This document shows positions 1-64,000 of a DNA stretch of 64,000 nucleotides, piece by piece. The notes beneath the pieces were generated by a model. The model ran no database searches. It saw nothing but the letters and a program-made list of their open reading frames with translations, and was not told the DNA's origin. The position numbers and the translations under genes were made by a program. The stretch spans positions 18,661 through 82,660 of the forward strand of contig CAZJFS010000003.1 in NCBI GenBank assembly GCA_964545075.1. The letters run 5' to 3'. Source of the stretch: an uncultured bacterium. Its GTDB lineage: Bacteria > Muiribacteriota > UBA9980. Within the stretch, counting starts at the first letter, position 1. The number at the start of each line of letters is the position of its first letter.

Positions 1-132
1 CAGATGCGCAAGATAATAGATCCTGAAAGTACCTTGTGGCTCAATGTTACAGAAGCTACCGGCCAGCCTTCCTACATCGGCAACGACCCGATCTTTCTTT
101 CCAAGCTTCAAAACAGCAGAGCTAATATGTGA
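1..132 (+). CDS. 3' fragment of an unidentified protein (…WLNVTEATGQPSYIGNDPIFLSKLQNSRANM*)
   Basis: Open frame 1 from the window edge to TGA at 130-132. The gene start is outside the window and no family is recognised. Confidence 0.3.
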   Translation, partial: QMRKIIDPESTLWLNVTEATGQPSYIGNDPIFLSKLQNSRANM

Positions 133-170
133 CGATCAGCTAACTATTAATTGCTATAAACTAATTTTAC

Positions 171-199
171 TTGATAATTGCTAAAATTTATGATAAAAT
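171..199 (+). promoter_or_regulatory. Sigma70-like promoter for yebC (TTGATA-17bp-TAAAAT)
   Basis: TTGATA at 171-176, a 17-bp spacer, and TAAAAT at 194-199. Followed by the RBS AAGGGGAGG at 246-254 and the ATG at 265. Confidence 0.4.
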
Positions 200-264
200 A
201 TAACAAATTTTTATCTTGAGCGAAATATTAAAACTCTAACTACATAAGGGGAGGAAACACATAA

Positions 265-1014
265 ATGTCAGGACACAACAGATGGGCAAAAGTTAAACAC
301 GTAAAAGCCAAAACAGACGCTATTAAAGGAAAAGTTTTCACGAAGGTCATCAAGGACCTCGTAATGGCCGCTAAGAACGGCGGCGGAGACCCGGGCCTTA
401 ACGCTTCGCTGAGAACTGCCATGCAGAAAGCTAAAGAAGTAAATATGCCTCAGAGTACGGTTAAGAACGCGATAATGCGTGGAACCGGCGAACTCCCGGG
501 CGTCAATTATGACGAACTCACTTACGAAGCATACGGTCCTGGCGGAACGGCAATAATCATCGACGTTCTTACCGATAACAAGAACAAGGCCGTCGCCGAA
601 GTGCGTTACATCATCGATAGAAACGGCGGAAAAATGGCCGAAGCCGGCGCCGTTAGCTACATGTTCAAGAAAAAAGCCGTCGTTATCGTCAGCGCGGAAA
701 AGGTTACCGAAGATAAACTCATGGAAATAGTATTGGACGCAGGCGCGGACGATGTCAAGCAGGACGAGGATATATTCGAGGTAACAGGCGAACCTAACAC
801 TCTTGAACCTATAAGAACGGCGATCGAAAAAGCCGGCCTTGAAGTTCAGAGCGCGGAGGTCAGCAAGGTTTCGGATACGAGCGTAATGGTTGCCGGCGAC
901 GACGCCAGAAAAATGCTCAAGCTTATAGATGCGCTTGAAGAATACGATGACGTTCAGAACGTATATTCAAATTACGATATGGACGAGAAAACTATGCAGG
1001 AGGCCATGGCTTGA
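265..1014 (+). CDS. yebC: YebC/PmpR-family transcriptional regulator (DUF28/TACO1)
   Basis: The 249-aa product begins MSGHNRWAKVKHVKAKTDAIKGKVFTK…NGGGDP, the hallmark YebC N-terminus. It sits in the classic position upstream of ruvC. Confidence 0.9.
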   Translation: MSGHNRWAKVKHVKAKTDAIKGKVFTKVIKDLVMAAKNGGGDPGLNASLRTAMQKAKEVNMPQSTVKNAIMRGTGELPGVNYDELTYEAYGPGGTAIIIDVLTDNKNKAVAEVRYIIDRNGGKMAEAGAVSYMFKKKAVVIVSAEKVTEDKLMEIVLDAGADDVKQDEDIFEVTGEPNTLEPIRTAIEKAGLEVQSAEVSKVSDTSVMVAGDDARKMLKLIDALEEYDDVQNVYSNYDMDEKTMQEAMA

Positions 1015-1532
1015 TAGTCATGGGAATTGATCCCGGAACCCACCGATGCGGATTTTCCGTCGTGGAAAGCTCGGGATCAAAGCTCCGGTTGATAACGGCC
1101 GGTATTTTCGATACCCGGGAAAAGGATAAAACCGTTCTCGCGGTCGAAAGGCTTAAAAGAATTAAAGAAGGCGTTGTCGGGCTTATAGCTAGCTTTAAGC
1201 CCGAGTCGCTTTCAATAGAAAGGCTCTTCATAAACCGCAATGTCAATACGGCGGTTTCGGTCGGCGAGTCGCGTGGCGTTGTAATGCTTTCGGCTTACGA
1301 ATGTGGCCTTAACATATTTGAATATACGCCGCAACAGATAAAAAGCGCCATAACCGGGAACGGCGCCGCTCCGAAAGAGCAGGTGCAGCAGATGGTAAAG
1401 GTTCTCATGGGACTCGAAAAACCCCCGAAGCCAGACGACGTAGCAGATGCCATAGCATGCGCGATATGTCATATACAGACCGCTCCATTCCTTAAAATTA
1501 CAAGTTTAGCAGTTAAAGCGATCAGTCATTAA
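1011..1532 (+). CDS. ruvC: Crossover junction endodeoxyribonuclease RuvC
   Basis: MGIDPGTHRCGFSVVE… carries the RuvC-type RNase H fold N-terminus. The start overlaps the yebC stop by 4 bp, indicating translational coupling. An alternative start lies at 1020. Confidence 0.85.
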   Translation: MIVMGIDPGTHRCGFSVVESSGSKLRLITAGIFDTREKDKTVLAVERLKRIKEGVVGLIASFKPESLSIERLFINRNVNTAVSVGESRGVVMLSAYECGLNIFEYTPQQIKSAITGNGAAPKEQVQQMVKVLMGLEKPPKPDDVADAIACAICHIQTAPFLKITSLAVKAISH

Positions 1533-1599
1533 ACTATTATAGAGCGGCCGGTTGTTTTTCACTGCTTCGCGCCCGAAAAAAGAAAATGCAGGTTTCGAT

Positions 1600-1627
1600 G
1601 AAAAGACAAGTTATTCTTTGTCTTTTC
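1600..1627 (+). promoter_or_regulatory. Hairpin between ruvC and ruvA (9-bp perfect stem GAAAAGACA / TGTCTTTTC)
   Basis: The stem and loop were read directly from the sequence and are followed by a T-rich stretch. It could act as a partial terminator or attenuator within the operon. Confidence 0.3.
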
Positions 1628-1667
1628 ATTGTGTTATTATAAAATAATATATTCAGCGGTGCACATT

Positions 1668-2282
1668 ATGATTTACTCAATAAAAGGCAAACTACTGGAA
1701 AAGCAGAAGGAAGCAATCATCGTGGAGGCTTCCGGCATAGCTTACGAAATAATATTCCTCTCATCATCTTATTCCAAACTTCCGGAGATAGACGGAGAAG
1801 TCAACGTATATACTAATTTCATAGTCCGTGAGGACGCGTTTTTTCTTTTCGGCTTTCTTTCGCGCGAAGAAAAAAATTTTTTCAATACACTCACTTCCGT
1901 TCCTGCGGTCGGCCCTAAAACGGCTTACAACATAATGAATACCGTTCCTATCCCGCGTCTTATCGAGGCGATATTGCGTGAAGACGAAAAATGTCTTACT
2001 CAGGTCTCGGGAATCGGCAGTAAGACCGCAAAAAGGATCATACTCGAATTGAAAGATAAAATGTCGAAGCTTCACTCCGCTTCAAAAGACGCGTCCTATG
2101 AATCTTTGGCCTCATCTTCCGGGGCGGCGCCTTCGCCATTCGCGGAAGCCAGGCTCGCGCTTGGTTCCCTCGGCTTCGGTTACGCCGAGATCGACAAAAT
2201 GCTGGACGGAATTTTAAAAGGCAGAGACGCGGGCCCTATTACTACGGAAGAAATAATAAAACAGGCGTTAAAAAAAAGATAA
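1668..2282 (+). CDS. ruvA: Holliday junction DNA helicase RuvA
   Basis: MIYSIKGKLLEK… followed by helix-hairpin-helix regions (GIGSKTAKRIILELKDK). The start was set at the internal Met at 1668; the ORF track begins at 1629. Confidence 0.85.
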   Translation: MIYSIKGKLLEKQKEAIIVEASGIAYEIIFLSSSYSKLPEIDGEVNVYTNFIVREDAFFLFGFLSREEKNFFNTLTSVPAVGPKTAYNIMNTVPIPRLIEAILREDEKCLTQVSGIGSKTAKRIILELKDKMSKLHSASKDASYESLASSSGAAPSPFAEARLALGSLGFGYAEIDKMLDGILKGRDAGPITTEEIIKQALKKR

Positions 2283-2285
2283 GCG

Positions 2286-3350
2286 GTGAATCCGATGGCT
2301 ATAAGCTCAGACGAAAATTTTGAACACATCTTAAACCCTGAATTTCAGGCCAATGATAAACATACCGACATAAGGCCGCGAACGCTCGATAAGTTCATCG
2401 GGCAAAAAAAGATCAAGGAGAAATTAAAGATATATATGCAGGCCGCTAAAAAACGCGGTGACGTGCTTGATCATGTCCTTTTGTGCGGCCCTCCGGGTGT
2501 CGGAAAGACGACGCTCGCCAATATTATCGCATCTGAAATGGAAGTTTCCATTACTACGACTTCGGGCCCGATACTAGAACGCCAGGGTGATCTGGCTGCT
2601 ATACTTACTAATATAGGTCAGGGATCGGTGCTTTTCGTGGACGAAATACACCGTATCAACCATACGGTCGAAGAGATACTCTATCCCGCGCTTGAAGATT
2701 TCAAACTCGACATAATTTTAGGAAAGGGGCCTTCAGCGAAAACTATAAGGCTTGATCTTCCGCCGTTCACGCTTATCGGAGCTACGACCCGCCAGGGTAT
2801 GATCAGCGCACCGCTGCGCGACAGATTCGGCGTGGTTCTTTTCATTGATTACTATGAACCAGAGGACCTCGTCGATATAATAAAGAACGCCGCCGAGCTG
2901 CTTAAAGTGAAGATCACAGACGATGGTGCTTTTGAAATAGCCAGGCGTTCGCGCGGAACGCCGCGAATAGCTACAAGGATATTGAAAAGGGTCCGGGATT
3001 TTGCCGAGGTCAGGCATAACGGCGTTATAGATTCGGCGATAGCCGATCAATCGCTTTCCATGCTTGAAATTGACAAGCTCGGTCTTGACGCCATCGACAA
3101 CAGGATATTGACGACGATAATCGAAAAATATGACGGAGGACCTGTTTCAGGAGACACTATCGCCGTTTCGGTTGGCGAGGATTCGGACACCATATATGAC
3201 GTTTATGAACCGTACCTTATAAAATTAGGGTTTATACAGCGAACTCCTCGCGGCAGGGTGGCGACGCGGCTCGCATACGAGCATCTGAAAATACCGTACA
3301 ATAAAAAACGTGATTTCAACGGAGGCGCTTCGCAAAGCGAGCTGTTCTAG
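2286..3350 (+). CDS. ruvB: Holliday junction branch migration ATPase RuvB
   Basis: Walker A motif [11 protein letters not shown] is present. The AAA+ protein has a RuvB-type C-terminus and is adjacent to ruvA. Confidence 0.9.
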
Positions 3351-3434
3351 AGAAAGTTCTTTGAAATATTAAAATTTATCAGGCTTTATTATTAATATTA
3401 TTATTAATTTTTAATAAAAGCCGATATGTGAAAT

Positions 3435-4694
3435 ATGAAAAAATATTTTTCATATTCATTATTTATAATGTTAGTTTTTACATGTCTTTTAGTCTTCGCC
3501 GGCGATGCTTGGGCTAAGTCCATACCGAGCCTTAAGGTCGGGATTGTAAAGGCGTCGTCGTCGATAACCCTTAGCAACGTTGATTATTCAAGTTCGAAGG
3601 AATATTCGAACGTTCTGAAAAAAAACAGGATAGCTCAGAATTTCACTCTCAAACTGGAGACTTATAAGGATTCGCGCGGCAAACAAGCGTTAAAAGTTGG
3701 AGGCATCGCGACGGGGGCTTCAAAATTCAAGATTTACCCTAAAAAAAACTCTTTCGTGAAGATAAATGGAGCGCCTTATCGCGGCGATTTTGACATAATA
3801 ATAATAAGAGGCTCGATATATGTAATAAACAACGTGACTATGGAGGATTATCTCAAAGGCCTTCTTTCATGTGAAATGGAGCCGGAATCGGATATCGAAG
3901 CTTTAAAGGCGCAGGCCGTAGTGGCCAGAACTTACGCCTTGACGACTTCCGGGAAGCACAAATCGCTAGGTTATGATGTGTGTAACAGCACTTGCTGTCA
4001 GGTTTATAAGGGTGTCGCTCATGAAACTGAAAAGACGAACAGGGCTGTCGAACAAACCGAAGGCGCGGTCATAGAATATAAGGGAAAATTGATAAACTCC
4101 TATTATTGTTCCGCTTGCGGCGGGCAGACAGAATCGGTTGAAGAAGCATGGCCCGGAGCGTCTTCGAAGAAATATCTGAAAGTGATTAAATGCGATTATT
4201 GCTCGGCGGATGGAAGGGTCGCCTGGACATACCGTATCAGTAAAAAGGAATTCGTCAGCAAGATGCGTCAGGCCGGCTTTAACCTGACAGGCGTGATATC
4301 TTCAAAATCTGAAGATAGAACCGGTTCCGGAAGATTTTACACGGTTGAGATCGAGGATCCGTCGGGTCCGGTCTTCTGCTCGGTGGAAGTGATCAGAAAA
4401 GCATTCGGAAATTCTAACATAAAATCAAATTATTTTAATGTAGCCGTAGAGGGCGGCAGATCAAAGTTCAGGCCCTCGAGCGTAAGAAAGATAGATGACA
4501 TAATAAAGGAAAAGTCATCCTATAATCGGGCTAATCTTGAAAATTCATATGTAACTTTCAGCGGAAGCGGCCATGGCCACGGAGTGGGAATGTGCCAGCA
4601 CGGAGCGAAAAAAATGGCGGCCGAAGGCAAAAATTACAAGGATATATTAAAATATTATTTTACAAGGGAAATTAATGTTAAAAGAATATATTAA
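3435..4694 (+). CDS. SpoIID/LytB-domain protein (secreted, lytic transglycosylase/amidase-enhancer family)
   Basis: The N-terminus is a signal peptide. The motifs ARTYALT…CNSTCCQVYKG…YYCSACGGQTES are characteristic of the SpoIID/LytB family. Confidence 0.75.
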   Translation: MKKYFSYSLFIMLVFTCLLVFAGDAWAKSIPSLKVGIVKASSSITLSNVDYSSSKEYSNVLKKNRIAQNFTLKLETYKDSRGKQALKVGGIATGASKFKIYPKKNSFVKINGAPYRGDFDIIIIRGSIYVINNVTMEDYLKGLLSCEMEPESDIEALKAQAVVARTYALTTSGKHKSLGYDVCNSTCCQVYKGVAHETEKTNRAVEQTEGAVIEYKGKLINSYYCSACGGQTESVEEAWPGASSKKYLKVIKCDYCSADGRVAWTYRISKKEFVSKMRQAGFNLTGVISSKSEDRTGSGRFYTVEIEDPSGPVFCSVEVIRKAFGNSNIKSNYFNVAVEGGRSKFRPSSVRKIDDIIKEKSSYNRANLENSYVTFSGSGHGHGVGMCQHGAKKMAAEGKNYKDILKYYFTREINVKRIY

Positions 4695-4732
4695 TAAACT
4701 AATTAATAAAAAATCAAAGTAGGTGAAGAGCG

Positions 4733-5794
4733 ATGTTTAGTTTTGGTTCATCAAAATCAGCGATTGGCCTCGATATCGGAACATATTCGATAAAGATGGT
4801 ACAGCTAAAGAAAGGGGCGGGTGACCCCCAGATTTTAAGTTTCGGCATTGCTCAGCTTCCGCAGGGTTCCGCCGCGTCCGATGGACAGATAGTGGATACC
4901 AACGCGGTCTCTGAGGTAATAAAGGATCTTTTCAAATCCTCGAAGATCAAGCCCAACAATGTCGTTACGTGTCTTTCAAATCAGAATATCATTTCGCGTT
5001 TCATAAAGGTTCCGATGATGGCCGATAACGAACTTGAAGAAGCCGTCAAGTATGAGGCGGAACAATACGTGCCTTACGCGCTCGATGAAATGAACCTGAG
5101 TTTTTATAAACTTTCTCAGGTCGAGGAAGACGGTATTGCTCAGCATTTCATACTTTTAGTGTGCGCGCAGAAGGAGCTTCTGAAGAACTTTCTGGGTTCG
5201 CTCAAAAATGCCAGCATTACGCCACAAGTTGTCGACGTCGACAACATAGCCATAATAAACGCGCTTGAAAAATCGATAAGGCCCGAGGAAGTTACGGCGA
5301 TAATCGATATAGGCGCGAGTTCAACGAATATTAACATAATAAAGGAAGGCGTTCTCAAATTCACGCGTAATATTTTGATCGCTGGAAATAACATAACTAA
5401 CGCCATCATGAATGTTTTGAAACTGGACTTTGCGCAGGCTGAGAATATAAAAACGGAAGAGGTCGTTGTATCGACCGATGAGGGTGGCGAAAACAATGAC
5501 GTTTCAGAGGTCGTAAGAAGTATAATTGAGGAACTTGCCTCGGAAATCAGACGCTCCTTTGATTATTACAAGGCACAGCATCGCGAACAAACCATCAATA
5601 GGATACTGCTTTCGGGCGGTACGGCGAAACTTAAAAACCTCGATGTTTTCCTTGCCAACGAGCTTGGCATAGAGGTTGAAAAAGCCAATCCAATGAATGG
5701 TATAGCGGCTAATGTCGCTAACGCTGACCAGCTGAACGATCATCTGCTCGAACTTACTGCGGCGATAGGTCTCGCCCTACGCGAGGTGATATAA
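4733..5794 (+). CDS. pilM: Type IV pilus assembly protein PilM (actin-like ATPase fold)
   Basis: GLDIGTYSIKMVQL… gives an actin/FtsA-like N-terminus. It is the first gene of the pilMNOPQ gene order. Confidence 0.85.
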   Translation: MFSFGSSKSAIGLDIGTYSIKMVQLKKGAGDPQILSFGIAQLPQGSAASDGQIVDTNAVSEVIKDLFKSSKIKPNNVVTCLSNQNIISRFIKVPMMADNELEEAVKYEAEQYVPYALDEMNLSFYKLSQVEEDGIAQHFILLVCAQKELLKNFLGSLKNASITPQVVDVDNIAIINALEKSIRPEEVTAIIDIGASSTNINIIKEGVLKFTRNILIAGNNITNAIMNVLKLDFAQAENIKTEEVVVSTDEGGENNDVSEVVRSIIEELASEIRRSFDYYKAQHREQTINRILLSGGTAKLKNLDVFLANELGIEVEKANPMNGIAANVANADQLNDHLLELTAAIGLALREVI

Positions 5795-5797
5795 TTT

Positions 5798-6553
5798 ATG
5801 ATCAAAATAAATCTACTCCCGCAAAAAAAGCGAATGCAGCTGCCAAAGGTTCCTATCGGGACTATACTTGGCGTTATAATACTGGCGGCTCTTGGATATT
5901 ATTTATGGGTCATTCAGGAAGAAAATTTCCAGACGCATCTTCAGGAACTTCAGGAAAAGATAAAACAGCTTGAAAACAAGAAAAAACAGGTCCTCGCCGA
6001 TAAGCAGGAAAAGTTATCCGCTATTGATCAGCAGATTAACCTTTACCGCCAGCAGGTCAACCTCATAAAAAGACTCATCGGTTCCGACATGGTGCCGTGG
6101 AGCAGCGTGTTCGAGGATCTTACGGTTCTCGTTCCGAAGGACACGGTGTGGCTTAAGAGCTTCCAGTGCGAAGGCGACAGCAAGATCCTGATGCAGGGCG
6201 TCGCAAGAAGCGATCCGAACGTCGATCAGAAAAAACAGGAAGGCCAGAAGATAATGACTTCCATAGCCAAATTCATCGAAAATATGACCGATTGCTTCTA
6301 CATATCCAATGTTTATCTTTCAACTTCGCAGAAAACCCAGATGCATGGTCAGGACGTATATCAGTTCTCGCTTTCCGCAAAGATCGACAGGACCAAGAAG
6401 AGCGGCGGCGGAAGTGACAGCGGTTCCGATGCCGGAACAACGTCGACGGGCGGAGGCGCAGCCGCTCCCTCAGGCGGAGGTACAGCCGCTCCCTCGGGCG
6501 GAGGCACAGCCGCGCCGGCAGACGGTAATGCAACCGGAGGTGGAAACAAATGA
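5798..6553 (+). CDS. pilN: Type IV pilus assembly protein PilN, with a C-terminal Gly/Ser/Ala/Pro-rich low-complexity tail
   Basis: MIKINLLPQKKR is the canonical PilN start. A single TM helix is followed by a coiled coil. The C-terminal 50 residues are low-complexity: GGGSDSGSD…(APSGGGTA)x3. Confidence 0.85.
   Translation: MIKINLLPQKKRMQLPKVPIGTILGVIILAALGYYLWVIQEENFQTHLQELQEKIKQLENKKKQVLADKQEKLSAIDQQINLYRQQVNLIKRLIGSDMVPWSSVFEDLTVLVPKDTVWLKSFQCEGDSKILMQGVARSDPNVDQKKQEGQKIMTSIAKFIENMTDCFYISNVYLSTSQKTQMHGQDVYQFSLSAKIDRTKKSGGGSDSGSDAGTTSTGGGAAAPSGGGTAAPSGGGTAAPADGNATGGGNK
6451..6522 (+). repeat. 3 tandem copies of a 24-bp unit encoding APSGGGTA inside pilN
   Basis: The sequence cggaggNNcagccgctccctcNgg repeats three times in tandem, as seen directly in the sequence. 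Confidence 0.6.
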
Positions 6554-7116
6554 ACAACACAAAAGTAATGATATTCGTTCTTTTCGTTATAATAGCCGCT
6601 TCCATGATCGGTGTTTGGTATTTCGTGAATTACAAAGAATATGAAATGCAGGTCGAGGACAAAAACGCTACGATAGAAAGCCTTCAAAAAGCGATAGATA
6701 ACGTCGGTCGCGTTGAAGAGGACCTTAAAAGGAAAAATGCCGAACTTGCTGAGATCAAGGAAGAATTTGAAAAACTGAAGAAAAAGATACAGATAAAGGT
6801 TGACGTTCCAAAAATGCTTAAAGAAACCGAGCAGGCAGCCCTTGACACCAAGGTGAAGTTCAACGAGATCAAGATCGAAAACCTGGTGCCTTATGAAGGA
6901 TATTCGGAAATTCCGATCGAGCTTCAAATAGTTGGAACTTATCATGACCTCGGGAAGTACCTTAGAAAACTTGAACATATGAAGCTTTTTAACGTTAACG
7001 CGGGAACATTGCAGCTTCAGCCGTTTATAGGCCGTGAGGGTTCGAACAAGGTTGAAATAAATATGTCGCTTAATGTTAAGTCGTTCGTTCTCAATGACGC
7101 CGGAGGTGGTCTGTAA
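6550..7116 (+). CDS. pilO: Type IV pilus assembly protein PilO
   Basis: It has an N-terminal TM helix, a coiled coil and a PilO-like C-terminal domain. Its start overlaps pilN by 4 bp and it holds the correct position in the operon. Confidence 0.75.
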   Translation: MNNTKVMIFVLFVIIAASMIGVWYFVNYKEYEMQVEDKNATIESLQKAIDNVGRVEEDLKRKNAELAEIKEEFEKLKKKIQIKVDVPKMLKETEQAALDTKVKFNEIKIENLVPYEGYSEIPIELQIVGTYHDLGKYLRKLEHMKLFNVNAGTLQLQPFIGREGSNKVEINMSLNVKSFVLNDAGGGL

Positions 7117-7117
7117 A

Positions 7118-7753
7118 ATGTTAAAAAAATATGAAAATAAAATTGGTCTGACGGCCATTGTGTTTACGCTTATAATTTTCGCCGCTGTATTTGTATCGTG
7201 GGAAGCGGCTTATTCTCAGGATGCACCGCCTGCCGCGCCTGATGCGGCTCCTGCGGCGCCTGATGCAGCACCGCCTGCCGACGCTGCAGCAACTACTCCC
7301 GCTGCCGCGCCCGACGCTGCAGCAACTGCTCCCGCAACGCCTGACGCGGCCGCTGCAACTCCTGCGGCAACGACCGCAGCTGCTCCCGCGGCAGGCGAAG
7401 AGGAACCTTTAGTCGAGTATTCGCCCAAGGATAAAAGCAAGGACCCGAAGGATCCTTTTAAACCGCTTGTAATGCCTCCTCCGCCGGTCGCACCTCCTGT
7501 GTCGCAGCAGCAGAATGTCGCGAAGAAGACGGAAGTTCAGGTTCCGCCCCTTCCTTTGAAAGTAACGTTTATCTGCGGTTCGGACGCTAAGAAGATAGCG
7601 GTACTTTCGCTTAACAACAAAACTTATGAAATGGCGGCTGGCGAGCAGGAAGATTCGGGGCTTTTCAAAATATTGGAAGTTACCGATTCCAAGGTTAAGA
7701 TATTCGATTCCCGCGTTCAAAAAGAAAGAGACATATTTCTTCAGGGCCTTTAA
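7118..7753 (+). CDS. pilP: PilP-like pilus assembly lipoprotein-position protein with an Ala/Pro/Thr-rich linker
   Basis: A TM or signal segment is followed by a roughly 70-aa AP(D)AA repeat linker and then a compact beta domain (VTFICGSDAKKIAVLS…KIFD). It lies between pilO and the secretin gene. The start was chosen at the ATG just after the pilO stop; the ORF track begins at 7073. Confidence 0.6.
   Translation: MLKKYENKIGLTAIVFTLIIFAAVFVSWEAAYSQDAPPAAPDAAPAAPDAAPPADAAATTPAAAPDAAATAPATPDAAAATPAATTAAAPAAGEEEPLVEYSPKDKSKDPKDPFKPLVMPPPPVAPPVSQQQNVAKKTEVQVPPLPLKVTFICGSDAKKIAVLSLNNKTYEMAAGEQEDSGLFKILEVTDSKVKIFDSRVQKERDIFLQGL
7225..7400 (+). repeat. Imperfect short tandem repeats encoding an Ala/Pro-rich linker (APDAA/ATPAA units) in pilP
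   Basis: Repeated gcNcctgaYgcNgc motifs are visible. On the antisense strand they create spurious Ala-rich ORFs (7191-7440). Confidence 0.5.
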
Positions 7754-7926
7754 AAAAAGTTTGTCGTTGTCTGGAAATAAAATATGTTTTTTTACAATTT
7801 AGATATTAAACTTTTCAAAAAATAATCGATATATTGTCGTAGCATGTTAAAAGGATTTTACATTTAAATCTTTTTGTTTTAAAAACAACATTTAAAGTAA
7901 TAGTCGAAGAATCGAGGAGGTATCTT

Positions 7927-9300
7927 ATGAACCACAGAGTTAAAAGTTGCAGGCCGCTGAAAAAAGGAAGAGTGAAACTCGCTCCCGGATTTATGTTTGC
8001 AATTTTTGTTTTTTGGGTAGCGGCATCTTTATTCAATGCGCAGGCCGCGAATGCGCAGGCACCCGCAGCAGGCGGCGGCGGAGGAAGCTCTAATGAATAT
8101 ATTTCAATGAGTACTCAGGGCGGCGGAGAGGATATCAGGCAGGTCGTCAAAACGATAGCCAAGCAGGCCGGCGTTAACATTCTCTGCGACAGGTCCGTTT
8201 CGGGCAAAGTTGTTTTCTCGCTAAAGGACGTATATTATGAAACTGCCCTTCAGCTTATCGCAAAGACGAACAATCTCGCGGTTAGAAAAGAAGGAAACAC
8301 CTTCGTTATCGGCCAGGCAAAAGCGCTTGCGGAAGGTTTTGACAGGAACACCACCAGAAACTATAAACTTAATTTCGCTAAGCCTGAAGACGTTCAGAAG
8401 ACCATATCGGAAGTTTATAAATCGACGACGGGAACTCCTATTAAAGTAGCCGTTGACAAACGTATAAACGCTATAGTCGTTCAGGGAACTAAAGAACAGC
8501 TCGACCAGATATCAGATCTTGTTAAGCAGCTTGACGTCAAGGTCCATCAGGTCCTTTTAGAGGCTAAGATAGTAGAAGTTTTAACGAGCGGCGCGCACGA
8601 TATCGGAATGCAGTGGGGATGGGGCGCTGGAACATATTCGGAAGGCAAGTCAAGTTCGACCGGAAAGATCGGCGCCATCACGGAAGTACAGGCTAAAAGC
8701 GCAAATTCATCTTCATACAGACCAGAACTTAACAGTTTAGCGGTCGGCGGTCAGGGCGACGTATTCAGTCTGGGAGATTTTTACAGAGGCCCTATGTTCT
8801 TTGAAGCTACTCTTCACGCTCTTGAAACAAGCGGCAATGGAAAACTTTTAAGTAATCCGAAAATCGCCACTTTGAACGGCCAGAAGGCCAGCATAGAAGT
8901 CGGTCAGAAAATCGCGTACTATACCGGCGGCGATCAGGGTGCCGGAGAAAAAGATGTAGGTATAAAACTTACGGTAACGCCTCAGATCAACGATGAAGGC
9001 TGGATTACAGCTGAAATAGCCCCTGAAGTAAGTTACCTTGAAAAATACGATGACGCTACGAATAAATTGCCTCTCATCGGCAGAAGACTCGCTAACACAG
9101 TCGTACGCGTTAAGGACGGCGAAGAGATCCTTATCGGCGGTCTTATCAAGGAAAGCAGTACTACCGGACAGACGAATTTCCCGGTTCTTGGAAACATACC
9201 GCTGCTTAAGACTTTATTCTCCAGCAAGAAGGTCAGCGAGGACACTCAACAGTTGATAATTCTGATTAAACCTTCCATTATACCCGAACAGGAAAGCTAG
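7927..9300 (+). CDS. pilQ: Type IV pilus secretin PilQ (compact, 457 aa)
   Basis: The secretin C-domain motifs NPKIATLNGQKASIEVGQ and PVLGNIPLLKTLF are present. An N0-like domain follows the signal peptide. Confidence 0.85.
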   Translation: MNHRVKSCRPLKKGRVKLAPGFMFAIFVFWVAASLFNAQAANAQAPAAGGGGGSSNEYISMSTQGGGEDIRQVVKTIAKQAGVNILCDRSVSGKVVFSLKDVYYETALQLIAKTNNLAVRKEGNTFVIGQAKALAEGFDRNTTRNYKLNFAKPEDVQKTISEVYKSTTGTPIKVAVDKRINAIVVQGTKEQLDQISDLVKQLDVKVHQVLLEAKIVEVLTSGAHDIGMQWGWGAGTYSEGKSSSTGKIGAITEVQAKSANSSSYRPELNSLAVGGQGDVFSLGDFYRGPMFFEATLHALETSGNGKLLSNPKIATLNGQKASIEVGQKIAYYTGGDQGAGEKDVGIKLTVTPQINDEGWITAEIAPEVSYLEKYDDATNKLPLIGRRLANTVVRVKDGEEILIGGLIKESSTTGQTNFPVLGNIPLLKTLFSSKKVSEDTQQLIILIKPSIIPEQES

Positions 9301-9339
9301 CAAGCTTGAACCTGACGGTGACATAAAATAAAAAAACGG

Positions 9340-9372
9340 TCCCTTGCGATTTCGCGGGGCCGTTTTTTTTAT
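9340..9372. terminator. Bidirectional rho-independent terminator between pilQ and the convergent gene
   Basis: An A-run is followed by a CGGTCCC…GGGGCCG stem with one G-U pair and then a T8 run. It therefore looks like a terminator on both strands. Confidence 0.6.
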
Positions 9373-9437
9373 AGGTGCGCCCGGCATGGGCGATAACTTT
9401 TTAAAACAAGACCTGTTACGATATTTTAGCGTGAATT

Positions 9438-10559
9438 TTATTGAATGGGCATTTCCTCGTCTTCGTCGGACTTCTGAAGTTTTTCTGTAAGGCTTTCTTT
9501 GAGAGCGGTCCATTTCGGATAAACTTTAATAGCCGTTTCATACGCTTCGCGGGCGGCTTTTTCATTTCCGGCCTGCCGCAGCGATCTTATAATTGTAAGA
9601 TACATATTGGCGAGTTTATTGTCGATTTTTAATGCCTGTTTCATAGCTTCCTGCATCGCCGCAGTATCTTTTTTTTCAAGAGCCGCGTAAAAAGCGTTTT
9701 CGGCGGGCGCAAGCTTAAGCGACTGAAAATATGCTTCGCCTGCGAGTTTTTCGAGTATCGGCGCTTCTTCCGCGTCGACGTCCCTGTTATATTTTTCGTA
9801 ATCTAAAGCTATGCGGTCGTCGAGTTTATATATCTCGTAAAAGTCGCCGTGACGTGAGCAGCTTGCTATAACTTCAAGATTCGCTGAATCCGTTCCGCGC
9901 ACAAGCGCGAGCTTTATTTCTCCGTCTTCGGGGCATTTAGGGATATCCTTTAAAAGTTTTTTCGATTTGAGCGTTTCGAAATTAACGCCGGCCGGGGCCT
10001 GCATGTCCTCGTAAAAATTATTCAGAAGGCTGGCCACCTTATAGACCGCGCGGGTGTTAAGGTAGCACTTGCGGCGTTTATCATTCATCTTCTGATAGCG
10101 TTTTTCCGAGATTGAATTTATCTTAAGCGCTTGAGGCGTGTCGCGGATAATGTTGAATTCCTGGCGGATCGTCTCGCCGTCTCCGGTATATGTGCAGATC
10201 GCGTCGCCTGAAGGGTTTATTTCAACGGCGCGCTTATAGTTTTTTAATATGTAGCCGTCGATGAAGTAATTATTATGAAGGTCTATTTCGGTAACTTCCG
10301 TCGATATTAATTTTTCATAATTGTTATTGCCGGCCGCAATGGAATCGAGAAACTCGTTTATTATGTTCGCCGCCGCTTTTTTCTCGGACTCGCTGAAAGG
10401 TTTAACCGTTGATTCGGCGGCCGGTTCGGCGGTCTGAGGCGCGATAGCGGATCCGGCCTGCGATACTTGAGGCAAGAGTGAAAAAGCCAATATTAAAGAA
10501 ATTTTAGCCGTGCGTTTCAGTAAGTTAATAAAGCCGGACTTCGATATTTCTGAGATCAT
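9438..10559 (-). CDS. Secreted hypothetical protein with a C-terminal TPR-like helical region
   Basis: It has a signal peptide (LILAFSLLPQVSQAGSA). The C-terminus contains TPR-like helices (AYETAIKVYPKW). Confidence 0.5.
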   Translation of the reverse strand: MISEISKSGFINLLKRTAKISLILAFSLLPQVSQAGSAIAPQTAEPAAESTVKPFSESEKKAAANIINEFLDSIAAGNNNYEKLISTEVTEIDLHNNYFIDGYILKNYKRAVEINPSGDAICTYTGDGETIRQEFNIIRDTPQALKINSISEKRYQKMNDKRRKCYLNTRAVYKVASLLNNFYEDMQAPAGVNFETLKSKKLLKDIPKCPEDGEIKLALVRGTDSANLEVIASCSRHGDFYEIYKLDDRIALDYEKYNRDVDAEEAPILEKLAGEAYFQSLKLAPAENAFYAALEKKDTAAMQEAMKQALKIDNKLANMYLTIIRSLRQAGNEKAAREAYETAIKVYPKWTALKESLTEKLQKSDEDEEMPIQ

Positions 10560-10653
10560 TTAATATTTTCCTCCACAAAATTCCTGGAATCAAATTAATA
10601 TAAGCTTATAAAAGCCTAATTATATCATAAATTAATGCCGATATCAAGATATA

Positions 10654-11526
10654 ATGAAACGTAAAACCAAACTTTCGTTTTCGATTTTATTAATATTCGT
10701 ATTTTCGAGCATTTTTTCGTCCGGAGCGGAAGTGCGTTTATGCGTCGCGTCGCAAAGCCTTATACTCACGGGCGTCGTGACATCGCAAAAAACTGGAGCC
10801 ACGCTTACAAGCGGCGTCGTTATAATCAATAACGGCGAGCCGCTGGATCCGGTTCTAAGCGGAAACGGGGAATACAGAATATATCTTATGCCCGGCGATA
10901 ATTCAGTCGTATTTAAAAAAGCGGGTTATTATGACGCGACTTTTGAAGTGAATTTCAAAAATATATTAAATCACGAATATATAAAATATAAGAACGTGGA
11001 GCTTGCGCCCCGCGAAAAGAATCTCAGAATATGCGGAATCGTTAAAGACAGGGTTACGACCGAAACCATAAAAAAAGCGGAAATCAGAATAAACCGGCAG
11101 ATACTTTTAACCAATAATGAAGGCTATTTTGAGTGTATGGAGAACTTTGGAGACTTTGAGATATCCGCGGCCGCGAACGGTTATTTTCCTTATAATGAAA
11201 AAATAAAAAAAGAAAAAGCGGAATCCGGCCCTTTGGCCGTGATGCTTGAAAGGCATACGATACATTCCGCGATACGCGGAATCGTGGCGGAAAAATCGAC
11301 CCATGAGCCGATAAGGGACGCTCTTGTCGACATCGCCGGGATGAGAGTTTTGACGGATGAAGAAGGTAATTTTGAATTTCGCGTGCCCAGATCCGGGAAG
11401 CAGCTTTTAAGATGCAGCGCCGAAGGGTATGAAAGGGTTTTTCAGACCGTGAAACTGATACCCGGGAATAATAAAATATCGATTTTTTTAAATAAGAAGG
11501 ATAGCAGGGTAAAGAGCAAGAAATGA
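10654..11526 (+). CDS. Secreted protein with three carboxypeptidase-regulatory-like (CarbopepD_reg) beta-sandwich repeats
   Basis: It has a signal peptide. The repeats are seen at LTGVVTSQKTG…, ICGIVKDRVTTE… and IRGIVAEKSTHEP…TDEEGNFEF. Confidence 0.5.
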   Translation: MKRKTKLSFSILLIFVFSSIFSSGAEVRLCVASQSLILTGVVTSQKTGATLTSGVVIINNGEPLDPVLSGNGEYRIYLMPGDNSVVFKKAGYYDATFEVNFKNILNHEYIKYKNVELAPREKNLRICGIVKDRVTTETIKKAEIRINRQILLTNNEGYFECMENFGDFEISAAANGYFPYNEKIKKEKAESGPLAVMLERHTIHSAIRGIVAEKSTHEPIRDALVDIAGMRVLTDEEGNFEFRVPRSGKQLLRCSAEGYERVFQTVKLIPGNNKISIFLNKKDSRVKSKK

Positions 11527-12038
11527 AGAAAATGCTCGCCACGTCACATATATTCATAGCCATGGCCGTTCTTTTGGTCATAATGAGCAGCGGCTGCATT
11601 CAAAAGGAGAACGACGTCTTCTGCGTAGGAAACAACTATTCCGACGAGGACCCAATTAAGGAGCTTTTGAAAAATTACTGCGATTGTCTCAACAAGCGCG
11701 ATCTGAACGCGCTCATGAATTGCTTCGATGAGAAAATAAATTTTCCGGATAAGATCAATACCGCGCTCCAGATTACTTATCGCGGGCTTTTATACGATTA
11801 TAAGGACTTCTTTGAAAAGATAGAATCGATAGGCTATGAATTCAATGATACTTATATATTGATAAGCGCGCATACCGCTAAAGTCACAATGAAGCTTCGC
11901 AAACGCTACAAGGCCATATCCCCGTTTTCGTATAACGTCGATACCGTCGTCGAAGAACTTGTGATGGTGACTAAAAATGACTCGGGCGTTTGGAAGGTCA
12001 CCGGAATGAACGAGCTGCTTCCGCCGCGCATCTACTGA
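11523..12038 (+). CDS. Hypothetical lipoprotein
   Basis: The signal carries an SSGC lipobox. The start overlaps the upstream gene by 4 bp. Confidence 0.5.
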   Translation: MKKMLATSHIFIAMAVLLVIMSSGCIQKENDVFCVGNNYSDEDPIKELLKNYCDCLNKRDLNALMNCFDEKINFPDKINTALQITYRGLLYDYKDFFEKIESIGYEFNDTYILISAHTAKVTMKLRKRYKAISPFSYNVDTVVEELVMVTKNDSGVWKVTGMNELLPPRIY

Positions 12039-14095
12039 TCGAAGTTTTGCGGCCGCATATTTCCTTCGATATCTTCATGAGCGGCCCTTAATATTTCCGC
12101 GACGCTCCATGCCTGGCTTATACATCCGTGAGGCCTGTGCGGCGAATCTCCGTCAAAAATTTCCGAAACCGAAAATATTCCCGCTTCGTTTAAATGACGC
12201 TCGAAATTTTGAAGCGCTCCGCGGCAGAAATCAAGAGATGTTTCGCCGTATTTTTCCGCGCGAAGTTTCGCGGTTATGAACGGACCAATGAGATAGGCCC
12301 AGACGGTACCCTGGTGGTAAGCAGCGTCGCGTTCGAGCCTCGTTCCCTCGTATTTAGCGGTATATTCCGGATCGGAAGGCGCCAGCGAGCGCAGCCCGAA
12401 AGGAGTTAACAGGTTTTTTTCGACCGTCGAAACCACGCTCAAAGCTTCTTTTTCGCCAAGCGCCGTGAATGGAAGGGCCGCGGCGAATATCTGATTCGGC
12501 CTTATTTTAGTTGAAACCCGCCCTTTTAAAGCGCCGGCGTCATCGAGTTCGTCGACTATGTCGTAAAGCCCGCCGGCAGGGTTTGAAAACCGTCGCGTGA
12601 AATTGTCTTTAAATCCTTGTATAATGGCTGAATTTTCATCATGCCGGCCCGACGACGTTTCCAGCTCGAAAAATCGCAGGCATAAAAGAGCGTTATACCA
12701 CAGAGCATTTATTTCTACGGCTTTTCCGGCGCGCGGCGTAATGACGTGATCGCCGATTTTGGCGTCCATCCATGTAAGTTGATACCCTTTTTCGCCGTGC
12801 GATATAAGGAAATCGGCCGGATCCATGCGGATATTGAACAGCGTCCCCTGAGAATAACTTTTAATTATGGACCTCATCGCCGGAAGAAGTTTTTCGACGA
12901 AGGCGGTTTCTCGCGTGTAAAGGTAGTATTTATAGACCGCGTAGAAGAACCACAGCGAAGCGTCAACCGTGTTATATTCAGGGGTGTCCGTGGAACGGTC
13001 GGGAAACCTGTTCGGGATTATGCCGTGCGATATATTTTCAGAGAACGTCAGAAGAATGTCGCGGCATACGTCAAAACGGCCGGTGACAAGGGTCAGTCCC
13101 GTAAGGGCTATCATCGTGTCCCGGCCCCAGTCGGTGAACCAGTGGTAACCAGCTATCACGGTTTTTTTTCCGGTCGATCTTCTTTCGACTATGAAGGAAT
13201 CCGCGCTATATGCAAGTTTTTTTATGAACTCCGATCGGGCGCCCGCGAATTTTAAAATCTGCTCGCATCTCGCTGAATTTTTCTTTTCGATGGAGGCGAA
13301 ACTGCCTTTAAAAGGAAGCTCATCTGCGGAAGCCGCGATATAAAAAATATCGTTTTCTTTCGCTTTTAAAGTGAACCGGCCGGGACAGAGGAGGTCTTCG
13401 TCGGGATTTTCGCCCCTGGACGCCTCGCGGGCCAGAAAAAAGCCTCTGCTCCAGTTTTCATTCTGTTTCGCCGCGGCGCGGTCTGAAAAGATCCTGAGTT
13501 TTTTATCGCCGAAGGTAGCGGACCTGAAAATAAAGCTCATTTCCAGGTTCGAACGGGATATTTCGTGCACGAAGCCGGGGGCCGAAGCGTCCGTGTTGCC
13601 GTGAAAATCCCGGCACGTGACCAGCGGGTATAGTTTTATAGTGAAAGGGCCGCTGCAGGCTTTGATCTCGTATTTTATGACTACGGAATTCGTTTCATAG
13701 GGCATGAATATTTTTTTGGTGACGAGAGCGTTGAAGCTTTTTCCTTCGACGCGGTAAGTTATGACGGGATCTGGGCAAAGTTCGAAAGATTCGAGATAAC
13801 GATAGCCGGCAGGCTGTATCACTTCGCCTTTGGAGTAGAGATTTGAGGCGAGAAAGAATTCCTCCGTGGCGGTCGATATTTCCTCCTCAATTTTTGAAAG
13901 CATCAAAAACCTGTCAGTGGGCGGGTTAAAGGAGGCCGTCAAAAGCCCGTGATATTTTCTGGTATTGATTAGAAACGGCGTGCCTGAAGCGAACCCGCCG
14001 AGACCGTTGGTGATTAACCATTCGCGTCCGGTGATCTTTGGGATGTCCGGGGGCTCCGCCGCCAGCCAGTCTTTTTCCAGTTTAAATTTCAACAA
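12032..14095 (-). CDS. Amylo-alpha-1,6-glucosidase / archaeal-type glycogen debranching enzyme family protein
   Basis: The N-terminus reads ITNGLGGFASGT…NTRKYHGLL. A central segment reads GYHWFTDWGRDTMIAL. The C-terminal GDE_C-like region reads LTWMDAKIGDHVITPRAGKAVEINALWYNAL. Confidence 0.8.
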   Translation of the reverse strand: MLKFKLEKDWLAAEPPDIPKITGREWLITNGLGGFASGTPFLINTRKYHGLLTASFNPPTDRFLMLSKIEEEISTATEEFFLASNLYSKGEVIQPAGYRYLESFELCPDPVITYRVEGKSFNALVTKKIFMPYETNSVVIKYEIKACSGPFTIKLYPLVTCRDFHGNTDASAPGFVHEISRSNLEMSFIFRSATFGDKKLRIFSDRAAAKQNENWSRGFFLAREASRGENPDEDLLCPGRFTLKAKENDIFYIAASADELPFKGSFASIEKKNSARCEQILKFAGARSEFIKKLAYSADSFIVERRSTGKKTVIAGYHWFTDWGRDTMIALTGLTLVTGRFDVCRDILLTFSENISHGIIPNRFPDRSTDTPEYNTVDASLWFFYAVYKYYLYTRETAFVEKLLPAMRSIIKSYSQGTLFNIRMDPADFLISHGEKGYQLTWMDAKIGDHVITPRAGKAVEINALWYNALLCLRFFELETSSGRHDENSAIIQGFKDNFTRRFSNPAGGLYDIVDELDDAGALKGRVSTKIRPNQIFAAALPFTALGEKEALSVVSTVEKNLLTPFGLRSLAPSDPEYTAKYEGTRLERDAAYHQGTVWAYLIGPFITAKLRAEKYGETSLDFCRGALQNFERHLNEAGIFSVSEIFDGDSPHRPHGCISQAWSVAEILRAAHEDIEGNMRPQNFDQ

Positions 14096-14125
14096 ATAGT
14101 TTTCCCGTTCCTCGCGGCATGATTT

Positions 14126-15652
14126 TTATTTTGGCAGCATCGCATAACCGTTCTGCCATTGAGGGTTTGCTTGTATATAAGAACCTACCATATTCTGCGC
14201 TTCTATCAGGCGGTCGTGGGTCGATGGATGGGTCGAAATAAGCCTCATGAAGGCGGGCGTCTTTTCAGGCTCATACTTGTTTTTAAGCTTTTCGAAGAAT
14301 TTCACCCCGCCGTAAGGATTATAACCGGCCATGGTGGAATATTTAAACGCGTACCTGTCGGCCTCCATCTCGTTGTCGCGGGAATATTTCAATGACATGA
14401 AGGCGTTGGCTATTTCAAGGGCCTGTTTGTTGTTTCTTACGACGCCCATCTTTGAATTGCGGATGAAATAGTCGATCATCATGGCTTTTTCAAAAGCTTT
14501 TATGGAGTGTCTTCCGACCTGATGGCCCATTTCGTGAGAAAGAACGGACGCAAGTTCGGAATCCGAAGAAATGAAATCCAGCAGCGCGCGTGTAACGTAA
14601 ATGGTTCCGCCTGGGACGGCGAAAGCGTTGACTTCCTTCATATTCATTATCTTGAATTTGTAATTGAGGTCCCTGCGCTCTGAAACCGCGGCTATTCTTG
14701 TGGCTACGCGGTTCAAGCGGGCGTTGAGGTCCGCGTCCTTATTGACGCCGTATAAAAGCTCGAGCGCGGCGCATGTCTGGACCCCGATGAGCATTTCAGT
14801 CGACTGTTCCAATTTTCTGAAGGCTTTTTTGAAAATATTTCCTCCGCCTCCGCCTCCGGAAATCTGAGGAATAGGCGTGTTAGGCGTATCGGCGAGATAA
14901 GTGACGCCAGGCGCTATCGCTTTTACAGGGAATAGCGGGCCCGAAGTTTTTCCGGGGACCGCGCTTCTTCCGTTTTGATCGTTTTTAGCGGAAGCGGTTT
15001 CAAGCTTTTGCGGTTCGGCTTTTTTGGCAAGATATTCGCGGTATGCTTTCTGGTATTCTACATAGGCGTCATGTTTTTCGCTTGATCCTGCAGGCGTGCT
15101 CCTGTATTTTTCATAAGCTTCGTCGGATTTTGCTTTAGCGTTTTCCAAATCCGAGCCGTTCTGATAAGTTTTTTTCTCCGGTGATGATTTTTTATCAGTT
15201 TTTTGCGTCGAATAATTGCGCGTTATGACGCCGTCATTGCTTTTTTCATCTTCGTTTTCTTTTTTTGAAGAAACTTTGGCGTTCGAGTTTTCGCGGTATA
15301 TTTTAAGATATTCATCGTACAAACGGTTTTTTTCAGTTCCGGCCGGCGCATTTTTATATTTTTCGTAAGCGATATTTACCGCGTCGTCGGAAGAGTGTTT
15401 GGATGTTTTATCGATGACGGAACCGCTTTCATTTTTTTTATTTTTGGAGCATTCACGAAGATATTCCTGGTAAAGTTCAGCTTTTACAGCGGAGTTTTCA
15501 GGCTCATTTTTGTATCGCTCATAAAGTTCGTCGCTTTTCGACATGCCTTCGTCCCCACTTTCAGCCCTCGCCGCGATGGAGTTAAACGGATCGAATATCA
15601 GGCAAGATACGGTAAGAGCTAAAAAGATTTGTTTTAGCAATGAATTTGGCAT
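14126..15652 (-). CDS. Secreted M48-family zinc metalloprotease with three N-terminal ~40-aa helical repeats
   Basis: HEMGHQV is an HEXXH motif. It has a signal peptide. The repeat YE(K/R)YKN…YxEYL occurs three times. Confidence 0.75.
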   Translation of the reverse strand: MPNSLLKQIFLALTVSCLIFDPFNSIAARAESGDEGMSKSDELYERYKNEPENSAVKAELYQEYLRECSKNKKNESGSVIDKTSKHSSDDAVNIAYEKYKNAPAGTEKNRLYDEYLKIYRENSNAKVSSKKENEDEKSNDGVITRNYSTQKTDKKSSPEKKTYQNGSDLENAKAKSDEAYEKYRSTPAGSSEKHDAYVEYQKAYREYLAKKAEPQKLETASAKNDQNGRSAVPGKTSGPLFPVKAIAPGVTYLADTPNTPIPQISGGGGGGNIFKKAFRKLEQSTEMLIGVQTCAALELLYGVNKDADLNARLNRVATRIAAVSERRDLNYKFKIMNMKEVNAFAVPGGTIYVTRALLDFISSDSELASVLSHEMGHQVGRHSIKAFEKAMMIDYFIRNSKMGVVRNNKQALEIANAFMSLKYSRDNEMEADRYAFKYSTMAGYNPYGGVKFFEKLKNKYEPEKTPAFMRLISTHPSTHDRLIEAQNMVGSYIQANPQWQNGYAMLPK

Positions 15653-15715
15653 TGGGAATCACCTCTTTTTTGAAAAAATTTGTTGATGTACTTATGTTGA
15701 TAAGTCAAGCAAGTT

Positions 15716-16267
15716 TCATTCCTTCCAGAGTCCGAGCTTTTTTTCTTTTGCATATTTGTAAGCGTCTAAAAATTTTCCGCTATAGCGAACATTTGGAGGA
15801 ACCGTCATAACGTTAGCGTAACCAGCTTTTATTATTTCCTCGTTAAGCATTTTTCCTGAAGGGAGATAGATATAGCCTAGAAGCCTTCCGTACCTATCTC
15901 GAAGCGTTACGTCAAATTCGATATTTATGATTTCATCTTTTTTTAAAAGACCTTTGACGAAAGTTGAGGCTAGTCGCCCCAGCTCGAGTATGGATGAAAC
16001 GTCCGTATGGCTGCGGCGGGCATCGCGTGAGGCTTTTGATCCGTTATAGCTTTCGGGGGTGTCTATACCGATAAGCCTTATGCTCTCATTTTTTCCGGAA
16101 TAATTAATTTTAAGAGTGTCGCCGTCGACGACCCTTATAAACCTGGCTTCCACGGCAAAAAGTTGCGTATGAATAACGGATAATAAAATTAAAGCCAATA
16201 ACATCGCCGGAAAAATTCTAATTAAAACTCTCACGAAACACTTCCTTAAAGCAATCGGGATGAGCAT
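15716..16267 (-). CDS. Staphylococcal-nuclease (SNase/thermonuclease)-like nuclease
   Basis: The motifs VVDGDTLKI…RLIGIDTPES…RYGRLLGYIYL are typical of this family. It has a signal or TM N-terminus. Confidence 0.75.
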   Translation of the reverse strand: MLIPIALRKCFVRVLIRIFPAMLLALILLSVIHTQLFAVEARFIRVVDGDTLKINYSGKNESIRLIGIDTPESYNGSKASRDARRSHTDVSSILELGRLASTFVKGLLKKDEIINIEFDVTLRDRYGRLLGYIYLPSGKMLNEEIIKAGYANVMTVPPNVRYSGKFLDAYKYAKEKKLGLWKE

Positions 16268-16432
16268 ACTCTTCTTTAAAACATATTATACCCTTTTTTA
16301 ATTTTTTTTTCAAGCGGCCGATTTGGGCCGGGCGTTATTTTTTAACTTAAAAACATATATCTTGACACATAAAAATCTGTAATGTAAAATAAAAAGTGAA
16401 CTTAAAAGCATATTTTTAAAATTATCGTATTA

Positions 16433-19400
16433 TTGATTTTTATGACGCAAGATATTAAATTGAATAATAATTCTTTTCAAGATAGCGAGCTTGTCCGAGT
16501 TTCTCTTGAAAAACTTCAAATACCCGCTTTCTGGATGGACCGTCTTGGAAAGATCGTAAAGTTCAACCAGGCGGCGCCGTATTCTCTGGACTATTCGCCA
16601 GAAGAGTTTTTAAGGCTTTCCGGCTGGGACGTGGATGAATCAATTTCAAAGGACGCGTGGGCGTCTCATTTTGAATCAGTTAAAAAGCACGGATGGCTTA
16701 ATTTCCACAGCCGTTATAGAAATAAAAATTCCGTTTTGATCCCCGTTGAAGTAAATATTCATTTCATCGAATCTGGCGGCGGCGAATTTCTTTTTGCCTG
16801 CGCCGCCGATATGCGCGAACGCAAGGATATTTTGAGAACGTTAAGCGAAAGTGAGATCAAGTTCCGTTCGCTTATGGAAACTACTTCGGCGGCTATTTTT
16901 ATATATCAGGGCGACAAGTTCAAATACGCCAATCCCGCGATGTTGAAATTGACCGGATATAGCGCTGAAGAGCTTTATAAAAAGGATTTATGGCAGAAAG
17001 CCGATCCGGATTCCTACGAGCATATAAAAAAAATAGTCGCCGCCTGCCTTAAAGGCGAGGCGGCTCCGTTGAATTATGAAATGAGATCTTTTACTAAGAA
17101 CAAAGAGCTGAAATGGCTTGATGTTACGGCTGGAGTGATCGAGTACAACTCGAAACCGGCCGTTATCGTGACCGCGCTTGATGTAACGGAGAGGAAAGCC
17201 GCGGGTGAATTGCTTGAGAGCAAGGTTAACGAGAGGACAGCCGCTTACCGCGAAATTCATCAGGAGCTTGAAAACAATAAAAATTTTCTGGACGCGGTTA
17301 TAAACTCGATAGTCGATCCTGTTTTAGTAAAAGACGAAAACCATAAATGGGTTCTTTTAAACAACTCTTATTGTGAGTTTATGGGACATTCACGCGAAGA
17401 ACTTATAGGCAGATCCGATCCTGATTTTTTTCCGGCGGATGAAAGCAACGTTTTCTGGCAGAAGGATGAAATGGTTTTAAAAACCGGGCTTGCGAATGAA
17501 AACGAAGAAAAATTCACGGACTCTAAAGGCGATATTCACATCGTATTCACGAAAAAAAGTCTTTTTATAGATAATTTCAAAAATAAATTTATCGTCGGGG
17601 TCGTAAGGGATATTACCGAGGTCAAAAAAACGCAGGAAGAAATCAGAGAAAATCTCCGGCTTGTCGAGGCGCTCATATCGTCGATGCCGCATCCTGTTTT
17701 TTATAAGGACCGTAAAAAGAAATATATAGGATTTAATAAGGCTTTCAGTGATTTCTGCGGAAATGACTTCGCAAGCATCGTCGGAAAAGAAATATTCGAT
17801 GTTTTTCCATTTGATATAGCCGCAAGATTTAACGAGCAGGACGTTAAACTCTTGGAAGAGGGCGGAACGTGCGTTACCGAGTGCCAGCTTTATAATCACG
17901 TTATGAAACAGATGCGCGACATGCTGATAACCAAGTCCGCGTTCCATGACGCATCCGGCGCCATTTCCGGCATAATCGGCACCATGATAGACATAACCGC
18001 GCAAAAAAGAAACGAGGAAGCGCTTCGCGTCAGCGAGGCTAAATACAGGACCATCATTGAAAATACCGAATCGGTCGTCCTGACTTTCGATCCCGGCGGC
18101 GTTATAACCTACGTAAGCCCTAAGGTCAAGCAATTTGGGTATGAACCTCGTGATGTGATCGGATGCGCTATATCTAAATTCATTCATTCCGATGATCTGC
18201 CAATGGTTATGAAGGGTTTTCAAAAAATACTCAAGTACGGACGTAATATTCCCATTACGTTCCGGGTATTAGCTAGCGATGGCGAATATAGATTAGTCGA
18301 GGAGGCCGGCTCCGCCATTTACGATGAGAGCGGGAAAGCAATATTTGTAACTAGCATTTTACGCGATATAACTGAAAAAAGAAAAATGGAAGAGGAAATA
18401 ATAAGGACTTCCAAGCTCGAGTCTCTCGGCATATTGGCCGGCGGGATCGCTCATGATTTTAATAACGTCCTGATGGGGGTCATTGGAAATCTTAATCTCG
18501 CCAAACGCCGCATTAAATCAGATGAAAAAACGCACGAGATATTATTGCGGGCTGAAAATGTAGCTTATAAAGCGAAAAAGCTTACGGAACAACTGATAAC
18601 TTTTTCGAAAGGCGGAGTTCCAATAAAAAACTGGGGTTTTGTCGGCGAAATAGTTCGGGAATCGGTAACCTTCGCGCTTAGCGGGGCAAACGTTACGTGC
18701 AGGATTAAAATAGACGACGGGCTCTGGCCGTGCGAGGTCGACGAAAACCAGATAGCTCAGGTAATAACGAATCTCGTCATAAACGCGCAGCAGGCGATGG
18801 CGGACGGTGGATCCATAGAAGTGGAGTGCGCGAATGTCGATGTCGAAAATAATTTGAATCTCGGGATCGGCCGGGGAAGATATGTAGTGATTTCAGTTAT
18901 AGATCACGGGTGCGGGCTAAACGAGGAAATCAAGCAGAAAATTTTCGACCCGTATTTTACCACTAAAAAAACGGGAAGCGGATTGGGGCTTTCCACGTCA
19001 TATTCCATAATTAAGAACCATGGAGGCACGATAGCCGTTGAATCAAAGCCGATGGCGGGCTCCGTTTTCAAGGTATATATCCCGGCCGCCAATAACAAAG
19101 GAATCGCCGGCAAGGCAGTTTCCGAAATTTTTGAAACGTCGCCCGCAAGAAAGCGCATACTCGTGATGGACGATGACGATAGCGTGCTGCTGCCTATATA
19201 TGAAATGCTTACGGAAGCCGGACATGAAGTCGAGATATCCAGAAACGGCGCTGAAGCCGTCAATCAGTTCTTGAAATTTAAAAAACTTGAAAAGCCTTTT
19301 GACCTCATAATAATGGATCTTGTCGTAAAGGGCGGTTCGGGCGGCTGCGAGGCCGTAAAAAAAATACGCGAAATAGACCCTTCGGTCAAGGCGATCGTTT

Positions 19401-19531
19401 CGAGCGGATATTTAAATGATCCGGTGATGTCCGCGCCTGACAGCTACGGATTTTGCGGTATTCTCGTAAAGCCTTACAGGAGCGAAGAACTCATAAGAGC
19501 GGTTGAGCGCGCTTTAACGGCAACGGCGTAA
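16433..19531 (+). CDS. Multi-PAS hybrid sensor histidine kinase (HisKA + HATPase_c + C-terminal receiver)
   Basis: It has about 5 PAS/PAC segments. The H-box reads HDFNNVLMGVIGN. The G-boxes read DHGCGLNEE…TGSGLGLS. The receiver region reads ILVMDDDDSV…DLIIMDLVV. Confidence 0.85.
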   Translation: MIFMTQDIKLNNNSFQDSELVRVSLEKLQIPAFWMDRLGKIVKFNQAAPYSLDYSPEEFLRLSGWDVDESISKDAWASHFESVKKHGWLNFHSRYRNKNSVLIPVEVNIHFIESGGGEFLFACAADMRERKDILRTLSESEIKFRSLMETTSAAIFIYQGDKFKYANPAMLKLTGYSAEELYKKDLWQKADPDSYEHIKKIVAACLKGEAAPLNYEMRSFTKNKELKWLDVTAGVIEYNSKPAVIVTALDVTERKAAGELLESKVNERTAAYREIHQELENNKNFLDAVINSIVDPVLVKDENHKWVLLNNSYCEFMGHSREELIGRSDPDFFPADESNVFWQKDEMVLKTGLANENEEKFTDSKGDIHIVFTKKSLFIDNFKNKFIVGVVRDITEVKKTQEEIRENLRLVEALISSMPHPVFYKDRKKKYIGFNKAFSDFCGNDFASIVGKEIFDVFPFDIAARFNEQDVKLLEEGGTCVTECQLYNHVMKQMRDMLITKSAFHDASGAISGIIGTMIDITAQKRNEEALRVSEAKYRTIIENTESVVLTFDPGGVITYVSPKVKQFGYEPRDVIGCAISKFIHSDDLPMVMKGFQKILKYGRNIPITFRVLASDGEYRLVEEAGSAIYDESGKAIFVTSILRDITEKRKMEEEIIRTSKLESLGILAGGIAHDFNNVLMGVIGNLNLAKRRIKSDEKTHEILLRAENVAYKAKKLTEQLITFSKGGVPIKNWGFVGEIVRESVTFALSGANVTCRIKIDDGLWPCEVDENQIAQVITNLVINAQQAMADGGSIEVECANVDVENNLNLGIGRGRYVVISVIDHGCGLNEEIKQKIFDPYFTTKKTGSGLGLSTSYSIIKNHGGTIAVESKPMAGSVFKVYIPAANNKGIAGKAVSEIFETSPARKRILVMDDDDSVLLPIYEMLTEAGHEVEISRNGAEAVNQFLKFKKLEKPFDLIIMDLVVKGGSGGCEAVKKIREIDPSVKAIVSSGYLNDPVMSAPDSYGFCGILVKPYRSEELIRAVERALTATA

Positions 19532-19562
19532 AACGCGTTTAACGATATGCGAAATGGGCCTG

Positions 19563-20642
19563 TTATTTAGAAAGCGGAATATATAACGGGTTTTTAATAC
19601 GCGTGAAACATCTTTCCGCCGGGCCTTCTCCTTCAGAAAACGGCTTGAAGTCATTCCAACCCGGGAACCATGAGTTGATGAATATTTTCATTTTTGAGCC
19701 GGCGGGCACATTTTTTTTCTTTTCATAATTTTCAATCGTTCCGGCCGGCTCGCCGTCGGCGTAGAAAACGATCTTTTTTTCCAGATATGATATCGCATAA
19801 TTATGAAACCGTTCCGAAGGATCGAAAGGAAGCTTGAACTCGATTTTTTCAAGCGGATCTCCGGCCGATATGTAGGAAGTGAGCCAGAGGCGCCTGGAAT
19901 CGTCGTTGAAGATCTCCATGGTTATTTCGTCCTCGCTTACAGGGTCGTAAAGAAAAAAGCCGGTCACCGATTTTGCGGCGCGGCACGTTTGAAGATCGAC
20001 GGAAAAAGTTCCGTACGAGAACGGCTCGATGGATTCTATCTGGCCTCCGTCGAATTTTTTCGCGTGGAAACTTATTTTAATTTCATTTCTATCATATGAA
20101 ATGTTTTTGAACAGGAGCTTTCCCCTGTTGCGGAGGGGTTTGCAGGTGTCAGGGGTCGGTTTGAAGCCGGTATTGCCTAATATTAAAATTTTTTCAAGAT
20201 TCGTGTTTAAAACGTAAAACGAGTTTTCACTGTCGATGAAAAGATAACGTACTGGTTCCTTGGAATCTGGCGGCGCGTTCCATATAGCCACTCTTACCCG
20301 GAATTTTCCGCTTGGAAACGAATCGTCGTCCGGCACCGTCCAGGATACCTTGAACGGCGCTGAAATTTCTCCGGCTGAAAGAGCGACCGGCCCTGTATAA
20401 GGCGCATCGTGCCATGCCATAGATGCGTCGCAGACGCTATAGCCGATCCAGAAACTTTTCTTTTCGCGTGACGAATTTTTAAAAGTGATAGAGGAAGTCG
20501 CTTTTTCGCCGCATTTATAGTTTCCCGAAGCGGGGCTGAAATCGATTATATGGACGGGGGATTCTCCGCCTGAAACGGGCGCCTGACCGAAAAGGAAACA
20601 AAGGGCGTATGACATTATGAATATTAAGCGTAATGCGTTCAT
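19563..20642 (-). CDS. Secreted hypothetical protein, possibly a GH16/concanavalin-like beta-jelly-roll
   Basis: It has a signal peptide. The segment YGTFSVDLQ…FFLY…EDEITMEIF resembles the GH16 catalytic strand ExDxxE, but the middle Asp is replaced by Thr. Confidence 0.35.
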   Translation of the reverse strand: MNALRLIFIMSYALCFLFGQAPVSGGESPVHIIDFSPASGNYKCGEKATSSITFKNSSREKKSFWIGYSVCDASMAWHDAPYTGPVALSAGEISAPFKVSWTVPDDDSFPSGKFRVRVAIWNAPPDSKEPVRYLFIDSENSFYVLNTNLEKILILGNTGFKPTPDTCKPLRNRGKLLFKNISYDRNEIKISFHAKKFDGGQIESIEPFSYGTFSVDLQTCRAAKSVTGFFLYDPVSEDEITMEIFNDDSRRLWLTSYISAGDPLEKIEFKLPFDPSERFHNYAISYLEKKIVFYADGEPAGTIENYEKKKNVPAGSKMKIFINSWFPGWNDFKPFSEGEGPAERCFTRIKNPLYIPLSK

Positions 20643-20712
20643 TTTAAAATGCTTCCAGTTTAACGGTATCTTTATAATGCTTATCTTCGTTCAGGGCGAT
20701 CATTACAGGTTG

Positions 20713-21261
20713 CTACGCGAGGATTATCGAATAAATCTTTTTGGGTCCGTGCATGCCTTTGACGATCCGTTTTTCGATGTCCGCGGTCCTGGAAGGGCCG
20801 GATATTAAAGTTATCAGCGGCGGCGCGACATTTTTTGAAAGATAAATTTCGGAAAAATATTCGTTCATATTTATATAAGCTCGCGGATTTTTGGATATGA
20901 ATACGTTAAATGGCGGAACCAGGGTTTCAGCCGTTGCTTCTCCGCTGCCGGCAAAGGCGAATGCGCCGTCGTTTAAAAGAAGAGCGTCAGGCGTTGAAAC
21001 TGTGAGCATAACGTCATTTTCAAACTTAAGGGCGAACTCGACAGTCATTTTGTCTGAAAGAAGTTTTGATTTAAGGCTTCCGGCAAAACCTCCGTCGTAT
21101 TTTTCGGAGACCGAGTCCGAGATGAAGATCTTGAATGAGCCGAGAGCGCCCATTTCATTTTTAATTATGTTTTTAACGCTTTCAACCACTCCGGCTGAAT
21201 TTTTGCAGTGCATCACTGTTCCGCCGTTGATTCTGAAGCGCTCATTGAAAAGCTTTATCAT
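20713..21261 (-). CDS. lutC: LutC/YkgG-family (LUD domain) lactate utilisation protein C
   Basis: It has LUD-domain architecture with a GPSRTADIEKRIVKGMHGP C-terminus. The start overlaps lutB by 4 bp. Confidence 0.7.
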   Translation of the reverse strand: MIKLFNERFRINGGTVMHCKNSAGVVESVKNIIKNEMGALGSFKIFISDSVSEKYDGGFAGSLKSKLLSDKMTVEFALKFENDVMLTVSTPDALLLNDGAFAFAGSGEATAETLVPPFNVFISKNPRAYINMNEYFSEIYLSKNVAPPLITLISGPSRTADIEKRIVKGMHGPKKIYSIILA

Positions 21262-22637
21262 TTTTTAAAATATCCTTCCATGAAAGTTTTGCGCGGCATA
21301 TCTATGAAATGCCTTTTGGCGAACCTGTTCCAGAATGGAACGTAGTTATAGCCGAGCGCTTTTTGCGAAAGCTTGAGATACAAACGCGCGAAAGGCCGGA
21401 CAACTTTTCTTATTAAGTAATATGACATGGCGATCCTGTATGCGTAAGAGAAACCCCTTTTGAATCGGTGGGCGAGCGAAACTTTTCCGTCGTATTCTTC
21501 GGCGAACCTTCTGCGGTGTTCGATTATAAGGCGGGAAATGGAAATTTTCATGGGGCAGACCGATGAGCAGAAGCCGCACAGCGTCGACGCGTTAATTATT
21601 TCCTCGCATTCGGTATAGCCTTTAAAAAAAGGAGCGAGCATGACGCCGATGGGGCCGCCATAGGTGAACCCGTACCCGTGGCCTGAAATACGTTGAAATA
21701 CCGGACAGACGTTCTGACATGCGCCGCACCGGATGCACCTGAGCGCCTCTTTAAAAACCGGATCGGCGGCTATTTCAAATCTTTTGCGCGTGACGATGAT
21801 ATAGTGGCGTTCATGCCCCGGGGCTGGATTTCCCGCCACCGACGTATAGGCGTTTAATATCTGCCCGGTGGCCGATTTCGAAAGAATATCCAGGAAATAT
21901 GGCAGGTCGGACAGGCGCGGTATAAGCTTCTCGACGCCGAAGATCGCTATGTGAGTTTCAGGCAGCGACAGGCACATGCGGGCATTGCCTTCGTTCTCGA
22001 CTATAGCGATGGAGCCGCTTTCGGCGATAGCGAAATTCGCCCCCGTTATTCCGACTTTAGCGTTCAGGAATTTCTCGCGCAGGTGGTTCCGGGCGAATTC
22101 GGCCATGATTTCTATATCCTCGGTATAATTCATCGCGAGTTTTTCCGAAAAAAGCGCGGCCACGTCTTCTTTTGATTTGTGCAGGGCCGGAGCGGTTATG
22201 TGCGACGGCGCCTCTCCCGCGAGCTGCACGATAAACTCGCCGAGGTCTGTTTCGATAGGAACGACGCCGTTTTTTCCGAGGTAATCGTTAAGCGCCATTT
22301 CTTCGGTAAGCATTGATTTTGATTTAACTACGTATTCCGCGCCCTTTTCCCTTATGATTTCAAGCGCTCTCGCGTTGGCGCTTTCGTAATCGTCAAATAC
22401 ATCCACTTTTATTGATAGTTTGCGGCATGCGGCGCAGAACTGGTCCAGAAGAAGCGACAGTCCGGAGATCGAGGCGTCCCTTATGGTTATGGCTCGCTCG
22501 CGGGACTGTTCGTATGTTTCGGAAATCGCTATCGCCGCGCTCCTGTTTTGAAGCGCCGTCATAGTGGCTTTTTTCAGGTTGGCCTGAAGTTTTTTGTCGG
22601 CGAGGGCTTTTTGTGAATTTTTACGGACTGATATCAT
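21258..22637 (-). CDS. lutB: LutB/YkgF iron-sulfur lactate utilisation protein (2x 4Fe-4S + LUD domain)
   Basis: The motifs CIRCGACQNVCPV and CGFCSSVCP are present, and the N-terminal domain is DUF3390-like. Confidence 0.75.
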   Translation of the reverse strand: MISVRKNSQKALADKKLQANLKKATMTALQNRSAAIAISETYEQSRERAITIRDASISGLSLLLDQFCAACRKLSIKVDVFDDYESANARALEIIREKGAEYVVKSKSMLTEEMALNDYLGKNGVVPIETDLGEFIVQLAGEAPSHITAPALHKSKEDVAALFSEKLAMNYTEDIEIMAEFARNHLREKFLNAKVGITGANFAIAESGSIAIVENEGNARMCLSLPETHIAIFGVEKLIPRLSDLPYFLDILSKSATGQILNAYTSVAGNPAPGHERHYIIVTRKRFEIAADPVFKEALRCIRCGACQNVCPVFQRISGHGYGFTYGGPIGVMLAPFFKGYTECEEIINASTLCGFCSSVCPMKISISRLIIEHRRRFAEEYDGKVSLAHRFKRGFSYAYRIAMSYYLIRKVVRPFARLYLKLSQKALGYNYVPFWNRFAKRHFIDMPRKTFMEGYFKK

Positions 22638-22653
22638 AGATCACCATTGCCTT

Positions 22654-23373
22654 TTAGTTCGAACACATATCTATAAATTCGCATATATGATAAAAATTCA
22701 TTTTAAACGATCTGGCGCATGCGATGCTTTTTAAATGCATAAGGCATCCGCTGTCGCACGCGATGATGGTGTTTAAACCGAGCCGCCTTACGAATTCGAG
22801 CTTTGACGTCCCGATATCGATGGAAAGTTCCGGCATGGCGGCCGAGAACGAACCGCCAAATCCGCAGCAGGTATTTTCAGAAAGCCCGGCTTCGAAATAT
22901 TTAAGCCCTGAAATTGAGTCAAGTATGGCTTTGGGCGCCGCGTCGATCTCCATTTCATTCAGAAGGTGGCATGATTTGTGGTAAAATATTCCACCCTTAT
23001 AAGACATTTTAAGCTTTTCACTGAGCTTTTCGGCATGAAAAAACTCGGAGAATTCGCGGATCTTTGAAAAAATCTTTTCGTCGGCTTTTTCCGGAATGAG
23101 GCGCGGATGAGCGTGTTTTATCATTGCCGCGCATGATCCGGAAGGCACGAGTATATAGTCGGATTTATCGTGTCTGAACTGTTTGAAGAATTTTTGCGCC
23201 AGCGCTCTGGCGTCTTCATGAAATCCCATATTATAGCCGGGCTGTCCGCAGCAGGACTGATATTTATTGACATATACTTCGATGTCGCATTTTTTTAATA
23301 TATTGACCATCGCATGTCCGGCCGAAGGCATGAAGTGATCGATGATGCAGGGGATGAAAAGCGTTACTTTCAT
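22654..23373 (-). CDS. lutA: LutA/YkgE (Fe-S) oxidoreductase with CCG domains
   Basis: The motifs FIPCIIDHF…CCGQPGYN are typical of cysteine-rich CCG domains. Confidence 0.75.
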   Translation of the reverse strand: MKVTLFIPCIIDHFMPSAGHAMVNILKKCDIEVYVNKYQSCCGQPGYNMGFHEDARALAQKFFKQFRHDKSDYILVPSGSCAAMIKHAHPRLIPEKADEKIFSKIREFSEFFHAEKLSEKLKMSYKGGIFYHKSCHLLNEMEIDAAPKAILDSISGLKYFEAGLSENTCCGFGGSFSAAMPELSIDIGTSKLEFVRRLGLNTIIACDSGCLMHLKSIACARSFKMNFYHICEFIDMCSN

Positions 23374-23390
23374 TCGATTAAACTCCGCGG

Positions 23391-23819
23391 CTAATTATTT
23401 TTGCTTGTGACGGCTTCCACCAGGGGTTTGTCGCCGGCGTGCCCGTCTTCCGCGCCGTTCAAATTTTTCCCGGATAGAACCGATGCATGCGTTAGTATCG
23501 CCCGGCCCACGAAGAAAACGCCGACTATCGCCAGGCCTGACATAAGCGCGGTAAGCACGGCGTTTAAAGTCATGAGCGCGGACAATAATATAGGCTTGAA
23601 GAAGCCCACGTTCAGAAAATTGCAGGCTACGTTAAAGCCGGAAACGCCTATTCCCAGAAGAAAAAGCGATGTGACGGCGGCCTCGAATTCGCGGTCCTTT
23701 AAGCCGGAAAAGATCGGCCGGGCGATCGAACTGTTGAAATAAACGAGAAACGCGCCTGTGACAACCGCTGAAATCACGAAACATAAAATTGCTTCTAAAA
23801 ATCCCATAAGAACCTCCAT
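23391..23819 (-). CDS. Small hypothetical membrane protein (4 TM)
   Basis: The profile is hydrophobic and no family is recognised. Confidence 0.4.
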   Translation of the reverse strand: MEVLMGFLEAILCFVISAVVTGAFLVYFNSSIARPIFSGLKDREFEAAVTSLFLLGIGVSGFNVACNFLNVGFFKPILLSALMTLNAVLTALMSGLAIVGVFFVGRAILTHASVLSGKNLNGAEDGHAGDKPLVEAVTSKNN

Positions 23820-24083
23820 TATAAGCGTTTAAAATAATTCACATTCAAAAAATATCAGGCATTAGTTTGGAATTTTAACACAACTGATGCCAAAAAGCAA
23901 TATATGTTAGAAATCGTGCCTGAATTCATTGACATCCATTTTTAAAAATGATAGCATAATTAAACCATCGTTATACGTGCCGCTATCTCACATGGAATAG
24001 TCCGTTAAAAGCACGAATTGCGTTTAAAACCAATCGTTTTAAGAAAAGCGACGCGAACAACAATATCGGGAGTGTGTTACCAA

Positions 24084-24956
24084 ATGAGAGTTGAAAAAAC
24101 AAAGATTACGGCCATTATATTTTTACTGTTTTTAATATTAACTCCGTCTTACGCCGCTGATACGCCGGATACTAAAGTTGGCATCTCGCTCGTTCGGGCG
24201 GCTAAATATGGCGATGTTGAAAACATAAAAGCGCTTATCGCTCAGGGCGCCAATATAAATGAGCGTTCTGAAACCGGCCGTACCGCGCTTATAGAAGCTG
24301 TTGTCAAAGACGACACCGCCTCGGTCGCGCTTCTTCTTGAAAAAGGCGCCGACGTCGCGATAGCGGGAAACGAAGGCGAAACTGCTTTGAGCCTGGCCGC
24401 CTTCAAAGGAAATATCAATGTCGTTCGCGCGCTGGCCGAAAAAAAAGCCGATATTAATTCGACCGATAACGATGGAGAAACGCCGCTTATGCAGGCTATA
24501 AACTATCGTGAAAATACCGAAGTCGTAAAATTCCTGCTTGAAAAAGGCGCCAATATAAACGCCGCTGATAAAACCGGCCAGACCGCTTTAGTCATAGCCG
24601 TTTCAGAAGGCATATCGAATATGGTCAAAATGCTCGTGGAATCTGGCGCCGACGTTAACATAAGAGACAACCGCGGTAAGAACGCCATGGTAATAGCCGT
24701 CGAAGAAAATAATGCTGAAATAGTAAAGATGCTCATCGATAAAATATCGAAAATTGATGAGGAGAGCGACAAAGGGAAGACTGCTCTTGTTTACGCCGCT
24801 TCAAAGGGAAATGAAGAGCTCGTAAAACTTTTAATCGAGAAGAAAGCGGACGTAAATCACCAGGATAAAAAAGGCCAGTCGGTGCTGCGCTATGCCGGTG
24901 AAAAATCCGGTAACGATAAAGTTATAGAAATTCTCAAGGCCGCGGGAGCCAGATGA
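24084..24956 (+). CDS. Secreted ankyrin-repeat protein (~8 ANK repeats)
   Basis: It has a signal peptide, then repeated G.TALM.A…LL..GADVN units. The start was set at the Met at 24084; the ORF track starts at 24018. Confidence 0.8.
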   Translation: MRVEKTKITAIIFLLFLILTPSYAADTPDTKVGISLVRAAKYGDVENIKALIAQGANINERSETGRTALIEAVVKDDTASVALLLEKGADVAIAGNEGETALSLAAFKGNINVVRALAEKKADINSTDNDGETPLMQAINYRENTEVVKFLLEKGANINAADKTGQTALVIAVSEGISNMVKMLVESGADVNIRDNRGKNAMVIAVEENNAEIVKMLIDKISKIDEESDKGKTALVYAASKGNEELVKLLIEKKADVNHQDKKGQSVLRYAGEKSGNDKVIEILKAAGAR

Positions 24957-24958
24957 TC

Positions 24959-27070
24959 TCAGCGCATCGTTCTCATCGAGTTGAATATCGCGATGATCGC
25001 AACGCCGACGTCGGCGAAAACCGCCTCCCACATATTCGCATGACCAGTAGCGCCTAACGTAAGAAAAACGCCTTTTACGCCGAGCGCGAAGACGATATTT
25101 TGAAATACAATCGTCCGCGTTTTTTTTGCTATGTTAATGGCCTCGACGATTTTGGACGGTTTGTCGTCCATGAAGACTATGTCGGCGGCCTCGATAGCGG
25201 CGTCGGAGCCGAGCCCGCCCATTGCGATGCCGATATCGGCCCTTGCTATGACGGGAGCGTCGTTTATTCCGTCTCCGATGAAAGCGGTGAGGCCGCCGTC
25301 CTTATTGAGGCTTTTGTAATATTCGAGTTTTTCAACTTTTTCATGAGGGAGAAGTTCGGCGTGAAAAGCGCCGACATTGACGCTTTCAGCAATATGTTTC
25401 GCGGTTCCTTCGTTGTCGCCCGTGAGCATGACCGTCTTGACGCCTAATTCGGCCAGATCGCGCATCGTCCTGGCGGAATCGTCCTTCAATTCGTCGGCGA
25501 TTACGATATAGCCGGAATATTGTTTGTTGACGACGACATGGACGGTGGTTCCCGCGCCGATACATACCCTGTGCTGGATGTTTTCGTCGTGTAAAAATTT
25601 GTCGTGGCCGGCGAAAACGTTCTCGCCTTCGATGACCGCCTTTATTCCTATGCCTGGAATTTCCTCATATGATTTGATAAGTTTTTCGTCGATCGGTCCG
25701 TTATAAGCCTTTACTATTGCTTTAGCTATGGGATGGTTAGAGTGCGATTCGGCGAGCGCGGCATATTTTAGTAAAACGTTCTCGTCGCCGGTCTCATGTT
25801 CTATCGATACGACCTTGAAGGCGCCTTTGGTTATGGTCCCTGTCTTATCGAAGAGGACTGTCTTTAAATTATTAAGGGCTTCAAGATGATTCGCGCCTTT
25901 TATAAGGATGCCCTTTTTAGATGCGCCGCCGATCCCGCCGAAAAATCCCAGTGGAATGGAAATGACCAGGGCGCACGGGCAGCTTATTACGAGAAATATA
26001 AGAGCGCGTCTGAACCATTCCGAGAACGCCTGATTTAAAGCCAGCGGCGGTATGATCGCGAGTATGACGGCAAAAATGACGACCGAGGGAGTATAATACC
26101 TCGCGAATTTGGTTATGAACTGTTCGGTTTTTGCTTTTTTCAGCGAAGAAGTTTCGATGAGCTTTAAGATTTTAGAAACAGTGGACTCTTTGAAGGTTTT
26201 CGCGGCCCGGACCGTTAAAAGTCCGTTTATGTTGATGGAGCCGCTCAATATTTCGTTTCCCGGCGCGACATCGCGCGGTATGGATTCGCCGGTGAGTCCT
26301 GAAACATCCAGCGACGAAACGCCTTCGATAATATTTCCGTCCAGCGGAATGCGTTCGCCGGGTTTTACGATGAAAATATCGCCGGGGTTGACCTCTTCTG
26401 GTTTGACTTTGAGCGTTTCACCGTTTTTTTTCAGGTTTACGGATTCAGGACGCATGTTTATCAAGGATTTTATGGACTTTCTGGAATTGTCCACGGCGTA
26501 TTCCTGAAAGAGCTCTCCTACCTGGAAAAATATCATGACGCCTATGGCCTCGTGATACTCTTTTATAGCGAAAGCCCCAAGCGTCGCGACGACCATGAGG
26601 AAATTTTCGTCGAATATGTTCTTGTTTTTGAGATTTTTAAATGCGTTTATGAGCAGCGGATACGCGCCGATAGCGTAGGCGATAAGATAAAACGGAACTT
26701 CCGCCGGGCTTCCCTTTGAAAAAATTCCGAGAGTCAGAAAAACAAGTCCGGCCGCGATCCTTATCAAAAGCGAGCGCGGGGTATCCTCGTCCTTATGATG
26801 CGAAAGGGACTGTTCGGCGATGTCGTCTTCGCTTATGGCTTCGACGATTATGCCGTCCTCTATCGCGTCGACTAGCGACTGGATAGCGGATGCTTCCATG
26901 GTGAAGCCATCGTCCGGCGTGACTTCGAGAATGCCGTCTATGAAATTGAGGGCCGCGCACGAAACGCCGGGGAACTCTTGAACTGATTGTTCGATCTTCG
27001 CCGCGCAGTGGGCGCACGTCAGGCCTTTTAAGTGAAATTTAGCGTGCGTTGAAATGCTGACACCATCCAT
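24959..27070 (-). CDS. Heavy-metal-translocating P1B-type ATPase (Zn/Cd/Pb- or Cu-type) with an N-terminal HMA domain
   Basis: The HMA motif GLTCAHCAAKIE, the SCPCALV CPC motif in the TM helix, the DKTGTIT phosphorylation site and GDGINDAP are all present. Confidence 0.9.
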   Translation of the reverse strand: MDGVSISTHAKFHLKGLTCAHCAAKIEQSVQEFPGVSCAALNFIDGILEVTPDDGFTMEASAIQSLVDAIEDGIIVEAISEDDIAEQSLSHHKDEDTPRSLLIRIAAGLVFLTLGIFSKGSPAEVPFYLIAYAIGAYPLLINAFKNLKNKNIFDENFLMVVATLGAFAIKEYHEAIGVMIFFQVGELFQEYAVDNSRKSIKSLINMRPESVNLKKNGETLKVKPEEVNPGDIFIVKPGERIPLDGNIIEGVSSLDVSGLTGESIPRDVAPGNEILSGSININGLLTVRAAKTFKESTVSKILKLIETSSLKKAKTEQFITKFARYYTPSVVIFAVILAIIPPLALNQAFSEWFRRALIFLVISCPCALVISIPLGFFGGIGGASKKGILIKGANHLEALNNLKTVLFDKTGTITKGAFKVVSIEHETGDENVLLKYAALAESHSNHPIAKAIVKAYNGPIDEKLIKSYEEIPGIGIKAVIEGENVFAGHDKFLHDENIQHRVCIGAGTTVHVVVNKQYSGYIVIADELKDDSARTMRDLAELGVKTVMLTGDNEGTAKHIAESVNVGAFHAELLPHEKVEKLEYYKSLNKDGGLTAFIGDGINDAPVIARADIGIAMGGLGSDAAIEAADIVFMDDKPSKIVEAINIAKKTRTIVFQNIVFALGVKGVFLTLGATGHANMWEAVFADVGVAIIAIFNSMRTMR

Positions 27071-27134
27071 TTTGAATAAAAATAAATATCATAATAACCG
27101 AAAACAATGCTAAATTGAAAAATAAATTCACGGA

Positions 27135-27593
27135 TTATAGTTCTTTTAAATATTTCAATGCGATAGCGGCCGCCGCTAAATCATCGACTTCGACTGAAAC
27201 CGGCACCAGCGTTGAAGGCAGAAGCGACATTGGAAACGCAGGCGGGTTGCATTCGAGATAAAGCGCTCGAGCGGCCTCGGTCGTGTGTTTTTCATTGATT
27301 ACGTGAACGCTTATGCCTGAAAGTTTTTCGTTCGCGGAAATGAATTTTTTTAACGCTTCTTCAAAATTTTTAGAACAGGTGCCGTCGCCGAGAGCGATAT
27401 TTGAAACTTCGAATTTATCGAAAATATTTTGAAGGACCGGCGCCAGAGCGTTAAAAATAAATTCAGAGGATAGAGAATTTTGTCTGTCAAAATCCTGAAG
27501 CCTCTGAATTTCACGGTATATTATCTTTTTATTAACGTCAATAACTGCGACGCCGAATTTATTCAATCCGGGGTCGATTCCAAGAACTGCCAT
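27135..27593 (-). CDS. ruvX: YqgF/RuvX-like putative pre-16S rRNA nuclease / Holliday junction resolvase-like protein
   Basis: MAVLGIDPGLNKFGVAV… gives an RNase H-fold N-terminus. The NEKHTTEAA motif matches DERLTTVEA. The C-terminus reads AAAAIALKYL. Confidence 0.6.
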   Translation of the reverse strand: MAVLGIDPGLNKFGVAVIDVNKKIIYREIQRLQDFDRQNSLSSEFIFNALAPVLQNIFDKFEVSNIALGDGTCSKNFEEALKKFISANEKLSGISVHVINEKHTTEAARALYLECNPPAFPMSLLPSTLVPVSVEVDDLAAAAIALKYLKEL

Positions 27594-27594
27594 C

Positions 27595-28908
27595 TTATTT
27601 CAACGCTTCGGCGTCGATACGGCCGCAAGCAGCGTTAAGCGCCTGTTCAACGGTTTTCGCGCCGCTTAACGCTGCTTCCATTTCCGGGTTTATGAGCGTT
27701 TCAAGCTGCGCGTATTTTAATACTTTCGGGCGAGGCTGCGCCGTTTTCATTTGTTCCATAAAGACCTTGAGTATCGACGCTTCTTCCGTGTCGTCTATCT
27801 TTATTTTATCGTATGCCTTCAAATTGACCGGTATCTGGCGGAGCTTCGAGCCCCATTCAGCCTGAATGTCGGCCGAAGTGAGATGGCGGAGGAATTCATA
27901 GCACGCCTTGAGCTGATCGGGAGTGCGCTTTTTCTTGAAGATGACCATATTCGTTCCGCCGACGTTGGTTGACGTGCCTTTAGGCCCTTCGGGAACGAGC
28001 GATACCGCGAAATTGATCTTCGCGTTTTTGAAGCGTGAAACGTTCCAGGGGCCCATGAGTATCATGGCGTATCTTCCGTTCATGAATCCCGTTTCCGTGT
28101 TCTGGCCGCCTGAAGCCCAGGCGCCGCCTTCAACGGCGTATTTTCTGAAAAGATCTACCTTGAATTGAAGCGCGTCTTTAGCTTCCTGGGAGTTTAAAAG
28201 GCATTTCTGTCCGTCATCGCTCAAAAATTTAGTGCCGTAGGTATTGAAGAACGGGAACGACCACCACAAGGAATTGTCCATTCCGAATCCGAACCTGTCG
28301 GCATCCTTGTTCGTGAGCTTCTTTGCGTATTCAAGAAAATCCGCCCATGTTTTCGGGGCTTTATCGGGATCGAGCCCGGCCTGGCGGAAAAGGTCCTTGT
28401 TGTAAAAAAGGCACGCGCCGTTGGTTTGATCGGGAAAACCGTAGATGCAATTCTTGCCGCTTTTTTCATGTATGATGCAGGAGTCTATAGCCGCCGGAAC
28501 ATATTCGGCGAGTATCTCGTTCGTTCCTATTTTTTTTGCCGCGGCTTCCTCTTCTATGAATTTATTGACGTCTTCCAGTATTTGATTATACGCGAGTTCC
28601 GGCACGAACGTGGTGTCGACGCGGCCTATATCAGGCGGCGAACCGGCTATAAGCGAGGTTCTGTATTTGGATTCCTGGCCCATCCAGGGGATTTGAGCCA
28701 CATGGACGGTGAATCCGTTCTTATTTTCCTTCGACCATTTTTCAGCTATATCGTTAAAAACCTTCATTTCGTCTGGGCCGTATGAGACCCACACCAGTAT
28801 GTCCTTGGCGCCCATGCCGCCAGGCTTGGCGCAGAAAAAAGTTCCGAATATGAAGACGAAGAGAAGCGCACTTATTGCTATTGTCGATATCATGCTATTT
28901 TTAATCAT
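27595..28908 (-). CDS. Carbohydrate ABC transporter substrate-binding protein (family 1 SBP)
   Basis: It has a signal/TM N-terminus and the SBP_bac_1 fold pattern: ILVWVSYGPDE…, many Trp/Tyr residues and LINPE. Confidence 0.75.
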   Translation of the reverse strand: MIKNSMISTIAISALLFVFIFGTFFCAKPGGMGAKDILVWVSYGPDEMKVFNDIAEKWSKENKNGFTVHVAQIPWMGQESKYRTSLIAGSPPDIGRVDTTFVPELAYNQILEDVNKFIEEEAAAKKIGTNEILAEYVPAAIDSCIIHEKSGKNCIYGFPDQTNGACLFYNKDLFRQAGLDPDKAPKTWADFLEYAKKLTNKDADRFGFGMDNSLWWSFPFFNTYGTKFLSDDGQKCLLNSQEAKDALQFKVDLFRKYAVEGGAWASGGQNTETGFMNGRYAMILMGPWNVSRFKNAKINFAVSLVPEGPKGTSTNVGGTNMVIFKKKRTPDQLKACYEFLRHLTSADIQAEWGSKLRQIPVNLKAYDKIKIDDTEEASILKVFMEQMKTAQPRPKVLKYAQLETLINPEMEAALSGAKTVEQALNAACGRIDAEALK

Positions 28909-28923
28909 TTTATCATACCGCCT

Positions 28924-29787
28924 TTATTCTTTTACCGCGCCTTTTGTCATGCCTTCGATAAAGAAATTCTGCGCCACGAGAAATAGCACAGCTATCGGAA
29001 TTATCGAAAAGCACGAAGCCGCCATCATCATTTCCCACTCGGAACCGTGCGGGCCTGAAAAATAAGCGAGTCCGACGGGAAGAGTTAATATAGAGGAGCC
29101 CGGCTTCGTGATGACGAGCTGCCAGATAAAATTCGACCAGTGAAATAAAAACGTGAGAAGCAGAAGCGTCACTATTATGGGCATCGCAAGAGGCACTATT
29201 ATTATCGTGAAGATCTGCCATTCGGAAGCGCCGTCAAGCCGCGCGGCTTCTATGAGCGAATCCGGAATGCTTCTCATGAACTGACGCATCATGAACACGC
29301 CGAAAATATTTGCCAGATGCGGTATTATAAGTCCCTGATAAGTGTCGAACCATCCGAGTTTTATCGTTATTACAAACTGTGGAACGAGATACATCATGCC
29401 CGGGATCATCATGGTCGCGACCAAAAGATAGAAAAGATATTCCTTAAAGATGAATTCTTTTTTAGCGAAAACGTATCCGGCCATGCATGAAAACGCCGTA
29501 GCAAAGATAGCCGCAAGGGACGCCACTATGATGCTGTTGAAGAAATATTTCATGAAGCTGAACTCGGATAATACCTTGCTGAAATTTTCGAACGTATATA
29601 ATTTTTCGCCGGCGTTCGGGAAAAAGTGGAGCTTGAAGGCGGTGCCGGACACCTTGAAGGCGGTCAATATCATCCAAAATAGTGGAAAGAGGACCACGAG
29701 CGCGCCCAGCGTCAGAAATGCGTATAGAATGGCTTTCGTGATCTGTTTATTATATTTGACAAGTGATTCGTTTGCTTTATCCATCAT
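28924..29787 (-). CDS. Carbohydrate ABC transporter permease (MalG/UgpE-like)
   Basis: The EAA-like motif region IEAARLDGASEWQIF is present, with about 6 TM helices. Confidence 0.8.
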   Translation of the reverse strand: MMDKANESLVKYNKQITKAILYAFLTLGALVVLFPLFWMILTAFKVSGTAFKLHFFPNAGEKLYTFENFSKVLSEFSFMKYFFNSIIVASLAAIFATAFSCMAGYVFAKKEFIFKEYLFYLLVATMMIPGMMYLVPQFVITIKLGWFDTYQGLIIPHLANIFGVFMMRQFMRSIPDSLIEAARLDGASEWQIFTIIIVPLAMPIIVTLLLLTFLFHWSNFIWQLVITKPGSSILTLPVGLAYFSGPHGSEWEMMMAASCFSIIPIAVLFLVAQNFFIEGMTKGAVKE

Positions 29788-29854
29788 AAGGTCTGGTCTC
29801 CTCTTAAAATCTCTCGAAATTCGCGTTGGCTACGCGTACGGCAGTTATCCCGCG

Positions 29855-31015
29855 TTAATCTTCAGCGTGAAGGAATTTTTCCTGTACCTTTGAGATGACT
29901 ATCGTAAGGATCAGAAGCGCGTAGGACATCGCGGCGGCGTAACCGTATTCGCTCTGTTCCCATTTCGTGAAAAGGTAATATCCGGTGAGTTTGGTGGCGC
30001 CCAGCGATTTATCGAAGAGAGTGAGAATCGGGCCGCCCTTGGTCATGGCGTAAATTTCAGTGAAAGCGTTCAGCGCTCCTATAATCCCCGTGACCGCCAT
30101 GAAAAATATGATGGGCTTGACGAGAGGAAGCGTTATATAGAAAAATTTCTGGATCTCGTTGCAGCCGTCTATATCGGCCGCTTCGTATATGGCTTCAGAG
30201 ATGTTCTGGATGGCCGCCAGAAAAAGGATCATGCCGAAACCGGCGCCTTTGACTACGAGCGCGAAAACGACAGCCGGCATACATGTGGCGGGAGTTCCCA
30301 GAATTCCGCGGTCCAGAGCGTCTTTTGCGATGTTGGCGAAGCCGCCGAGAATTCCGCCGCCGCCGAAGAGAACTACGAAAACCGTGCCGTAAATAAGTAT
30401 ATCCAGAAGCGTGCCGGCCGTTTCGCCCTTGACGTATTTTTTCATTGAAAAGATCGAATGAATTTTATAGATTCCGAGAAGGATAAGGCCGTAAACTATG
30501 CCTTGAGTGAACATGGTGAACAGCGAAAGGAAAAAATGATTGAAGAAATTACCAAGAAAATTATAGGTGAAGAAGGTGAATGTGTAATTTATCAAAGTGT
30601 CGACGATGCCGCCCTTGCTGTAAATGAGCGTCCAGATGATGCCGATAACGAGCATATCGAGGACGTTCGGAAGGAAGTAGGCCGAGCGGAAAACGTTTTT
30701 AAATGAAATTTTATTGTTTAAAAATATCGCGAGCACGAGCGAAGAGAGAATGCCCATGGGCACGATCAGTACCGCGTAGTATAAAGTCATGAGCACGGCC
30801 CACAAGAACTCGTAATCGGTAAATAAGCGAGTGTAGTTATCCATTCCGACCCACTTGAGAGCGTTCAAAGAATAGCCGGTCCCGGTTTCCTGAAAGCTTA
30901 GAAAGAAAGAGTAAATAACGGGATAAGCAAGGAAGACGAAAAATATGGTTAAGAACGGGGCGAGAAATAAATAGGATATCTTGTTCTCGAGGTTCTTGGA
31001 CGAAGTTTTTGCCAT
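29855..31015 (-). CDS. Carbohydrate ABC transporter permease (MalF/UgpA-like, extended)
   Basis: The EAA motif AIYEAADIDGCNEIQKF is present. The protein is a polytopic permease. Confidence 0.8.
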   Translation of the reverse strand: MAKTSSKNLENKISYLFLAPFLTIFFVFLAYPVIYSFFLSFQETGTGYSLNALKWVGMDNYTRLFTDYEFLWAVLMTLYYAVLIVPMGILSSLVLAIFLNNKISFKNVFRSAYFLPNVLDMLVIGIIWTLIYSKGGIVDTLINYTFTFFTYNFLGNFFNHFFLSLFTMFTQGIVYGLILLGIYKIHSIFSMKKYVKGETAGTLLDILIYGTVFVVLFGGGGILGGFANIAKDALDRGILGTPATCMPAVVFALVVKGAGFGMILFLAAIQNISEAIYEAADIDGCNEIQKFFYITLPLVKPIIFFMAVTGIIGALNAFTEIYAMTKGGPILTLFDKSLGATKLTGYYLFTKWEQSEYGYAAAMSYALLILTIVISKVQEKFLHAED

Positions 31016-31140
31016 AAATCATATGCTTATTCTGGTTCTTGGTTTTATTAGATGGAATGCACCAATTAAAAAGCATATCCCCCTTTCAAAAAAATTATTG
31101 ATATATTAGAAAAAACGAATTCATTATTGTCCAGGCCGTT

Positions 31141-32535
31141 TTATTTGGATGAAATATAAGGGCTTGTTACTTCAGGTATCTCAGTTTTAAGTTTTTCGGC
31201 TTCCGCCGCGGCTTCATTTTTAGTTGCGTATCCGTCGAGTCTTACGCGGTAAACGGTGTCGCCTGACGATGCTTTTCCCGGGATTATAGATGCTTTCATG
31301 CCAAGCTTGACGACCTTTGATTTGAGACTGTCGGCGTTTTTCTGATTTTTATAGGTGCCCAGTTGTATGTAATAACCGCCGGTTTTTCCCTTTGATTTTT
31401 CAGCCGCTTTGGTTGTTTTTGCGGCTTCGGCGTCGGGGACGATCTCATCGTCGGACGGCTCGCTTATTTCGTCAGCTGTTTCGTCAGCGGCTGTGACCTT
31501 GACTTTGGATTCAGGCTTAACCGTTTCTTTTTTCGGCTCTTTTTTAACCGCGGCGGGCTTGGTTTCAGCGGTTTTTTTGACTGGCTGAACCGTTTCTTCC
31601 TCGATTATTTTAGCCGCCGTTTCTTCTTTTTTTTCGATTTTTTCAACGGGTTTGACTTCGGTCGCGTTTTTAGCTTCGACAACTTTTTTTTCGGGTTCTT
31701 TGACTTTTACGGTTTCGATGGGCGCTTCGGCCGGTTTTTTAACTTCAATTTTTATTTCCGGAGATTTAACCGTTTCTTTTTCAGGGGCGTGAGCCGGTTC
31801 GGCCGCTTTCGGTTTCACGGCCGTTACGGGTTTTTCCGGCAAAGGAGTTTCAACTTTTTCAGGTTGAACTGGTTGGCTTATCGTATTTAACACTTTCGAG
31901 TCGGAAGTGGCTACCACTATATCCGCGGGTTTCTTAACGGTTTCGGAAGATTTAGGCATGAAAGCCACTTCGAGGTTCGGATCGGGCGTTATAGTGATCT
32001 TGGCGGCATAATTTTTAAGCTTGGCCGCGTTAAGCATTGATTTGGCATCTTCGTAACTTTTGAAAAGACCTATGTGTACTACGTATTGTTTGCGGTCGGG
32101 CTTTATCATTATCTTTCTGGCGTAAAGATTTTTGTCGGAAAATTCCTTGATGATCTCGTCGGCGCGGCTTTCGTCATAAAATTCGTTTTCAACGCCTGAA
32201 CCGATCTGAACCGTGAAAAATTCGTTTTTGTTGATCGTCATGGAATCGGTCATAACCGAACCGGCGTCTTTGGATATTTTAAGCTCTCCTTCCTCGATGC
32301 GGCTGTCGGCGTTAGCTGAGACTTCCACGTTGCTTGCCGCGCTTCCGGTTATTTTGGTTACGGCGCCTTCCTGCTCGCGGACCTGCTGGCCGTAATATAA
32401 GCCTATCAAAACAACGATTATGACTACTATAATCCATGAGAGGACTATAAGCATCTTTTCATTGGTCGAGGAGACCGCTTTAAAATTGAAGTTTCTGTTC
32501 TGTCTCATTTTTTCTCCGGAAAAATAAATTAGCAA
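31141..32535 (-). CDS. SPOR-domain protein with a long Lys/Glu/Pro/Val-rich linker
   Basis: An N-terminal TM helix is followed by a low-complexity KPxEKxE linker and two SPOR-like domains (…YVVHIGLFKSYEDAKSM…; …YYIQLGTYKNQKNADSL…YRVRLDGYATKNEAAA). The real start may be the Met at 32508. Confidence 0.65.
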   Translation of the reverse strand: MLIYFSGEKMRQNRNFNFKAVSSTNEKMLIVLSWIIVVIIVVLIGLYYGQQVREQEGAVTKITGSAASNVEVSANADSRIEEGELKISKDAGSVMTDSMTINKNEFFTVQIGSGVENEFYDESRADEIIKEFSDKNLYARKIMIKPDRKQYVVHIGLFKSYEDAKSMLNAAKLKNYAAKITITPDPNLEVAFMPKSSETVKKPADIVVATSDSKVLNTISQPVQPEKVETPLPEKPVTAVKPKAAEPAHAPEKETVKSPEIKIEVKKPAEAPIETVKVKEPEKKVVEAKNATEVKPVEKIEKKEETAAKIIEEETVQPVKKTAETKPAAVKKEPKKETVKPESKVKVTAADETADEISEPSDDEIVPDAEAAKTTKAAEKSKGKTGGYYIQLGTYKNQKNADSLKSKVVKLGMKASIIPGKASSGDTVYRVRLDGYATKNEAAAEAEKLKTEIPEVTSPYISSK

Positions 32536-32561
32536 AATGTTACCATTTTTTCGTCAAATAG

Positions 32562-33569
32562 TCAATGAAAAGTGCCATATATTTTTTCGCCGCAGGCGCC
32601 GCAACATCCGCTTTCGGAAAGGCCGCCGATCGTGCTCGAAAAATATTCTCTTTTTATGAGGATTTTCCCGCAGGAAGGGCAGTGAGTGGAGTTTTTAGCA
32701 ATATCGCTGACGTTTCCCAGGTAGACGAATTTAAGTTTACGCATTCCTATCTCGTACGCCATGTTGAGCGTTTTTATAGGCGTCGTCTGAATTTCACATA
32801 AATACGAAGGATGATAACGGGAGAAATGAAGCGGAATGTCGGGTGAAACCGAAGCTACGAAATCGACAAGGCTCGATACGGCCTGGTTCGCGTCGTTAAG
32901 CGTCGGTATCAAAAGGTTGGTTATTTCCACGTGTATTCCGAGCCCCCAGGCGAGCCTGATAGTGTCGGTTACAGCCTCCAGCGATCCGTTTCCGCAGACG
33001 TCGCGGTAAAAATTATCTGAAAAAGCCTTGAGGTCTACGTTCATGGCGTCGATATAAGGCGCAAGCTCACGCAGGGCCGGTTCGGAAATGTCGCCGTTGG
33101 TGACCATGACCGTTTTAAGGCCGTTATCATGAAAGAGCTTAGCGCAATCGTAAACGAATTCATACCATATGGCGGGTTCGTTGTACGTGAAAGCTATACC
33201 GCAGCAATTGGCCGACTGGCGGGCGAGAGAGAGAAGGTAGGCAGGATTGACTTTTGTGAAGTTTGTTTTATGCTGTGAGATTTCGTAATTCTGGCAGAAT
33301 TTGCAGGCGAGATTGCAGTAATTTGTTCCGAGGGAAAGAATAAGGGTTCCGGGCAGAAAATGATACAGCGGTTTTTTTTCCATGGGGTCCATGTTGATGG
33401 CGACCGCGTTTCCATAATTTAGCGTGTAAAGCTCCCCGGCGTCGTTGATCCTTGATTTACAAAACCCGGTTTTTCCGGGTAATGTCACGCACTGTTTGGA
33501 GCAGAGGAGACAGCGGACACGATTTCCGTCCAATTTTTGAAAATGCCGCGCCGGGAATTTTTCATTCAT
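32562..33569 (-). CDS. AmmeMemoRadiSam-system-type radical SAM enzyme (PFL-activase-like)
   Basis: The N-terminal zinc-ribbon-like segment reads RCLLCSKQC…GFC. It continues with MEKKPLYHFLPGTLILSLGTNYCNLACKFCQNYEIS, which contains a CxxxCxxC motif. The start was set at MNEKFP; the ORF track adds a 34-aa N-terminal extension. Confidence 0.65.
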   Translation of the reverse strand: MNEKFPARHFQKLDGNRVRCLLCSKQCVTLPGKTGFCKSRINDAGELYTLNYGNAVAINMDPMEKKPLYHFLPGTLILSLGTNYCNLACKFCQNYEISQHKTNFTKVNPAYLLSLARQSANCCGIAFTYNEPAIWYEFVYDCAKLFHDNGLKTVMVTNGDISEPALRELAPYIDAMNVDLKAFSDNFYRDVCGNGSLEAVTDTIRLAWGLGIHVEITNLLIPTLNDANQAVSSLVDFVASVSPDIPLHFSRYHPSYLCEIQTTPIKTLNMAYEIGMRKLKFVYLGNVSDIAKNSTHCPSCGKILIKREYFSSTIGGLSESGCCGACGEKIYGTFH

Positions 33570-33601
33570 CGTTCTACCTCTATTTTCTATGATGTCAATA
33601 A

Positions 33602-34594
33602 TTAGTCGGGGATCTTGACGACGATCGCGCCTTTCGGACATCTGCCGATACAAAGGCCGCAACCTATGCATTTTTCTTCGATCACTTTAAATTCCTTGTC
33701 GGATGCTGTTATCGCATGTGCCGGGCATATTTCGGAGCATATCCCGCAGAGATTGCATTTATCGGCGTTTATTAAAACAAGGTTTTCGTTTATGCGCGTA
33801 TTTTCAATGACCCCGGTCGGGCATTTGATCGAGCATATTCCGCAGTTCGTGCAGCGGTCGGCCATTATTTCGGGTGCTCCGGCTCCGGAATCAAAGGCGT
33901 TCTGCGGACAGGCCTTGACGCAGACGAGGCATCTTATGCAACCGGTTCTGCATATTTTATGGACCACCATTCCGTCGTCGCGGGTCTGGCATTTAACGTA
34001 GGTTTTGAGCTTTCTATCGCCGAGTTTTAAAACGTTGAATGGGCAGGAAATAACGCATTTTCCGCAGCCGATACATTTCAGTTCGTTTATTCTTGGCAGA
34101 AAGTCATCTATGAGCTCTATCGCCCCGACCGGGCATGCCATCTGGCAGTCGCCGAATCCGGCGCAGCCATAGGAACATTCGCGGTTGCCGTTCCACAGAA
34201 GATTCACTCCGGCGCAGTTTTTGACGCCATAGTATTTGAATTTCTCGTTGCAGCCGGTGTGCGTTGCGGCGCACCTGGTCCGGGCGACAGGGGCCGTTTC
34301 GTCTAACGAGCCGGTATTGTACCCCCAGATGCGCGCCGAGGCTTTTTTCAATTCGGATGATGAATGAGCGCAAAGATATATGACCTCCGGAGCATGCGCA
34401 GCCGTCGCGGCGAATTCCTTGCAGTTTTTAAAGCCGCATTTTTCGCAGTCGTTAAGCGGAAGAAGTTCCAGAATAAGCGAGGCGCGGTCGTCCCCGTTGA
34501 TGAAAGCGCGCCGGTTCGCGCCGGCGTATTCTGAGATAAAACCAGTTATGAAGTTTAAAACGAGAAATGACGCTAATGTAAAAACAGAACTCAT
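33602..34594 (-). CDS. rnfB: RnfB-like electron transport complex subunit B with multiple 4Fe-4S ferredoxin domains
   Basis: It has an N-terminal TM helix. The RnfB-type FeS domain reads LPLNDCEKCGFKNCKEFA. Four ferredoxin-type CxxCxxCxxxCP motifs follow. Confidence 0.7.
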   Translation of the reverse strand: MSSVFTLASFLVLNFITGFISEYAGANRRAFINGDDRASLILELLPLNDCEKCGFKNCKEFAATAAHAPEVIYLCAHSSSELKKASARIWGYNTGSLDETAPVARTRCAATHTGCNEKFKYYGVKNCAGVNLLWNGNRECSYGCAGFGDCQMACPVGAIELIDDFLPRINELKCIGCGKCVISCPFNVLKLGDRKLKTYVKCQTRDDGMVVHKICRTGCIRCLVCVKACPQNAFDSGAGAPEIMADRCTNCGICSIKCPTGVIENTRINENLVLINADKCNLCGICSEICPAHAITASDKEFKVIEEKCIGCGLCIGRCPKGAIVVKIPD

Positions 34595-34597
34595 AAT

Positions 34598-34816
34598 TTA
34601 AAGTAACGTTATCTCTTCCACCCGGATTCCGTCTTCACGAATTATCCGAATCCACGATGCCTGTGATAGTTTTTCATACATGTCGAAACGTTCGCACGCG
34701 TGTTTTATTGCCTGAGCCTCATTGACCGCGTTTATCATGAACTCGACCGTATGTTCTTTTTTTGTGCCGCTGTCAAAATATGGGATAGTAACTTTGTAGC
34801 TTTTATTTTTTTTCAA
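34598..34816 (-). CDS. Small (72 aa) hypothetical protein inserted between rnfA and rnfB
   Basis: The ORF is tightly packed, starting 2 bp after the rnfA stop and ending 4 bp before the rnfB start. No family is recognised. Confidence 0.4.
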   Translation of the reverse strand: MKKNKSYKVTIPYFDSGTKKEHTVEFMINAVNEAQAIKHACERFDMYEKLSQASWIRIIREDGIRVEEITLL

Positions 34817-34817
34817 T

Positions 34818-35354
34818 TTATACCACCTTGAAAAAAAGAGAAAGCGAGACGGATAAAAAACCGAGCGTTATAATCTCGCAGCAAAAAATATTGAAATCGC
34901 TTATGTTTCCGGCTTCAATAGCTATTCTTTTTCTGATAAAGAAAAAAATCGCGGCTACCGCTAAAAATCCTGCCGCCGCGCCAAAGGAATTTTGAACCGC
35001 CGCTCCGGCGGTTTTAGAAAGTTTTAAAATATAGAAGGGGACCAGGCACGAGAGATAGTTAAGCGAATCGTATATGCCGTTGTCGGCATGGCCAAGAAGC
35101 CAATAAATTGATTGATTAAAAAAGAAAGCGGCCGAGACGGAAAAAATGAATATATATATATCGTTTTTCGAAAATTCGGGGAGGAAGTTTGCGATAAAAG
35201 CGAATAGCGAGGTTACCGTTAACATAGTGAACGAATTAACGGCGGCGGTCATGAAATAATCGCGGCCGCTGTTTTTGCTTGAAAAAAGGACAAGCTCGGC
35301 GCCGAAACCCAAAAAAAGAATTATGTTAAAGTATATCATGAATGTCGTTATCAT
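34818..35354 (-). CDS. rnfA: RnfA/RnfE-family membrane subunit (RnfA position)
   Basis: It has about 6 TM helices. The C-terminus AAIFFFIRKRIAIEAGNISD…IITLGFLSVSL matches the RnfA pattern …IRERLA…ITAGLMSLAF. Confidence 0.6.
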   Translation of the reverse strand: MITTFMIYFNIILFLGFGAELVLFSSKNSGRDYFMTAAVNSFTMLTVTSLFAFIANFLPEFSKNDIYIFIFSVSAAFFFNQSIYWLLGHADNGIYDSLNYLSCLVPFYILKLSKTAGAAVQNSFGAAAGFLAVAAIFFFIRKRIAIEAGNISDFNIFCCEIITLGFLSVSLSLFFKVV

Positions 35355-35411
35355 TTTAACCCTTTATCATTTCAGTTGTGAATTATATTATATCATCGGA
35401 TGCTTAATTAA

Positions 35412-35945
35412 TCAAATTAATTTTTCCAGAATCTTGCTTGTTCCGAGCGCTAAGAGACCGGCCAGGATTATCACCGGACCTGGATAATAAAGAGCGTTCA
35501 CGCCGGAAAGGGCCGGTAAAGCTTTTAATAATTCTATGCTCAGACCCGTAATCATAAAAATGCTGACGGAAACGGAGGCCATTATGGAGAAGTGTTTGAA
35601 ATATTCGGAAAATTTGGAGGCCGTTCTGGAATACCCGCCGAGATAAATGCCAGCCATTGAAAATGCGGTTAAAAAAATATAAATTTCAGAGTTCCATCCT
35701 ATGTAATAATTTTTAGACAAAAAGAAATTGTAGAGAGCGAGGTTGAATGGAAGCGAAACGAAAACTGCCGCGGGATATTTAAGCTTGATGTCATAATTTT
35801 TTAAGGGATATAAAAATGCGGCGGTGACGAACATGGCCGAGACGGAAAAAATGGAGAAAAAAATCGCGGAAGTCAGGCAGTCGACGGCCAGAAGAAATGG
35901 TAATATGCCGGTTATAGCTATTTTCACGTTTTTAAAATCGTTCAA
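35412..35945 (-). CDS. rnfE: RnfA/RnfE-family membrane subunit (RnfE position)
   Basis: It has 6 TM helices. GILPFLLAVDCLTSA matches LGLCPLLAVT in RnfE/NqrD. The gene overlaps rnfG by 4 bp. Confidence 0.6.
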   Translation of the reverse strand: MNDFKNVKIAITGILPFLLAVDCLTSAIFFSIFSVSAMFVTAAFLYPLKNYDIKLKYPAAVFVSLPFNLALYNFFLSKNYYIGWNSEIYIFLTAFSMAGIYLGGYSRTASKFSEYFKHFSIMASVSVSIFMITGLSIELLKALPALSGVNALYYPGPVIILAGLLALGTSKILEKLI

Positions 35946-36922
35946 TTCACATCCTCCTTTTTATTATTTCCTTCCATTTTGTCCGATGCGCTTGAATTGA
36001 TGAAGTCCTTGATAAGGGAAAGAATCGGTTGGATATTGCTTATAAAATCGAACTTGTCCGAATACATATTGTTTTTTCTTTCAGCGGCGGTTATCAGCAA
36101 TATATTTTCGGGTGAAATGTCGCTTATGAGAAGGCCGTTGAATCGGTCGAGAAAGCCGGAGCCGATGTTTCTGAAAAAGGTCTTTTTCAGAGGAAAAACC
36201 ATTATCCGGCATATCTGGCCGCCGGTTTTCATCGTGAAGGCGACCCTTATCTGCTCGAATTTGCCGGGAAGAAAAGTTTCGCAATAAAGTCCGGCCTGGG
36301 TTCCGTTAATTTTTATGTCGGCTATATTCGCGCAGATCTCGTCTTTTCTTATTTCGCGCGGCGCTGAAAGTTCCATTTTATGTTTTACCGCATTATAGAT
36401 CGCCTTGTAAATGTTGGCCGCCGAGGCGCCGTTATCGTCCGCAAGTTTTATTCCACGATTTTCCCGGATCTTTGTGAGTATCCTGTTTGAAATAAGTTCC
36501 ATGTCGTCGACTGAGTCGGATGATTTGAGGATGAGTCCGCGCGAGGTAAAGCTCATTGTGCGGTCCTGCTTTATGAAAAATTTTATCCAGGGAGCGGTTT
36601 CCTCGGGAAATTTATAATCTTTAAAGGCTTCTTCAAAATCGGCGCTGTCTTTATGCAGATCGAGCCCCGCGTTATAAGAGTCCAGCTTTTCGGGCGCGAC
36701 GCCGGCCTGCCAGGAATAGATTCCGGGCGGAAGGTCGTCGTTTTTGATATGGTTTCCAAGAAACGAGCGGAAAATTTCTTCGGGCGACAGCTTGAGTCCT
36801 TTGTTTTGCGATGTTTTCAGAACGTTTGAGAACGGGCGGCTTGCGATATCGGCGGCCATTATTGAAAAAGCGATGGAAATAACGAATATTAAAGAGGCGG
36901 CCAGGCTTTTACGCGCGTTCAT
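35942..36922 (-). CDS. rnfG: Membrane-anchored protein in the RnfG position (divergent; no obvious S/TGAT FMN-attachment motif)
   Basis: It has an N-terminal TM helix and sits between rnfD and rnfE. No canonical FMN_bind SGAT(S/T) motif was found by eye. Confidence 0.35.
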   Translation of the reverse strand: MNARKSLAASLIFVISIAFSIMAADIASRPFSNVLKTSQNKGLKLSPEEIFRSFLGNHIKNDDLPPGIYSWQAGVAPEKLDSYNAGLDLHKDSADFEEAFKDYKFPEETAPWIKFFIKQDRTMSFTSRGLILKSSDSVDDMELISNRILTKIRENRGIKLADDNGASAANIYKAIYNAVKHKMELSAPREIRKDEICANIADIKINGTQAGLYCETFLPGKFEQIRVAFTMKTGGQICRIMVFPLKKTFFRNIGSGFLDRFNGLLISDISPENILLITAAERKNNMYSDKFDFISNIQPILSLIKDFINSSASDKMEGNNKKEDVN

Positions 36923-36923
36923 A

Positions 36924-37910
36924 TCAGGACCTCCTGCGGCTGGTTATTTCGTCAAGCGCGGGTACCAGGGAAGACGATATTAAAAGCGCGTAATTGGTCA
37001 TATCCATACCATTGCCGTAAACACCGAGCATGTAAGCCGTGGAACCGAAAAATGCTCCGTATATGTAGCGTGAAAAACGTCTTTCAGGAGAAGAATAATA
37101 ATCTGTCAGCACAAAACATGAATAAAACAGGAACAGGCTTCCGAATGCGTGATAAACGAACTCGGAGACTACGCCCCAGAAACCCCTGGAAAAAGTGAAC
37201 ACGCAAACTGCGAGGAAAAGTCCGGAGAAGGAGCCGACGATCGAAACCGCGTCGACTGACTTTTTAAGGTAAAGCGAGAACGCTACGATGAGTATAACGA
37301 TTATCGAAGTTTCGCAATAATGTCCGGGATACCAGCCCGCCAGAAGCTTTATAAGATTTTGAAGCCCCGCTGACGTGGCGTCTGAAACGGCCGTGGCGTT
37401 CTTGAATGTAAAGCAGTTAGAATATTCGTCGATGGGGAACGGGAAAAACCATTGTTTTGACATGAAGGGCCGTGGATAATTGAAATAAAGCATTTTGTTG
37501 CCGAAGGAAATCGTCAGAAAGGCTATCGAGACTGAAACGGGGTTGAATATTCTGAAAATATTTCCCGAAGGCGGGAAGAAAGTCAGAAGATAAACGATAA
37601 TAGCCCCTAAAATAGCTATGTATAAAGGAACTCCGGCTGGAAGCAGGAGCGCGTAAAGGAACGCGTAATAATAATTTTCATATCCGATATCGGCGAAACG
37701 CCTTCCGCGTTTTTTCAGTTCGAAATAGGTCGGAAGAAGAACGAATAAAATGGCGGTGAAAATGGTCAGCATTGCCATAATACCATAGTTGTAAACCGAA
37801 ATAAGGATGACCGGAAGAAGCGCGAGCGCCCTCGTTAAAAAGATCGAACTTTTAGACAGAGGCGAGTGGATGTATGGGTGTATTGAAACGGCAAGCTCCA
37901 TGTCGGCCAT
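36924..37910 (-). CDS. rnfD: RnfD/NqrB-family polytopic membrane subunit
   Basis: GHYCETSIIVILIVAFSLYL matches the GxLGETSALALLLGGLYL pattern. TDYYSSP…GAFFGSTAYMLGVYG matches ATDPVTSP…GALIGLL. Confidence 0.7.
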   Translation of the reverse strand: MADMELAVSIHPYIHSPLSKSSIFLTRALALLPVILISVYNYGIMAMLTIFTAILFVLLPTYFELKKRGRRFADIGYENYYYAFLYALLLPAGVPLYIAILGAIIVYLLTFFPPSGNIFRIFNPVSVSIAFLTISFGNKMLYFNYPRPFMSKQWFFPFPIDEYSNCFTFKNATAVSDATSAGLQNLIKLLAGWYPGHYCETSIIVILIVAFSLYLKKSVDAVSIVGSFSGLFLAVCVFTFSRGFWGVVSEFVYHAFGSLFLFYSCFVLTDYYSSPERRFSRYIYGAFFGSTAYMLGVYGNGMDMTNYALLISSSLVPALDEITSRRRS

Positions 37911-39226
37911 CAGTTTTCACGCCCCTTTATATTGGACTGAAGGATCATCTTTTTCGAAAGTATTATCGAGTGCGTAATATTTATCCGCGAGGGGCAGATA
38001 TAAGAGCAGACGCCGCATTCTATGCATGAATAAATTCCGGCTGCCGCGGTTTCGGAATGTTTTCCGAGGCGGCTAAGACGGTTTATAAATGCAGGATTTA
38101 AGGAGGCGGGGCAATGATCGATGCATTTTTTACAGCGCATGCATGTCTCCTCGTGCGGCGTAGAAAGGCGTTCGGTTGGAAGAAGCGTCAGGGCGCTGGT
38201 AGTTTTTATAACCGGGACGTTCGTCGTATATTGAGAGAAACCGGACATGAGGCCGTCTATCACCATGGAATTAACTGTTCCGCAAAGACCGCCGCATTGT
38301 TCGATTATTTCGGAGATCATTGTTCCGATGCGAACCTTTACGTTAGATGGTTTTGCGATGGCATATCCCGAGACCGTGAGATAGGTATCTATCTGGGGTT
38401 TGTTAAACTTTAGCGCTTCATATAAAAAATAAGCGACGGAGGCGTCGAGGACGAAGCAGCCGGCATCGGAGAGTTTCCCGTGCCTTATGTCCGCCTTTAA
38501 TATGCAGGATGCGAGTATCGCTTCGTTTCCCTGCGGGTATTTATCGGTCACTCTAATTATTTTAATGTTTTTATAAGCTGATATAGCGCTTTCAAGCGTC
38601 GCTATAAGTTTTTTCATGTGGTAAGGCACGGCCAGAAAAATGAACTTCGGTGAGAGCGCCGAACTCATGAATAATATTCCGCTTAAAATTTCATCGGTAA
38701 AATTGCGCGCCATAGTTTCGACGTTGTGCACATAGGGTTCGTTCTGGACAAAATTTACTATAAGGTAGTAAATCTGCTTGTTTTTAATTTCCGAAAGTTT
38801 GTACCAGAGAGGATAATTGGAAGAAGCGCGATCGACTATGGAGCATTGCCTGGATTTTTCTATTATTTCATCCAGTGAAAAAGCGGTCCGGTCAGAAACT
38901 TTTATTTCGCCGTTAGGCGTGTCCTGACCGTCGGAAGCTATAACCACGGCCGGTGAATATTTGTAGTGAGGATGCGTGAACTCGGAAACGCTTTCAACGG
39001 TACCTGAAAGCGGCGCATGGACATCGCAGGAAATAGCACCCATTCCTCTGGCAATTAGATCAAAAGTTTTTACCCGATCGCCTGGTTTAACGCATGCAAC
39101 AGCGGGCGAACCGTTATGCTGGCTTAGAAGCACGCATACCTTAGAGGGTATCTTCAGGGAAACGAGGGGTTTTTCCTCCGTGAGCTCATTGTTGAGCGGT
39201 AATTTTATTCCTCCGTGAAAATCCAT
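37910..39226 (-). CDS. rnfC: RnfC-like subunit (N-terminal RnfC domain, 51K-like core, 2x 4Fe-4S) with a degenerate Gly-rich loop
   Basis: The N-terminus reads MDFHGGIKLP…AISCDVHAPLSGTV. The segment LIVNFVQNEPYV matches IINGAECEPYL. The 4Fe-4S motifs are CMRCKKCIDHCP and CIECGVCSYICP. The expected GxGGAGFPTxxKL loop is replaced by RASSNYPLWYKL. Confidence 0.7.
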   Translation of the reverse strand: MDFHGGIKLPLNNELTEEKPLVSLKIPSKVCVLLSQHNGSPAVACVKPGDRVKTFDLIARGMGAISCDVHAPLSGTVESVSEFTHPHYKYSPAVVIASDGQDTPNGEIKVSDRTAFSLDEIIEKSRQCSIVDRASSNYPLWYKLSEIKNKQIYYLIVNFVQNEPYVHNVETMARNFTDEILSGILFMSSALSPKFIFLAVPYHMKKLIATLESAISAYKNIKIIRVTDKYPQGNEAILASCILKADIRHGKLSDAGCFVLDASVAYFLYEALKFNKPQIDTYLTVSGYAIAKPSNVKVRIGTMISEIIEQCGGLCGTVNSMVIDGLMSGFSQYTTNVPVIKTTSALTLLPTERLSTPHEETCMRCKKCIDHCPASLNPAFINRLSRLGKHSETAAAGIYSCIECGVCSYICPSRINITHSIILSKKMILQSNIKGREN

Positions 39227-39344
39227 TTCATATCCTATATAAAAAATATTAATTGCATTCTACCACAAATAAGCTTAAAAATTCAATAAGAGTTTAATTG
39301 AAATTGCATTTTTTTTTTGATATAATAAACCGCGGAGATGATTT

Positions 39345-40460
39345 ATGAATAAATTTACTCATCCTAAAAACGAGTCGGAAGAAGCTGCCATGATGAATGC
39401 TGAAGAATTCAAGCTGGACTGCTATTTTTTGAGTGAAAACAACCTTATGTGGCTTAAAGGCGATCTTTCGAGCCTTGAAGAACAATTCATCGAAATCATA
39501 AATAACGTCCCCGCGTATAAGCCTACAATATTCGAGTTGTGTAATATATATCAGGCGCGGGGCGAGCGTGACAAGCTTCGACAGATGATAGATTATGCGT
39601 TAAAACGGTTTCCGGACGACGTGATGTTTCTTGTAATGGACGCCCTATGGCGTTTTGGCGCCAACGAGGTCGCCGCCGCGCTCGCGATACTTGAAAAACT
39701 GGCGGTTAAAGTGAACGCGCCGATCGTGATGAAGACCCTCGGCGATATCTATATGGCTCAGAAAATGATAATTCCGGCTATCGAAGCTTATAAAAAATGC
39801 GTTGAAAAATACGATGGATTTCCGGAAGTACATCTGGAACTTGTCAGGCTCTATTATCAAGCCGCCGATTTTTTAAACGTCATACTTGAATTGAAGCATA
39901 TCCCCGAAGATCAGAAGACCCTCGAACTTAAAAAGATCGAAGGCGTCTGCGATTATTACCGTGAAGACTACAAAGCCGCGCTGGCTGTATTCACGGACAT
40001 TTTAAAACACCATCCGAACGATATTTTTTCGCTGCTTTACGCGGGTGATATATGCCTGAGGTTCGAGAAAAATTACAAAGCCGAATTTTACTGGGAGAGC
40101 GCTTTGAAACTTACGCCTGAAACGCTGGAGGACCGCGCCTGTCTTGCGAAAATCCATCTTTTTACGAACGATTACGAACAGGCTGTAAAACTCGCCGATA
40201 TAAACATACGGCAGGTGCCGGATCATTATGTTTCGCTGTTCATTCTCGGGCTTATCGCGGTCTGCGAGGATAAATTTCACTCGGCGGCGGTTAACTGGAA
40301 TATCGTTTACACGAAAAAACCTGAAATATTTGATTTCGAATTCGAACTTATAAAAAAGAGCCTCAAGGACAACAAGATAAAAGAGTTTATTTATAAGGTT
40401 AACGAGCCTGAATATAAAGACATGTGCGAGCGCATAAAGGTGAGATGTGATATAAAATGA
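39345..40460 (+). CDS. TPR-repeat protein
   Basis: Multiple TPR-like helical pairs are present. Confidence 0.6.
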   Translation: MNKFTHPKNESEEAAMMNAEEFKLDCYFLSENNLMWLKGDLSSLEEQFIEIINNVPAYKPTIFELCNIYQARGERDKLRQMIDYALKRFPDDVMFLVMDALWRFGANEVAAALAILEKLAVKVNAPIVMKTLGDIYMAQKMIIPAIEAYKKCVEKYDGFPEVHLELVRLYYQAADFLNVILELKHIPEDQKTLELKKIEGVCDYYREDYKAALAVFTDILKHHPNDIFSLLYAGDICLRFEKNYKAEFYWESALKLTPETLEDRACLAKIHLFTNDYEQAVKLADINIRQVPDHYVSLFILGLIAVCEDKFHSAAVNWNIVYTKKPEIFDFEFELIKKSLKDNKIKEFIYKVNEPEYKDMCERIKVRCDIK

Positions 40461-41290
40461 ACACAGCCGTCGTTCAAATGAACATAAATATAAGCCGGCC
40501 TGAAGATAATCTCGCGGCCGGCCTGGCGTCGATACGCGAAGCCTGCGATTCGGGCGCCCAAATTATCGTGATGCCCGAAATGTGGGTCACCGGGCTTCAT
40601 CCTGATATCGTAAACTCCGCCTTCGTGGAGAAGACTCCCGAGATCATCGAAAAAATATGCTCTATCGCCAGGGAATATGGCTGCATAATAAACGCCGGTT
40701 CGTTTGCCTTTCGCGCCGAAGCCGAAAATTCTGATGACAGGCGCGTATTGAACAGGGCTTATGTGATCGACGGTGAAGGCCGCGTTTGCGGAACTTACGA
40801 TAAGATCCAGGTTTTTACGAAAAATAATGAGGACGCATATTCGAAACCCGGTTCTTTGGTTTCGGTTATCGACGCCGGCGGAATAAAAATAGCTCCATTT
40901 ATCTGTTTTGACATAAGATTTCCTGAACTTTTCAGGGTGGCGGCTCTGAACGGAGCCGAACTGATAACCGTTTCATCCCAGTTCCCGGCGTCCCGCATAA
41001 ATCACTGGAATGCGATACTTCCGGCCAGGGCCGTTGAAAACCAGTGCTATGTTCTGGCGTCTAACGTTTGCGGCAATGACGGCCTGCTTGCGCTGGGCGG
41101 AAATTCCATGGCTGTTTCGTATGACGGCGAAGTGCTCAATAATTGCCTGGCCGGTGAGGGAATCGGTTTCGCTGATATCGATCTGGAACGCATGCGCGCG
41201 TATCGCTCGAAATTTCCTTTTATTTCCGAAGCCGCGCTCGGGGGCAGGCTCGCGCCTTTAATAAGCGGCGTGCGGCCGTCCGGCGTTTGA
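40457..41290 (+). CDS. Carbon-nitrogen hydrolase (nitrilase superfamily) protein
   Basis: The segment VVQMNI…IVMPEMW contains the catalytic Glu. The motif ICFDIRFPE contains the catalytic Cys. The start overlaps the TPR gene. Confidence 0.75.
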   Translation: MNTAVVQMNINISRPEDNLAAGLASIREACDSGAQIIVMPEMWVTGLHPDIVNSAFVEKTPEIIEKICSIAREYGCIINAGSFAFRAEAENSDDRRVLNRAYVIDGEGRVCGTYDKIQVFTKNNEDAYSKPGSLVSVIDAGGIKIAPFICFDIRFPELFRVAALNGAELITVSSQFPASRINHWNAILPARAVENQCYVLASNVCGNDGLLALGGNSMAVSYDGEVLNNCLAGEGIGFADIDLERMRAYRSKFPFISEAALGGRLAPLISGVRPSGV

Positions 41291-41300
41291 GCGAAAATAT

Positions 41301-42353
41301 ATGCAGCTTTCAGTTGTTTTAGCCATACCGCCCTCTATAGCATGTCTTTTTACTATATGTCTCGGCTTATTCATTCTGAGCCAGGGCGATCGTTCATATC
41401 TTTACCGTTTCTTCTTTTTCCTTTGCACCGGGCTTTCCATATATAACGCCGGCGTAGCGATGCTTTATCTTTCGGCGGATGCGTCGGCGGCTATGCGCTG
41501 GGCGTCTTTTTCACTGTACGGACTGGTTCTCGTTTTATGTCTGCTTCCACATTTCGCGGCGCTTTTTCTTTCACTATATGAAAAAGCTCACGTGAAATAC
41601 GCCATTTTATTCTTTTACGCTTCCGCCGGAGTTTTTGCCGCCGTAAATTATTATTCTTTACTTATAACCGGCGTGCATCAGACCTCTATCGGGTATGTGG
41701 CGGAAGTTGGCCGCGATTTTTATATTTTTTGCACGGCCCTGGTCATATCGATATTTTATTCATCCTACCTGTTTTTCAAAGTGTACATGGAGGCTTCGGA
41801 CGAGGATGTCCGGGTGAAAATAAGGCATATTTTTTTGGGGATACTGGTTTGCTCAGTTTTCGCCATAGCCGATATGCTGAAAAAGATAAACGGCATTTAC
41901 GTTAATTTTTCTACGCTCGAATACGGCATAATATTTTTCGCGGTCATGACGTCTTACGCGGTAGTCAAGCACCATTCGTTCGAGCTGGAAGTCGCTATGA
42001 GCCGCGGAATACTATATTCGCTTATGATGATATTCGTCGCGCTTTTATTCATAATGATAAGCGTATTTCTGGAACAGATAACCCAGAACTGGCTCGGTTC
42101 GAATTCTTTCCTGGTAAATATCATCAACGCCTTCCTGATAGCCGTGCTGTTCGAACCGATAAAAAACTTCGCGCAGCGGCTTTTAAACCGATATCTTTTC
42201 CCGAAAATAATGAAAATAGCCGGCATTGATGATGAGATAATAATAAATAATCAGGTGATAATCGATTACATAGCCAGAAATAAAATAGGCGAGCTTAAAG
42301 ACCTTAAAGATAAAATAGAGAGGATAATAAAAAATTATGAAGAACCGCGTTAG
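41301..42353 (+). CDS. Polytopic membrane protein resembling a histidine-kinase N-terminal 7TM sensor module, with no output domain
   Basis: It has about 7-8 TM helices and a charged C-terminal tail. No kinase or GGDEF domain is present. Confidence 0.4.
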   Translation: MQLSVVLAIPPSIACLFTICLGLFILSQGDRSYLYRFFFFLCTGLSIYNAGVAMLYLSADASAAMRWASFSLYGLVLVLCLLPHFAALFLSLYEKAHVKYAILFFYASAGVFAAVNYYSLLITGVHQTSIGYVAEVGRDFYIFCTALVISIFYSSYLFFKVYMEASDEDVRVKIRHIFLGILVCSVFAIADMLKKINGIYVNFSTLEYGIIFFAVMTSYAVVKHHSFELEVAMSRGILYSLMMIFVALLFIMISVFLEQITQNWLGSNSFLVNIINAFLIAVLFEPIKNFAQRLLNRYLFPKIMKIAGIDDEIIINNQVIIDYIARNKIGELKDLKDKIERIIKNYEEPR

Positions 42354-42364
42354 ATGTGCCTTCG

Positions 42365-42973
42365 CTATTTCTGACGCAGTTGCTTGATCAGGTTGGCGTT
42401 GTTTATCGCTATGGCGGTAAGATTGGCTATAGTGTCCAGAAGGTTGGCATCGGCTTCGGTAAATGCGCTTCCATCTTTTTTATTTATGACCTGAATGGCG
42501 CCCTTGAATTTGTCGCTTACGAAGAGCGGAACGCATATCATTGATTTCGTCTGAAAATTTATTTTTTCGTCAATGCCCTTGAAATGATTTTTTTCGTTTG
42601 AAACGTTATTTAAAAGCAGCGGTTTTTTATCTTTTTCGACCGCGGAAACTATACCCTGACCGTAAGCGACTTTTATTTTTTCTATTTCGTCCGAAGTGGG
42701 GCCGACGGCAACGGGGCAGTAGAAGAATTCTCTTTTATCGTCAAGAATGAACAGCGAGGCGACCTCGGCATTTACGATGCCGATAAAACGGTTGAGTATT
42801 CGCTGGAATGAGTCTTCGAAAGTGAGGCTTTCATGGAACCCTATACTTAATTCGTATAGCAGGTTCAATTTTTTATTGGATTCCTCAAGCGCGGCCTGTT
42901 TGGGCTTTATCATGTAATGATAGATAAGGAGATAGTAAATTACAAGAGCTACAAGGATTATGACAGCCGGCAT
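42365..42973 (-). CDS. Membrane-anchored GAF-domain protein
   Basis: An N-terminal TM helix and coiled coil are followed by a GAF fold (…AEVASLFILDD…YGQGIVSAV…SMICVPL…GAIQVINKKDG…F). Confidence 0.6.
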   Translation of the reverse strand: MPAVIILVALVIYYLLIYHYMIKPKQAALEESNKKLNLLYELSIGFHESLTFEDSFQRILNRFIGIVNAEVASLFILDDKREFFYCPVAVGPTSDEIEKIKVAYGQGIVSAVEKDKKPLLLNNVSNEKNHFKGIDEKINFQTKSMICVPLFVSDKFKGAIQVINKKDGSAFTEADANLLDTIANLTAIAINNANLIKQLRQK

Positions 42974-43169
42974 ATATATTCCCCCTGTTTAAAGTGTATA
43001 GTTGAGAGCGTATTTTGTCAATAGTGGTGGATTGGCTCGCTTAGCAATCCTTTATAAATAAAAACAGCTAATTATTAAAAATTCCTTTAGCTCAACTCTC
43101 AATTTGTAATGAACTAATTTTACCTGCGCAAAACAATAAATAATCCAAAATATATTATAGCCCGATTTT

Positions 43170-44912
43170 TTAAAAAGGCAAGCGTTCGCATGAAAGATTA
43201 AAATATCCGTTAGAAGTTTTGTTTCGGCCGTATTTCGTGAAATCGATCGGCAGCGCTTTGGGAGTTTCAAGATTCGGCTGCTTTTTTATCTCGATTCCGG
43301 CGAAAAGCGAATAAATTCCGACGGCTATTCCTTCGGCTATCGCGTCCTGATTGTTTTTTAAAAGCATTCTGTCCTTCGAATTCGAAAGATATCCGATTTC
43401 GATAAAGGCGGTTATAGCGTTGGTGAAAAGGGGGATTGCCCAATCGGAAATAAACGGTTCACCGTGTTTTCCGAGTAATTCGTCGGCCTGGGCGTTCGCG
43501 GCGCCATAAAGCGAACTGAAATTATTCATAAGGGAGAGTCTTATAAATCTTATAAGTTCCTGGGACGAGTAGAAATTATCTCCGCCGTATCCTTCCGGAC
43601 CGCCCGATCTTTTATAGCACTCGTAAATCGAATTTTCGCGCATGAAAAAAAGAATGAATGAACTTAGCGGCGAATTGGTATTGTAGCGCCATGTGACCAT
43701 CAGGTACCGAAGTCCGATGAATTTATTCGTGAACGCGCGAAATCCTGTAAAATAGGTGGCGGTGTCTGATATAATTGTTCTGGTATCTATCGTGGAGAGC
43801 TTCTTGAACGTGGCGGTTATGAAGTCGGCGACCTGGCCGTAATTGTTTTCGCGGTTATACGTTTTATTTGGCGATGCTCCAGCGCCGCTGGCCGTTATGA
43901 GATTATTGACGTTTGAAAAAAACTGGAAATGAGGGGCTATGACCGCCGACATTCCGCGTGCGGACTTGCTGGGGCTTGAATTGACGTGAAGGCATACCAC
44001 CAGGTCGGGAGATATCTGGTTTATGTAGGAGATTCTGCCGAGAGCCATTTCAGCCGACGGCGTTTTTCCGTTAAACGATGCTGGACTGTCAAAAAGCCTG
44101 TATTTGTTGTTGATATTCGCAACATTTTTGTCGGGTTCACTGTCATGGCTAAATTTTCGGGTCAGGATGGAATTGATGCGCACGCGCCTTACCGTGGCTC
44201 CCGGATCGTTCATATATTTTTGAAGGATTTTTGCGAAATCTGAAAATCCTTTTTCCGTTTTCGTCAAGGCCAGAAGGGCGTCGACCTTTTTGGCCACCTG
44301 GAGCGTCCATTCATGTTCGTATATGCCGTTGCTTTGAGCGCCGAAATTGTACGGAAGAAGGAAAGTCTTCGAGAATGGGTCCCAGTGATCGCCGGAGTTG
44401 AACCTGGCGGGTTCGTACTTTCCGCCGTGGCCCGGGTCTAAAACTACCGAAAATGAATCCTGCTCGTCCGTTATATTTGGAGTTGCGGAAATTCCGGCGG
44501 TAGAGGCGGATGCCGGAATGGCGGGTTTGGAATATTTGGGCGCAAAATACGTGACGGGATTGACTTTGGGAGCTTCCGGCGCGTAATCAGCTGGTTTCAC
44601 TGTTCGCGGAACGTTTATGACCGGAGCTTTTTTGGCCGGCGGTATGTTTGAGATGGCCGGCGCTGAAGCGGCCGCACCCGCGTTGGCGTCATTTTGAGGA
44701 AGCGTCCCGTTTACGGGTACGGCGGCCGGGGAATCCTTTTTTAAAGGAAACTGAGGCGAAGGATGAGCGCTTTTCATTGCGTTAAGGCGGGCGCGAAGCG
44801 AGTCAATAAGCTCTTTTCTTTCGGAATTGATCTCGGCGCGGCAAAGCTGGGCTATCATAAGAGCTGCCGAAATGCTAAAAACGAGAGTCAAAAAAAATCT
44901 GGATCTTTTCAA
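43170..44912 (-). CDS. Secreted divergent Amidase_3 (N-acetylmuramoyl-L-alanine amidase-like) family protein, paralog A (580 aa)
   Basis: It has a signal peptide and a Pro/Ala-rich linker. The Amidase_3 Zn-ligand motifs VVLDPGHGG, GIYEHEWTLQVAKKV and DLVVCLHVNSS are present. Confidence 0.55.
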   Translation of the reverse strand: MKRSRFFLTLVFSISAALMIAQLCRAEINSERKELIDSLRARLNAMKSAHPSPQFPLKKDSPAAVPVNGTLPQNDANAGAAASAPAISNIPPAKKAPVINVPRTVKPADYAPEAPKVNPVTYFAPKYSKPAIPASASTAGISATPNITDEQDSFSVVLDPGHGGKYEPARFNSGDHWDPFSKTFLLPYNFGAQSNGIYEHEWTLQVAKKVDALLALTKTEKGFSDFAKILQKYMNDPGATVRRVRINSILTRKFSHDSEPDKNVANINNKYRLFDSPASFNGKTPSAEMALGRISYINQISPDLVVCLHVNSSPSKSARGMSAVIAPHFQFFSNVNNLITASGAGASPNKTYNRENNYGQVADFITATFKKLSTIDTRTIISDTATYFTGFRAFTNKFIGLRYLMVTWRYNTNSPLSSFILFFMRENSIYECYKRSGGPEGYGGDNFYSSQELIRFIRLSLMNNFSSLYGAANAQADELLGKHGEPFISDWAIPLFTNAITAFIEIGYLSNSKDRMLLKNNQDAIAEGIAVGIYSLFAGIEIKKQPNLETPKALPIDFTKYGRNKTSNGYFNLSCERLPF

Positions 44913-45028
44913 TTTAAAATTACCTCACAAATTCTGGTTTAATAAAGCTAGCAACGTACTCTATACTTTTTAAAATAAAAGATCAGGTTACAATCTTTTA
45001 TTTTGATTATTTTAACATAAAACTGAAT

Positions 45029-45346
45029 TTATTTCCATATAATATTTATTTTATCGCCGGGCATGAATTCGCCGGACATTACTTCCTGGCGGATAGAAGA
45101 GTTATCGTAAACCGTGTATTTATGATGCCCGCTTGGAAGCGATATCCAGTAACTGGTTTCGGCGAATATCTGCGTTTCGAGCTTTCCGTCTATATAAAGA
45201 AGGACGGTTTCGCTTCCGAGATTAGTAAAGGCCGAACTTGTCGCGGCGTCGCAGTCCTTCTCATCGTTGTCAAGAATACATCCTGAATCAATGAAAAGAA
45301 CAAGAAATAAAAATAGTATCAGTAACAGTTCCGTTTTTCTTAGCAT
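45029..45346 (-). CDS. Small hypothetical lipoprotein (105 aa)
   Basis: The signal carries a DSGC lipobox. It lies between the two amidase-like paralogs. Confidence 0.45.
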   Translation of the reverse strand: MLRKTELLLILFLFLVLFIDSGCILDNDEKDCDAATSSAFTNLGSETVLLYIDGKLETQIFAETSYWISLPSGHHKYTVYDNSSIRQEVMSGEFMPGDKINIIWK

Positions 45347-45368
45347 GCCTTCACTTTATGACATTAAA

Positions 45369-47090
45369 TTACTTCTGTTGTTTTAAAACCGATCTGAAAT
45401 AATCGCCGTATTTGGTCATGTTGATCTTTTGGCCGAGTGGAAATTCCAGGGGTTCCTTAGAATATACCGGCGGTTCGGGTTGGGCCGCTTTCTGAGTTTT
45501 TTTAACGGCGGAAGGTTTCATTTTACTTTTTAATTTATTTAAAAGTATTGAAGTTCTTGGTTTTTCAAAAAAATCGGTCCGCGCCGCCTTCGGCTGTATT
45601 GATTTGCCGTCCGTATTCTGGAGCGAGGCGGCCAGCCGAGGGTTTGTCTTTAGAAGTGCGTCTTTGGTGTTCGCTATTTTTCTGGGCGTCATGCCGCATA
45701 AAAGCGAATATACCGAAACCGCCATAGATCTTGCGATGACATCTTTTTTATTCACAAGGATATTTCTGTCTTCAGGGTTTTCGAGATATCCGAGTTCTAC
45801 GTAGGCGGTCACCGCGTTTATAAGCTGCGGCAGCGCCCAGTCGGATATGAAAGGACGGCCGTGGTTTCCAAGATATTCGTTCGGGGTTTTTACCGCCGCT
45901 ATTTCGCCGGCGGGTTTAGCGCATTTAGAAGCGTAGTCTTTCCACAGGCCCATGCGGACATATTTCAGAATTTCTTCTGACGCGTAAAAATTGTCGCCTC
46001 CAAATCCAAGCGGCCCGCCGTCGCGGCGCATGGATTCCTCGGCTGAGCGTTCGCGGTGCCAGTATGAATCGGGGTTTTTATAACTTAAAAGGTTGTTGTA
46101 TTCATCGTCTTCCGAGTAACGCCATTGGACCATCTGCCAGCGTTTTCCTATGCTGCCGCGTGTGGCGGTGCGTTTTCCGGTAAAATAGGTGTCACTGTCG
46201 TTTATAAGATCGGAAAGTTTTCCTAAAACCATGTTGTCATAGTAGAACCAGGAAAGAACCCAGAAATAAGTCATGGCTGATCTCATGCCAAGCCTGTCTT
46301 TAATGGTTTTAACGAAGTCGAATACGCGATATCCGGGTATTATTACGGATGCCGGGCCGCGCATGCCGTGATTGGTCGAAGAATTGACATGGACGCATAG
46401 AACCAGTTCGGGCGCTTCCGCATTGATTTTGCTCATTCGGCCGGGGAAAAGGTTTGGCGACGGCTGTTTTTTAGCATTGAAGCTTTCGGGAGAATCAAAT
46501 AGCCGGAAATGTTTGTCCGCATTGTCGTCGCCCTTGTACTTAAGAGATTCATAAGAATCCACGCGGCTCATTTTAACATTGAATTTTATTCGTCTGTATT
46601 CTTCAGGTTTCATTATGCCATATTCGGCCAGAATTCTGGAAAAGTCACGCCATCCTTCGTCGGTGTTGGCTTTTTGAAGTATATCGAACACTTTTGAACA
46701 GATATCTAAGACTATGGCGTGTTCGCATTCTCCATCGTAGGCCGCTCCGAAATTGTAGTTGGTTAAAAACCTTTTGGCTTTTATATCCCAATGGTCGCCT
46801 TTGTTTTGGGAAGCGCGTTCGGAGGTTCCGCCGTGGCCCGGATCTAAAACGATCCTGTATTCTTCGAGATCCGGCGTGCGTCGCGTGTCGTTTTTTGAAG
46901 ACAGATGTTCGCCATTCTGCCCGTCAGGCGAACTATAGTCAAATAGCCGCGCTATAAAATTATTTTTTAATGACATGTTCAATCCCGCCTGCGCCGGTGT
47001 GGAAATCGTCGCGCATATTAAAATGGCGGCTAAGACAGGGTTGAGTTTTATAAGGTTGGCAAAAATTTGACGCAGCTTCAAAAATAACAT
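45369..47090 (-). CDS. Secreted divergent Amidase_3-like family protein, paralog B (573 aa)
   Basis: The motifs IVLDPGHGG, GECEHAIVLDICSKV and ELVLCVHVNSS are present. It is collinear with paralog A, including the shared C-terminal segment ISDWA(I/L)P…GYL(S/E)N. Confidence 0.55.
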   Translation of the reverse strand: MLFLKLRQIFANLIKLNPVLAAILICATISTPAQAGLNMSLKNNFIARLFDYSSPDGQNGEHLSSKNDTRRTPDLEEYRIVLDPGHGGTSERASQNKGDHWDIKAKRFLTNYNFGAAYDGECEHAIVLDICSKVFDILQKANTDEGWRDFSRILAEYGIMKPEEYRRIKFNVKMSRVDSYESLKYKGDDNADKHFRLFDSPESFNAKKQPSPNLFPGRMSKINAEAPELVLCVHVNSSTNHGMRGPASVIIPGYRVFDFVKTIKDRLGMRSAMTYFWVLSWFYYDNMVLGKLSDLINDSDTYFTGKRTATRGSIGKRWQMVQWRYSEDDEYNNLLSYKNPDSYWHRERSAEESMRRDGGPLGFGGDNFYASEEILKYVRMGLWKDYASKCAKPAGEIAAVKTPNEYLGNHGRPFISDWALPQLINAVTAYVELGYLENPEDRNILVNKKDVIARSMAVSVYSLLCGMTPRKIANTKDALLKTNPRLAASLQNTDGKSIQPKAARTDFFEKPRTSILLNKLKSKMKPSAVKKTQKAAQPEPPVYSKEPLEFPLGQKINMTKYGDYFRSVLKQQK

Positions 47091-47257
47091 CCTTTCAAAA
47101 TTTTATTTATTATAAAAAAATACAAAATCATTCGGCATTGACTTCTGTTCATGCCGTTAAATAAAGACCTGATACCTATATCGGAGTAATATCCGAAAAA
47201 TGCAGGAATAAAATAAAAAAATCGGAACAATATCCGAAAAATTCGCGGCTGGAATAA

Positions 47258-47290
47258 AAAATCAGGACCGGCCGTGCGGTCCTGATTTTA
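47258..47290. terminator. Rho-independent terminator downstream of lexA (perfect 8-bp stem CAGGACCG/CGGTCCTG)
   Basis: The sequence is A6-CAGGACCGgccgtgCGGTCCTG-ATTTT. It is flanked by A/T runs on both sides. Confidence 0.65.
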
Positions 47291-47373
47291 AGATAATTTT
47301 TAATTTTAGAAGAATGTTTGGGGTTTCAAAATTAAAAAGTAAAAAAATGCGTGATATGAAATATTTTATCGGA

Positions 47374-48024
47374 TTAAGCCTGTTCCATGAAACGGGCTTT
47401 TCGTTCCATGGTTCGAATGACCGATATGACGCGCCCCAATATTTTGACGTCGTTGACATATATGGGCTGCATTTCACAGTTGGCTGGCTGCAGGCGGATC
47501 CGATCGTGCTCGCGGTAAAATCTTTTGAGCGTCGCCGTTTCGTTTTCAACGAGGGCTACGACGATGTCGCCATTAGCGGCATGGTTTTGTTTTCTGACAA
47601 GGACCATATCGCCGTCGTCGATGAGATCTTCGATCATGCTTTTTCCACGAACTTTCAGGATGAACGCTTCACCGTTTGTGAGAAGCGACCTGGCGACCTG
47701 GATGGTCTCCTGATAGTCTTCGTAAGCGAAAATCGGCTGTCCGGCGGCTATTTCGCCGATGACGGGGACTTCGATCAAATCGTCGCCGTGTGTGTCGGCG
47801 TATTGCCATCTGACGGGTTTTATGGAGCGTGATTTTCCCGAGGATTTTAAGATATGACCCTTTCTTTCAAGTTCCGAAAGGTGATAATGTATGGTTGAAG
47901 TTGATTTCGTTCCGATGAAAGTTCCGATCTCTTTTATGCTTGGGGCGGAGCCTGTGGTTTTCATTTCGGATACTATGAAGTCAAGGATCTGTTTCTGGCG
48001 CTCGGTAAGTTTTTCTATGGTCAT
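47374..48024 (-). CDS. lexA: LexA repressor (SOS regulator, S24 peptidase)
   Basis: The N-terminal wHTH reads LTERQKQILDFI. The Ala-Gly cleavage site reads IAAGQP. The catalytic Ser and Lys lie in …KVRGKSM… and …TLKRF…. The start was set at MTIEKL; the ORF track begins at 48054. Confidence 0.9.
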   Translation of the reverse strand: MTIEKLTERQKQILDFIVSEMKTTGSAPSIKEIGTFIGTKSTSTIHYHLSELERKGHILKSSGKSRSIKPVRWQYADTHGDDLIEVPVIGEIAAGQPIFAYEDYQETIQVARSLLTNGEAFILKVRGKSMIEDLIDDGDMVLVRKQNHAANGDIVVALVENETATLKRFYREHDRIRLQPANCEMQPIYVNDVKILGRVISVIRTMERKARFMEQA

Positions 48025-48057
48025 TATTATTTCACCCCTTGATAAAAAGTACACTCA

Positions 48058-48075
48058 TTCGAAAATATTTTCGAA
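48058..48075. promoter_or_regulatory. Putative LexA operator (perfect 18-bp palindrome TTCGAAAATATTTTCGAA; Cheo-box-like CGAA-N6-TTCG)
   Basis: The perfect palindrome was read from the sequence, 34 bp upstream of the lexA start. It resembles the Gram-positive-type SOS box CGAACnnnnGTTCG. Confidence 0.5.
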
Positions 48076-48156
48076 CGCATAAACTAATTTTATAAAAATT
48101 AGAAAATAAAGTCAAGACTTTTAAAAAAAAACATGAAAATAATGAAATTTATAGGC

Positions 48157-48184
48157 TTGATTTATATTTTAAATATGCTACAAT
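48157..48184 (+). promoter_or_regulatory. Sigma70-like promoter for the radical-SAM array (TTGATT-16bp-TACAAT)
   Basis: TTGATT at 48157-48162 and TACAAT at 48179-48184, about 120 bp upstream of the first radical SAM gene. Confidence 0.45.
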
Positions 48185-48306
48185 ATAAATTAACATAAAC
48201 ACGGGTCTTTATAAATTCACTCAATCATAAAAAGTCAAAGCTTTTTTATTTTAATTTTAGCGTTTTTCCAAATAATAGAACGCAAATTTTAAGACGGGAT
48301 AGTTAT

Positions 48307-49827
48307 ATGAAGAGGTCCGGTTATAAAATTTTACTTCTCGACGCCCCTCAATCCATCTGGAAATGGTTTGATGGTACTCTGCCTTCCCCGGCTCTGGCCA
48401 TATTCGCATCATATTTTAAAACCTTGTACGAACTTAAAATACTCGATCTGAATATCGAAAAAAAACCATGGACGCTTCTAAAAAAGGTGCTGGCTGAGTT
48501 CGAACCTGACCTTGTCGCGTTGCCATGCACGCACACATGCCATTTGAACGAGGTCGAAGCGAGCCTCCGGCTTATCAGGAAATTTTCGCCTAAGTCCGTT
48601 ATAATTGGCGGTGGAGTTCATTTCAACGTGTTTTATAAGGAGTTTCTAGAAAAGAACCTCGTTGATTTTGTATGTCTCGGTGAAGGCGAACTCACATTCA
48701 CCGAACTCGCCGGAGCTTTGAGCGATATACGCCGGAGCTATGGCACGCCATCGGCTGTTTCATTCGAAGAAAAAATAGGCCGTATTAAAAAAATAGACGG
48801 GCTGGCGTTTTCGGTGAACGATGAGATAATTAAAACCGGCGCGAGAAAACAGATCGAAAATCTGGATACGATACCTCTTCCGTCTTATGAGCTTTTTCAG
48901 ATGGAACGCTATAAAATTCCTATATACGGCGGAAACGAGACCTTTGGAATGACTTTCGGGCGCGGATGCCGCAACAGGTGCTGTTATTGCTCGGAGTCGT
49001 TCGGATGGAACTATACGCTTCGAAGAAATTCGCCGGCCTATGCCGTGAAGCATATCGAATTATTGCATAGCGTCTTTAACCGGCGGACCTTTATTTTCGC
49101 CGACACTGATTTTCTCGTCGATAAAAAATGGTGCGAGGAATTCGTGGCCATTATTAAAGAAAAGAAGTTGAAGATAAATTTTCATATCCAGACGGCGTGC
49201 AGGACGCTTTTGAAAAATGTGGAGCTGCTTCCGAAATTGAAAGAAATAGGCCTGTTTGAAGTAATGCTCGGAACGGAGTCCCCGTTTCAGAAAGTTCTGG
49301 ATAAATTGAAAAGTTTTCCCCAGAGCGTAGAGATAATGACGAATGCCATGAAAGCGGTTAAAGGCAACGGTCTTCTTCTTATGGCGATGATGTTTTGGGG
49401 GACCGAATATGACGATGCTCAGACGCTGCGGCAGGGCCTTAAATTTTTTGATAAGTACGCGGATATAGTATGCCCAAATGCCATGACGCCTTATCCGGGA
49501 ACGCCCCTTTACAATGAATTGACGGAGAAAGGCGTTATTCGCGTTGACGACCTTTCGCTCTACGATCAATCTCATATAATAGTACCCGCCGGAAACATGA
49601 GTTATGCTCAGACGCGCTGGGCATTCGAAAAGGAGCTCATACTGCACTTTAATTTCAATCCTAAATTTTATATGGGGCTTTTTTCGAAAAACAGGTTTTT
49701 ACGGACTAATTATTGGCATTATTTAAAACTGATATGGATGCAGGCTTTCGAAGGGCTTATGTCGCCGGTCAAATACAGGAAGGAATTATACGCTAAGAGC
49801 GAGTTCGATAAAATAATGGGGTCATAG
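48307..49827 (+). CDS. B12-binding-domain radical SAM protein, paralog 1 (506 aa)
   Basis: The N-terminal Rossmann-like B12-binding-type domain reads KILLLDAP…GGGVHFN…GEGE. The rSAM motif GCRNRCCYCSES is Cx3Cx2C. A shared C-terminal domain carries MMxWGTE and TPYPGTPLY. Confidence 0.75.
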   Translation: MKRSGYKILLLDAPQSIWKWFDGTLPSPALAIFASYFKTLYELKILDLNIEKKPWTLLKKVLAEFEPDLVALPCTHTCHLNEVEASLRLIRKFSPKSVIIGGGVHFNVFYKEFLEKNLVDFVCLGEGELTFTELAGALSDIRRSYGTPSAVSFEEKIGRIKKIDGLAFSVNDEIIKTGARKQIENLDTIPLPSYELFQMERYKIPIYGGNETFGMTFGRGCRNRCCYCSESFGWNYTLRRNSPAYAVKHIELLHSVFNRRTFIFADTDFLVDKKWCEEFVAIIKEKKLKINFHIQTACRTLLKNVELLPKLKEIGLFEVMLGTESPFQKVLDKLKSFPQSVEIMTNAMKAVKGNGLLLMAMMFWGTEYDDAQTLRQGLKFFDKYADIVCPNAMTPYPGTPLYNELTEKGVIRVDDLSLYDQSHIIVPAGNMSYAQTRWAFEKELILHFNFNPKFYMGLFSKNRFLRTNYWHYLKLIWMQAFEGLMSPVKYRKELYAKSEFDKIMGS

Positions 49828-49840
49828 CGTAAGCATATAT

Positions 49841-51367
49841 ATGAAGAATCAGGAATATAAAATACTTCTGGTCGACGCCCCTGAAAGGCTTTCACTCTGG
49901 TTCGACGGAACGATCCCCTCGCCGGCGCTTTCCATACTCGCGTCCTACGTTAAAACCAGATACGAGCTGAAGGTGCTGGACCTGAATATTGAAGAGCGGC
50001 CGTGGAACGTTTTGAAAATGGCGCTGGATGAATTTAAACCTCACCTGATCGGGCTTTCATGCACCCATACATGCCAGATGAACGAAGTAATGGCCGTCGC
50101 CCGGCTCGTCAGAAGATTTTCGCCTTCATCGCTTATCGTCGGAGGCGGAATATATTTCAGCGTTTTTCATGAAGAAGCTATTTGCGATGGATTGATCGAT
50201 ATAGCGGTAATAGGCGAAGGAGAAATGACGTTTTCCGCTCTCGCTAAAACGTTAAGCGCCATAGAGGCTGAAAGGAAAGCGGGAGCGCAAATTACGCGGG
50301 CGGATATCTCGCGAAGGCTTGAAACGATTGATGGGCTGGCGTTCAAAGACGAAACGGGTTCGATAATTAAGAGCTCGCCAAGAAAATATATTGAAAATCT
50401 CGATTCGATACCGTTCCCCTCTTATGAACTCTATCCGATCGATAAATATAAATCGCCCACTTTCGGAGGCGGCGAGGCATTCGGAATGACGTTCTCGCGC
50501 GGATGCGCCAACAGATGTTATTTCTGTTCCGAATCCGCCGGATGGAACCATACGCTCAGGCGCCATTCGCCCGAATACGCGGTGCGCCATCTGGAGATCA
50601 TATACCGCAACTACGGCCGCAGGGTATTCGTTTTCGGCGATACGGACTTTTTGTCGGATAAAAAATGGTGCGAAGATTTTATCGCCCTGATAAAAGCGAA
50701 AAAAATAACGATAAATTTTCATGTGCAGGCTTCGTGCAATTCTGTCATTAAAAACGAGGAGCTCCTTCCGAAACTGAAAGAAATAGGTCTTTTCGAGGTT
50801 ATGATCGGAGCTGAATCGCCGTTTCAAAAGATACTCTCTAAATTGAAAAAGCCATACAGCGATAAGGAAACGGTCGTCGGGGCGATGGAGCGCGTAAAAA
50901 AACACGGGCTTTTACTTATGGCGATGCTTGTCTGGGGAACCGAGTTCGACGACGAAAGCACGCTGCACGAAGGACTTTATTTTTTTGATAAATACGCTGA
51001 TATCGTCTGTCCCTGCCTTTTGACGCCTTATCCCGGTACGGAGCTATACGATGAGATGAAGTCGAAGGGACATATTAATGTCGCCGATTTCGCCTTCTAC
51101 GACCAGGCTCATGTTATAGTTCCCGCGGGTAATATGAGCTATAAGGAGACAAGGCGGGTGTATGAGAAGGAACTTTGCCTCTATTTCAATCTTAACCCGA
51201 AATTTTATATGAAGCTTCTTTCAAAAGACGCTTTTATGAGGATGAACCAGGCGGCGTTCTTTAAGATGGTATGGGCCCGCACGTTCGAGTGCGTCACAAG
51301 CCAGGGCGGCTATAAAAAGGACCTTTTTAACAACAGCGAGTATCTTAAGCTAATGAACATGAGGTGA
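49841..51367 (+). CDS. B12-binding-domain radical SAM protein, paralog 2 (508 aa)
   Basis: It is collinear with paralog 1 (KILLVDAPE…; GCANRCYFCSES; TPYPGTELY). It starts 13 bp after paralog 1. Confidence 0.75.
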   Translation: MKNQEYKILLVDAPERLSLWFDGTIPSPALSILASYVKTRYELKVLDLNIEERPWNVLKMALDEFKPHLIGLSCTHTCQMNEVMAVARLVRRFSPSSLIVGGGIYFSVFHEEAICDGLIDIAVIGEGEMTFSALAKTLSAIEAERKAGAQITRADISRRLETIDGLAFKDETGSIIKSSPRKYIENLDSIPFPSYELYPIDKYKSPTFGGGEAFGMTFSRGCANRCYFCSESAGWNHTLRRHSPEYAVRHLEIIYRNYGRRVFVFGDTDFLSDKKWCEDFIALIKAKKITINFHVQASCNSVIKNEELLPKLKEIGLFEVMIGAESPFQKILSKLKKPYSDKETVVGAMERVKKHGLLLMAMLVWGTEFDDESTLHEGLYFFDKYADIVCPCLLTPYPGTELYDEMKSKGHINVADFAFYDQAHVIVPAGNMSYKETRRVYEKELCLYFNLNPKFYMKLLSKDAFMRMNQAAFFKMVWARTFECVTSQGGYKKDLFNNSEYLKLMNMR

Positions 51368-51373
51368 GCCGAT

Positions 51374-52870
51374 ATGAAAGTATTGTTTTTAGACCCGATC
51401 CATAAGGTTTGGGAGTTTTTCAGGGGACTGACCGCGAATCCGGCGCTTATATACCTTGCAGCCGTGGCGCGCCGCGATTTTGACGTAAAGGTATACGACG
51501 CTTACGCCGAATCGGGCAGGCCGTGGAATAAAACCGCGGAATATCTTGAAAAAGAGCGCCCTGACGTCGTTTGTCTTCCCGGCTCGATCCCGGCTTTCTG
51601 GTACGATGTTCTCAACTGCGCGCGCCTGGTGCGCGAGATTCTTCCTGACGCAAAGATCGTCACCGGCGGTTATATCTCAAATCAGTTGTGGCGCGATGGA
51701 CTCGCGAGCGGCCATATCGATTATATAGTTATTGGCGAGGGCGAGGTCACGATGATGGAATTATTGAAGGCTATAAATGGCGGCGCGTCCGGTTTAGCCG
51801 AAATTAAGGGGCTCGCATATCTCAAGGACGGCAAACCTTTCCAGACGGCTGAACGCGGTTTCATAGAGGATCTCGACACGCTTCCGCTGCCGGCTTATGA
51901 TCTGTTTCCGATGCACCGCTATTCTCTGGCACCGTTCGGCGGCAATATCGGCTTTACAGCGACATTCGCGCGCGGATGTACCGGCCGCTGCAAGTTCTGT
52001 TCGGAAACGCTTCTGTGGCGTCATTGCTGGCGGGGCCACAGCGCCGAATATATGGTCGAGGCGCTTTCACTGCTTAGGTACAAATATAACAAGCGGGTGT
52101 TTTATATAGGCGACGACGATTTTTTACACGATCCTGAGCGCACCGAAAAATTCACGGAACTTATACTGAAAAATAAGATCGACATTAAAATGTGGATACA
52201 GACCACCTGCCATAACGTGGTCAGGAACGCGAAATTGCTGGCGGGCCTTAAAAAGGCTGGCGTCTATCAGATTATGGTGGGCATCGAAACGCCTAAGCCA
52301 AAGGGCCTGAAAGTGCTTAACAAGCCTCAGGACTTCGACCTTGTAATGCGCGCGCTCGAAGCGCTGAAACCCCACGAATTCATAATAATGGGCATGATGA
52401 TGTGGGGAACGCCATGGGATACGAAGCAGGACCTGATCGATAATCTCGAATTTCTGGACGAGCACTGCGATATAATCGGCCCCGACGCTGTTACGCCATG
52501 GCCTGGAACGCCTTATTATGACGAGTGTGAAAAGATGGGCGCGATCGAAGTGCGCGACCTCACGCAATACGATATGACAAACTGCATAACCCGCACGGCC
52601 GAACTTTCGGCTGCCGAGTCCGATTTCTATTACAAAAAAACCGTCGGAAAACATCTCATATTCAACAAAAAATTCCTGGGCAACTATTTATTTTCCAAGA
52701 AGCCGCTCTACAGGACATACGTGAATATGTTCGTGAAGATGGGCTGGAGTTTTTTCACTATGAAGCCGTGGACGCAGAAGAACTATCAGAGTTTCGACGA
52801 ATTCTATCCTGAATTTATCGCTAAAAAGACTGCCTATGAAATGCAGAAAACCGGCGTTATGGCGCGTTGA
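51374..52870 (+). CDS. B12-binding-domain radical SAM protein, paralog 3 (498 aa)
   Basis: The N-terminus is MKVLFLDPIHKVWEFF… and the rSAM motif is GCTGRCKFCSET. It starts 6 bp after paralog 2. Confidence 0.75.
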   Translation: MKVLFLDPIHKVWEFFRGLTANPALIYLAAVARRDFDVKVYDAYAESGRPWNKTAEYLEKERPDVVCLPGSIPAFWYDVLNCARLVREILPDAKIVTGGYISNQLWRDGLASGHIDYIVIGEGEVTMMELLKAINGGASGLAEIKGLAYLKDGKPFQTAERGFIEDLDTLPLPAYDLFPMHRYSLAPFGGNIGFTATFARGCTGRCKFCSETLLWRHCWRGHSAEYMVEALSLLRYKYNKRVFYIGDDDFLHDPERTEKFTELILKNKIDIKMWIQTTCHNVVRNAKLLAGLKKAGVYQIMVGIETPKPKGLKVLNKPQDFDLVMRALEALKPHEFIIMGMMMWGTPWDTKQDLIDNLEFLDEHCDIIGPDAVTPWPGTPYYDECEKMGAIEVRDLTQYDMTNCITRTAELSAAESDFYYKKTVGKHLIFNKKFLGNYLFSKKPLYRTYVNMFVKMGWSFFTMKPWTQKNYQSFDEFYPEFIAKKTAYEMQKTGVMAR

Positions 52871-53003
52871 TATCTTATTCGCCGGCCTTTTCGCGCGCGG
52901 CAGGATTTTTTCAGGCCGTTTATAAAAAGGTCCTTCATAGTTTAATGACTGATCGCTTTAACGGTAACAAGTATTTTAAGTTAATGGATATGGGGTGATT
53001 GGA

Positions 53004-54497
53004 ATGAAAGTATTATTTTTGGATCCACTGCATAAGGTTTGGGAATTTTTTCGTGGACTTACGGCTTCGCCGGCTCTTATATATCTTGCCGCCGTGGCGC
53101 GTCGCGAATTCGACGTAAGAGTATTTGACGCATCCATGGAGTCCAAGGATCCGTGGAACAGGACCGCGGAATATCTCTTGCGCGAAAGGCCCGACGTGGT
53201 TTGTATAACCGGCTCTATAACCGGTTTCTGGAATGATTCGCAGAACGCCGCGAAGCTCGTGCGCGAAACGCTTCCGGAAACCAGGATAATAACCGGCGGC
53301 TATATTGCCTCGCGTCTCTGGAATGAAGCGCTTCAAAGCGGGTTTTTCGATTTCGTCGTCATAGACGAAGGCGAACTGACTTTGCTTGAATTACTGAGCG
53401 CGCTCAATTCAAATTCCTCGGCGGATTATTCAAAGATAAGAGGGCTCGCTTATTTGGAAAAAGGCGTCCCCCGAAAAAACGTGGACCGTGAATTTATAGC
53501 CGATCTGGATACATTGCCGCTGCCGGCTTATGATATGTTCCCGATGGATCGTTATTCGCTGGCGCCATTCGGCGGTCACATCGGTTTCGCGCTCAGCTTC
53601 AACCGCGGCTGTCAGAACAAATGCAAATTCTGCTCCGAGACGCTTCAATGGAAACATATGTGGCGCGGACACGGCGCCGAATATATGGTTGAAGTTTTAG
53701 AGCTATTGAATAAAAAATATAATAAAAAAGTTTTTTACGTCGGCGACGATGATTTTTTACACGACCGTGAGCGCACTATAAAATTCATAGAACTCATGGA
53801 CAAAAAGAAGCTCGATATAAAAATGTGGATACAGACCACATGCTATAGCGCTATCGCGAATGTAGACCTTTTAGCGGGGTTAAAACGCATAGGCGTCCAC
53901 CAGTTCATGATGGGGATCGAAACGCCGAAACCGCTGGGAATGAAAAATCTCAACAAGCCACAAAACATCGATATCGTCATGAAAGCGCTCGAAACGGTCA
54001 AGCCGTTCGGATTCATTATGATGGGAATGCTTATGTGGGGCGCGCCCTGGGATAAAAAGGAAGACCTCGATTACGCTCTCGATTTTCTCGGCAAACATTG
54101 CGATATCATCGGGCCGAACGCCACCACTCCCTGGCCTGGAACGCCATATTACGATGAATGTGAAAAGATGGGCGCGATCGAAGTGCGAGACCTTACCAAA
54201 TATGACATGACCAACGTCATAACCAGGACCGCCGAACTTTCGGCCGCCGAAGCCGATTTTTACTACAAGAAGACGGTCGGAAAATTTTTGATGCTCAATA
54301 AGAAATTTCTTGGAAATTACATGTTTTCAAAAAAACCGCTCTATCGTGAATATATAAATATGTTCGTCAAGATGGGCTGGCGTTTCTTTATAATGAAACC
54401 CTGGTATCAGAAGAATTATCAGCCTTTCGAAGAGTTTTATTACGATTTTATCGCGAAAAAAGCGTCGGTGAAAATGACCGCGCAGCTTGTGAAATGA
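53004..54497 (+). CDS. B12-binding-domain radical SAM protein, paralog 4 (~497 aa)
   Basis: The N-terminus is MKVLFLDPLHKVWEFF… and the rSAM motif is GCQNKCKFCSET. It is about 70% identical to paralog 3 by eye. It follows a 133-bp gap. Confidence 0.75.
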   Translation: MKVLFLDPLHKVWEFFRGLTASPALIYLAAVARREFDVRVFDASMESKDPWNRTAEYLLRERPDVVCITGSITGFWNDSQNAAKLVRETLPETRIITGGYIASRLWNEALQSGFFDFVVIDEGELTLLELLSALNSNSSADYSKIRGLAYLEKGVPRKNVDREFIADLDTLPLPAYDMFPMDRYSLAPFGGHIGFALSFNRGCQNKCKFCSETLQWKHMWRGHGAEYMVEVLELLNKKYNKKVFYVGDDDFLHDRERTIKFIELMDKKKLDIKMWIQTTCYSAIANVDLLAGLKRIGVHQFMMGIETPKPLGMKNLNKPQNIDIVMKALETVKPFGFIMMGMLMWGAPWDKKEDLDYALDFLGKHCDIIGPNATTPWPGTPYYDECEKMGAIEVRDLTKYDMTNVITRTAELSAAEADFYYKKTVGKFLMLNKKFLGNYMFSKKPLYREYINMFVKMGWRFFIMKPWYQKNYQPFEEFYYDFIAKKASVKMTAQLVK

Positions 54498-56017
54498 GGA
54501 TACTTTTTTTAGATCCGCCACACGCGCCATGGGATTTTTTTCCGGGCCGAATGCCTTCGCCGGGCCTTATGGCCATTGTTCCGTTCGCCGTAGGCGCGGG
54601 ATGCGACGTGGCCGTGCTCGATTTATCGCTTGAGATCGATCCGGCGGCGGCACTTGAAAAAAAGGCCGCCTCGTTCGCGCCGGACGTCGTGGCGATATCC
54701 GGCTCTAAATCGGCTTTCGCATTCGAGACGGCGAACGCCGCCATGCTTGCTCGAAAGTTCCTTCCCGCGGCGGTTATAACGGGCGGCGGAAATTTCGCTT
54801 CGTCATACGCCGGCGACCTCGTTTCGCGCGGGCTATTCGATATAATAATAAAAGGCGAAGGAGAACTTCCTTTTTCGGCCATTTTAAAGGCCCTGAAAAA
54901 AAACAAGCCGGAAGATATAAAAGCTATAGCGGGCCTCATATATTCAAAAGAAATGATGGCTTTCCCAAAAAGTTACCGCAAGCGGCTTTCCGGGATTTTT
55001 TCAAAATTTGAGATTTCGCGGGCCGAAGGGTTCCGTTCATGCGCGAATGTTTTTGACCGAGAAAAAATTTTTGAGTTCGAAGATACCGGTTCCGCCGAAT
55101 TTATAGCGGATATGGATACGCTGCCGCTTCCAGCTTTCGAATATTTCGACATGGATAGTTATACGCTGCCGCCGCTCGGCGGGAAAACCGGCTTCGTTCA
55201 AAGCTTCAGCCGGGGATGCGGAAAGCGCTGTTCGTTCTGCGCCGATTCGCTCTTCTGGGGGCATACCTGGCGAGGCTTTTCGGCCGAACGGTGCGTTGAA
55301 ATATTAAAGACCCTCTCGTCCGCGTATGGCCGCCGGATAATTTATTTCGGCGACGCCGACTTTTTCTGGAACCGGAACCGGAACCTTAAATTTTTAGAGC
55401 TCCTCGAAAAAGAAAGGGAAGCCGGCGGGCTTAAAATAAATTTCTGGCTGCAGAGTTCCGTCGATAATATATTGGCGAATCGCGATCTTTTGAAAAGGTA
55501 TCGTAAAGCCGGCTTGTATCAAATAATGTGCGGCTTTGAAAGCGTTTCTGGCGCCGCCCAGAGCGCTTTCAAAAAGGTCCATTCTATCGATAAAATGACG
55601 GAGGCGGCGCGAGCGGTGAAAAACGCAGGCATAATAATCATGGGGATGATGATGTGGGGCGATTACGGCGACGACGAAATAACGCTCGGCGAGAACCTCG
55701 ATTTTCTGGTAAAAAACTGCGACGTTATAGGGCCTAACACAGTGACCCCTCATTACGGCACGCCGTATTTCGAAGAATGCGAAAAGCGCGGCCTGGTCAC
55801 GAAATATTCGACGCTTGGAAGCGACCAGTGCTACGTCATCATGCCGACTTACTCGCTCGATATTTCCGGCGCGGAAAAAGTTTATAAAGACATGGTTTTA
55901 AAGACCCTGATATCGAAAAAAAAGTTCATAGGGAACTATCTTTCCGCTCCCGGGCTCAGGATAAAAAAAATTCTTTCAGATCTTATCGAAAATGGATATG
56001 AGGGGAAAGCGTCATGA
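54494..56017 (+). CDS. B12-binding-domain radical SAM protein, paralog 5 (507 aa, most divergent)
   Basis: The N-terminus is MRILFLDPPHAPWDFF… and the rSAM motif is GCGKRCSFCADS. The C-terminal region carries MMMWGD and TPHYGTPYF. Its start overlaps the paralog 4 stop by 4 bp (ATGA). Confidence 0.75.
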   Translation: MRILFLDPPHAPWDFFPGRMPSPGLMAIVPFAVGAGCDVAVLDLSLEIDPAAALEKKAASFAPDVVAISGSKSAFAFETANAAMLARKFLPAAVITGGGNFASSYAGDLVSRGLFDIIIKGEGELPFSAILKALKKNKPEDIKAIAGLIYSKEMMAFPKSYRKRLSGIFSKFEISRAEGFRSCANVFDREKIFEFEDTGSAEFIADMDTLPLPAFEYFDMDSYTLPPLGGKTGFVQSFSRGCGKRCSFCADSLFWGHTWRGFSAERCVEILKTLSSAYGRRIIYFGDADFFWNRNRNLKFLELLEKEREAGGLKINFWLQSSVDNILANRDLLKRYRKAGLYQIMCGFESVSGAAQSAFKKVHSIDKMTEAARAVKNAGIIIMGMMMWGDYGDDEITLGENLDFLVKNCDVIGPNTVTPHYGTPYFEECEKRGLVTKYSTLGSDQCYVIMPTYSLDISGAEKVYKDMVLKTLISKKKFIGNYLSAPGLRIKKILSDLIENGYEGKAS

Positions 56018-57222
56018 AATTTATGGATGATCTTTTTAGGACGGGATATTTTTTAAATTTCAGCGAAAAATTATTTCTATATCTTATAAAATTCATGACG
56101 CTCGTATTCGCCGTTATTTATTATTTTCATTATGCTTTTGTCATCGACCCCACATTCAATAAGTTTTTATTTTTATATTTTTTGACTTTCATAGTCTCGG
56201 GTTTTTTCTTCACTCTTCTTCCGCTGAAAGACGAATGGATATGCGCGCTGGAATTTTTCAAAATCCAGGCAGGGCTTTACAATGCGGATAAAAAGTTATA
56301 CGAAATTGCATCGGAAAAACTCGCCGTGGAAGCGAAAATAACGAGAGATGAATCGGCTGAAGCGCTCGCTGGTTCCTTCGCCAGCTTTAAAAGCGATTAT
56401 TTCATAGTTTACCCTGCCTGGTTCGCCGTATTGGCGATGACGTTCGTCATCGAGGCGTTTGTCTTCGTGAAGTTGGATCCGCTTCTTGTCCAGAAAAATT
56501 TTGCCGTTCTTTCGGCTTTTCTGACCCTCGTCCATGTGTCGGCGATGAATTCGACATTTGAAAATTTTTCCGGCCTTCCCGGCTCTACTCACTCAGGATT
56601 TTCGATTCTTCTGGTGTGCCTCTTCGCCGTCCGTTCCGTGTTTTTCGCGATTCTTTATAGAAACGCGTGTTTTCAAGTTGCGATCGCCCTGATTCTGACT
56701 TATTTCTTCGGTAAATTATTCGCGCTTTTATATTACGGAGATGGGTTTCAGATATTCGTCAGGACTCGCGACAGGAACATATGGCGGATGGCTTTCGACG
56801 CGCGCATGACGCGCGTTGTAGAATGCGAAAAGCTTCCATTTACGATGAAATGCCGTTTTCTTAAAACGCCCTATTCGACCGCTATAGCTTTTTATGAATC
56901 GGGTGCGCGCGTTTCCGAATTTCATTTCACTCCTTACCGGCTTGGAGTTGAAAAAGAAAGCGTGGAAACGGCGGCCAGGATTTTCGCCGAGCGGCTTAAG
57001 ATCAGCGACGGCTTAAAGGCCACGGGAAGCGTTGCCGATCTTTTCGAAGAGATTACGCTGCTCGACCTGGCGAGAAAATACGGCCGCGAACAGACCGCAG
57101 TGAGCGTTTCGCTGATCGCGTCATCTTATCTTATGTGTTATGAACTTTTTCTCATTTATACGGGGGCGAATTCGCCTAACGATAATTATTTCGAGATCAT
57201 CAAAGTGATTTTGGGATTCTGA
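56014..57222 (+). CDS. Hypothetical polytopic membrane protein (N-terminal ~6 TM helices plus a C-terminal soluble domain), translationally coupled to the rSAM array
   Basis: Its start overlaps the paralog 5 stop by 4 bp. The N-terminal half is hydrophobic, the C-terminal 170 aa are charged and soluble, and no family is recognised. Confidence 0.55.
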   Translation: MKFMDDLFRTGYFLNFSEKLFLYLIKFMTLVFAVIYYFHYAFVIDPTFNKFLFLYFLTFIVSGFFFTLLPLKDEWICALEFFKIQAGLYNADKKLYEIASEKLAVEAKITRDESAEALAGSFASFKSDYFIVYPAWFAVLAMTFVIEAFVFVKLDPLLVQKNFAVLSAFLTLVHVSAMNSTFENFSGLPGSTHSGFSILLVCLFAVRSVFFAILYRNACFQVAIALILTYFFGKLFALLYYGDGFQIFVRTRDRNIWRMAFDARMTRVVECEKLPFTMKCRFLKTPYSTAIAFYESGARVSEFHFTPYRLGVEKESVETAARIFAERLKISDGLKATGSVADLFEEITLLDLARKYGREQTAVSVSLIASSYLMCYELFLIYTGANSPNDNYFEIIKVILGF

Positions 57223-57265
57223 TGATTTTGCGGCGCGCCATAAAATCAGGCGGCGGCTGCCGAGG

Positions 57266-58129
57266 TTATTTCAAAAGAGCTTTAAGGATTTTGAAGTCTA
57301 TCGATTTGATAAGCTTTTCAGTCGTGGCGGGCGAGGCGGTTATATCTATCCTGATCGCCTGAACTTTAGCGTGCGGCGCCTTCGGGTCGATCGCGGCTTC
57401 CATTGAAACGGATTCGCCGTCCTGCCTTCGTTTCCAATCGCCTATTAATATCGTCGTCTGACCTTCGTGCCCGTCGAGATTTTCTTCCGTTTCCGTCCTG
57501 AAAGTAATAGAATCTTCGATCCTGGCCGTTTCTCTGGCTGATGATACGATTGAAAAAGAGCTCTGGTTGGCTTCGATGCGGATCATGGCGTTCGCGTCCC
57601 TCGTTAATTCCGCGAAAGGCGAAGCGAGAAGTTTTTTTTGCTGTTCGGCCGCATGCGCTTCAGCCTCTTTTGAGATCTTTTCAATTTCCGGCTTTAGTTT
57701 TTCCATCTCGGCCATATTAGCAGTTTCCGCCGCTTTTCCTAATTTTTCGGAAACGGCTTTCTGTTTTTCGGATATTTCCCGCATTTTCTCCTCGCCGGCT
57801 TTCATTATCTTCGAGCCTTCCTCGATTTTTTTATTTTCCTCTTCGGGCGATATTTTTTTATGCCAGTTTGAGCTGAAGCTTATCAGCCACGGATATTTTT
57901 CGAAACCTTCGCTTACGGTTTCGAGAGCTGAGGGCGTATCGCCTTCGACGATTTCCCATCCGTCAAGCGATTTCGGCATGGCGTCCTTAAAGGTTTTAAG
58001 AATGGCCGAATGAAATGATTTTTCAGCTTCGGTCGCCGCCCTTACCGGGCCGCCGCCATCGGCAAAAGCTTCTCCGGAAGAAGCCGCGAGAAATAAAATA
58101 ATTAAAACTGAAAATAATATTTTTTTCAT
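57266..58129 (-). CDS. Secreted hypothetical coiled-coil protein
   Basis: It has a signal peptide (LFLAASSGEAFA) and a Lys/Glu-rich coiled-coil middle region. Confidence 0.45.
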   Translation of the reverse strand: MKKILFSVLIILFLAASSGEAFADGGGPVRAATEAEKSFHSAILKTFKDAMPKSLDGWEIVEGDTPSALETVSEGFEKYPWLISFSSNWHKKISPEEENKKIEEGSKIMKAGEEKMREISEKQKAVSEKLGKAAETANMAEMEKLKPEIEKISKEAEAHAAEQQKKLLASPFAELTRDANAMIRIEANQSSFSIVSSARETARIEDSITFRTETEENLDGHEGQTTILIGDWKRRQDGESVSMEAAIDPKAPHAKVQAIRIDITASPATTEKLIKSIDFKILKALLK

Positions 58130-58314
58130 ATGTCCTCCGCTAAAAATTATTTATATGACGGCGCGAAGTATATCATAATTTTTTTAATAGTTCAAACCCA
58201 TTGTCCGCGATTGCAAACCGCCTTTTTTTGTGTTATAATTTTCCGGAAACGCGTGCGGAAAATCAGACGCTACGGACTGTTTTTTTATTAAATATCGATG
58301 CCGGGGGAGACCCA

Positions 58315-58974
58315 ATGAAAAAAATATTATGGCTGACGTTTTCCGTGATCGTTCTTTTCGTATCTTTCGCCATATTCAGACTCATGGATTTTTTCAGCGT
58401 TTCCCAAGGCGAACGCGTCGACGTTTCAACGGATATCAACGGCGCTCTCCTTGTAATGGATATTCAAAAGGATTTCACGCGACCTTCAGAGGGCGGTCCC
58501 GCCAAGATTAAAAACGCGACCGAACTGATCGAACGTTTGAACGTAATAACGCGGAAGGCTAAAACCGCTGGGTTAAAAGTAGTTTATATAAAAACTGAAT
58601 ACGAGCGGAACGATCATATTCTCAACATGATAAGAAAGAACGTCGCGATAACAGGAACTTCCGGAACCGATTTTGATCCCCGCCTCAATCTGGTTTCAAA
58701 TGAGGTGTTTTCAAAAAAACGCATGGACGCCCTGTCAAATCCGGCGCTTGAAAGATTTTTCCGGGCCAATAATATAGGACGCGTTTATATCGCCGGGTTA
58801 GACGCCGGATACTGCGTGAAAAAAACCGCTCTGGCGGCCCTTAACAGGGGGATGAAAGTTGTCCTTGTGGTTGACGCTCTCGCGACCGGGACCGGCGCTG
58901 AAGTTTCGGCATGCATAGATGAAGCGGTCAAATCTGGCGCGGAAACGATTACTTCGGAAGGCTTTCCGAGATAG
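58315..58974 (+). CDS. Isochorismatase-family (cysteine hydrolase) protein with an N-terminal TM/signal anchor
   Basis: The motif LLVMDIQKDF contains the catalytic Asp. The segment VYIAGLDAGYCVKKTAL contains the catalytic Cys. The RBS is GGGGGAGA. The start was set at MKKILW. Confidence 0.7.
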   Translation: MKKILWLTFSVIVLFVSFAIFRLMDFFSVSQGERVDVSTDINGALLVMDIQKDFTRPSEGGPAKIKNATELIERLNVITRKAKTAGLKVVYIKTEYERNDHILNMIRKNVAITGTSGTDFDPRLNLVSNEVFSKKRMDALSNPALERFFRANNIGRVYIAGLDAGYCVKKTALAALNRGMKVVLVVDALATGTGAEVSACIDEAVKSGAETITSEGFPR

Positions 58975-59105
58975 AGGCCGTGGTTTGTTTTTCATATGAG
59001 CGCACTTATGATTATAACCGGGAAATGATGATATTTTAAAAGTTGACCGCCGTATAATTATAAATTATGTTTGTTCGGCAGATCTTCATTTGAATATGGC
59101 TGATT

Positions 59106-60077
59106 TCAGCTGACGGTTATGGTCTCGTGACAGATTTCGTTTCCGCCGCGTTTCGTTCCTGTTCCGCCGGCCCGGACGCATTGAAACGTGCCGTTGCTTA
59201 CGCCGGCGTCCGAAATGCCTATGGCGCTAAGATAATAGCCATAAGCCGCCGCGGTGTCTATGTTTATCGATATGAGATCGTCCATGGATGCGCCACACCA
59301 GGAAATTTTAGAGTTTTTTTCGAAGTTGAAAACGGGTTCGATGTTTTGAAATTTGAAAAAAGGGACGGCGGAATTGATGTCGTAATAACCGTCCTGACCG
59401 TTTCCTTCCCGGTCGAGCACGATGGTGGGCGTGTGGCCGTGAATGAGTATATAATCGCCGAATTTTTCGAAATGCCTGTTGCGCGTCCATAAGATCGTTT
59501 CCGAAAGGTCGCACTCACCGTTGAATACAAGGTTGTGAAGCTGTTCATGACTTTTGATTCTCAGCTGACGTTCCACGTCGATGGCGTCCGTGAGCCCCGC
59601 ATGCGTCACGGCGAATTTATATCCGCCGGCGTTTTCGATGTGAGAATATTTAAGGTTTTGAAAAAATTCGATATATTTGTCGCCCGGCTTGAAGGTTTCC
59701 GGCGAAAAAGCCGCCATAGCGGAATTACTGTCGCCAAGATCAGGCATGAAGGACATTACCGTCTGCCAGCCGCCGTTGTTGCCCCTGAACCAGTTGTTGC
59801 CGTATTCCTGAAGTTCGCGGCCGTTATTGATAAAATTGATCATCATGTCTTCGTGGTTGCCGCACAGGAAGATCTTTTCGTGTTTAAGTGAAATAAGATA
59901 ATCGACGACCTCTTTCGCTGAAGGGCCGCGGTCTATGTAGTCTCCTACGAATATAAGTTTTTCGATCCTGTAATCCGCTGAGCCGGTGTCAGGTCTTTTC
60001 TCAAGGGCGGTGAGGTAAGTGATGAGTTTTTTCAACGGATCGAACATGCCGTGGATATCGCCTATTATCCATTTCAT
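59106..60077 (-). CDS. PPP-family metallophosphoesterase (Ser/Thr phosphatase / ApaH-like) with a C-terminal extension
   Basis: The motifs GDIHG, GDYIDRG and GNHE are present, along with a second His motif HGHT. Confidence 0.75.
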   Translation of the reverse strand: MKWIIGDIHGMFDPLKKLITYLTALEKRPDTGSADYRIEKLIFVGDYIDRGPSAKEVVDYLISLKHEKIFLCGNHEDMMINFINNGRELQEYGNNWFRGNNGGWQTVMSFMPDLGDSNSAMAAFSPETFKPGDKYIEFFQNLKYSHIENAGGYKFAVTHAGLTDAIDVERQLRIKSHEQLHNLVFNGECDLSETILWTRNRHFEKFGDYILIHGHTPTIVLDREGNGQDGYYDINSAVPFFKFQNIEPVFNFEKNSKISWCGASMDDLISINIDTAAAYGYYLSAIGISDAGVSNGTFQCVRAGGTGTKRGGNEICHETITVS

Positions 60078-60222
60078 AAAAATGAACCTCTGGATCAAAT
60101 TTGAATTATTATATCACAGGTCGGTATGCAATGCAAACTTAATTAAATTAAAACCACGGAAATTGAAGCGGCCATAGAAACGATTTGACTTTTTTTAAAT
60201 AATATAATAAAATGAAAGAACT

Positions 60223-61077
60223 ATGATACAACCATTGAACGGAAACGTTAAAATCAGCAAAATTACCGATAACAGGCTTATAATGGTCCTGCTTATCGTT
60301 GTTTTTCTTCTTCTGGGTATAATAATCGACGATAAATTCGTAAAGCCCAAAAAGGTCGAATTCATCTACGGGCCTAAAACTCAGGTAATTAAAACATACG
60401 AAAATACAGTCGATTCATTTTTGCGCAGGGAAAGAATATCACTGGCCAAGGGCGACATACTTTTGAATTCGCTTTCCGATCCAATTACCGACGGTATAAA
60501 AATAGTGCTCATTCGCGTCAGCGAAGAGATCGTCAGCGAAGACGAACACGTCGCATTCGGCGAAACTGTTCATGTGTCGAAGGCCGTTGCCGCTAACTCG
60601 ATCATCGAGGTTTGCGCGGGCAGGCCCGGCCTGAAAAAGAACTATTTCAAGATAATCCAGCAGAACAACAGTCAGAAGTCCCGCGAATATCTCGGGAGCG
60701 TTTTGATTGAGCGCCCTTCCGACCGGATACTTCTTGCGGGAAGCGAAGCGCGCGCGTCGGCCGCCGATATTTCGGATGCTTCCGCTGCTAATCGCGATCT
60801 GCGCCTTGACGTTTCGGTCGTATCGACTGAAAACAAAAAACTTTCCACCGAGATCAAAGACGCTTCGGCGTCAGGCGGGGTCGCCGGAGTGGCGATAACC
60901 AGGAAGAGCGTGTTGAAAGCTAATACCGTTATAAGCGTTGAAGGTTATGGAACGTTCGTCGTATTAAACGACGAAGGCGCATCGGGAGGAAGCGGCGATA
61001 TTAAGCTTATAATTCCTTCCGGGTTTGAAAAATTTGTTCCTGGTGATAAAAAGGGCGTTAAGGTCAATCTGATCTAA
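60223..61077 (+). CDS. Hypothetical membrane-anchored protein
   Basis: It has an N-terminal TM helix and a beta-rich middle region. No family is recognised, although a DUF348/G5-like fold is possible. Confidence 0.35.
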   Translation: MIQPLNGNVKISKITDNRLIMVLLIVVFLLLGIIIDDKFVKPKKVEFIYGPKTQVIKTYENTVDSFLRRERISLAKGDILLNSLSDPITDGIKIVLIRVSEEIVSEDEHVAFGETVHVSKAVAANSIIEVCAGRPGLKKNYFKIIQQNNSQKSREYLGSVLIERPSDRILLAGSEARASAADISDASAANRDLRLDVSVVSTENKKLSTEIKDASASGGVAGVAITRKSVLKANTVISVEGYGTFVVLNDEGASGGSGDIKLIIPSGFEKFVPGDKKGVKVNLI

Positions 61078-61124
61078 GTAATTAATGGTTTTATCATAAA
61101 ACTCCAACTGAGGTGGTACTTAAA

Positions 61125-61775
61125 ATGCCGGTAAAAAAAACCAAGACAGCAACAAAACTCAAAGATAAAAAGTTGAAACCGGCCGTGTCCCCGAAAACGG
61201 CTAAATTATCTTCAGCTAAACAGCAAATCCATGAAACCGTATTTTCCGATAAAAAACTCTCCAGAAACCCCGGTGAATTATTTAATCTCGTGAAGTATCT
61301 CGAATCTGAAAAAGTCGAAGAATTCGAATATACGGAAGGGGATTTCTCTATAACGTTGAAACATAACAAACCGGGTTCGGGCGGTTCAGCTCTTAATTTA
61401 GCCGATAATCGCGATTTTATGGAAACGCTTTTGAAATTACAACATCAGGCGCCTGAAAAGATCGATAGCCCCGCTTTGTCGACGTTTGACGTAAAGCAGG
61501 AAGCGGCCAGAAAAGAAGCCGAAGACGAGTCAAAGTATAAATTCATAGAATCACCCATAACCGGAACTTTTTACGCTGCGTCTTCGCCGACGGCTCAACC
61601 GTATGTGTCATTGAATCAGAAGGTATCAAAGGGGCAGGTGGTTTGCATCGTCGAAGCGATGAAGCTTATGAATGAAATAAAATCCGAGCACACCGGTATT
61701 ATTCATAAGATCTGCTTTGAAAACGCCAAACCCGTACAGGCTAAGCAGCGTCTTTTTTATGTCATACCCGAGTAG
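61125..61775 (+). CDS. Biotin carboxyl carrier protein (BCCP)-like biotinyl-domain protein with a Lys-rich N-terminal extension
   Basis: The C-terminal biotinyl domain reads GQVVCIVEAMKLMNEIKSEHTG, where EAMKL matches the EAMKM attachment motif. The RBS is GAGGTGG. Confidence 0.7.
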   Translation: MPVKKTKTATKLKDKKLKPAVSPKTAKLSSAKQQIHETVFSDKKLSRNPGELFNLVKYLESEKVEEFEYTEGDFSITLKHNKPGSGGSALNLADNRDFMETLLKLQHQAPEKIDSPALSTFDVKQEAARKEAEDESKYKFIESPITGTFYAASSPTAQPYVSLNQKVSKGQVVCIVEAMKLMNEIKSEHTGIIHKICFENAKPVQAKQRLFYVIPE

Positions 61776-61893
61776 GCCGCGCTTTTAATTTGATACAACC
61801 GGTTCATATTGCTTGATCTTCCGTAAGTGTTAACCGGCCAGGATCTTTTTAATGATTGAGAACCATATATAAATAATGTTACTTTATAAAAAT

Positions 61894-61921
61894 AAATGCC
61901 GATAGTCCGGCATTTATTTTT
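61894..61921 (+). terminator. Hairpin (8-bp perfect stem AAATGCCG/CGGCATTT) followed by a T-run, 30 bp upstream of lpdA
   Basis: It was read from the sequence. It could terminate the BCCP-like gene or regulate lpdA. Confidence 0.45.
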
Positions 61922-61950
61922 AATAATCAACGGTAAGGAGTACTTTGACG

Positions 61951-63369
61951 ATGAGCAATTTTGATTTCGATCTCGTAGTTTTAGGCGGAGGCCCGGGTGG
62001 GTACGTAGCGGCGATTGCCGCCAGCCATAAAGGCCTGAAAGTCGCGCTCGTAGAAGCCGATCTTATCGGCGGAACATGTCTCAACCGCGGTTGCATTCCG
62101 ACGAAGGCGCTTTTAGCTTCCGCGCACGCTTACCATGATATGAAGCGGGCCCATGAATTCGGTCTTGAATGTGAAAAGGTCTCGTTTTCCTTCGAAAAAA
62201 TAATGAAGCGCAAAGACGACATAGTCGCAAAATTGCGCGACGGTATAAACCAGCTTATAAAATCAAATAAAATTACTCTCGTGAACGGGTTCGGCAAAAT
62301 AAATGACGAACATTCGCTCACGATAAATAACGAAAAAAAAATAACCTTTAATAAACTTATCATAGCTACCGGATCAAAACCCGTCAATCTTCCCTTTATG
62401 CCGGAAGGCTCGCCATATATCGTAAATTCCGATCAGGCGCTGAAACTCGTGAAACTTCCTAAAAAACTCCTGGTGATCGGCGGCGGCGTCATAGGAATGG
62501 AAATGGCGAATTTCTTCGCGTTCCTCGGCGTTTCAGTCAGTATAGTCGAATTGCTGCCGCAGGTGCTTCCTTATGAAGATTTGTCCGTCGCAAAGCGTGT
62601 GGCCGCTATATTCAAAAAATATAATGTGTCTATAAAAACCGGGAAAAAGGTTTCCGAGGTCCGTGAAGATAAAAACGCGGCCGGCGTGTGCGTTAAGCTT
62701 GAAGGCGACAGCGAACCCGCCTCTTATGACCTGGTCCTTCAGGCGGTGGGAAGAAGCCGCGTTATAGGCGATATTAATCTGGCCGGCGCCGGGATCAAGA
62801 CCGATGGCAGAAAAATATTGACGGACGATTTCATGCGCACGAATATTTCCAACATATATGCTATCGGCGATTGCGCATCCGACACGATGTTGGCTCATAT
62901 GGCCTCGCATCAGGGGATCATAGCAGCCCATAACGCGGCATGCAATGAAGAATCGGCAATGCAAAAACTCAGATCGGACGTTCCGTCCTGCATATACACG
63001 ATCCCGGAGGTAGCGTCCGTCGGGATCAACCAGACGGTTGCGCAGAAGCGAAATATCGAGACGATTTCGGGAAAATTCATGTTCAATATGCTCGGCAGAG
63101 CGGTTTGCAGCCAGGCGAACGAAGGGTATGTCGAGGTTTTTGCCGACGCAAAAACTAAAAAAGTCGTCGGAGCGAATATAATCGGTCCATCGGCCACCGA
63201 ACTGATATCGACGGTTCAAATGGCGATAGCTTCGGAACTTACTTTTGATCAGATACATGAAAGGCTTATGTTCGCGCATCCGACGCTTTCCGAGGCTATC
63301 GGCGAAGCTTTTATGGATCTTGGTAAATCCGCGATTCACGTTCCGCCGGCTCTGATGGCGGCTAGATAG
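61951..63369 (+). CDS. lpdA: Dihydrolipoyl dehydrogenase
   Basis: The FAD motif DLVVLGGGPGGYVAA is present. The redox disulfide motif GGTCLNRGCIPTK is present. The C-terminal dimerisation domain carries HAHPTLSE. Confidence 0.9.
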   Translation: MSNFDFDLVVLGGGPGGYVAAIAASHKGLKVALVEADLIGGTCLNRGCIPTKALLASAHAYHDMKRAHEFGLECEKVSFSFEKIMKRKDDIVAKLRDGINQLIKSNKITLVNGFGKINDEHSLTINNEKKITFNKLIIATGSKPVNLPFMPEGSPYIVNSDQALKLVKLPKKLLVIGGGVIGMEMANFFAFLGVSVSIVELLPQVLPYEDLSVAKRVAAIFKKYNVSIKTGKKVSEVREDKNAAGVCVKLEGDSEPASYDLVLQAVGRSRVIGDINLAGAGIKTDGRKILTDDFMRTNISNIYAIGDCASDTMLAHMASHQGIIAAHNAACNEESAMQKLRSDVPSCIYTIPEVASVGINQTVAQKRNIETISGKFMFNMLGRAVCSQANEGYVEVFADAKTKKVVGANIIGPSATELISTVQMAIASELTFDQIHERLMFAHPTLSEAIGEAFMDLGKSAIHVPPALMAAR

Positions 63370-63378
63370 CGAGGGTAT

Positions 63379-64000
63379 ATGCAGACTCTGTTTTCAAAAT
63401 ACAGAAAAAATTTAAATCACGATGAGCAGGTTCCGGTTTACGGATTATGCGAAGGCATGACGCCTCTCGTGCGTTCGCACCATATCGCCGGCGAGCTCGG
63501 CGCGAATGTTAATCTTTTTTTCAAACTGGAAAGCCGGAACCCATCGTTTTCGTTTAAGGACCGCGGGGTTTCCAACGTCATTTCCCAGGCGAGGCTCGCC
63601 GGAAAGATAGGCGTCATATGTTCGACTTCCGGAAATCTCGGCGTTTCCTGCGCCATGTACGCGGCCAGGTCGCGCATGAAGTCGGTGATATTGATACCGA
63701 AGCTTTTCGTGAATGAAGAAAAAATAAAGCGTATGCAGCTGCATGACGCGGCGATATTTGTTTTAGACGGCGATATATTCGACGGCATTAAGATAGGCGA
63801 AGAGTTTGCCGCGAAATATAATTTTGAACTTGTAAACTATAATAACCAATATTATCAGCAAGGCCTCAAAACGATATCTTTCGAGGTGTGCGACGAGCTC
63901 GGGCGCGTGCCGGACATTTTTTCCTGCGGCATAGGGCACGGAACGCTTATGGGATCGGTGTGGCGAGGCTTCAAGCAATATTACTCTTCATCTATGATCG
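63379..64000 (+). CDS. thrC: Threonine synthase (PLP-dependent), 5' portion; the gene continues beyond the window
   Basis: My own translation gives MQTLFSKYRK…LESRNPSFSFKDRG, which carries the PLP-lysine motif SFKDRG. The gene is not in the ORF track because it is truncated at the window edge. Confidence 0.75.
   Translation, partial: MQTLFSKYRKNLNHDEQVPVYGLCEGMTPLVRSHHIAGELGANVNLFFKLESRNPSFSFKDRGVSNVISQARLAGKIGVICSTSGNLGVSCAMYAARSRMKSVILIPKLFVNEEKIKRMQLHDAAIFVLDGDIFDGIKIGEEFAAKYNFELVNYNNQYYQQGLKTISFEVCDELGRVPDIFSCGIGHGTLMGSVWRGFKQYYSSSMI

Follow-up and report, generated by a model that had tools for sequence, protein, structure and literature searches.

An Rnf-derived gene block of uncultured bacteria that lacks the cofactor sites of the canonical transmembrane electron path and adjoins a radical SAM gene

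The minus strand of the window (the whole 64,000-nucleotide stretch of DNA analysed), which comes from the genome of an uncultured member of the Wallbacteria, carries, at positions 32562-39226, eight tightly packed genes that include homologues of all six Rnf subunits, and in which the canonical transmembrane electron path is dismantled. The C-like subunit has no FMN/NADH site, the D- and G-like subunits have no threonine for covalent FMN, and the A/E pair has no ligands for a [2Fe-2S] cluster, while the cytoplasmic Fe-S chains of B (a polyferredoxin) and C (two [4Fe-4S] clusters) are intact. Because these sites are missing, the canonical Rnf reaction should not be possible, and we infer from the sequence that the complex has ceased to act as a ferredoxin:NAD+ ion pump. 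Since selection has been kept despite these losses, and a small protein (X) and a radical SAM (rSAM) enzyme are constant neighbours, the altered complex probably performs a new job. A preliminary description of this DNA had proposed an Rnf-derived complex unfit for NADH:ferredoxin exchange, which agrees with the lost cofactor sites and the purifying selection on the genes; it had also spoken of a membrane Fe-S module, a term that is not entirely accurate, as the remaining clusters are confined to two peripheral subunits, B and C.

The genes are ordered C-D-G-E-A-X-B-rSAM and are followed by a gene for a SPOR-domain protein:

37910-39226, minus strand, RnfC-like subunit (438 aa)
36924-37910, minus strand, RnfD-like subunit (328 aa)
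35942-36922, minus strand, RnfG-like subunit, in the G position (326 aa)
35412-35945, minus strand, RnfE-like membrane subunit, in the E position (177 aa, TTG start)
34818-35354, minus strand, RnfA-like membrane subunit, in the A position (178 aa)
34598-34816, minus strand, protein X (72 aa, TTG start)
33602-34594, minus strand, RnfB-like polyferredoxin (330 aa)
32562-33569, minus strand, AmmeMemoRadiSam-family radical SAM enzyme (335 aa, from Met35 of a 369-aa ORF)
31141-32508, minus strand, SPOR-domain membrane protein (about 455 aa from MRQNRNFNF; PF05036 SPOR)

The 72-aa ORF lies between rnfA and rnfB exactly as first described, and the order C-D-G-E-A-B had been read correctly, but the 4-bp overlaps reported for it had not: the junctions are overlaps of 1-4 bp or gaps of 1-3 bp, with 57 bp between E and A. 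The rSAM gene does follow rnfB, at a distance of 32 nt instead of the 33 bp given earlier, if Met35 of the long ORF, where its orthologues start, is taken as the first residue. That the rnf set is complete was also borne out, although this required structural and profile evidence, since the G, E and A genes had no Pfam, NCBIfam or PDB sequence matches. Rnf-like folds were predicted with confidence, and the A-like protein matched an RnfA profile (HHalign, 67 sequences; probability 83%, E = 9e-6, 171 columns), with mismatched controls at no more than 1.4% probability.

The altered cofactor sites, together with CNLACKFC of the rSAM enzyme, are located as follows:

38795-38833, minus strand, RnfC-like: DRASSNYPLWYKL, replacing the FMN/NADH loop (PDB and clade alignments)
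38732-38755, minus strand, RnfC-like: NFVQNEPY for NGAECEPY
38240-38257, minus strand, RnfC-like: DGLMSG for GGPMMG
35892-35912, minus strand, RnfE-like: G-I-L-P in place of G-M-C-P
35637-35654, minus strand, RnfE-like: A-G-I-Y-L-G in place of N-C-I-I-L-G
35292-35312, minus strand, RnfA-like: first ligand Cys replaced by Gly, LGFGAEL
33294-33317, minus strand, rSAM: CNLACKFC

The C-like protein is recognisably an RnfC (TIGR01945, 336.6 bits against a cutoff of 246), with the N-terminal barrel-sandwich and SLBB domains retained. Its alignments with RnfC chains in the PDB (E = 1e-58 to 1e-65) run through the loop, and IVDRASSNYPLWYKL (residues 130-144) stands column for column opposite IVGMGGATFPTHVKL of the solved RnfC of Clostridium tetanomorphum, Acetobacterium woodii and Azotobacter vinelandii. 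The three motifs of the FMN/NAD(H) pocket (GxGGAxFPT, NGAECEPY and GGPMMG) are thus absent, with DRASSNYPL, NFVQNEPY and DGLMSG in their places. An alignment of 10 clade members with canonical RnfC was used for these motifs; the altered Gly-rich loop of the preliminary description is confirmed, its loss is common to all 11 close relatives, and the pocket is likewise lost in the C-like protein of lineage 2. The motifs persist in canonical RnfC of numerous distant phyla, for which identity is equally 30-37%. The automated NCBI annotation of the C-like gene is RnfC.

The Fe-S motifs of C and B had been described as intact, and alignment supports this. In C, the eight cysteines for two [4Fe-4S] clusters (362-373, 401-412) are invariant. 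The B-like protein (TIGR01944, 85.6 bits against a cutoff of 68.7; NF005503, 190 bits; matches to Pfam Fer4 families) has an N-terminal transmembrane anchor, a C-x2-C-x4-C-x16-C domain (PF04060) and six ferredoxin-type Cys motifs, all of which align with those of canonical long RnfB.

The D-like protein matches PF03116 (134 bits) and reaches only 81 bits against TIGR01946 (cutoff 207). Its covalent-FMN site, placed by PDB alignments, by MAFFT with 13 canonical RnfD and by a motif scan, reads IDEYSNCFTF (residues 160-169, 37404-37433) opposite the canonical D-A/G-x-S/T-S/T/G-A-T-P-L. The flavinylated threonine (D-[AG]-x-[ST]-[STG]-A-T) is missing, and [ST][GSTA]A[ST] is absent from 10 orthologues; the earlier claim of a missing threonine is therefore upheld, but DATSAGLQ, which had been taken for the site, lies elsewhere and is not conserved. 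Two residues, N123 (in FNPV) and D270 (in LTDYYSSP), are retained and align with N123 and D249 of A. woodii RnfD, which contact riboflavin (PMC11889175, Fig. 2d legend). Besides its N-terminal transmembrane helix, the G-like protein has an FMN_bind-like domain, from which the ETPGLG loop is absent, and an additional domain about 140 aa long. As already noticed in the preliminary description, it carries no S/TGAT flavinylation motif, and none is found at the homologous place in 11 orthologues. Proper alignment, proposed there as the check on the Gly-rich loop and the FMN threonines, did not recover the motifs.

A fourth loss, absent from that description, concerns the intramembrane [2Fe-2S] cluster. 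All four Cys ligands (two in RnfA, two in RnfE) are substituted in all three lineages in which the block occurs: in A by Gly and by a residue that is not conserved, and in E by Leu/Val/Met/Ile and by Gly/Ala. A Glu two residues past the first-ligand Gly of A is kept in all three lineages, and Asp22 of E is invariant, and C158 of A conserved, within Wallbacteria. The pair retains the ion-translocating fold of Rnf, Nqr and Mtr, and since acidic residues are also conserved near the former cluster site, it might still bind or conduct a cation, and so might couple or gate a reaction by an ion gradient. One of the two other lineages retains the flavin motifs of D and G. This points to a stepwise history, and suggests that loss began with the NADH site and the A/E cluster and reached the D and G flavin sites later, in Wallbacteria.

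Protein X is soluble and contains the conserved motifs PYFDSGTKKEH and SWVRIIR, with an invariant D-S/T-G-T. It belongs to no known family, with no significant Pfam or PDB match; only 25 clusters were found among 5.8 billion proteins, and its gene always lies between those for A and B. The rSAM enzyme is of the AmmeMemoRadiSam type, as first identified, with TIGR04337 scores of 310 bits in the window, 307 in lineage 2 (locus L105) and 288 in lineage 3 (locus L107) against a cutoff of 220. Enzymes of this family normally partner AMMECR1 and Memo homologues. The absence of these partners had been noted, and holds for the 64-kb window (a Pfam scan of its ~50 ORFs) and for the called genes within about 10 kb on either side of related loci (L007-L013 and L105-L110).

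The block C-D-G-E-A-X-B-rSAM, continued by the SPOR gene and genes for ABC permeases, also occurs in two other, sequence-divergent uncultured lineages, and its order is the same in every locus long enough. Adjacency of rSAM and rnfB in relatives, another check proposed at the outset, was seen in every locus reaching that far (13 loci, three lineages), with overlaps between the two genes in L105 (4 bp) and L107 (8 bp). Across lineages, identity is about 50% for X and 44-49% for rSAM, and 25-33% or undetectable for the Rnf-like subunits; within the block, only the two permeases (63-68% in lineage 3, 51% over the available fragment in lineage 2) surpass X and rSAM in conservation. The SPOR protein, which may be part of the module, follows the rSAM gene in all three lineages, and its N-terminal part has orthologues in L105 (29% identical over 173 aa) and L107. 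The eight genes show dN/dS values of 0.04-0.18, indicating purifying selection, with C the most constrained (0.04) and X at 0.047. In more than 15 loci no reading frame is disrupted, and the altered motifs of C are retained in its clade at 51-100% identity.

The explanation that we favour, tentatively, is that the complex is a membrane-anchored Fe-S redox partner of the rSAM enzyme. Reduced ferredoxin would feed the clusters of B and/or C, these would supply the low-potential electron with which the [4Fe-4S] cluster of rSAM cleaves SAM, and X would be either an adaptor or the substrate protein. Such electron delivery is suggested by the gene linkage and the surviving cofactors: the B and rSAM genes overlap in two lineages, X and rSAM are better conserved than any Rnf-like subunit, the order of the block is constant while its upstream flanks vary, and 80 canonical rnf loci (1.2 Mb) contain neither X nor a TIGR04337-type rSAM. 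However, a soluble ferredoxin or flavodoxin is normally a sufficient reductant for rSAM enzymes, which leaves unexplained why seven membrane-complex genes are kept. With the A/E cluster gone, there is also no known route from the clusters of B to those of C, and the usual AMMECR1 and Memo partners may sit elsewhere in the genome. Finally, adjacency is weaker evidence than it appears, because the conserved block also holds the SPOR protein and two ABC permeases, and part of the linkage could reflect a neighbourhood inherited in related organisms and not function.

A more far-reaching version, which we regard as possible but doubtful, is that the block represents a third Rnf/Nqr branch without NAD(H), flavins or intramembrane cluster, dedicated to the AmmeMemoRadiSam enzyme and X. 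Such a complex might draw on the ion gradient through the retained A/E module so as to gate or drive low-potential reduction of the rSAM cluster, or it might instead perform an rSAM-dependent modification at the cell envelope or division site, the latter being proposed because the SPOR neighbour is constant.

The direction of dependence may also be reversed, rSAM being a maturase whose substrate is X or a component of the complex. In place of the lost flavins and cluster, the enzyme would introduce a radical, a cross-link or a novel cofactor, comparable to ApbE and NqrM for canonical Rnf/Nqr. The enzyme lies in a branch resembling pyruvate formate-lyase (PFL) activase, whose members act on protein substrates: its next-best NCBIfam matches are glycyl-radical activases, and its only relative of solved structure, a weak match, is PFL activase (PFL-AE). 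Moreover, X is small, very conserved, with its invariant motif, and encoded just upstream, and dedicated maturation factors are needed by Rnf/Nqr complexes (PMC12174285). We nevertheless consider this unlikely, as neither X nor any of the subunits showed, on inspection by eye, a motif of the glycyl-radical type (RVxG[FY]), and no modification site is predicted. Similarly improbable is an ion channel, transporter or envelope-associated machine, independent of redox state or sensing it, built on the A/E/D fold with B and C as Fe-S sensors, in which the closeness of rSAM, SPOR and ABC genes would mark a conserved cell-envelope neighbourhood and not a shared reaction. Against it stand the retention of every Fe-S cysteine of B and of the most constrained subunit C, the overlap of rSAM with rnfB in two lineages and the strong conservation of X and rSAM.

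An ordinary ferredoxin:NAD+ Rnf, its motifs drifted in a deep-branching phylum and its flavins bound non-covalently, would account for the canonical gene order and subunit set, for an RnfC above its NCBIfam subfamily cutoff and labelled as such by NCBI, and for the retained riboflavin-contact positions of RnfD. We consider it very unlikely. All three Gly-rich/acidic pocket motifs of C are replaced, even though RnfC of distant phyla keep them at equal identity, and in the G domain both the ETPGLG loop and the threonine are gone. Gly, Leu or Ala in place of the four A/E cysteines cannot hold a [2Fe-2S] cluster, which is central to Na+ pumping in canonical Rnf (PMC12174285, PMC11889175) and is required for both activity and Na+ pumping in A. 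woodii (PMC11889175). As for a decaying, non-functional rnf remnant, four cofactor sites are indeed gone and sequence searches fail to recognise the E- and A-like subunits, but this reading is effectively refuted by the intact frames, the low dN/dS, the clade-specific and conserved replacement motifs, the confidently predicted Rnf-like folds and the retention of the block in three lineages.

Rnf and Nqr are regarded as a single conserved machine, defined by a transmembrane electron path from [2Fe-2S] through two covalent FMNs to riboflavin. A version without that path, under selection and tied to an rSAM enzyme, would indicate that the scaffold can be reused for different chemistry, Nqr being an earlier example. 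Compared with the canonical cofactor set (PMC12174285, PMC11889175) and the solved complexes of C. tetanomorphum (7ZC6), A. vinelandii (8AHX) and A. woodii (9ERI), the block resembles Rnf in its six subunits and Clostridial gene order, in the RnfC_N, SLBB and 2x[4Fe-4S] domains of C, in the long, membrane-anchored polyferredoxin B, in the PF03116 fold of D and the predicted RnfG and RnfE folds of G and E, and in the match of A to the RnfA profile. In contrast to Rnf, the FMN/NADH, flavinylated Thr and [2Fe-2S] sites are missing, G has its extra domain, and the operon includes X and rSAM. Because pipelines label the C-like gene RnfC, metabolic reconstructions would wrongly assign ferredoxin:NAD+ energy conservation to Wallbacteria and their relatives.

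Na+-NQR (NqrA-F) offers a precedent: the modules through which electrons enter and leave were exchanged around an otherwise preserved membrane core, and NqrA, homologous to RnfC, has lost its redox cofactors (PMC12174285). NQR, however, retains the D/E [2Fe-2S] cluster, both covalent FMNs and riboflavin, with NqrF in place of RnfB, whereas here B and the Fe-S clusters of C are kept and the membrane and periplasmic cofactors are lost. Nor is the block an NQR itself: it has no NqrF-like gene, and the C-like protein scores at most 43 bits with NqrA models (cutoff 450). The likeness to MtrC/D/E is structural only, Mtr being a different complex driven by methyl transfer, and the block contains no Mtr-type partners. 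The rSAM enzymes of all three lineages belong with the AmmeMemoRadiSam system by score, but their constant neighbours are the Rnf-like genes, X and the SPOR protein and not AMMECR1 and Memo. The block offers a concrete, testable partner set for a family of uncharacterised function, and, if the third-branch reading were true, would give the first physiological handle on it.

The block consists of eight head-to-tail ORFs on the minus strand (32562-39226 of the window), carried by a MAG of an uncultured Candidatus Wallbacteria from anaerobic-digester-type metagenomes:

37910-39226, minus strand, C-like subunit, 438 aa
36924-37910, minus strand, D-like subunit, 328 aa
35942-36922, minus strand, G-position protein (G'), 326 aa
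35412-35945, minus strand, E-position protein (E'), 177 aa
34818-35354, minus strand, A-position protein (A'), 178 aa
34598-34816, minus strand, small protein X, 72 aa
33602-34594, minus strand, B-like subunit, 330 aa
32562-33569, minus strand, AmmeMemoRadiSam-family (TIGR04337) radical SAM enzyme (rSAM), 335 aa from Met35 of a 369-aa ORF

The limits of the last gene were set at 32562-33569 because every orthologue starts at Met35 of the ORF. With this start, rSAM does directly follow rnfB, as the preliminary description had it, but at 32 nt from the rnfB stop instead of 33 bp. The 4-bp overlaps noted there do not apply throughout: the other junctions are overlaps of 1-4 bp or gaps of 1-3 bp, except for a 57-bp gap between the E and A genes. 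A promoter-like TTGAAT-18-TAGAAT lies upstream of the C-like gene, no convincing terminator was found within the eight-gene block, and no Rfam RNA elements were detected in window 30500-40500.

Subunit models, profiles and structural matches indicate that all six Rnf subunits are present in canonical order, the membrane and periplasmic ones being extremely diverged. With the NCBIfam rnfC subfamily model, the C-like protein scores 336.6 bits, above the cutoff of 246, and it matches the three solved RnfC chains (E 1e-58 to 1e-65). The B-like protein exceeds the TIGR01944 cutoff and is similar to the long RnfB of clostridia. The D-like protein matches PF03116 but reaches only 81 bits with the rnfD model (cutoff 207), and for G', E', A' and X the searches of Pfam, NCBIfam and PDB sequences came up empty even at E=10. 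Reference profiles comprised 67-73 canonical subunits from 80 rnf loci, among the matches listed in a contig scan with a mixed RnfC alignment, these matches being canonical rnf loci only, with no Wallbacteria loci among them. In HHalign comparisons, A' matched the RnfA profile (probability 83%, E 9e-6, 171 columns) and the C-terminal part of G' matched the RnfG profile (probability 55%, E 1.2e-4), while E' gave no match to RnfE; mismatched subunit pairs, run as controls, gave at most 1.4% probability. The best structural matches of E', obtained with a predicted model from a shallow alignment, were RnfE 7zc6_E (11.3), RnfA 8ahx_A (11.2) and NqrE (10.8), and further ones included, among others, MtrD, MtrC and MtrE. 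BLASTP between the E-like and A-like proteins gave no paralogy signal.

Canonical Rnf carries Fe-S clusters in B, two [4Fe-4S] clusters plus FMN/NAD(H) in C, a [2Fe-2S] cluster ligated by two Cys from each of A and E, an FMN covalently attached to one Thr in G and another to one Thr in D, and riboflavin in D (PMC12174285, PMC11889175). In the C-like protein, the Gly-rich loop is altered as first proposed, IVDRASSNYPLWYKL aligning to IVG(M/L)GGA(T/I)FP(T/A)(H/A)VKL of all three solved RnfC, and the other pocket motifs are also replaced (NGAECEPY by NFVQNEPY, GGPMMG by DGLMSG). The proposed loss of the FMN-Thr of RnfD was confirmed, with a Thr motif at the flavinylation position in 0/10 orthologues, but the site had been misplaced: IDEYSNCFTF aligns to D-A/G-x-S/T-S/T/G-A-T-P-L, and DATSAGLQ was rejected, as it lies 7 residues past the aligned site and is not conserved. 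In A. woodii RnfD, N123 and D249 are hydrogen-bonded to riboflavin (PMC11889175, Fig. 2d legend); the D-like protein keeps the residues at the aligned positions, so that it may still hold a non-covalent riboflavin next to C. G' is devoid of an FMN-attachment motif, as had been reported, with no S/TGAT in 11 orthologues, and the ETPGLG loop is also absent. A further loss had escaped the first reading: all four Cys ligands of the A/E [2Fe-2S] cluster are replaced (in E', G-M-C-P by G-I-L-P and N-C-I-I-L-G by A-G-I-Y-L-G; in A', G-I-C-P by G-F-G-A, the second position not being conserved). The Fe-S motifs of the two cytoplasmic subunits are intact, as originally described, the eight Fe-S cysteines of C being invariant and every Cys motif of B retained. 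The surviving redox centres are thus the cytoplasmic Fe-S chains of B and C, and perhaps a riboflavin in D.

The distribution of this module is narrow. An exhaustive search of 1.84 billion representatives with the G' profile retrieved only 10 proteins, a search of 5.8 billion proteins yielded 25 clusters of X, which also occurs at 10 loci in JGI metagenome contigs, and all named members are Candidatus Wallbacteria. P0160 (1128 aa), a weak match to the G' profile, is RnfG-like at its N-terminus; about nine FMN_bind-like repeats come next in tandem, all carrying a [GS]GAT[YVI]TS flavinylation motif of their own, and the protein looks like a poly-flavinylated extracytoplasmic one. Three distant relatives of G', 368-383 aa long, also possess the extra N-terminal domain but keep S/TGAT. 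The contigs that encode them represent a second lineage (L105, L106 and L110; GC 55-73%), with genes ordered C-D-G-178 aa-177 aa-X and then B, rSAM and the SPOR protein wherever the contig is long enough. Its C has likewise lost the whole FMN/NADH pocket, with no Complex1_51K match, and the Cys ligands of A and E are absent, but its G still matches rnfG (E 2.8e-13) and keeps S/TGAT in 3/3 contigs, and its D has T-x-A-T-P-L in L105 and L106, not in L110. A third lineage (L107-L109, from hydrothermal-vent metagenomes; GC 38%) presents X-B-rSAM, two small ORFs, and then SPOR. The simplest reading is a stepwise loss, in which the common ancestor of the module would already have been without the NADH site and without the A/E cluster, the D and G flavin sites disappearing later, in Wallbacteria.

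Whether rSAM stays next to rnfB in relatives had been put forward as a check, and it lies directly after rnfB in 13/13 loci reaching that far. Its scores against TIGR04337 (310, 307 and 288 bits, cutoff 220) place it in this family in each of the three lineages, and neither an AMMECR1 nor a Memo domain occurs among the approximately 50 ORFs of the window or in the annotated flanks of related loci, in agreement with the initial claim that these partners are missing. X (~50% identity) and rSAM (44-49%) are better conserved across lineages than any Rnf-like subunit (B 31-33%; C, D and G 24-28%; E and A undetectable by BLAST). Among the matches listed, 80 canonical rnf loci (1.2 Mb) contain neither X nor a TIGR04337-type enzyme. 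The lone rSAM match beside a canonical rnfC was discarded as unrelated, being NrdG next to NrdD. That locus (L014:1101-4643), where NrdD and its activase NrdG precede the rnf genes, is the canonical operon most similar to the window C among the matches listed, and its RnfG (288 aa) has an insert and keeps SGAT.

Beyond rSAM, the conserved block also takes in a SPOR protein and a pair of ABC permeases. For the permeases, identity amounts to 63-68% in lineage 3; in lineage 2, where a fragment is available, it is 51% over that fragment. Since these genes are conserved in the same block, the three lineages may be closer kin than their Rnf-like identities suggest, in which case adjacency alone weighs less, and we downgraded it as strong independent evidence. 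Better evidence for an operon is provided by the start/stop overlaps (rSAM and rnfB overlap by 4 bp in L105 and 8 bp in L107) together with the differing upstream flanks, those of lineage 2 being unrelated to the genes upstream of the window block.

The ABC permeases (window 28924-31015 and 27595-28908, both minus strand; L107:3545-5305; L105:14480-14752) are far better conserved across lineages than the Rnf-like genes; the 386-aa one contains a large insert and matches BPD_transp_1 only faintly. In the SPOR-domain membrane protein (window 31141-32508, minus strand), a constant neighbour of rSAM in all three lineages, the cytoplasmic N-terminus (MRQNRNFNF...) is conserved, and there is a long linker rich in Lys, Pro and Glu. 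Two large Amidase_3-like genes (window 43170-47090, minus strand; 573-580 aa) lie a few kb upstream of the block, with similar genes near the block in L008 and L011, and along with SPOR they lend the region a cell-wall or division flavour. After five tandem paralogous B12-binding radical SAM genes (window 48307-56017, plus strand; 506, 508, 498, 500 and 507 aa) comes a 402-aa ORF without a Pfam match (window 56014-57222), and the ensemble has the appearance of a cassette for biosynthesis or modification. In a Wallbacteria relative, the rnf-like block has three radical SAM genes in a row a few kb upstream (L012:2762-6070), and these genomes appear rich in such enzymes. The window further encodes a LutC/LutB/LutA-like lactate-utilisation set (20713-23373, minus strand; LUD, LUD plus 4Fe-4S, and CCG domains) and a 312-aa bacterial protein with multiple ankyrin repeats (24018-24956, plus strand).

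The constant partners of the complex are X and rSAM. The best supported reading, which we infer tentatively and hold at somewhat less than an even chance, is that the complex is a membrane-anchored Fe-S partner that would give the rSAM cluster low-potential electrons, with X as a possible adaptor or substrate. In this reading, the A/E module might still bind a cation: it keeps the Rnf/Nqr/Mtr fold in a predicted model from a shallow alignment, A' has a Glu two residues after the lost Cys that is kept in all three lineages, and an Asp in TM1 of E' is invariant within Wallbacteria. In an unlikely alternative, rSAM would mature the complex or X. We give similarly low credence to an ion or envelope machine with Fe-S sensing, whose neighbours would be merely inherited.

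Eleven protein clusters that are 51-100% identical to the window C form a discrete clade with the altered C motifs in common, and the next-best matches are canonical RnfC with the motifs retained, at no more than 37% identity; a conventional Rnf with drifted motifs, despite the fit of C to the rnfC model, is highly improbable. With respect to an 89%-identical relative, dN/dS is 0.04 for C, 0.07 for D, 0.18 for G, 0.12 for E, 0.18 for A, 0.05 for X, 0.11 for B and 0.12 for rSAM, and reading frames are intact in all loci examined, which makes a decaying remnant scarcely conceivable. Selection still acts on the Wallbacteria version, so the function shared by the lineages cannot require electrons to cross the membrane.

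Neither a cofactor-less Rnf nor an Rnf-radical SAM module was found described in the searchable literature, nor was anything found there on Wallbacteria and Rnf, and AmmeMemoRadiSam was mentioned only incidentally. Among known systems, the block works most like a stripped Rnf, but it departs from the Rnf ferredoxin:NAD+ oxidoreductase in four defining cofactor tests. The A/E fold is shared with MtrCDE, which, however, belong to a Na+-translocating methyltransferase complex and not to a redox pump. In evolutionary terms, NQR offers the nearest precedent: its NqrA, a homologue of RnfC, has shed its cofactors, and the input module has been exchanged (PMC12174285).

What the first reader, a model, noticed from the sequence alone, without database searches (positions are those of the whole stretch)
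47374..48306. lexA sits divergently against the radical-SAM array with a perfect Cheo-like palindrome in the shared intergenic region
LexA is complete, with its wHTH, AG cleavage site and S24 Ser/Lys dyad. It lies head-to-head with the first radical SAM gene. The 250-bp shared region contains a perfect 18-bp palindrome TTCGAAAATATTTTCGAA (48058-48075), similar to the GAAC-N4-GTTC SOS box. The palindrome lies 34 bp upstream of lexA, so autoregulation is the minimal interpretation. The same region carries a strong sigma70-like promoter facing the rSAM array (48157-48184). SOS control of the array is therefore conceivable and would be unusual for a lipid or secondary-metabolite pathway.
Basis: partly seen in the sequence, partly recalled or inferred. 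Interest (0 to 1): 0.5.

Follow-up and report, generated by a model that had tools for sequence, protein, structure and literature searches.

The report
LexA self-operator, not rSAM control
The palindrome is very probably the site where the DNA-damage repressor LexA shuts off its own gene in an uncultured Wallbacteria bacterium; it is ordinary biology with a slightly unusual recognition sequence, and nothing supports control of the neighbouring radical-SAM genes.

Summary
lexA (47374-48024, minus strand) is complete, and the perfect 18-bp palindrome TTCGAAAATATTTTCGAA lies at 48058-48075, 33 nt upstream of its ATG.

As a bare palindrome it is only weakly beyond chance. The convincing evidence is comparative:
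- The core TCGA-(8 A/T-rich nt)-TCGA sits in the lexA promoter of 9 of 10 LexA lineages (50-91% identical). It usually lies just after the -10 of a TTGACx-17-TAnAAT promoter, sometimes with a second copy in the spacer.
- In 241 kb of Wallbacteria-clade DNA, all 17 strong motif hits are at lexA promoters.
- None of these promoters has the canonical GAAC-N4-GTTC box. The site reads CGAAA-N4-TTTCG, which matches the Firmicutes/Actinobacteria box at 12 of 14 positions.

So it is most likely a lexA auto-operator with a variant motif.

SOS control of the radical-SAM array is not supported:
- The box lies on the lexA side of two back-to-back promoters, 81 bp beyond the array's -35.
- lexA has a different upstream neighbour in every relative examined.
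- Three orthologous Wallbacteria arrays lie elsewhere and carry no box.

Whether the motif also precedes recA, uvrA or error-prone polymerase genes could not be settled with the scans available.

The parts
47374..48024 (-). lexA coding sequence (216 aa, ATG start at 48024)
   Evidence: Pfam LexA_DNA_bind plus Peptidase_S24. TIGR00498 equivalog at 215 bits against a cutoff of 111. AG cleavage site and Ser/Lys dyad are invariant in the alignment.
48032..48039 (-). Shine-Dalgarno sequence AGGGGTGA, 7 nt upstream of the lexA ATG
   Evidence: Read directly from the sequence.
48058..48075 (.). Predicted LexA operator TTCGAAAATATTTTCGAA (core TCGA-N8-TCGA), at about +5 to +22 of the lexA transcript
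   Evidence: Perfect palindrome. Conserved in position and core in the lexA promoters of 9 of 10 lineages. PWM score 24.4 bits; it is the only hit of 22 bits or more in the 64-kb window.
48087..48115 (-). lexA promoter TTGACT-17-TAAAAT (-35 at 48110-48115, -10 at 48087-48092)
   Evidence: Best promoter-like site in the region, 10 of 12 matches. The same TTGACx-17-TAnAAT architecture precedes the box in the orthologues.
47253..47285 (-). Intrinsic terminator after lexA (stem UCAGGACCG/CGGUCCUGA followed by UUUUUUAUU). A second terminator-like hairpin lies at 47222-47237.
   Evidence: The MFE fold of the lexA 3' flank shows a 13-bp stem-loop followed by a U run. The second hairpin was listed by the terminator scan. 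lexA therefore appears to be monocistronic.
48157..48184 (+). Promoter-like site facing the rSAM array (TTGATT-16-TACAAT, with TG before the -10). It is not overlapped by the operator.
   Evidence: 81 bp separate the end of the box (48075) from the start of this -35 (48157).
48307..57222 (+). Neighbouring array of five B12-binding radical SAM paralogues (48307-56017) plus a 402-aa protein with no family match (56014-57222). It is a neighbour, not part of the lexA unit.
   Evidence: Pfam B12-binding plus Radical_SAM in all five. All are below every NCBIfam equivalog cutoff. The family is nearly confined to Wallbacteria.

Best explanation
The window comes from an uncultured bacterium that NCBI labels Candidatus Wallbacteria. 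The 18-bp palindrome is the operator through which LexA represses its own monocistronic gene.

Proposed mechanism:
1. A LexA dimer binds the dyad TCGAA(A/T)-N4-(A/T)TTCGA. The dyad lies just downstream of the -10 of a near-consensus sigma-70 promoter, at about +5 to +22.
2. Bound LexA blocks open-complex formation or promoter escape.
3. After DNA damage, RecA-stimulated self-cleavage at Ala94-Gly95 by the Ser129/Lys167 dyad relieves repression.

The motif has the geometry of the Firmicutes/Actinobacteria box (T)CGAAC-N4-GTTCG(A). An A/T pair replaces the inner C/G of each half-site.

The radical-SAM array next door has its own promoter outside the reach of this operator. Its position beside lexA is a species-specific gene-order accident.

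Shown here: the gene, the motif, its conservation and position, and the lack of conserved linkage to the array. Inferred: that LexA is the protein that binds the motif, and that binding represses transcription.
For: **The protein is a complete LexA.**
- It has both domains, an equivalog-level score and the catalytic residues.

**The box is conserved at lexA promoters.**
- TCGA-N8-TCGA with an A/T-rich spacer occurs within 110 nt upstream of lexA in the window and in L006, L008, L010, L012, L135, L136/L147, L138, L139/L158 and L159. These LexA proteins are 50-91% identical, and the flanking DNA is otherwise unalignable.
- The chance expectation is about 6e-4 per region at this composition (my arithmetic on the data).
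- L006, L008, L138 and L159 carry two or three copies. Tandem sites are common at lexA promoters (Verrucomicrobia: PMC4951493).

**Its position is conserved.**
- The box starts 5-12 nt after the -10 of a TTGACx-17-TAnAAT promoter, or sits inside the 17-nt spacer.

**The motif is specific to lexA promoters.**
- In a PWM scan of 241,156 bases of clade DNA, all 17 hits of 22 bits or more are at lexA promoters. The next best hit scores 18.8 bits.
- None of these promoters has GAAC-N4-GTTC.
- CGAAAATATTTTCG matches CGAACATATGTTCG at 12 of 14 positions (direct comparison). The canonical motif is cited from PMC4951493.

**An unbiased search recovers the same promoters.**
- A promoter-plus-box search of JGI metagenomes gave 21 hits. 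Five were lexA promoters of this clade. Two were promoters of a small ORF next to a phage-type integrase. SOS-controlled mobile elements would look like this.

**Evidence against control of the array.**
- Geometry.
- lexA has different upstream neighbours in the relatives: a dCMP deaminase, Fur, T2SSF, a co-directional 741-aa gene, peptidase M28 and others.
- Orthologous arrays in L160, L161 and L162 are not near lexA and have no box.
Against: - No binding or expression data exist. LexA as the binding protein is inferred from the general rule of lexA autoregulation and from similarity to known boxes.
- No copy of the motif was found upstream of a canonical SOS gene. None of the fetched DNA contains recA, uvrA or a recognised error-prone polymerase gene.
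- A composite pattern was scanned against 185,579 GTDB species genomes. It required the box 215-275 nt upstream of the codons for the RecA Walker-A motif. It found only two Clostridia and no Wallbacteria. This is a weak negative, because the distance window was narrow and an all-A/T spacer was required.
- L137 (54% identical LexA) has two TCGA-N7-TCGA sites instead of N8, so the spacing is not universal in the wider clade.
- The palindrome by itself is only weakly beyond chance.
Confidence: 0.78

Rival explanations
1. The single LexA site controls both divergent units, so the radical-SAM array belongs to the SOS regulon of this organism. Three routes are imaginable: the weak + strand promoter-like site that overlaps the box, interference between the divergent promoters, or supercoiling coupling.
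For: - lexA and the first rSAM gene share one 282-bp region.
- A 9-of-12 promoter-like site on the + strand (TTGATA-16-GAAAAT, 48039-48066) has its -10 inside the box. If it is active, LexA would occlude it.
Against: - That site is no better than chance. Six promoter-like sites were found in 1.5 kb against 3.6 +/- 1.9 in shuffles. Its -35 sits in the lexA ribosome-binding region.
- The better array promoter (48157-48184, with a TG-extended -10) lies 81 bp beyond the box.
- There is no second box in the intergenic region or near the array.
- The adjacency is absent in all eight other lexA loci whose upstream gene could be seen.
- Three orthologous arrays have no box.
Confidence: 0.07
2. The dyad is the operator of a different transcription factor that regulates lexA in this clade. 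LexA itself would then recognise some other sequence.
For: - The motif was not found at any canonical SOS gene (inconclusive).
- The same 16-mer type occurs beside canonical Cheo-type boxes in non-Wallbacteria DNA. Examples are the recA promoters of two Clostridia (L133, L134) and a plasmid-like contig (L140). This could point to a separate factor.
Against: - No alternative conserved dyad, and no GAAC-N4-GTTC, is present in the lexA promoters.
- The motif has the length, symmetry and half-site of the known Firmicutes/Actinobacteria LexA box, differing at one position per half-site.
- lexA autoregulation is near-universal (established knowledge; for example PMC4951493 and the references in PMC8565304).
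- Co-occurrence with Cheo boxes fits equally well with LexA-type proteins binding both forms.
Confidence: 0.1
3. The palindrome acts as an RNA hairpin in the lexA 5' leader, affecting stability or translation, or it is a chance product of AT-rich DNA.
For: - It lies inside the predicted transcript, and the terminator scan flagged it as a stem.
- Perfect 18-bp palindromes are not rare: 0.53 are expected per window.
Against: - The predicted hairpins are weak, at -3.2 to -6.5 kcal/mol.
- In the orthologues only the TCGA arms are conserved. Spacers such as AAAAAAAT are not self-complementary, and there are no compensatory changes.
- In several orthologues a copy lies in the untranscribed -35/-10 spacer.
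- Conservation across 9 lineages excludes chance.
Confidence: 0.03

Closest known systems
Firmicutes/Actinobacteria LexA box: Cheo box CGAACRNRYGTTYC in Bacillus subtilis; TCGAAC-N4-GTTCGA in Mycobacterium tuberculosis
   Same: - A 14-16 bp inverted repeat with a 4-nt A/T-rich centre.
- The outer CGAA/TTCG and the flanking T/A are identical, giving 12 of 14 matches to CGAACATATGTTCG.
- It lies at the lexA promoter next to the -10.
- Tandem copies occur at some lexA promoters.
   Different: The inner C/G of GAAC/GTTC is A/T in all sites collected here, and no canonical box is present in any of the 10 lineages. From my memory of mutational work on B. subtilis LexA (Groban et al. 2005, not re-read here), this position is required for binding. 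The recognition helix reads STSTIHYHL in the clade.
Verrucomicrobia LexA motif TGTTC-N4-GAACA (PMC4951493)
   Same: It is another phylum-specific derivative of the GAAC-N4-GTTC architecture. It was defined first by comparative genomics of lexA, recA and imuA promoters, and it shows tandem sites at lexA promoters.
   Different: That motif was confirmed by EMSA and mutagenesis and was found at recA and imuA. Here only lexA promoters, and possibly two integrase-adjacent promoters, carry the motif, and nothing has been tested experimentally.
[quoted passage not shown] 2003, cited in PMC8565304)
   Same: It is a precedent for a LexA operator that is present at lexA but not at recA. Failure to find the box at recA therefore does not refute a LexA operator.
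   Different: The motif and phylum differ. In Geobacter the result was established experimentally.

Membership tests
LexA repressor (TIGR00498; Pfam PF01726 + PF00717) | N-terminal winged-helix LexA DNA-binding domain | tested here: met
   PF01726 at residues 4-66, E 2.3e-20, 72.6 bits against a cutoff of 23.7.
LexA repressor (TIGR00498; Pfam PF01726 + PF00717) | C-terminal S24 peptidase domain with the Ser/Lys catalytic dyad and the Ala-Gly cleavage site | tested here: met
   PF00717 at residues 87-200, E 3.7e-34. A94, G95, S129 and K167 are invariant in the 12-sequence alignment.
LexA repressor (TIGR00498; Pfam PF01726 + PF00717) | Whole-protein score above the curated equivalog cutoff | tested here: met
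   215.4 bits against a cutoff of 110.95.
LexA repressor (TIGR00498; Pfam PF01726 + PF00717) | RecA-stimulated self-cleavage after DNA damage | not testable with these tools
   Needs biochemistry.
LexA operator (SOS box) | Dyad-symmetric site overlapping or abutting the core promoter of the regulated gene | tested here: met
   The box at 48058-48075 starts 12 nt after the -10 (48087-48092) of the best promoter in the region.
LexA operator (SOS box) | Conservation of the site in orthologous lexA promoters | tested here: met
   9 of 10 lineages carry TCGA-N8-TCGA, and one carries N7 variants. All 17 PWM hits of 22 bits or more in 241 kb are at lexA promoters.
LexA operator (SOS box) | The same motif upstream of other core SOS genes (recA, uvrA/B, error-prone polymerases) | tested here: inconclusive
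   No such gene lies in the window or the fetched loci. The recA-anchored scan of GTDB genomes found no Wallbacteria hit, but it covered only a 60-nt distance range. The metagenome promoter-plus-box scan found only lexA and two integrase-adjacent promoters.
LexA operator (SOS box) | Specific binding by LexA in vitro or in vivo | not testable with these tools
   Needs EMSA, footprinting or ChIP.
Canonical Cheo box (GAAC-N4-GTTC) | GAAC and GTTC tetranucleotides as half-sites | tested here: not met
   The window site has GAAA/TTTC. No GAAC-N4-GTTC occurs within 160 nt upstream of any of the 13 lexA genes examined.
Canonical Cheo box (GAAC-N4-GTTC) | Inverted repeat with a 4-nt spacer between pentameric half-sites | tested here: met
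   CGAAA-ATAT-TTTCG. The same register holds in the orthologues.
SOS regulon membership of the rSAM array | Operator positioned to occlude the array's promoter | tested here: not met
   81 bp separate the box from the -35 at 48157. There is no second box in 48025-48306 or in the array.
SOS regulon membership of the rSAM array | Box conserved upstream of orthologous arrays, or conserved linkage to lexA | tested here: not met
   L160, L161 and L162 are arrays of 3-4 paralogues, with a 414-aa partner in L160 and L162. They have no box and no lexA within 10 kb. Part of the L160 upstream region is masked by N.

The most novel reading that the evidence does not exclude
Wallbacteria LexA has shifted its specificity from GAAC-N4-GTTC to GAAA/T-N4-A/TTTC. 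This may follow from the Gly-to-Tyr change in the recognition helix (HGH to HYH). Its regulon may be very small, consisting of lexA plus integrative mobile elements rather than recA. In this one species, derepression of the strong lexA promoter would also raise transcription of the back-to-back radical-SAM operon, through the box-overlapping upstream promoter or through supercoiling coupling. That would tie a lineage-specific B12/radical-SAM pathway of unknown product to DNA damage.
Probability: 0.06. Interest if true: 0.55.

Novelty: new variant of a known kind. Interest (0 to 1): 0.22.

Why it matters
LexA-binding motifs differ between phyla and are used to reconstruct SOS regulons from genomes. 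A candidate motif for the uncultured Wallbacteria, TCGAA-N6-TTCGA, would allow this reconstruction once complete MAGs are scanned. The motif is the Gram-positive box with its most conserved C/G replaced. It adds one more data point on how LexA specificity drifts while the dyad geometry is kept.

This is incremental. lexA autoregulation itself is textbook biology, and the potentially surprising part, SOS control of a radical-SAM pathway, is not supported.

Tried and rejected
1. **Degenerate box scans of the public collections.**
A genome-wide census of the box is therefore not possible with this tool.
2. **recA-anchored composite pattern.**
   - The pattern was the box, 215-275 nt, then the codons for GPESSGKTT.
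   - It was then run on GTDB genomes with a T as separator. Only two Clostridia recA promoters matched and no Wallbacteria.
3. **Promoter-plus-box pattern on metagenomes.**
   - It gave 21 hits. Five were lexA promoters.
   - Most of the rest carry a different motif, ATCGATAATATTATCGA, upstream of 220-227-aa proteins that look like GntR-family regulators by eye (not scanned against Pfam) or upstream of a small unknown protein. These are unrelated.
4. **Other copies in the window.** The sites at 3593-3610 and 37953-37970 lie inside coding regions, and their number is at or below chance. I rejected them as operators.
5. **Genes next to lexA in L137.** I considered that the two genes might be imuA/imuB. 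They have no Pfam hits on record, their translated sequences gave no sign of that identity by eye, and no box lies upstream of them. Rejected.
6. **Riboswitch or other RNA element.** A search of the rSAM leader and lexA flanks found nothing in Rfam apart from one sub-threshold chance hit.
7. **RNA-hairpin reading of the palindrome.** Rejected because the energies are weak and there is no covariation.
8. **Literature.** No paper in the held library links Wallbacteria and LexA.

Full report
**1. What is in the sequence**

The stretch 47374-48024 (minus strand) encodes a 216-aa protein.
- It matches Pfam LexA_DNA_bind at residues 4-66 and Peptidase_S24 at residues 87-200.
- It scores 215 bits against the NCBIfam lexA equivalog model, whose cutoff is 111.
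- In an alignment with eleven other LexA proteins, the Ala-Gly cleavage site (A94-G95) and the Ser129/Lys167 dyad are invariant.

The mechanical ORF begins at GTG 48054. The ATG at 48024 is the likely start, because AGGGGTGA lies 7 nt upstream and the orthologues start at the equivalent residue.

The perfect palindrome TTCGAAAATATTTTCGAA is at 48058-48075, 33 nt from that ATG. Five paralogous B12-binding radical SAM genes run in the opposite direction from 48307 to 56017. The shared intergenic region is 282 bp.

**2. Is the palindrome more than chance?**

On its own, barely.
- The window holds two perfect palindromes of 18 bp or more. The other one, at 5228-5245, lies inside a gene.
- A first-order Markov model of the window predicts 0.53.
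- A model of the 22%-GC intergenic region yields such a palindrome in about 2% of trials.
- Relaxed copies elsewhere in the window (3593-3610, 37953-37970) are inside coding regions, and their number is at or below expectation.

**3. Origin of the window**

- The first rSAM protein is 100% identical to an NCBI entry named Candidatus Wallbacteria bacterium (P0121).
- The closest named LexA, at 73% identity, carries the same label.
- Contigs identical at the lexA locus occur in anaerobic-digester metagenomes (L001-L005).

**4. Comparative evidence for an operator**

I fetched the lexA loci of relatives whose LexA is 50-91% identical to this one or to each other.

- *Conservation.* In nine of ten distinct lineages a TCGA-N8-TCGA dyad with an A/T-rich spacer lies within about 110 nt upstream of lexA, in DNA that is otherwise unalignable.
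- *Architecture.* A TTGACx-17-TAnAAT promoter is followed 5-12 nt later by the box. L006, L008 and L159 have a second copy inside the 17-nt spacer. In L138 the promoter-proximal copy lies in the spacer and a second copy lies upstream of the -35. L159 has a third copy further upstream.
- *The window's own promoter.* TTGACT-17-TAAAAT at 48115-48087 (-) is the best promoter-like site of the region, with 10 of 12 matches. It places the box at about +5 to +22.
- *Specificity.* I built a PWM from twelve sites (consensus TATCGAAAATATTTTCGATA, 20.7 bits). Scanned over 241,156 bases of clade DNA, it gives 17 hits of 22 bits or more, all at lexA promoters. The next best hit scores 18.8 bits.
- *The exception.* L137 (54% identical LexA) has two TCGA-N7-TCGA sites instead.
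- *No canonical box.* None of the promoters contains GAAC-N4-GTTC.

**5. What the motif is like**

Aligned on its centre, CGAAAATATTTTCG differs from the Bacillus consensus CGAACATATGTTCG only at the symmetric fifth and tenth positions. With its flanks it mirrors the mycobacterial TCGAAC-N4-GTTCGA. The canonical motifs are cited from PMC4951493; the mycobacterial and Bacillus consensus strings are from my own knowledge.

Strictly, though, the defining GAAC/GTTC is not met.

The recognition helix reads STSTIHYHL in the clade. A link between this Gly-to-Tyr change and the altered half-site is only a conjecture.

**6. RNA-hairpin alternative**

- The predicted stems are weak, at -3.2 to -6.5 kcal/mol.
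- Only the TCGA arms are conserved, not complementarity of the spacer.
- Some copies lie in untranscribed promoter spacers.

This points to a protein-binding dyad in DNA.

**7. lexA is a separate transcription unit**

A 13-bp GC-rich stem followed by UUUUUUAUU lies about 90 nt after the stop codon, and a second terminator-like hairpin follows it.

**8. Does the operator reach the radical-SAM array?**

- *Geometry.* The array-facing promoter-like site TTGATT-16-(TG)cTACAAT at 48157-48184 starts 81 bp beyond the box. The lexA promoter lies between them. The two promoters are back to back and the box is on the far, transcribed side of lexA's. No other box, even a degenerate one, lies in the intergenic region or the array.
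- *One overlapping site.* A weak + strand promoter-like site (48039-48066, 9 of 12 matches) does overlap the box. Such matches are at chance level in this AT-rich stretch: 6 were found against 3.6 +/- 1.9 expected.
- *Gene order on the downstream side.* The genes downstream of lexA are conserved in most close relatives. They are an Amidase_3-like protein, a small protein and a second amidase, followed in L012 by GAF, CN_hydrolase and RnfC, as in the window.
- *Gene order on the upstream side.* The upstream neighbour is different each time: a dCMP deaminase, Fur, T2SSF, a co-directional 741-aa gene, peptidase M28 and others.
- *The array elsewhere.* The rSAM family is almost confined to Wallbacteria: 20 proteins score 546 bits or more, then the scores drop to 158 bits. 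In three other genomes the array has 3-4 paralogues, and two of them also have a conserved 414-aa partner. These arrays sit behind pilus/T2SS genes or other genes, and no lexA lies within 10 kb. No box is visible upstream of them, although part of the L160 upstream region is masked.
- *No riboswitch.* No Rfam riboswitch lies in the 120-nt leader.

SOS control of the array is therefore unsupported on both geometric and comparative grounds.

**9.

This test could not be completed.
- The window and the fetched loci hold no recA, uvr or recognised translesion-polymerase genes.
- A composite pattern required the box 215-275 nt upstream of the RecA Walker-A codons. In 185,579 species genomes it found only two Clostridia.
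- A promoter-plus-box pattern on JGI metagenomes gave 21 hits:
  - five lexA promoters of this clade;
  - two related contigs (L146, L151) where the exact box GTTCGAAAATATTTTCGA follows a strong promoter in front of a 48-aa ORF, immediately after a phage-type integrase gene;
  - one plasmid-like contig (L140);
  - unrelated motifs for the rest.

Absence at recA would not refute a LexA operator. [quoted passage not shown] The assignment of the box to LexA nevertheless remains an inference.

**10. Verdict**

The finding is real. Its conservative half is right: this is a lexA auto-operator, with a motif variant not described for this uncultured phylum in the papers I could search. The interesting half, an SOS-controlled radical-SAM pathway, is not supported. 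This is a modest, incremental result.

Noticed in passing
L133 2048-2357 (-) and L134 810-1118 (+): In two Clostridia MAGs (Eubacteriales, uncultured Clostridium) the recA promoter carries an identical 20-mer AATCGAATATATTTTCGATT just upstream of the -35. It also carries a canonical Cheo box, CGAACAAATGTTC, next to the ribosome-binding site. Both elements are conserved while the flanking DNA diverges. The TCGA-N8-TCGA dyad therefore also occurs in an SOS context outside Wallbacteria. What binds it there is unknown.
   Followed up: partly
L140 5610-5661 (+): This is a plasmid-like contig (55% GC) with an actin-like ALP/ParM gene nearby. Its promoter has a Cheo-like box, GCGAACATATATTC, in the -35/-10 spacer. 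After the -10 it has TCGAAAATATTTTCGA, the same 16-mer as the window. The promoter lies upstream of a 315-aa protein with a sigma-70 region 4 domain.
   Followed up: partly
L146 (match 4203-4260, -) and L151 1523-1580 (+): Two related metagenome contigs come from the same sample as a Wallbacteria-type lexA (L147). In both, the exact box GTTCGAAAATATTTTCGA follows a TTGACT-17-TATAAT promoter in front of a conserved 48-aa ORF, directly after a phage-type integrase gene (Pfam PF00589 in L151). The cargo is variable: an SDH-type protease, a DNA methylase, DUF1828/DUF1829 and DUF6978. This may be an SOS-controlled integrative element. The host is not established.
   Followed up: partly
window 48307-57222; L160 10001-17433; L162 10001-17396; L161 10001-14916: The tandem B12-binding radical SAM paralogues form a family almost confined to Wallbacteria: 20 homologues score 546 bits or more, then the scores drop to 158 bits. 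They fall below every NCBIfam equivalog cutoff; the best partial match is BchE. In the window, L160 and L162 they are followed by a conserved 402-414-aa protein with no Pfam or NCBIfam match. The product of the pathway is unknown.
   Followed up: partly
window 43170-47090 (-); L006 11032-15434; L010 11047-13963; L012 3285-5438; L135 2458-4629; L136 1251-5236: The gene order lexA, large Amidase_3-like protein, ~100-aa protein, second Amidase_3 protein is conserved across the close relatives, although lexA has its own terminator and no box precedes the amidase gene. It recalls the cell-wall or division genes found beside lexA in Bacillus (yneA) and Mycobacterium (chiZ); that comparison is from my own knowledge. 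I did not test it.
   Followed up: no
window 5228-5245: A second perfect 18-bp palindrome, GTTGTCGACGTCGACAAC, lies inside the ORF at 4733-5794 (+).
   Followed up: no
window 47374-47405 (C-terminus of LexA); alignment A1 columns 219-229: The Wallbacteria-clade LexA proteins carry an extra C-terminal tail of about 10 residues (MERKARFMEQA and similar). It is absent from the Chloroflexi, Firmicutes and Saccharimonadales LexA proteins in the alignment.
   Followed up: no
L137 6976-7023: In a more distant, GC-richer lineage (54% identical LexA) the lexA promoter has two TCGA-N7-TCGA sites, TTTCGATGGAATTTCGA and ATTCGATTCATTTTCGA, instead of N8. The spacing of the dyad may differ within the wider clade.
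   Followed up: no
L141, L144 and L154 (matches listed): A different palindrome, ATTATCGATAATATTATCGA, sits right after the -10 upstream of 220-227-aa proteins that look like GntR-family regulators by eye (not scanned against Pfam). It occurs in three unrelated metagenome contigs and is probably the auto-operator of that regulator family. It is unrelated to LexA.
   Followed up: no

Follow-up and report, generated by a model that had tools for sequence, protein, structure and literature searches.

In RiPP pathways, the tailoring genes nearly always cluster with the precursor gene, and MgmA and Mmp10, which act on methyl-coenzyme M reductase, offer a model for the modification of a protein substrate. 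RiPP enzymes have been characterised from Wallbacteria in the form of OspR homologues (PMC8597712). For the radical SAM (rSAM) suite of the Group VI nitrogenase-like (Nfl) pathway of Elusimicrobia, including that of GWF2_62_30, a tetrapyrrole product was predicted by Meheust et al. (10.1101/765248), and the pathway was still uncharacterised in 2026 (PMC13474568).

Here we describe a cassette of genes from the candidate phylum Wallbacteria that is real, conserved and uncharacterised. In the window, the 64-kb stretch of DNA that was analysed and that derives from a relative of Candidatus Wallbacteria, five same-strand class B (B12-domain) rSAM genes, R1 to R5 (48307-56017), are followed by the membrane protein gene M6 (56014-57222). 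The five tandem, tightly coupled reading frames of the initial annotation were recovered at exactly its coordinates, with gaps of 13 bp (R1/R2), 6 bp (R2/R3) and 133 bp (R3/R4) and a 4-bp ATGA overlap (R4/R5); a further 4-bp ATGA overlap joins R5 to M6. The features are:

48157-48184, + strand: candidate sigma-70-type promoter, TTGATT-16-TACAAT with TG; weak, from a consensus scan only
48307-49827, + strand: R1, class B radical SAM protein of R1 type, 506 aa (PF02310, PF04055; BchE best NCBIfam match)
49841-51367, + strand: R2, class B radical SAM protein of R2 type, 508 aa (domains, NCBIfam, pairwise identity, CTHTC)
51374-52870, + strand: R3, class B radical SAM protein of R3 type, 498 aa (domains, NCBIfam, AF2 model, orthologues)
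52871-53003, + strand: R3-R4 spacer, the one true gap between the array genes (fold, terminator and Rfam tests)
53004-54497, + strand: R4, second R3-type paralog, 497 aa from the ATG at 53004 (identity, its own orthologues, NJ bootstrap)
54494-56017, + strand: R5, class B radical SAM protein of R5 type, 507 aa (domains, NCBIfam, orthologues)
56014-57222, + strand: M6, polytopic membrane protein, 402 aa, orphan family (HMM search, alignment, hydropathy, AF2)

The candidate promoter lies in an AT-rich 252-bp region with lexA and R1 divergent on either side; the call is weak because the number of promoter-like sites in this region, by consensus scan, was not above shuffled expectation. R4 could alternatively start at a GTG at 52995 (500 aa), shortening the R3/R4 gap to 124 bp, but the ATG at 53004 is better placed. 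The spacer is the seam of R4 insertion or retention; its fold was not more stable than those of shuffled sequences (z = -0.46), and it contained no convincing terminator and no Rfam match.

Domains and family placement of the five enzymes

All five R proteins exceeded the Pfam gathering thresholds for PF02310 (35.7-53.2 bits vs 32.1) and PF04055 (49.7-68 bits vs 29.5), with R1 scoring 53.1 and 53.7 bits, respectively, and all five carry an intact CxxxCxxC motif (residues 221-228 in R1), bearing out the class B rSAM architecture proposed initially. Two further motifs thought to be shared throughout were less uniform: MMxWG is exact in R1, R3 and R5 but reads ML(V/M)WG in R2 and R4, while TP(Y/W)PGT is exact in R1-R4 but reads TPHYGT in R5. 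An expected PF13282/DUF4070 domain gave no match at E<=0.01 in the Pfam scan. The R1 and R2 types share conserved type-specific residues, comprising a CTHTC motif (residues 74-78 in R1) and an extra Cys, and in R5 an insertion of about 40 residues separates the B12 and rSAM domains.

Among curated NCBIfam families, BchE was the best match for all five proteins (140-192 bits; 164 bits for R1), spanning almost the full length of R1-R4, but these scores fall far under the BchE cutoff of 481. No curated cutoff was reached by any of the five; the array could not be assigned to a characterised family, in line with the suggestion of the initial annotation that the pathway may be undescribed, and the Cys motifs are not degenerate. 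The BchE match could be taken to indicate BchE/BchQ/BchR-like porphyrinoid modifiers that tailor a tetrapyrrole or cofactor in a pathway related to the Group VI Nfl pathway, as would the position of one Elusimicrobia R3 orthologue (locus L003), which is separated by about 9 kb from a gene for an NflH/NflD-like fusion and from several genes for small rSAM proteins, together with the predicted tetrapyrrole product of that rSAM suite. However, BchE is also the top match for relatives in a fatty-acid-synthase (FAS)-type lipid cluster and in peptide clusters, so the match marks only a broad subfamily. In addition, the window and the Wallbacteria loci contained no hem, bch, cob or nfl gene, and a soluble cofactor pathway is not expected to have a membrane partner. 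We therefore regard tetrapyrrole tailoring as improbable.

An AF2 model of R3 (pLDDT 94.9) gave AprD4, MgmA, OxsB, TsrM, CysS and TokK as its top structural matches, with the protein-modifying class B enzyme MgmA ranking third behind two AprD4 chains; these matches to solved class B structures support the class B assignment. AprD4 has the same fold, yet it is a 1,2-diol dehydratase rather than a methylase and is not known to use cobalamin. For the R proteins, therefore, cobalamin use cannot be taken for granted, and nor can methylation.

The nearest outgroups of the R clade are a U32-paired group and a BchE-like rSAM protein whose gene belongs to a lipid cluster of fatty-acid type. With 98% bootstrap support, the R clade joins a set of proteins, among them BchE-like rSAM proteins embedded in an ACP/FabD/FabF/LpxL-like/TIGR04072 lipid-type cluster. 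As the nearest outgroup resides in a FAS-type lipid cluster, the idea of a lipid substrate gains some family-level support; weighing against it, the lipid-cluster relative is only about 30% identical and its own function is a prediction.

Conservation and selection in Wallbacteria

R1 and R2 are 57% identical, R3 and R4 70%, and R5 is 31-38% identical to the others, in line with the 2+2+1 paralogy pattern seen initially; BLAST E-values of 1e-77 to 0 show that the likeness is not due to chance. The accompanying idea of stepwise local duplication rather than an ancient array did not hold, since R1, R2, R3 and R5 occur in the same order even in the diverged GWC2_49_35. R1 has orthologues (64-88% identity) at the corresponding place of the array in loci L001, L005, L007 and L009; R2 orthologues (56-91%) occur in L001, L007 and L009, R2 being absent from the three-gene variant L005; and R5 orthologues were found in L001, L005, L007, L009 and L094/L095. 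R3 is the most conserved member. The cassette is an old unit, passed down vertically, in which four paralog types (R1, R2, R3, R5) are combined with M6.

R4, an additional copy of R3 type, is old and not a recent duplicate, because R3 is 85-89% identical to its orthologues elsewhere (GWC2/L007) and shares only 70% identity with R4. Between R3 and R4, synonymous sites are saturated, and R4 has orthologues of its own (P0007, 100%; P0006, 85%). In neighbour-joining (NJ) trees the Wallbacteria R3/R4/GWC2 group received 96% bootstrap support, and R3 joined GWC2_R3t to the exclusion of R4 with 100%. R4 is absent from the syntenic loci L007 and L009 and from GWC2.

Purifying selection acts on all six genes, with dN/dS values of 0.07 for R2 (vs L007), 0.09 for R3, 0.12 for R5 and 0.14-0.16 for M6. 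The same order across diverged Wallbacteria lineages, dN/dS of 0.07-0.16 and the type-specific R1/R2 residues show that the four paralog types are maintained as distinct enzymes. Five intact paralogs are indeed present, but a run of five is less exceptional than first assumed, as multi-paralog B12-rSAM runs are common in uncultivated anaerobes.

Gene content varies among the array loci, with three, four or five rSAM genes and M6 present or not. This variability, the presence of M6 elsewhere in one genome and the retention or transfer of R3 alone in Elusimicrobia would suit independent isozymes with unrelated substrates, clustered merely by duplication history, with M6 as an unrelated neighbour. 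We consider such a lack of a common pathway quite unlikely: the R1-R2-R3-R5-M6 order and its tight or overlapping junctions persist among lineages in which synonymous sites are near saturation, R5 and M6 adjoin in at least four lineages, and the flanking genes change between lineages while the cassette holds together.

As the initial annotation had noted, no recognisable substrate gene lies nearby. The 64-kb window contained no precursor-like conserved small ORF, riboswitch, or cobalamin, lipid or tetrapyrrole gene, and none of five Wallbacteria loci had a substrate or scaffold gene close to the array. Genes for lipid biosynthesis, acyl carriers or isoprenoids were likewise absent from the window and from every Wallbacteria locus.

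R3 orthologues and a peptide-SPASM module in Elusimicrobia

R3 is the sole array member with orthologues outside Wallbacteria, namely in Elusimicrobia (59-65% identity), where they sit in rSAM-rich clusters. In four of five Elusimicrobia contexts (L003/L004, L090, L096 and L103), the R3 orthologue immediately adjoins a conserved peptide gene (…LSRYCRSGRVLW) and its PapB-like SPASM maturase gene, an adjacency that persists despite differing relative orientation; the fifth context, L091/L011 (L011 being GWF2_62_30), lacks the module. At least one of the four peptide-bearing contexts lies in a region with Group VI nitrogenase-like genes.

The …LSRYCRSGRVLW peptide family is undescribed, invariant and Lys-rich. 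It is real and widespread, being encoded in 52 of 55 metagenome matches, and a SPASM gene is present at essentially every peptide locus with room downstream. Because R3 orthologues adjoin this module, a lipid is no longer the sole serious candidate substrate. The R enzymes might instead modify unactivated carbons of a ribosomally synthesised peptide or small protein encoded elsewhere, be it a member of the …LSRYCRSGRVLW family or another protein; each paralog type would then act on a different residue, and M6 would serve in export, processing or immunity. Besides the abundance of the peptide, this reading could draw on the roughly 9 of 52 peptide loci that have recruited other BchE-like B12-rSAM genes directly downstream, on the RiPP methylases ApyD and TIGR03975 among the better profile matches of R3 and R4, on the rank of MgmA and on the known RiPP enzymes of Wallbacteria. 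However, the B12-rSAM proteins attached to the module form a separate clade, with 0% bootstrap support for grouping with the R clade, and in most taxa the module occurs without any R3-type gene. Moreover, no peptide locus could be assigned to Wallbacteria, the window and the 10 kb around the array in each of the five Wallbacteria loci contained no peptide, SPASM, protease or transporter gene, small ORFs downstream of M6 are not conserved, and RiPP tailoring genes usually cluster with their precursor. We regard a peptide or protein substrate as possible, though somewhat less likely than a lipid.

M6 and a proposed membrane tailoring cassette

The family of M6 is an orphan one with hardly any members elsewhere: a word-indexed search yielded 15 members, an exhaustive HMM search against 1.84 billion representatives gave only 8 clusters, and there was no Pfam, NCBIfam or PADLOC match. 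Hydropathy indicates at least 6-7 hydrophobic helices and, combined with a low-confidence AF2 model (pLDDT 43), suggests about six N-terminal transmembrane helices, a β/α soluble domain of about 110 residues and a C-terminal transmembrane helix. The family alignment revealed the invariant motifs GYxLxxSE, LLPLK, STHxGF, TxDxNI, CxFxxTP and KYGxxQT. M6 usually comes after R5: an R5-type gene precedes it in the window and in L001, L007, L009 and L094/L095. The coupling of M6 to the array claimed initially is thus supported by its 4-bp overlap with R5, but M6 is not invariably attached; it is missing from the array of the three-gene variant, whose genome encodes it beside an unrelated TPR/CN-hydrolase/7TM operon.

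Its overlap with and adjacency to R5, together with the invariant polar motifs and purifying selection on M6, suggest that M6 links the cassette with the membrane. Transmembrane segments are absent from the R proteins, and the last 85 residues of R1-R4 are rich in aromatic residues (16-25% vs 11-12% elsewhere) and carry a net charge of +6 to +10. These features are compatible with membrane-surface enzymes, although a basic, aromatic tail would be just as apt for an anionic partner of another kind.

Based on these results, we tentatively put forward as possible a trans-acting, multi-step, C-H-functionalising cassette that acts at the membrane on a resident hydrophobic molecule, with a lipid acyl chain or an isoprenoid chain as the likeliest candidate. 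The six genes would be co-transcribed as one tailoring cassette, old within Candidatus Wallbacteria, supplying four non-redundant class B rSAM types (R1, R2, R3, R5), to which this genome adds R4. By analogy with the superfamily, the [4Fe-4S] cluster bound by CxxxCxxC would cleave SAM to a 5'-deoxyadenosyl radical, which would abstract hydrogen at an unactivated carbon; the resulting substrate radical would most likely be quenched by a methyl group from methylcobalamin bound in the Rossmann domain at the N terminus. C-C bond formation may resolve the radical instead in some of the paralogs, as in BchE or Grs, and the R1 and R2 types, with their extra conserved CTHTC/Cys set, would be likeliest to differ in chemistry. 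The paralog types may act serially, or at different positions, on a single substrate made elsewhere in the genome. Action would take place at the cytoplasmic face of the membrane, which the conserved polar motifs of M6 are predicted to face, with M6, translationally coupled to R5, docking the enzymes or presenting the substrate.

Counting against a lipid substrate are the lack of lipid genes nearby, the best profile match being a tetrapyrrole enzyme, and the peptide-adjacent R3 orthologues. The missing substrate genes would nonetheless fit a lipid-tailoring enzyme, as their absence is usual for lipid-tailoring rSAM enzymes (HpnP/R, Grs) but unusual for RiPP enzymes (PMC13459092). In all five Elusimicrobia contexts, moreover, a CrtI-family flavoprotein gene lies beside the R3 orthologue, a CrtI-flavoprotein/rSAM pairing that has also been invoked in ladderane biosynthesis (PMC13459092).

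Gene layout, conservation and history of the cassette

R1-R5 and M6 form a conserved, selected, co-oriented and tightly spaced cassette, in which four distinct types of class B radical SAM (rSAM) enzyme are frequently accompanied by an orphan membrane protein; no gene for a substrate lies nearby. The ORFs are:

48307-49827, + strand: R1
49841-51367, + strand: R2
51374-52870, + strand: R3
52995 or 53004 to 54497, + strand: R4, with two possible starts
54494-56017, + strand: R5
56014-57222, + strand: M6

The positions proposed in the initial annotation proved exact for all six genes. The gaps along the array measure 13 bp, 6 bp and 124 or 133 bp, followed by two ATGA overlaps. For R4, the ATG at 53004 is the better start, because a GGGGTG box lies upstream of it and the resulting N-terminus (MKVLFLD) is as in R3. 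Folding of the R3-R4 spacer was not significant and established neither a structure nor a terminator, and no riboswitches or other RNA families were found. Pairwise identity is 57% for R1/R2, 70% for R3/R4 and 31-38% for R5 versus the other R proteins; an exact-sequence look-up found no record of R3.

The closest database proteins belong to Candidatus Wallbacteria (R3, 85-86% identity; M6, 100% to a partial MAG protein). Genes of the R1, R2, R3 and R5 types together with M6 are conserved in the Wallbacteria lineage GWC2_49_35 (loci L001/L002) and in the related loci L007/L008 and L009, and a reduced variant with R1-, R3- and R5-type genes and no M6 is found in GCA_041441465.1 (L005/L006). As the flanks vary among lineages (pilus genes, a molybdo-enzyme or LexA), the conserved unit is the cassette itself. 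Of the secreted proteins that flank the arrays, the 287-aa protein of the window and the 246-aa protein of L005 are unrelated.

In neighbor-joining trees (200 bootstraps), the R clade received 98% support, the R3 and R5 types together 97%, the R3 type including Elusimicrobia orthologues 100% and the Wallbacteria R3/R4 group 96%; R3 grouped with the R3-type protein of GWC2_49_35 to the exclusion of R4 at 100%. Synonymous sites are saturated between R3 and R4; R4 is matched by a separate orthologue (85% identity) and is missing from L007 and L009, which are syntenic. The bootstrap support, the saturation and the separate R4 orthologue argue that the array is ancient within the phylum, and that R4, initially taken for a recent tandem duplicate, is an old extra R3-type copy. 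Versus their orthologues, R2, R3, R5 and M6 show dN/dS values of 0.07-0.16, and we therefore regard them as functional genes. Outside Wallbacteria, orthologues exist for R3 alone, namely in Elusimicrobia (59-65% identity).

We suggest that the enzymes would act in series on one substrate made elsewhere, each reaction presumably involving hydrogen abstraction and then methyl transfer or C-C bond formation. Were the paralogs instead independent isozymes, the variable gene content among lineages would be accommodated, but the conserved order and junctions would be hard to reconcile with such independence, and we give this alternative little credence. The enzyme class is known, and uncultivated anaerobes commonly carry B12-rSAM paralogs in runs (e.g. 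loci L058, L063, L081, L084, L090 and L096); the four-type clade, the M6 family and their combination without a scaffold gene are undescribed, and no literature on Wallbacteria rSAM arrays was found.

The rest of the window is an ordinary anaerobe chromosome (Rnf, LutABC, an ABC transporter, LexA, amidases and sensor kinases). Its other features include:

24018-24956, + strand: 312-aa protein consisting almost entirely of ankyrin repeats, uncommon in free-living bacteria
32562-39226, - strand: Rnf-type complex, with RnfC and RnfD detected, three unassigned ORFs and a poly-ferredoxin, then an AmmeMemoRadiSam-system radical SAM protein (310 bits vs a cutoff of 220)
43170-47090, - strand: two paralog-like proteins of 580 and 573 aa with split or partial Amidase_3 domains
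47374-48054, - strand: lexA
48056-48077: perfect palindrome TTCGAAAATATTTTCGAA, just upstream of the lexA start

Similar to the Gram-positive CGAAC-N4-GTTCG SOS box, the palindrome is probably the LexA operator; as it lies ~230 bp from R1, SOS control of the array is unlikely. The gene content of the Rnf region indicates an energy metabolism that is strictly anaerobic and based on ferredoxin. Between the two Amidase_3 proteins lies a 105-aa ORF, the same arrangement being present upstream of LexA in L009.

Family assignment and fold of the R proteins and M6

A Pfam scan bore out the B12-binding and rSAM domains originally assigned to the five paralogs, with scores for PF02310 of 53.1, 53.2, 49.7, 44.6 and 35.7 bits (gathering threshold 32.1) and for PF04055 of 49.7-68 bits (threshold 29.5). 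GEGE and GG motifs are conserved in the N-terminal cobalamin-binding-type Rossmann domain, and the cysteine motif reported as intact, CxxxCxxC, is indeed present in all five R proteins and in all orthologues. The C-terminal motifs of the initial annotation are likewise present, albeit with minor variation, whereas the DUF4070 domain (PF13282) predicted there gave no Pfam match at E<=0.01 in any of the five.

None of the R proteins reached the cutoff of an NCBIfam equivalog or subfamily model. BchE (TIGR02026) ranked best, with 164, 147, 192, 168 and 140 bits for the five proteins in order vs a curated cutoff of 481.35, followed in varying order by HpnR (TIGR04367; 86-116 bits, cutoff 650), HpnJ (TIGR03471; 58-97 bits, cutoff 577.6) and ApyD (NF050148; 58-117 bits, cutoff 750). 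Other class B models stood further behind; TIGR04072 gave 54-75 bits (cutoff 360) and TIGR03975 gave 53-82 bits (cutoff 281.85). As BchE is also the top match of relatives in lipid-type and peptide-type clusters, the resemblance holds at the subfamily level only. An identity as an anti-phage defence system was rejected, PADLOC making no assignment: M6 had no match, and R3 and R4 gave only weak rSAM-core matches to the candidate model PDC-M51A (24-31 bits).

An AF2 model of R3, the R protein chosen for modelling, was very confident when built from a deep alignment (pLDDT 94.9). In Foldseek comparisons with the PDB (E 1e-24 to 1e-16, TM 0.6-0.7), its best solved neighbors were AprD4, MgmA, OxsB, TsrM, CysS and TokK, with the fold common over the full length at 14-19% identity, and all top matches were of class B type. 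The model thus confirms for R3 a predicted class B fold composed of a Rossmann domain, a partial TIM barrel and a C-terminal domain. The fold gives no guidance on the substrate, because solved class B enzymes act on diverse substrates. The best of these structural matches, AprD4, acts as a 1,2-diol dehydratase, not as a methylase, and is not known to use cobalamin, so that cobalamin use by the R proteins is predicted rather than found. The R proteins have no transmembrane segment, and R1-R4 end in a stretch of 85 residues with an unusually high aromatic and basic content.

The paralog types also differ within the B12 domain, where R1 and R2 carry a CTHTC motif:

48526-48540: CTHTC in R1 (aa 74-78), B12 domain
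50060-50074: CTHTC in R2 (aa 74-78), B12 domain

This motif is invariant in R1/R2-type proteins of every lineage, which also possess an extra conserved cysteine in 'IVCP' near the C-terminal motif. The R3, R4 and R5 types lack both and have G-S/A-x-x-x-F at the CTHTC position. This confinement argues for different chemistry or cofactor handling among the paralog types, and CTHTC could be an auxiliary metal site or create an unusual cobalamin environment.

M6 has no match in Pfam, NCBIfam or PADLOC. A word-indexed search with the family profile recovered 15 members, and an exhaustive HMM search only 8 true clusters among 1.84 billion representatives. The family diverges very fast, yet keeps sharp polar motifs and purifying selection. 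Between Wallbacteria lineages in which R3 is 85-86% identical, M6 is only 25-28% identical; despite this rate contrast, a handful of polar motifs are invariant, and dN/dS is ~0.15 vs close relatives. The database protein P0133 is only 25% identical to M6; P0133 and P0001, the 86% identical R3 orthologue, both on a contig of 124,524 bp, probably share one contig. Even with the family alignment, AF2 modelling of M6 reached a pLDDT of only 43. Hydropathy and this low-confidence model suggest six transmembrane helices, a ~110-aa Lys/Arg-rich β/α domain and a C-terminal helix, and the positive-inside rule would place the conserved motifs on the cytoplasmic side.

An M6 homologue follows the R5-type gene in the window, L001, L007, L009 and L094/L095. 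Since the genome with the three-gene variant encodes its M6 homologue (32% identity) on another contig, the association of M6 with the array is frequent but not obligatory. That homologue starts one base after the 7-TM gene of a TPR/CN-hydrolase/7TM operon (L092:6973-11236), the orthologue of which is found in the window:

39345-42353, + strand: operon of a TPR protein, a CN-hydrolase and a 7-TM protein, orthologous to the L092 operon, 6 kb upstream of the array

From this gene order, a functional link between M6 and the operon is possible.

Candidate substrates

As the initial annotation had noted for the window, no recognisable substrate gene lies near the array, and this holds for five Wallbacteria loci. 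No bch or tetrapyrrole gene context exists in the 64-kb window or the Wallbacteria loci, shc, hpn and archaeal lipid genes are likewise missing, and the window lacks ACP/FabF-type neighbors. No conserved small ORF adjoins any Wallbacteria array, and no usable small ORF lies upstream of R1. A 46-aa ORF that overlaps the M6 stop codon, antisense to the 3' end of the neighboring gene, was rejected as a precursor, as it is not homologous to the 59-aa ORF that follows M6 in L007. We tentatively favor a membrane lipid as the substrate, because of the coupling to M6, the basic aromatic tails of the enzymes and the consistent absence of a precursor from the five loci.

Almost as probable as a lipid is a trans-encoded peptide or protein, given that the only close orthologues of R3 adjoin a conserved peptide gene. 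These orthologues sit in large rSAM-rich clusters of Elusimicrobia, whose other B12-rSAMs are ~25% identical to the R proteins. A CrtI-family flavoprotein is encoded in all five R3-orthologue contexts. In four of the five, and in two orientations, a Lys-rich peptide of 27-47 aa ending …LSRYCRSGRVLW and a PapB-like SPASM maturase are encoded directly beside the R3 orthologue; one context has a U32-family protein pair in place of the peptide module. A conserved ~185-aa partner of the R3 orthologue was also considered and dropped, as the three proteins concerned are unrelated mutually and to M6. The peptide module is located as follows:

L003:9642-9752, - strand: peptide gene, with SPASM gene L003:8078-9565 (- strand)
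L090:9638-9745, - strand: peptide gene
L096:11556-11657, + strand: peptide gene, with SPASM gene 11729-13216 (+ strand)
L097-L151: peptide-SPASM module in metagenome loci

Pattern matches to the peptide in metagenomes were real loci in 52 of 55 cases, and a ~500-aa PapB/QhpD-like radical SAM/SPASM maturase follows the peptide in essentially every locus with room downstream. The peptide-SPASM pair is thus an autonomous and widespread module, apparently undescribed; it has no NCBIfam model, and no literature on it was found. The R3-type gene is usually missing from module loci. Other BchE-like B12-rSAMs, in part accompanied by U32 proteins, are encoded in ~9 of these loci, and the B12-rSAMs in question form a separate clade. 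Peptide and SPASM genes are absent from the window and from every Wallbacteria locus, and none of the metagenome loci with the peptide was assignable to Wallbacteria. In its extreme conservation, the peptide core is more like cofactor precursors (PqqA, MftA) than like antibiotics. Among the cluster proteins of L003, L090, L096 and L136, almost every enzyme is strongly cationic (net charge of SPASM proteins +16 to +27, of B12-rSAM and U32 proteins +11 to +13), as is the peptide (+10 to +16). Net charge was therefore uninformative as a test for cationic-peptide binding, the SPASM partners themselves being mostly strongly cationic; cationic enzymes and a cationic peptide would be an odd pairing if they bound each other, which hints at an anionic third partner, e.g. 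membrane or nucleic acid.

In one Elusimicrobia context, a Group VI nitrogenase-like fusion lies ~9 kb from the R3 orthologue, in a region described by Meheust et al. 2020 that is still uncharacterised. The idea that the substrate is a tetrapyrrole or other cofactor draws mainly on this Nfl neighborhood and on the BchE profile match, and we regard a substrate of this kind as improbable. CrtI-like, U32-like and Nfl genes are absent from the window and from every Wallbacteria locus.

The R proteins share a 98%-supported clade with their nearest outgroups. The first comprises Thermodesulfobacteriota proteins of ~501 aa, whose genes in every case follow one for a U32-like homologue of the Elusimicrobia U32 proteins; the second, a BchE-like rSAM (L071:10001-11437), is encoded within an ACP/FabD/FabF/thioesterase/LpxL-like cluster that also contains a true TIGR04072 'lipid biosynthesis' rSAM (403 bits):

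L071:5133-16183 (also L077, L021): deltaproteobacterial lipid-type cluster
L015:8724-11506 (also L013, L014, L016, L018, L022, L024): U32 + BchE-like B12-rSAM pair
L091:11514-13879 and L136:759-3513: U32 + BchE-like B12-rSAM pair

The membrane-lipid reading is further supported by this lipid-cluster outgroup and by the CrtI-like association.

The L071 cluster encodes a BcrAD-type ATPase, an LpxL-like acyltransferase, ACP, a FabD-like protein, a 4HBT thioesterase, four B12-rSAMs and FabF and, judged from sequence, is a ladderane-type 'lipid biosynthesis' cluster outside anammox bacteria. In the pairs, a divergent U32-family protein (~390-425 aa) is conserved next to a BchE-like B12-radical SAM enzyme; in L015 the two genes overlap by 4 bp, and in the other Thermodesulfobacteriota loci they are same-strand neighbors. 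U32 homologues at 37% identity occur next to the R3 orthologue of one Elusimicrobia locus and, in some metagenome loci, downstream of the peptide-SPASM module. Since oxygen-independent hydroxylases are known from the U32 family, the pair may be an anaerobic 'hydroxylate and alkylate' module; no literature on such pairs was found.

Taken to their furthest, the data would be compatible with either a new oxygen-independent pathway, in which four B12-radical SAM types docked on M6 put several methyls and/or C-C links on a Wallbacteria membrane lipid, or R3-type enzymes that tailor the invariant …LSRYCRSGRVLW peptide into a new peptide-derived cofactor common to Elusimicrobia rSAM/Nfl clusters; we put forward this pair of proposals as unlikely. 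A pathway docked on M6 would yield a lipid class without known biosynthetic genes, a possible source of orphan sedimentary biomarkers. More generally, a lipid product would mean a new anaerobic lipid-remodelling route, possibly explaining methylated or cyclised lipids without assigned origin, and a peptide product would tie Wallbacteria to an undescribed, widespread peptide-SPASM system and to the Elusimicrobia rSAM/nitrogenase-like clusters. Some of the most difficult carbon chemistry known is carried out by class B radical SAM enzymes, and many runs of them in uncultivated anaerobes are annotated without a function. The present cassette, at present no surprise to a specialist, is compact and tractable: it has only six genes and no further tailoring gene, its orthologue sets are clear, and its dedicated membrane protein comes from an orphan family. 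It is hence a good target for expression studies.

Comparison with known systems

BchE shares with the R proteins a B12 Rossmann domain, an rSAM core and a C-terminal helical domain, and alignments are near full length for R1-R4; it differs in score (140-192 bits vs 481) and in the bch/tetrapyrrole context that the window lacks. HpnP/HpnR, HpnJ, GrsA/GrsB and Gmm, class B rSAMs of soluble or peripheral type, act on inert carbons of lipids; their genes often lie apart from those for lipid synthesis, and a C-terminal helical region presumably binds the substrate (PMC13459092). Among the profile matches of the R proteins, HpnR and HpnJ rank second to fourth; for GrsA/GrsB and Gmm, which have no model in the NCBIfam results, the likeness is the shared class B architecture only (PMC13459092). 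None of the hopanoid or archaeal lipid rSAMs is known to occur as four or five paralogs per operon or to have an M6-like partner.

TIGR04072-type clusters (ladderane-type; anammox bacteria and Deltaproteobacteria) resemble the cassette in having several B12-rSAM paralogs per operon, and a phytoene-desaturase-like partner is invoked for them, as is found beside the Elusimicrobia R3 orthologues. The Wallbacteria cassette differs in lacking ACP, FabD, FabF, thioesterase and acyltransferase genes, and the function of those clusters is itself only predicted.

RiPP C-methyltransferases (PoyB/PoyC type, TIGR03975; ApyD, NF050148) belong to the same enzyme class, with several rSAM tailoring genes per substrate, and a precursor-like peptide and SPASM maturase adjoin the R3 orthologues in Elusimicrobia; in contrast, genes for a precursor, epimerase, protease or transporter are missing from all Wallbacteria loci. 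The solved class B enzymes AprD4, MgmA, OxsB, TsrM, CysS and TokK are distant from R3 (14-19% identity), the substrates of such enzymes being aminoglycosides, a protein, a nucleoside, an amino acid and carrier-linked small molecules.

The rSAM suite around the Group VI nitrogenase-like genes of groundwater Elusimicrobia (Meheust et al. 2020) resembles the cassette in its runs of B12-rSAMs, known by prediction only and from uncultivated anaerobes. It houses the only non-Wallbacteria R3 orthologues, and R3 alone is common to both systems: Nfl, CrtI-like, U32-like, SPASM and peptide genes are confined to the Elusimicrobia side of this comparison, and M6 to the Wallbacteria side.
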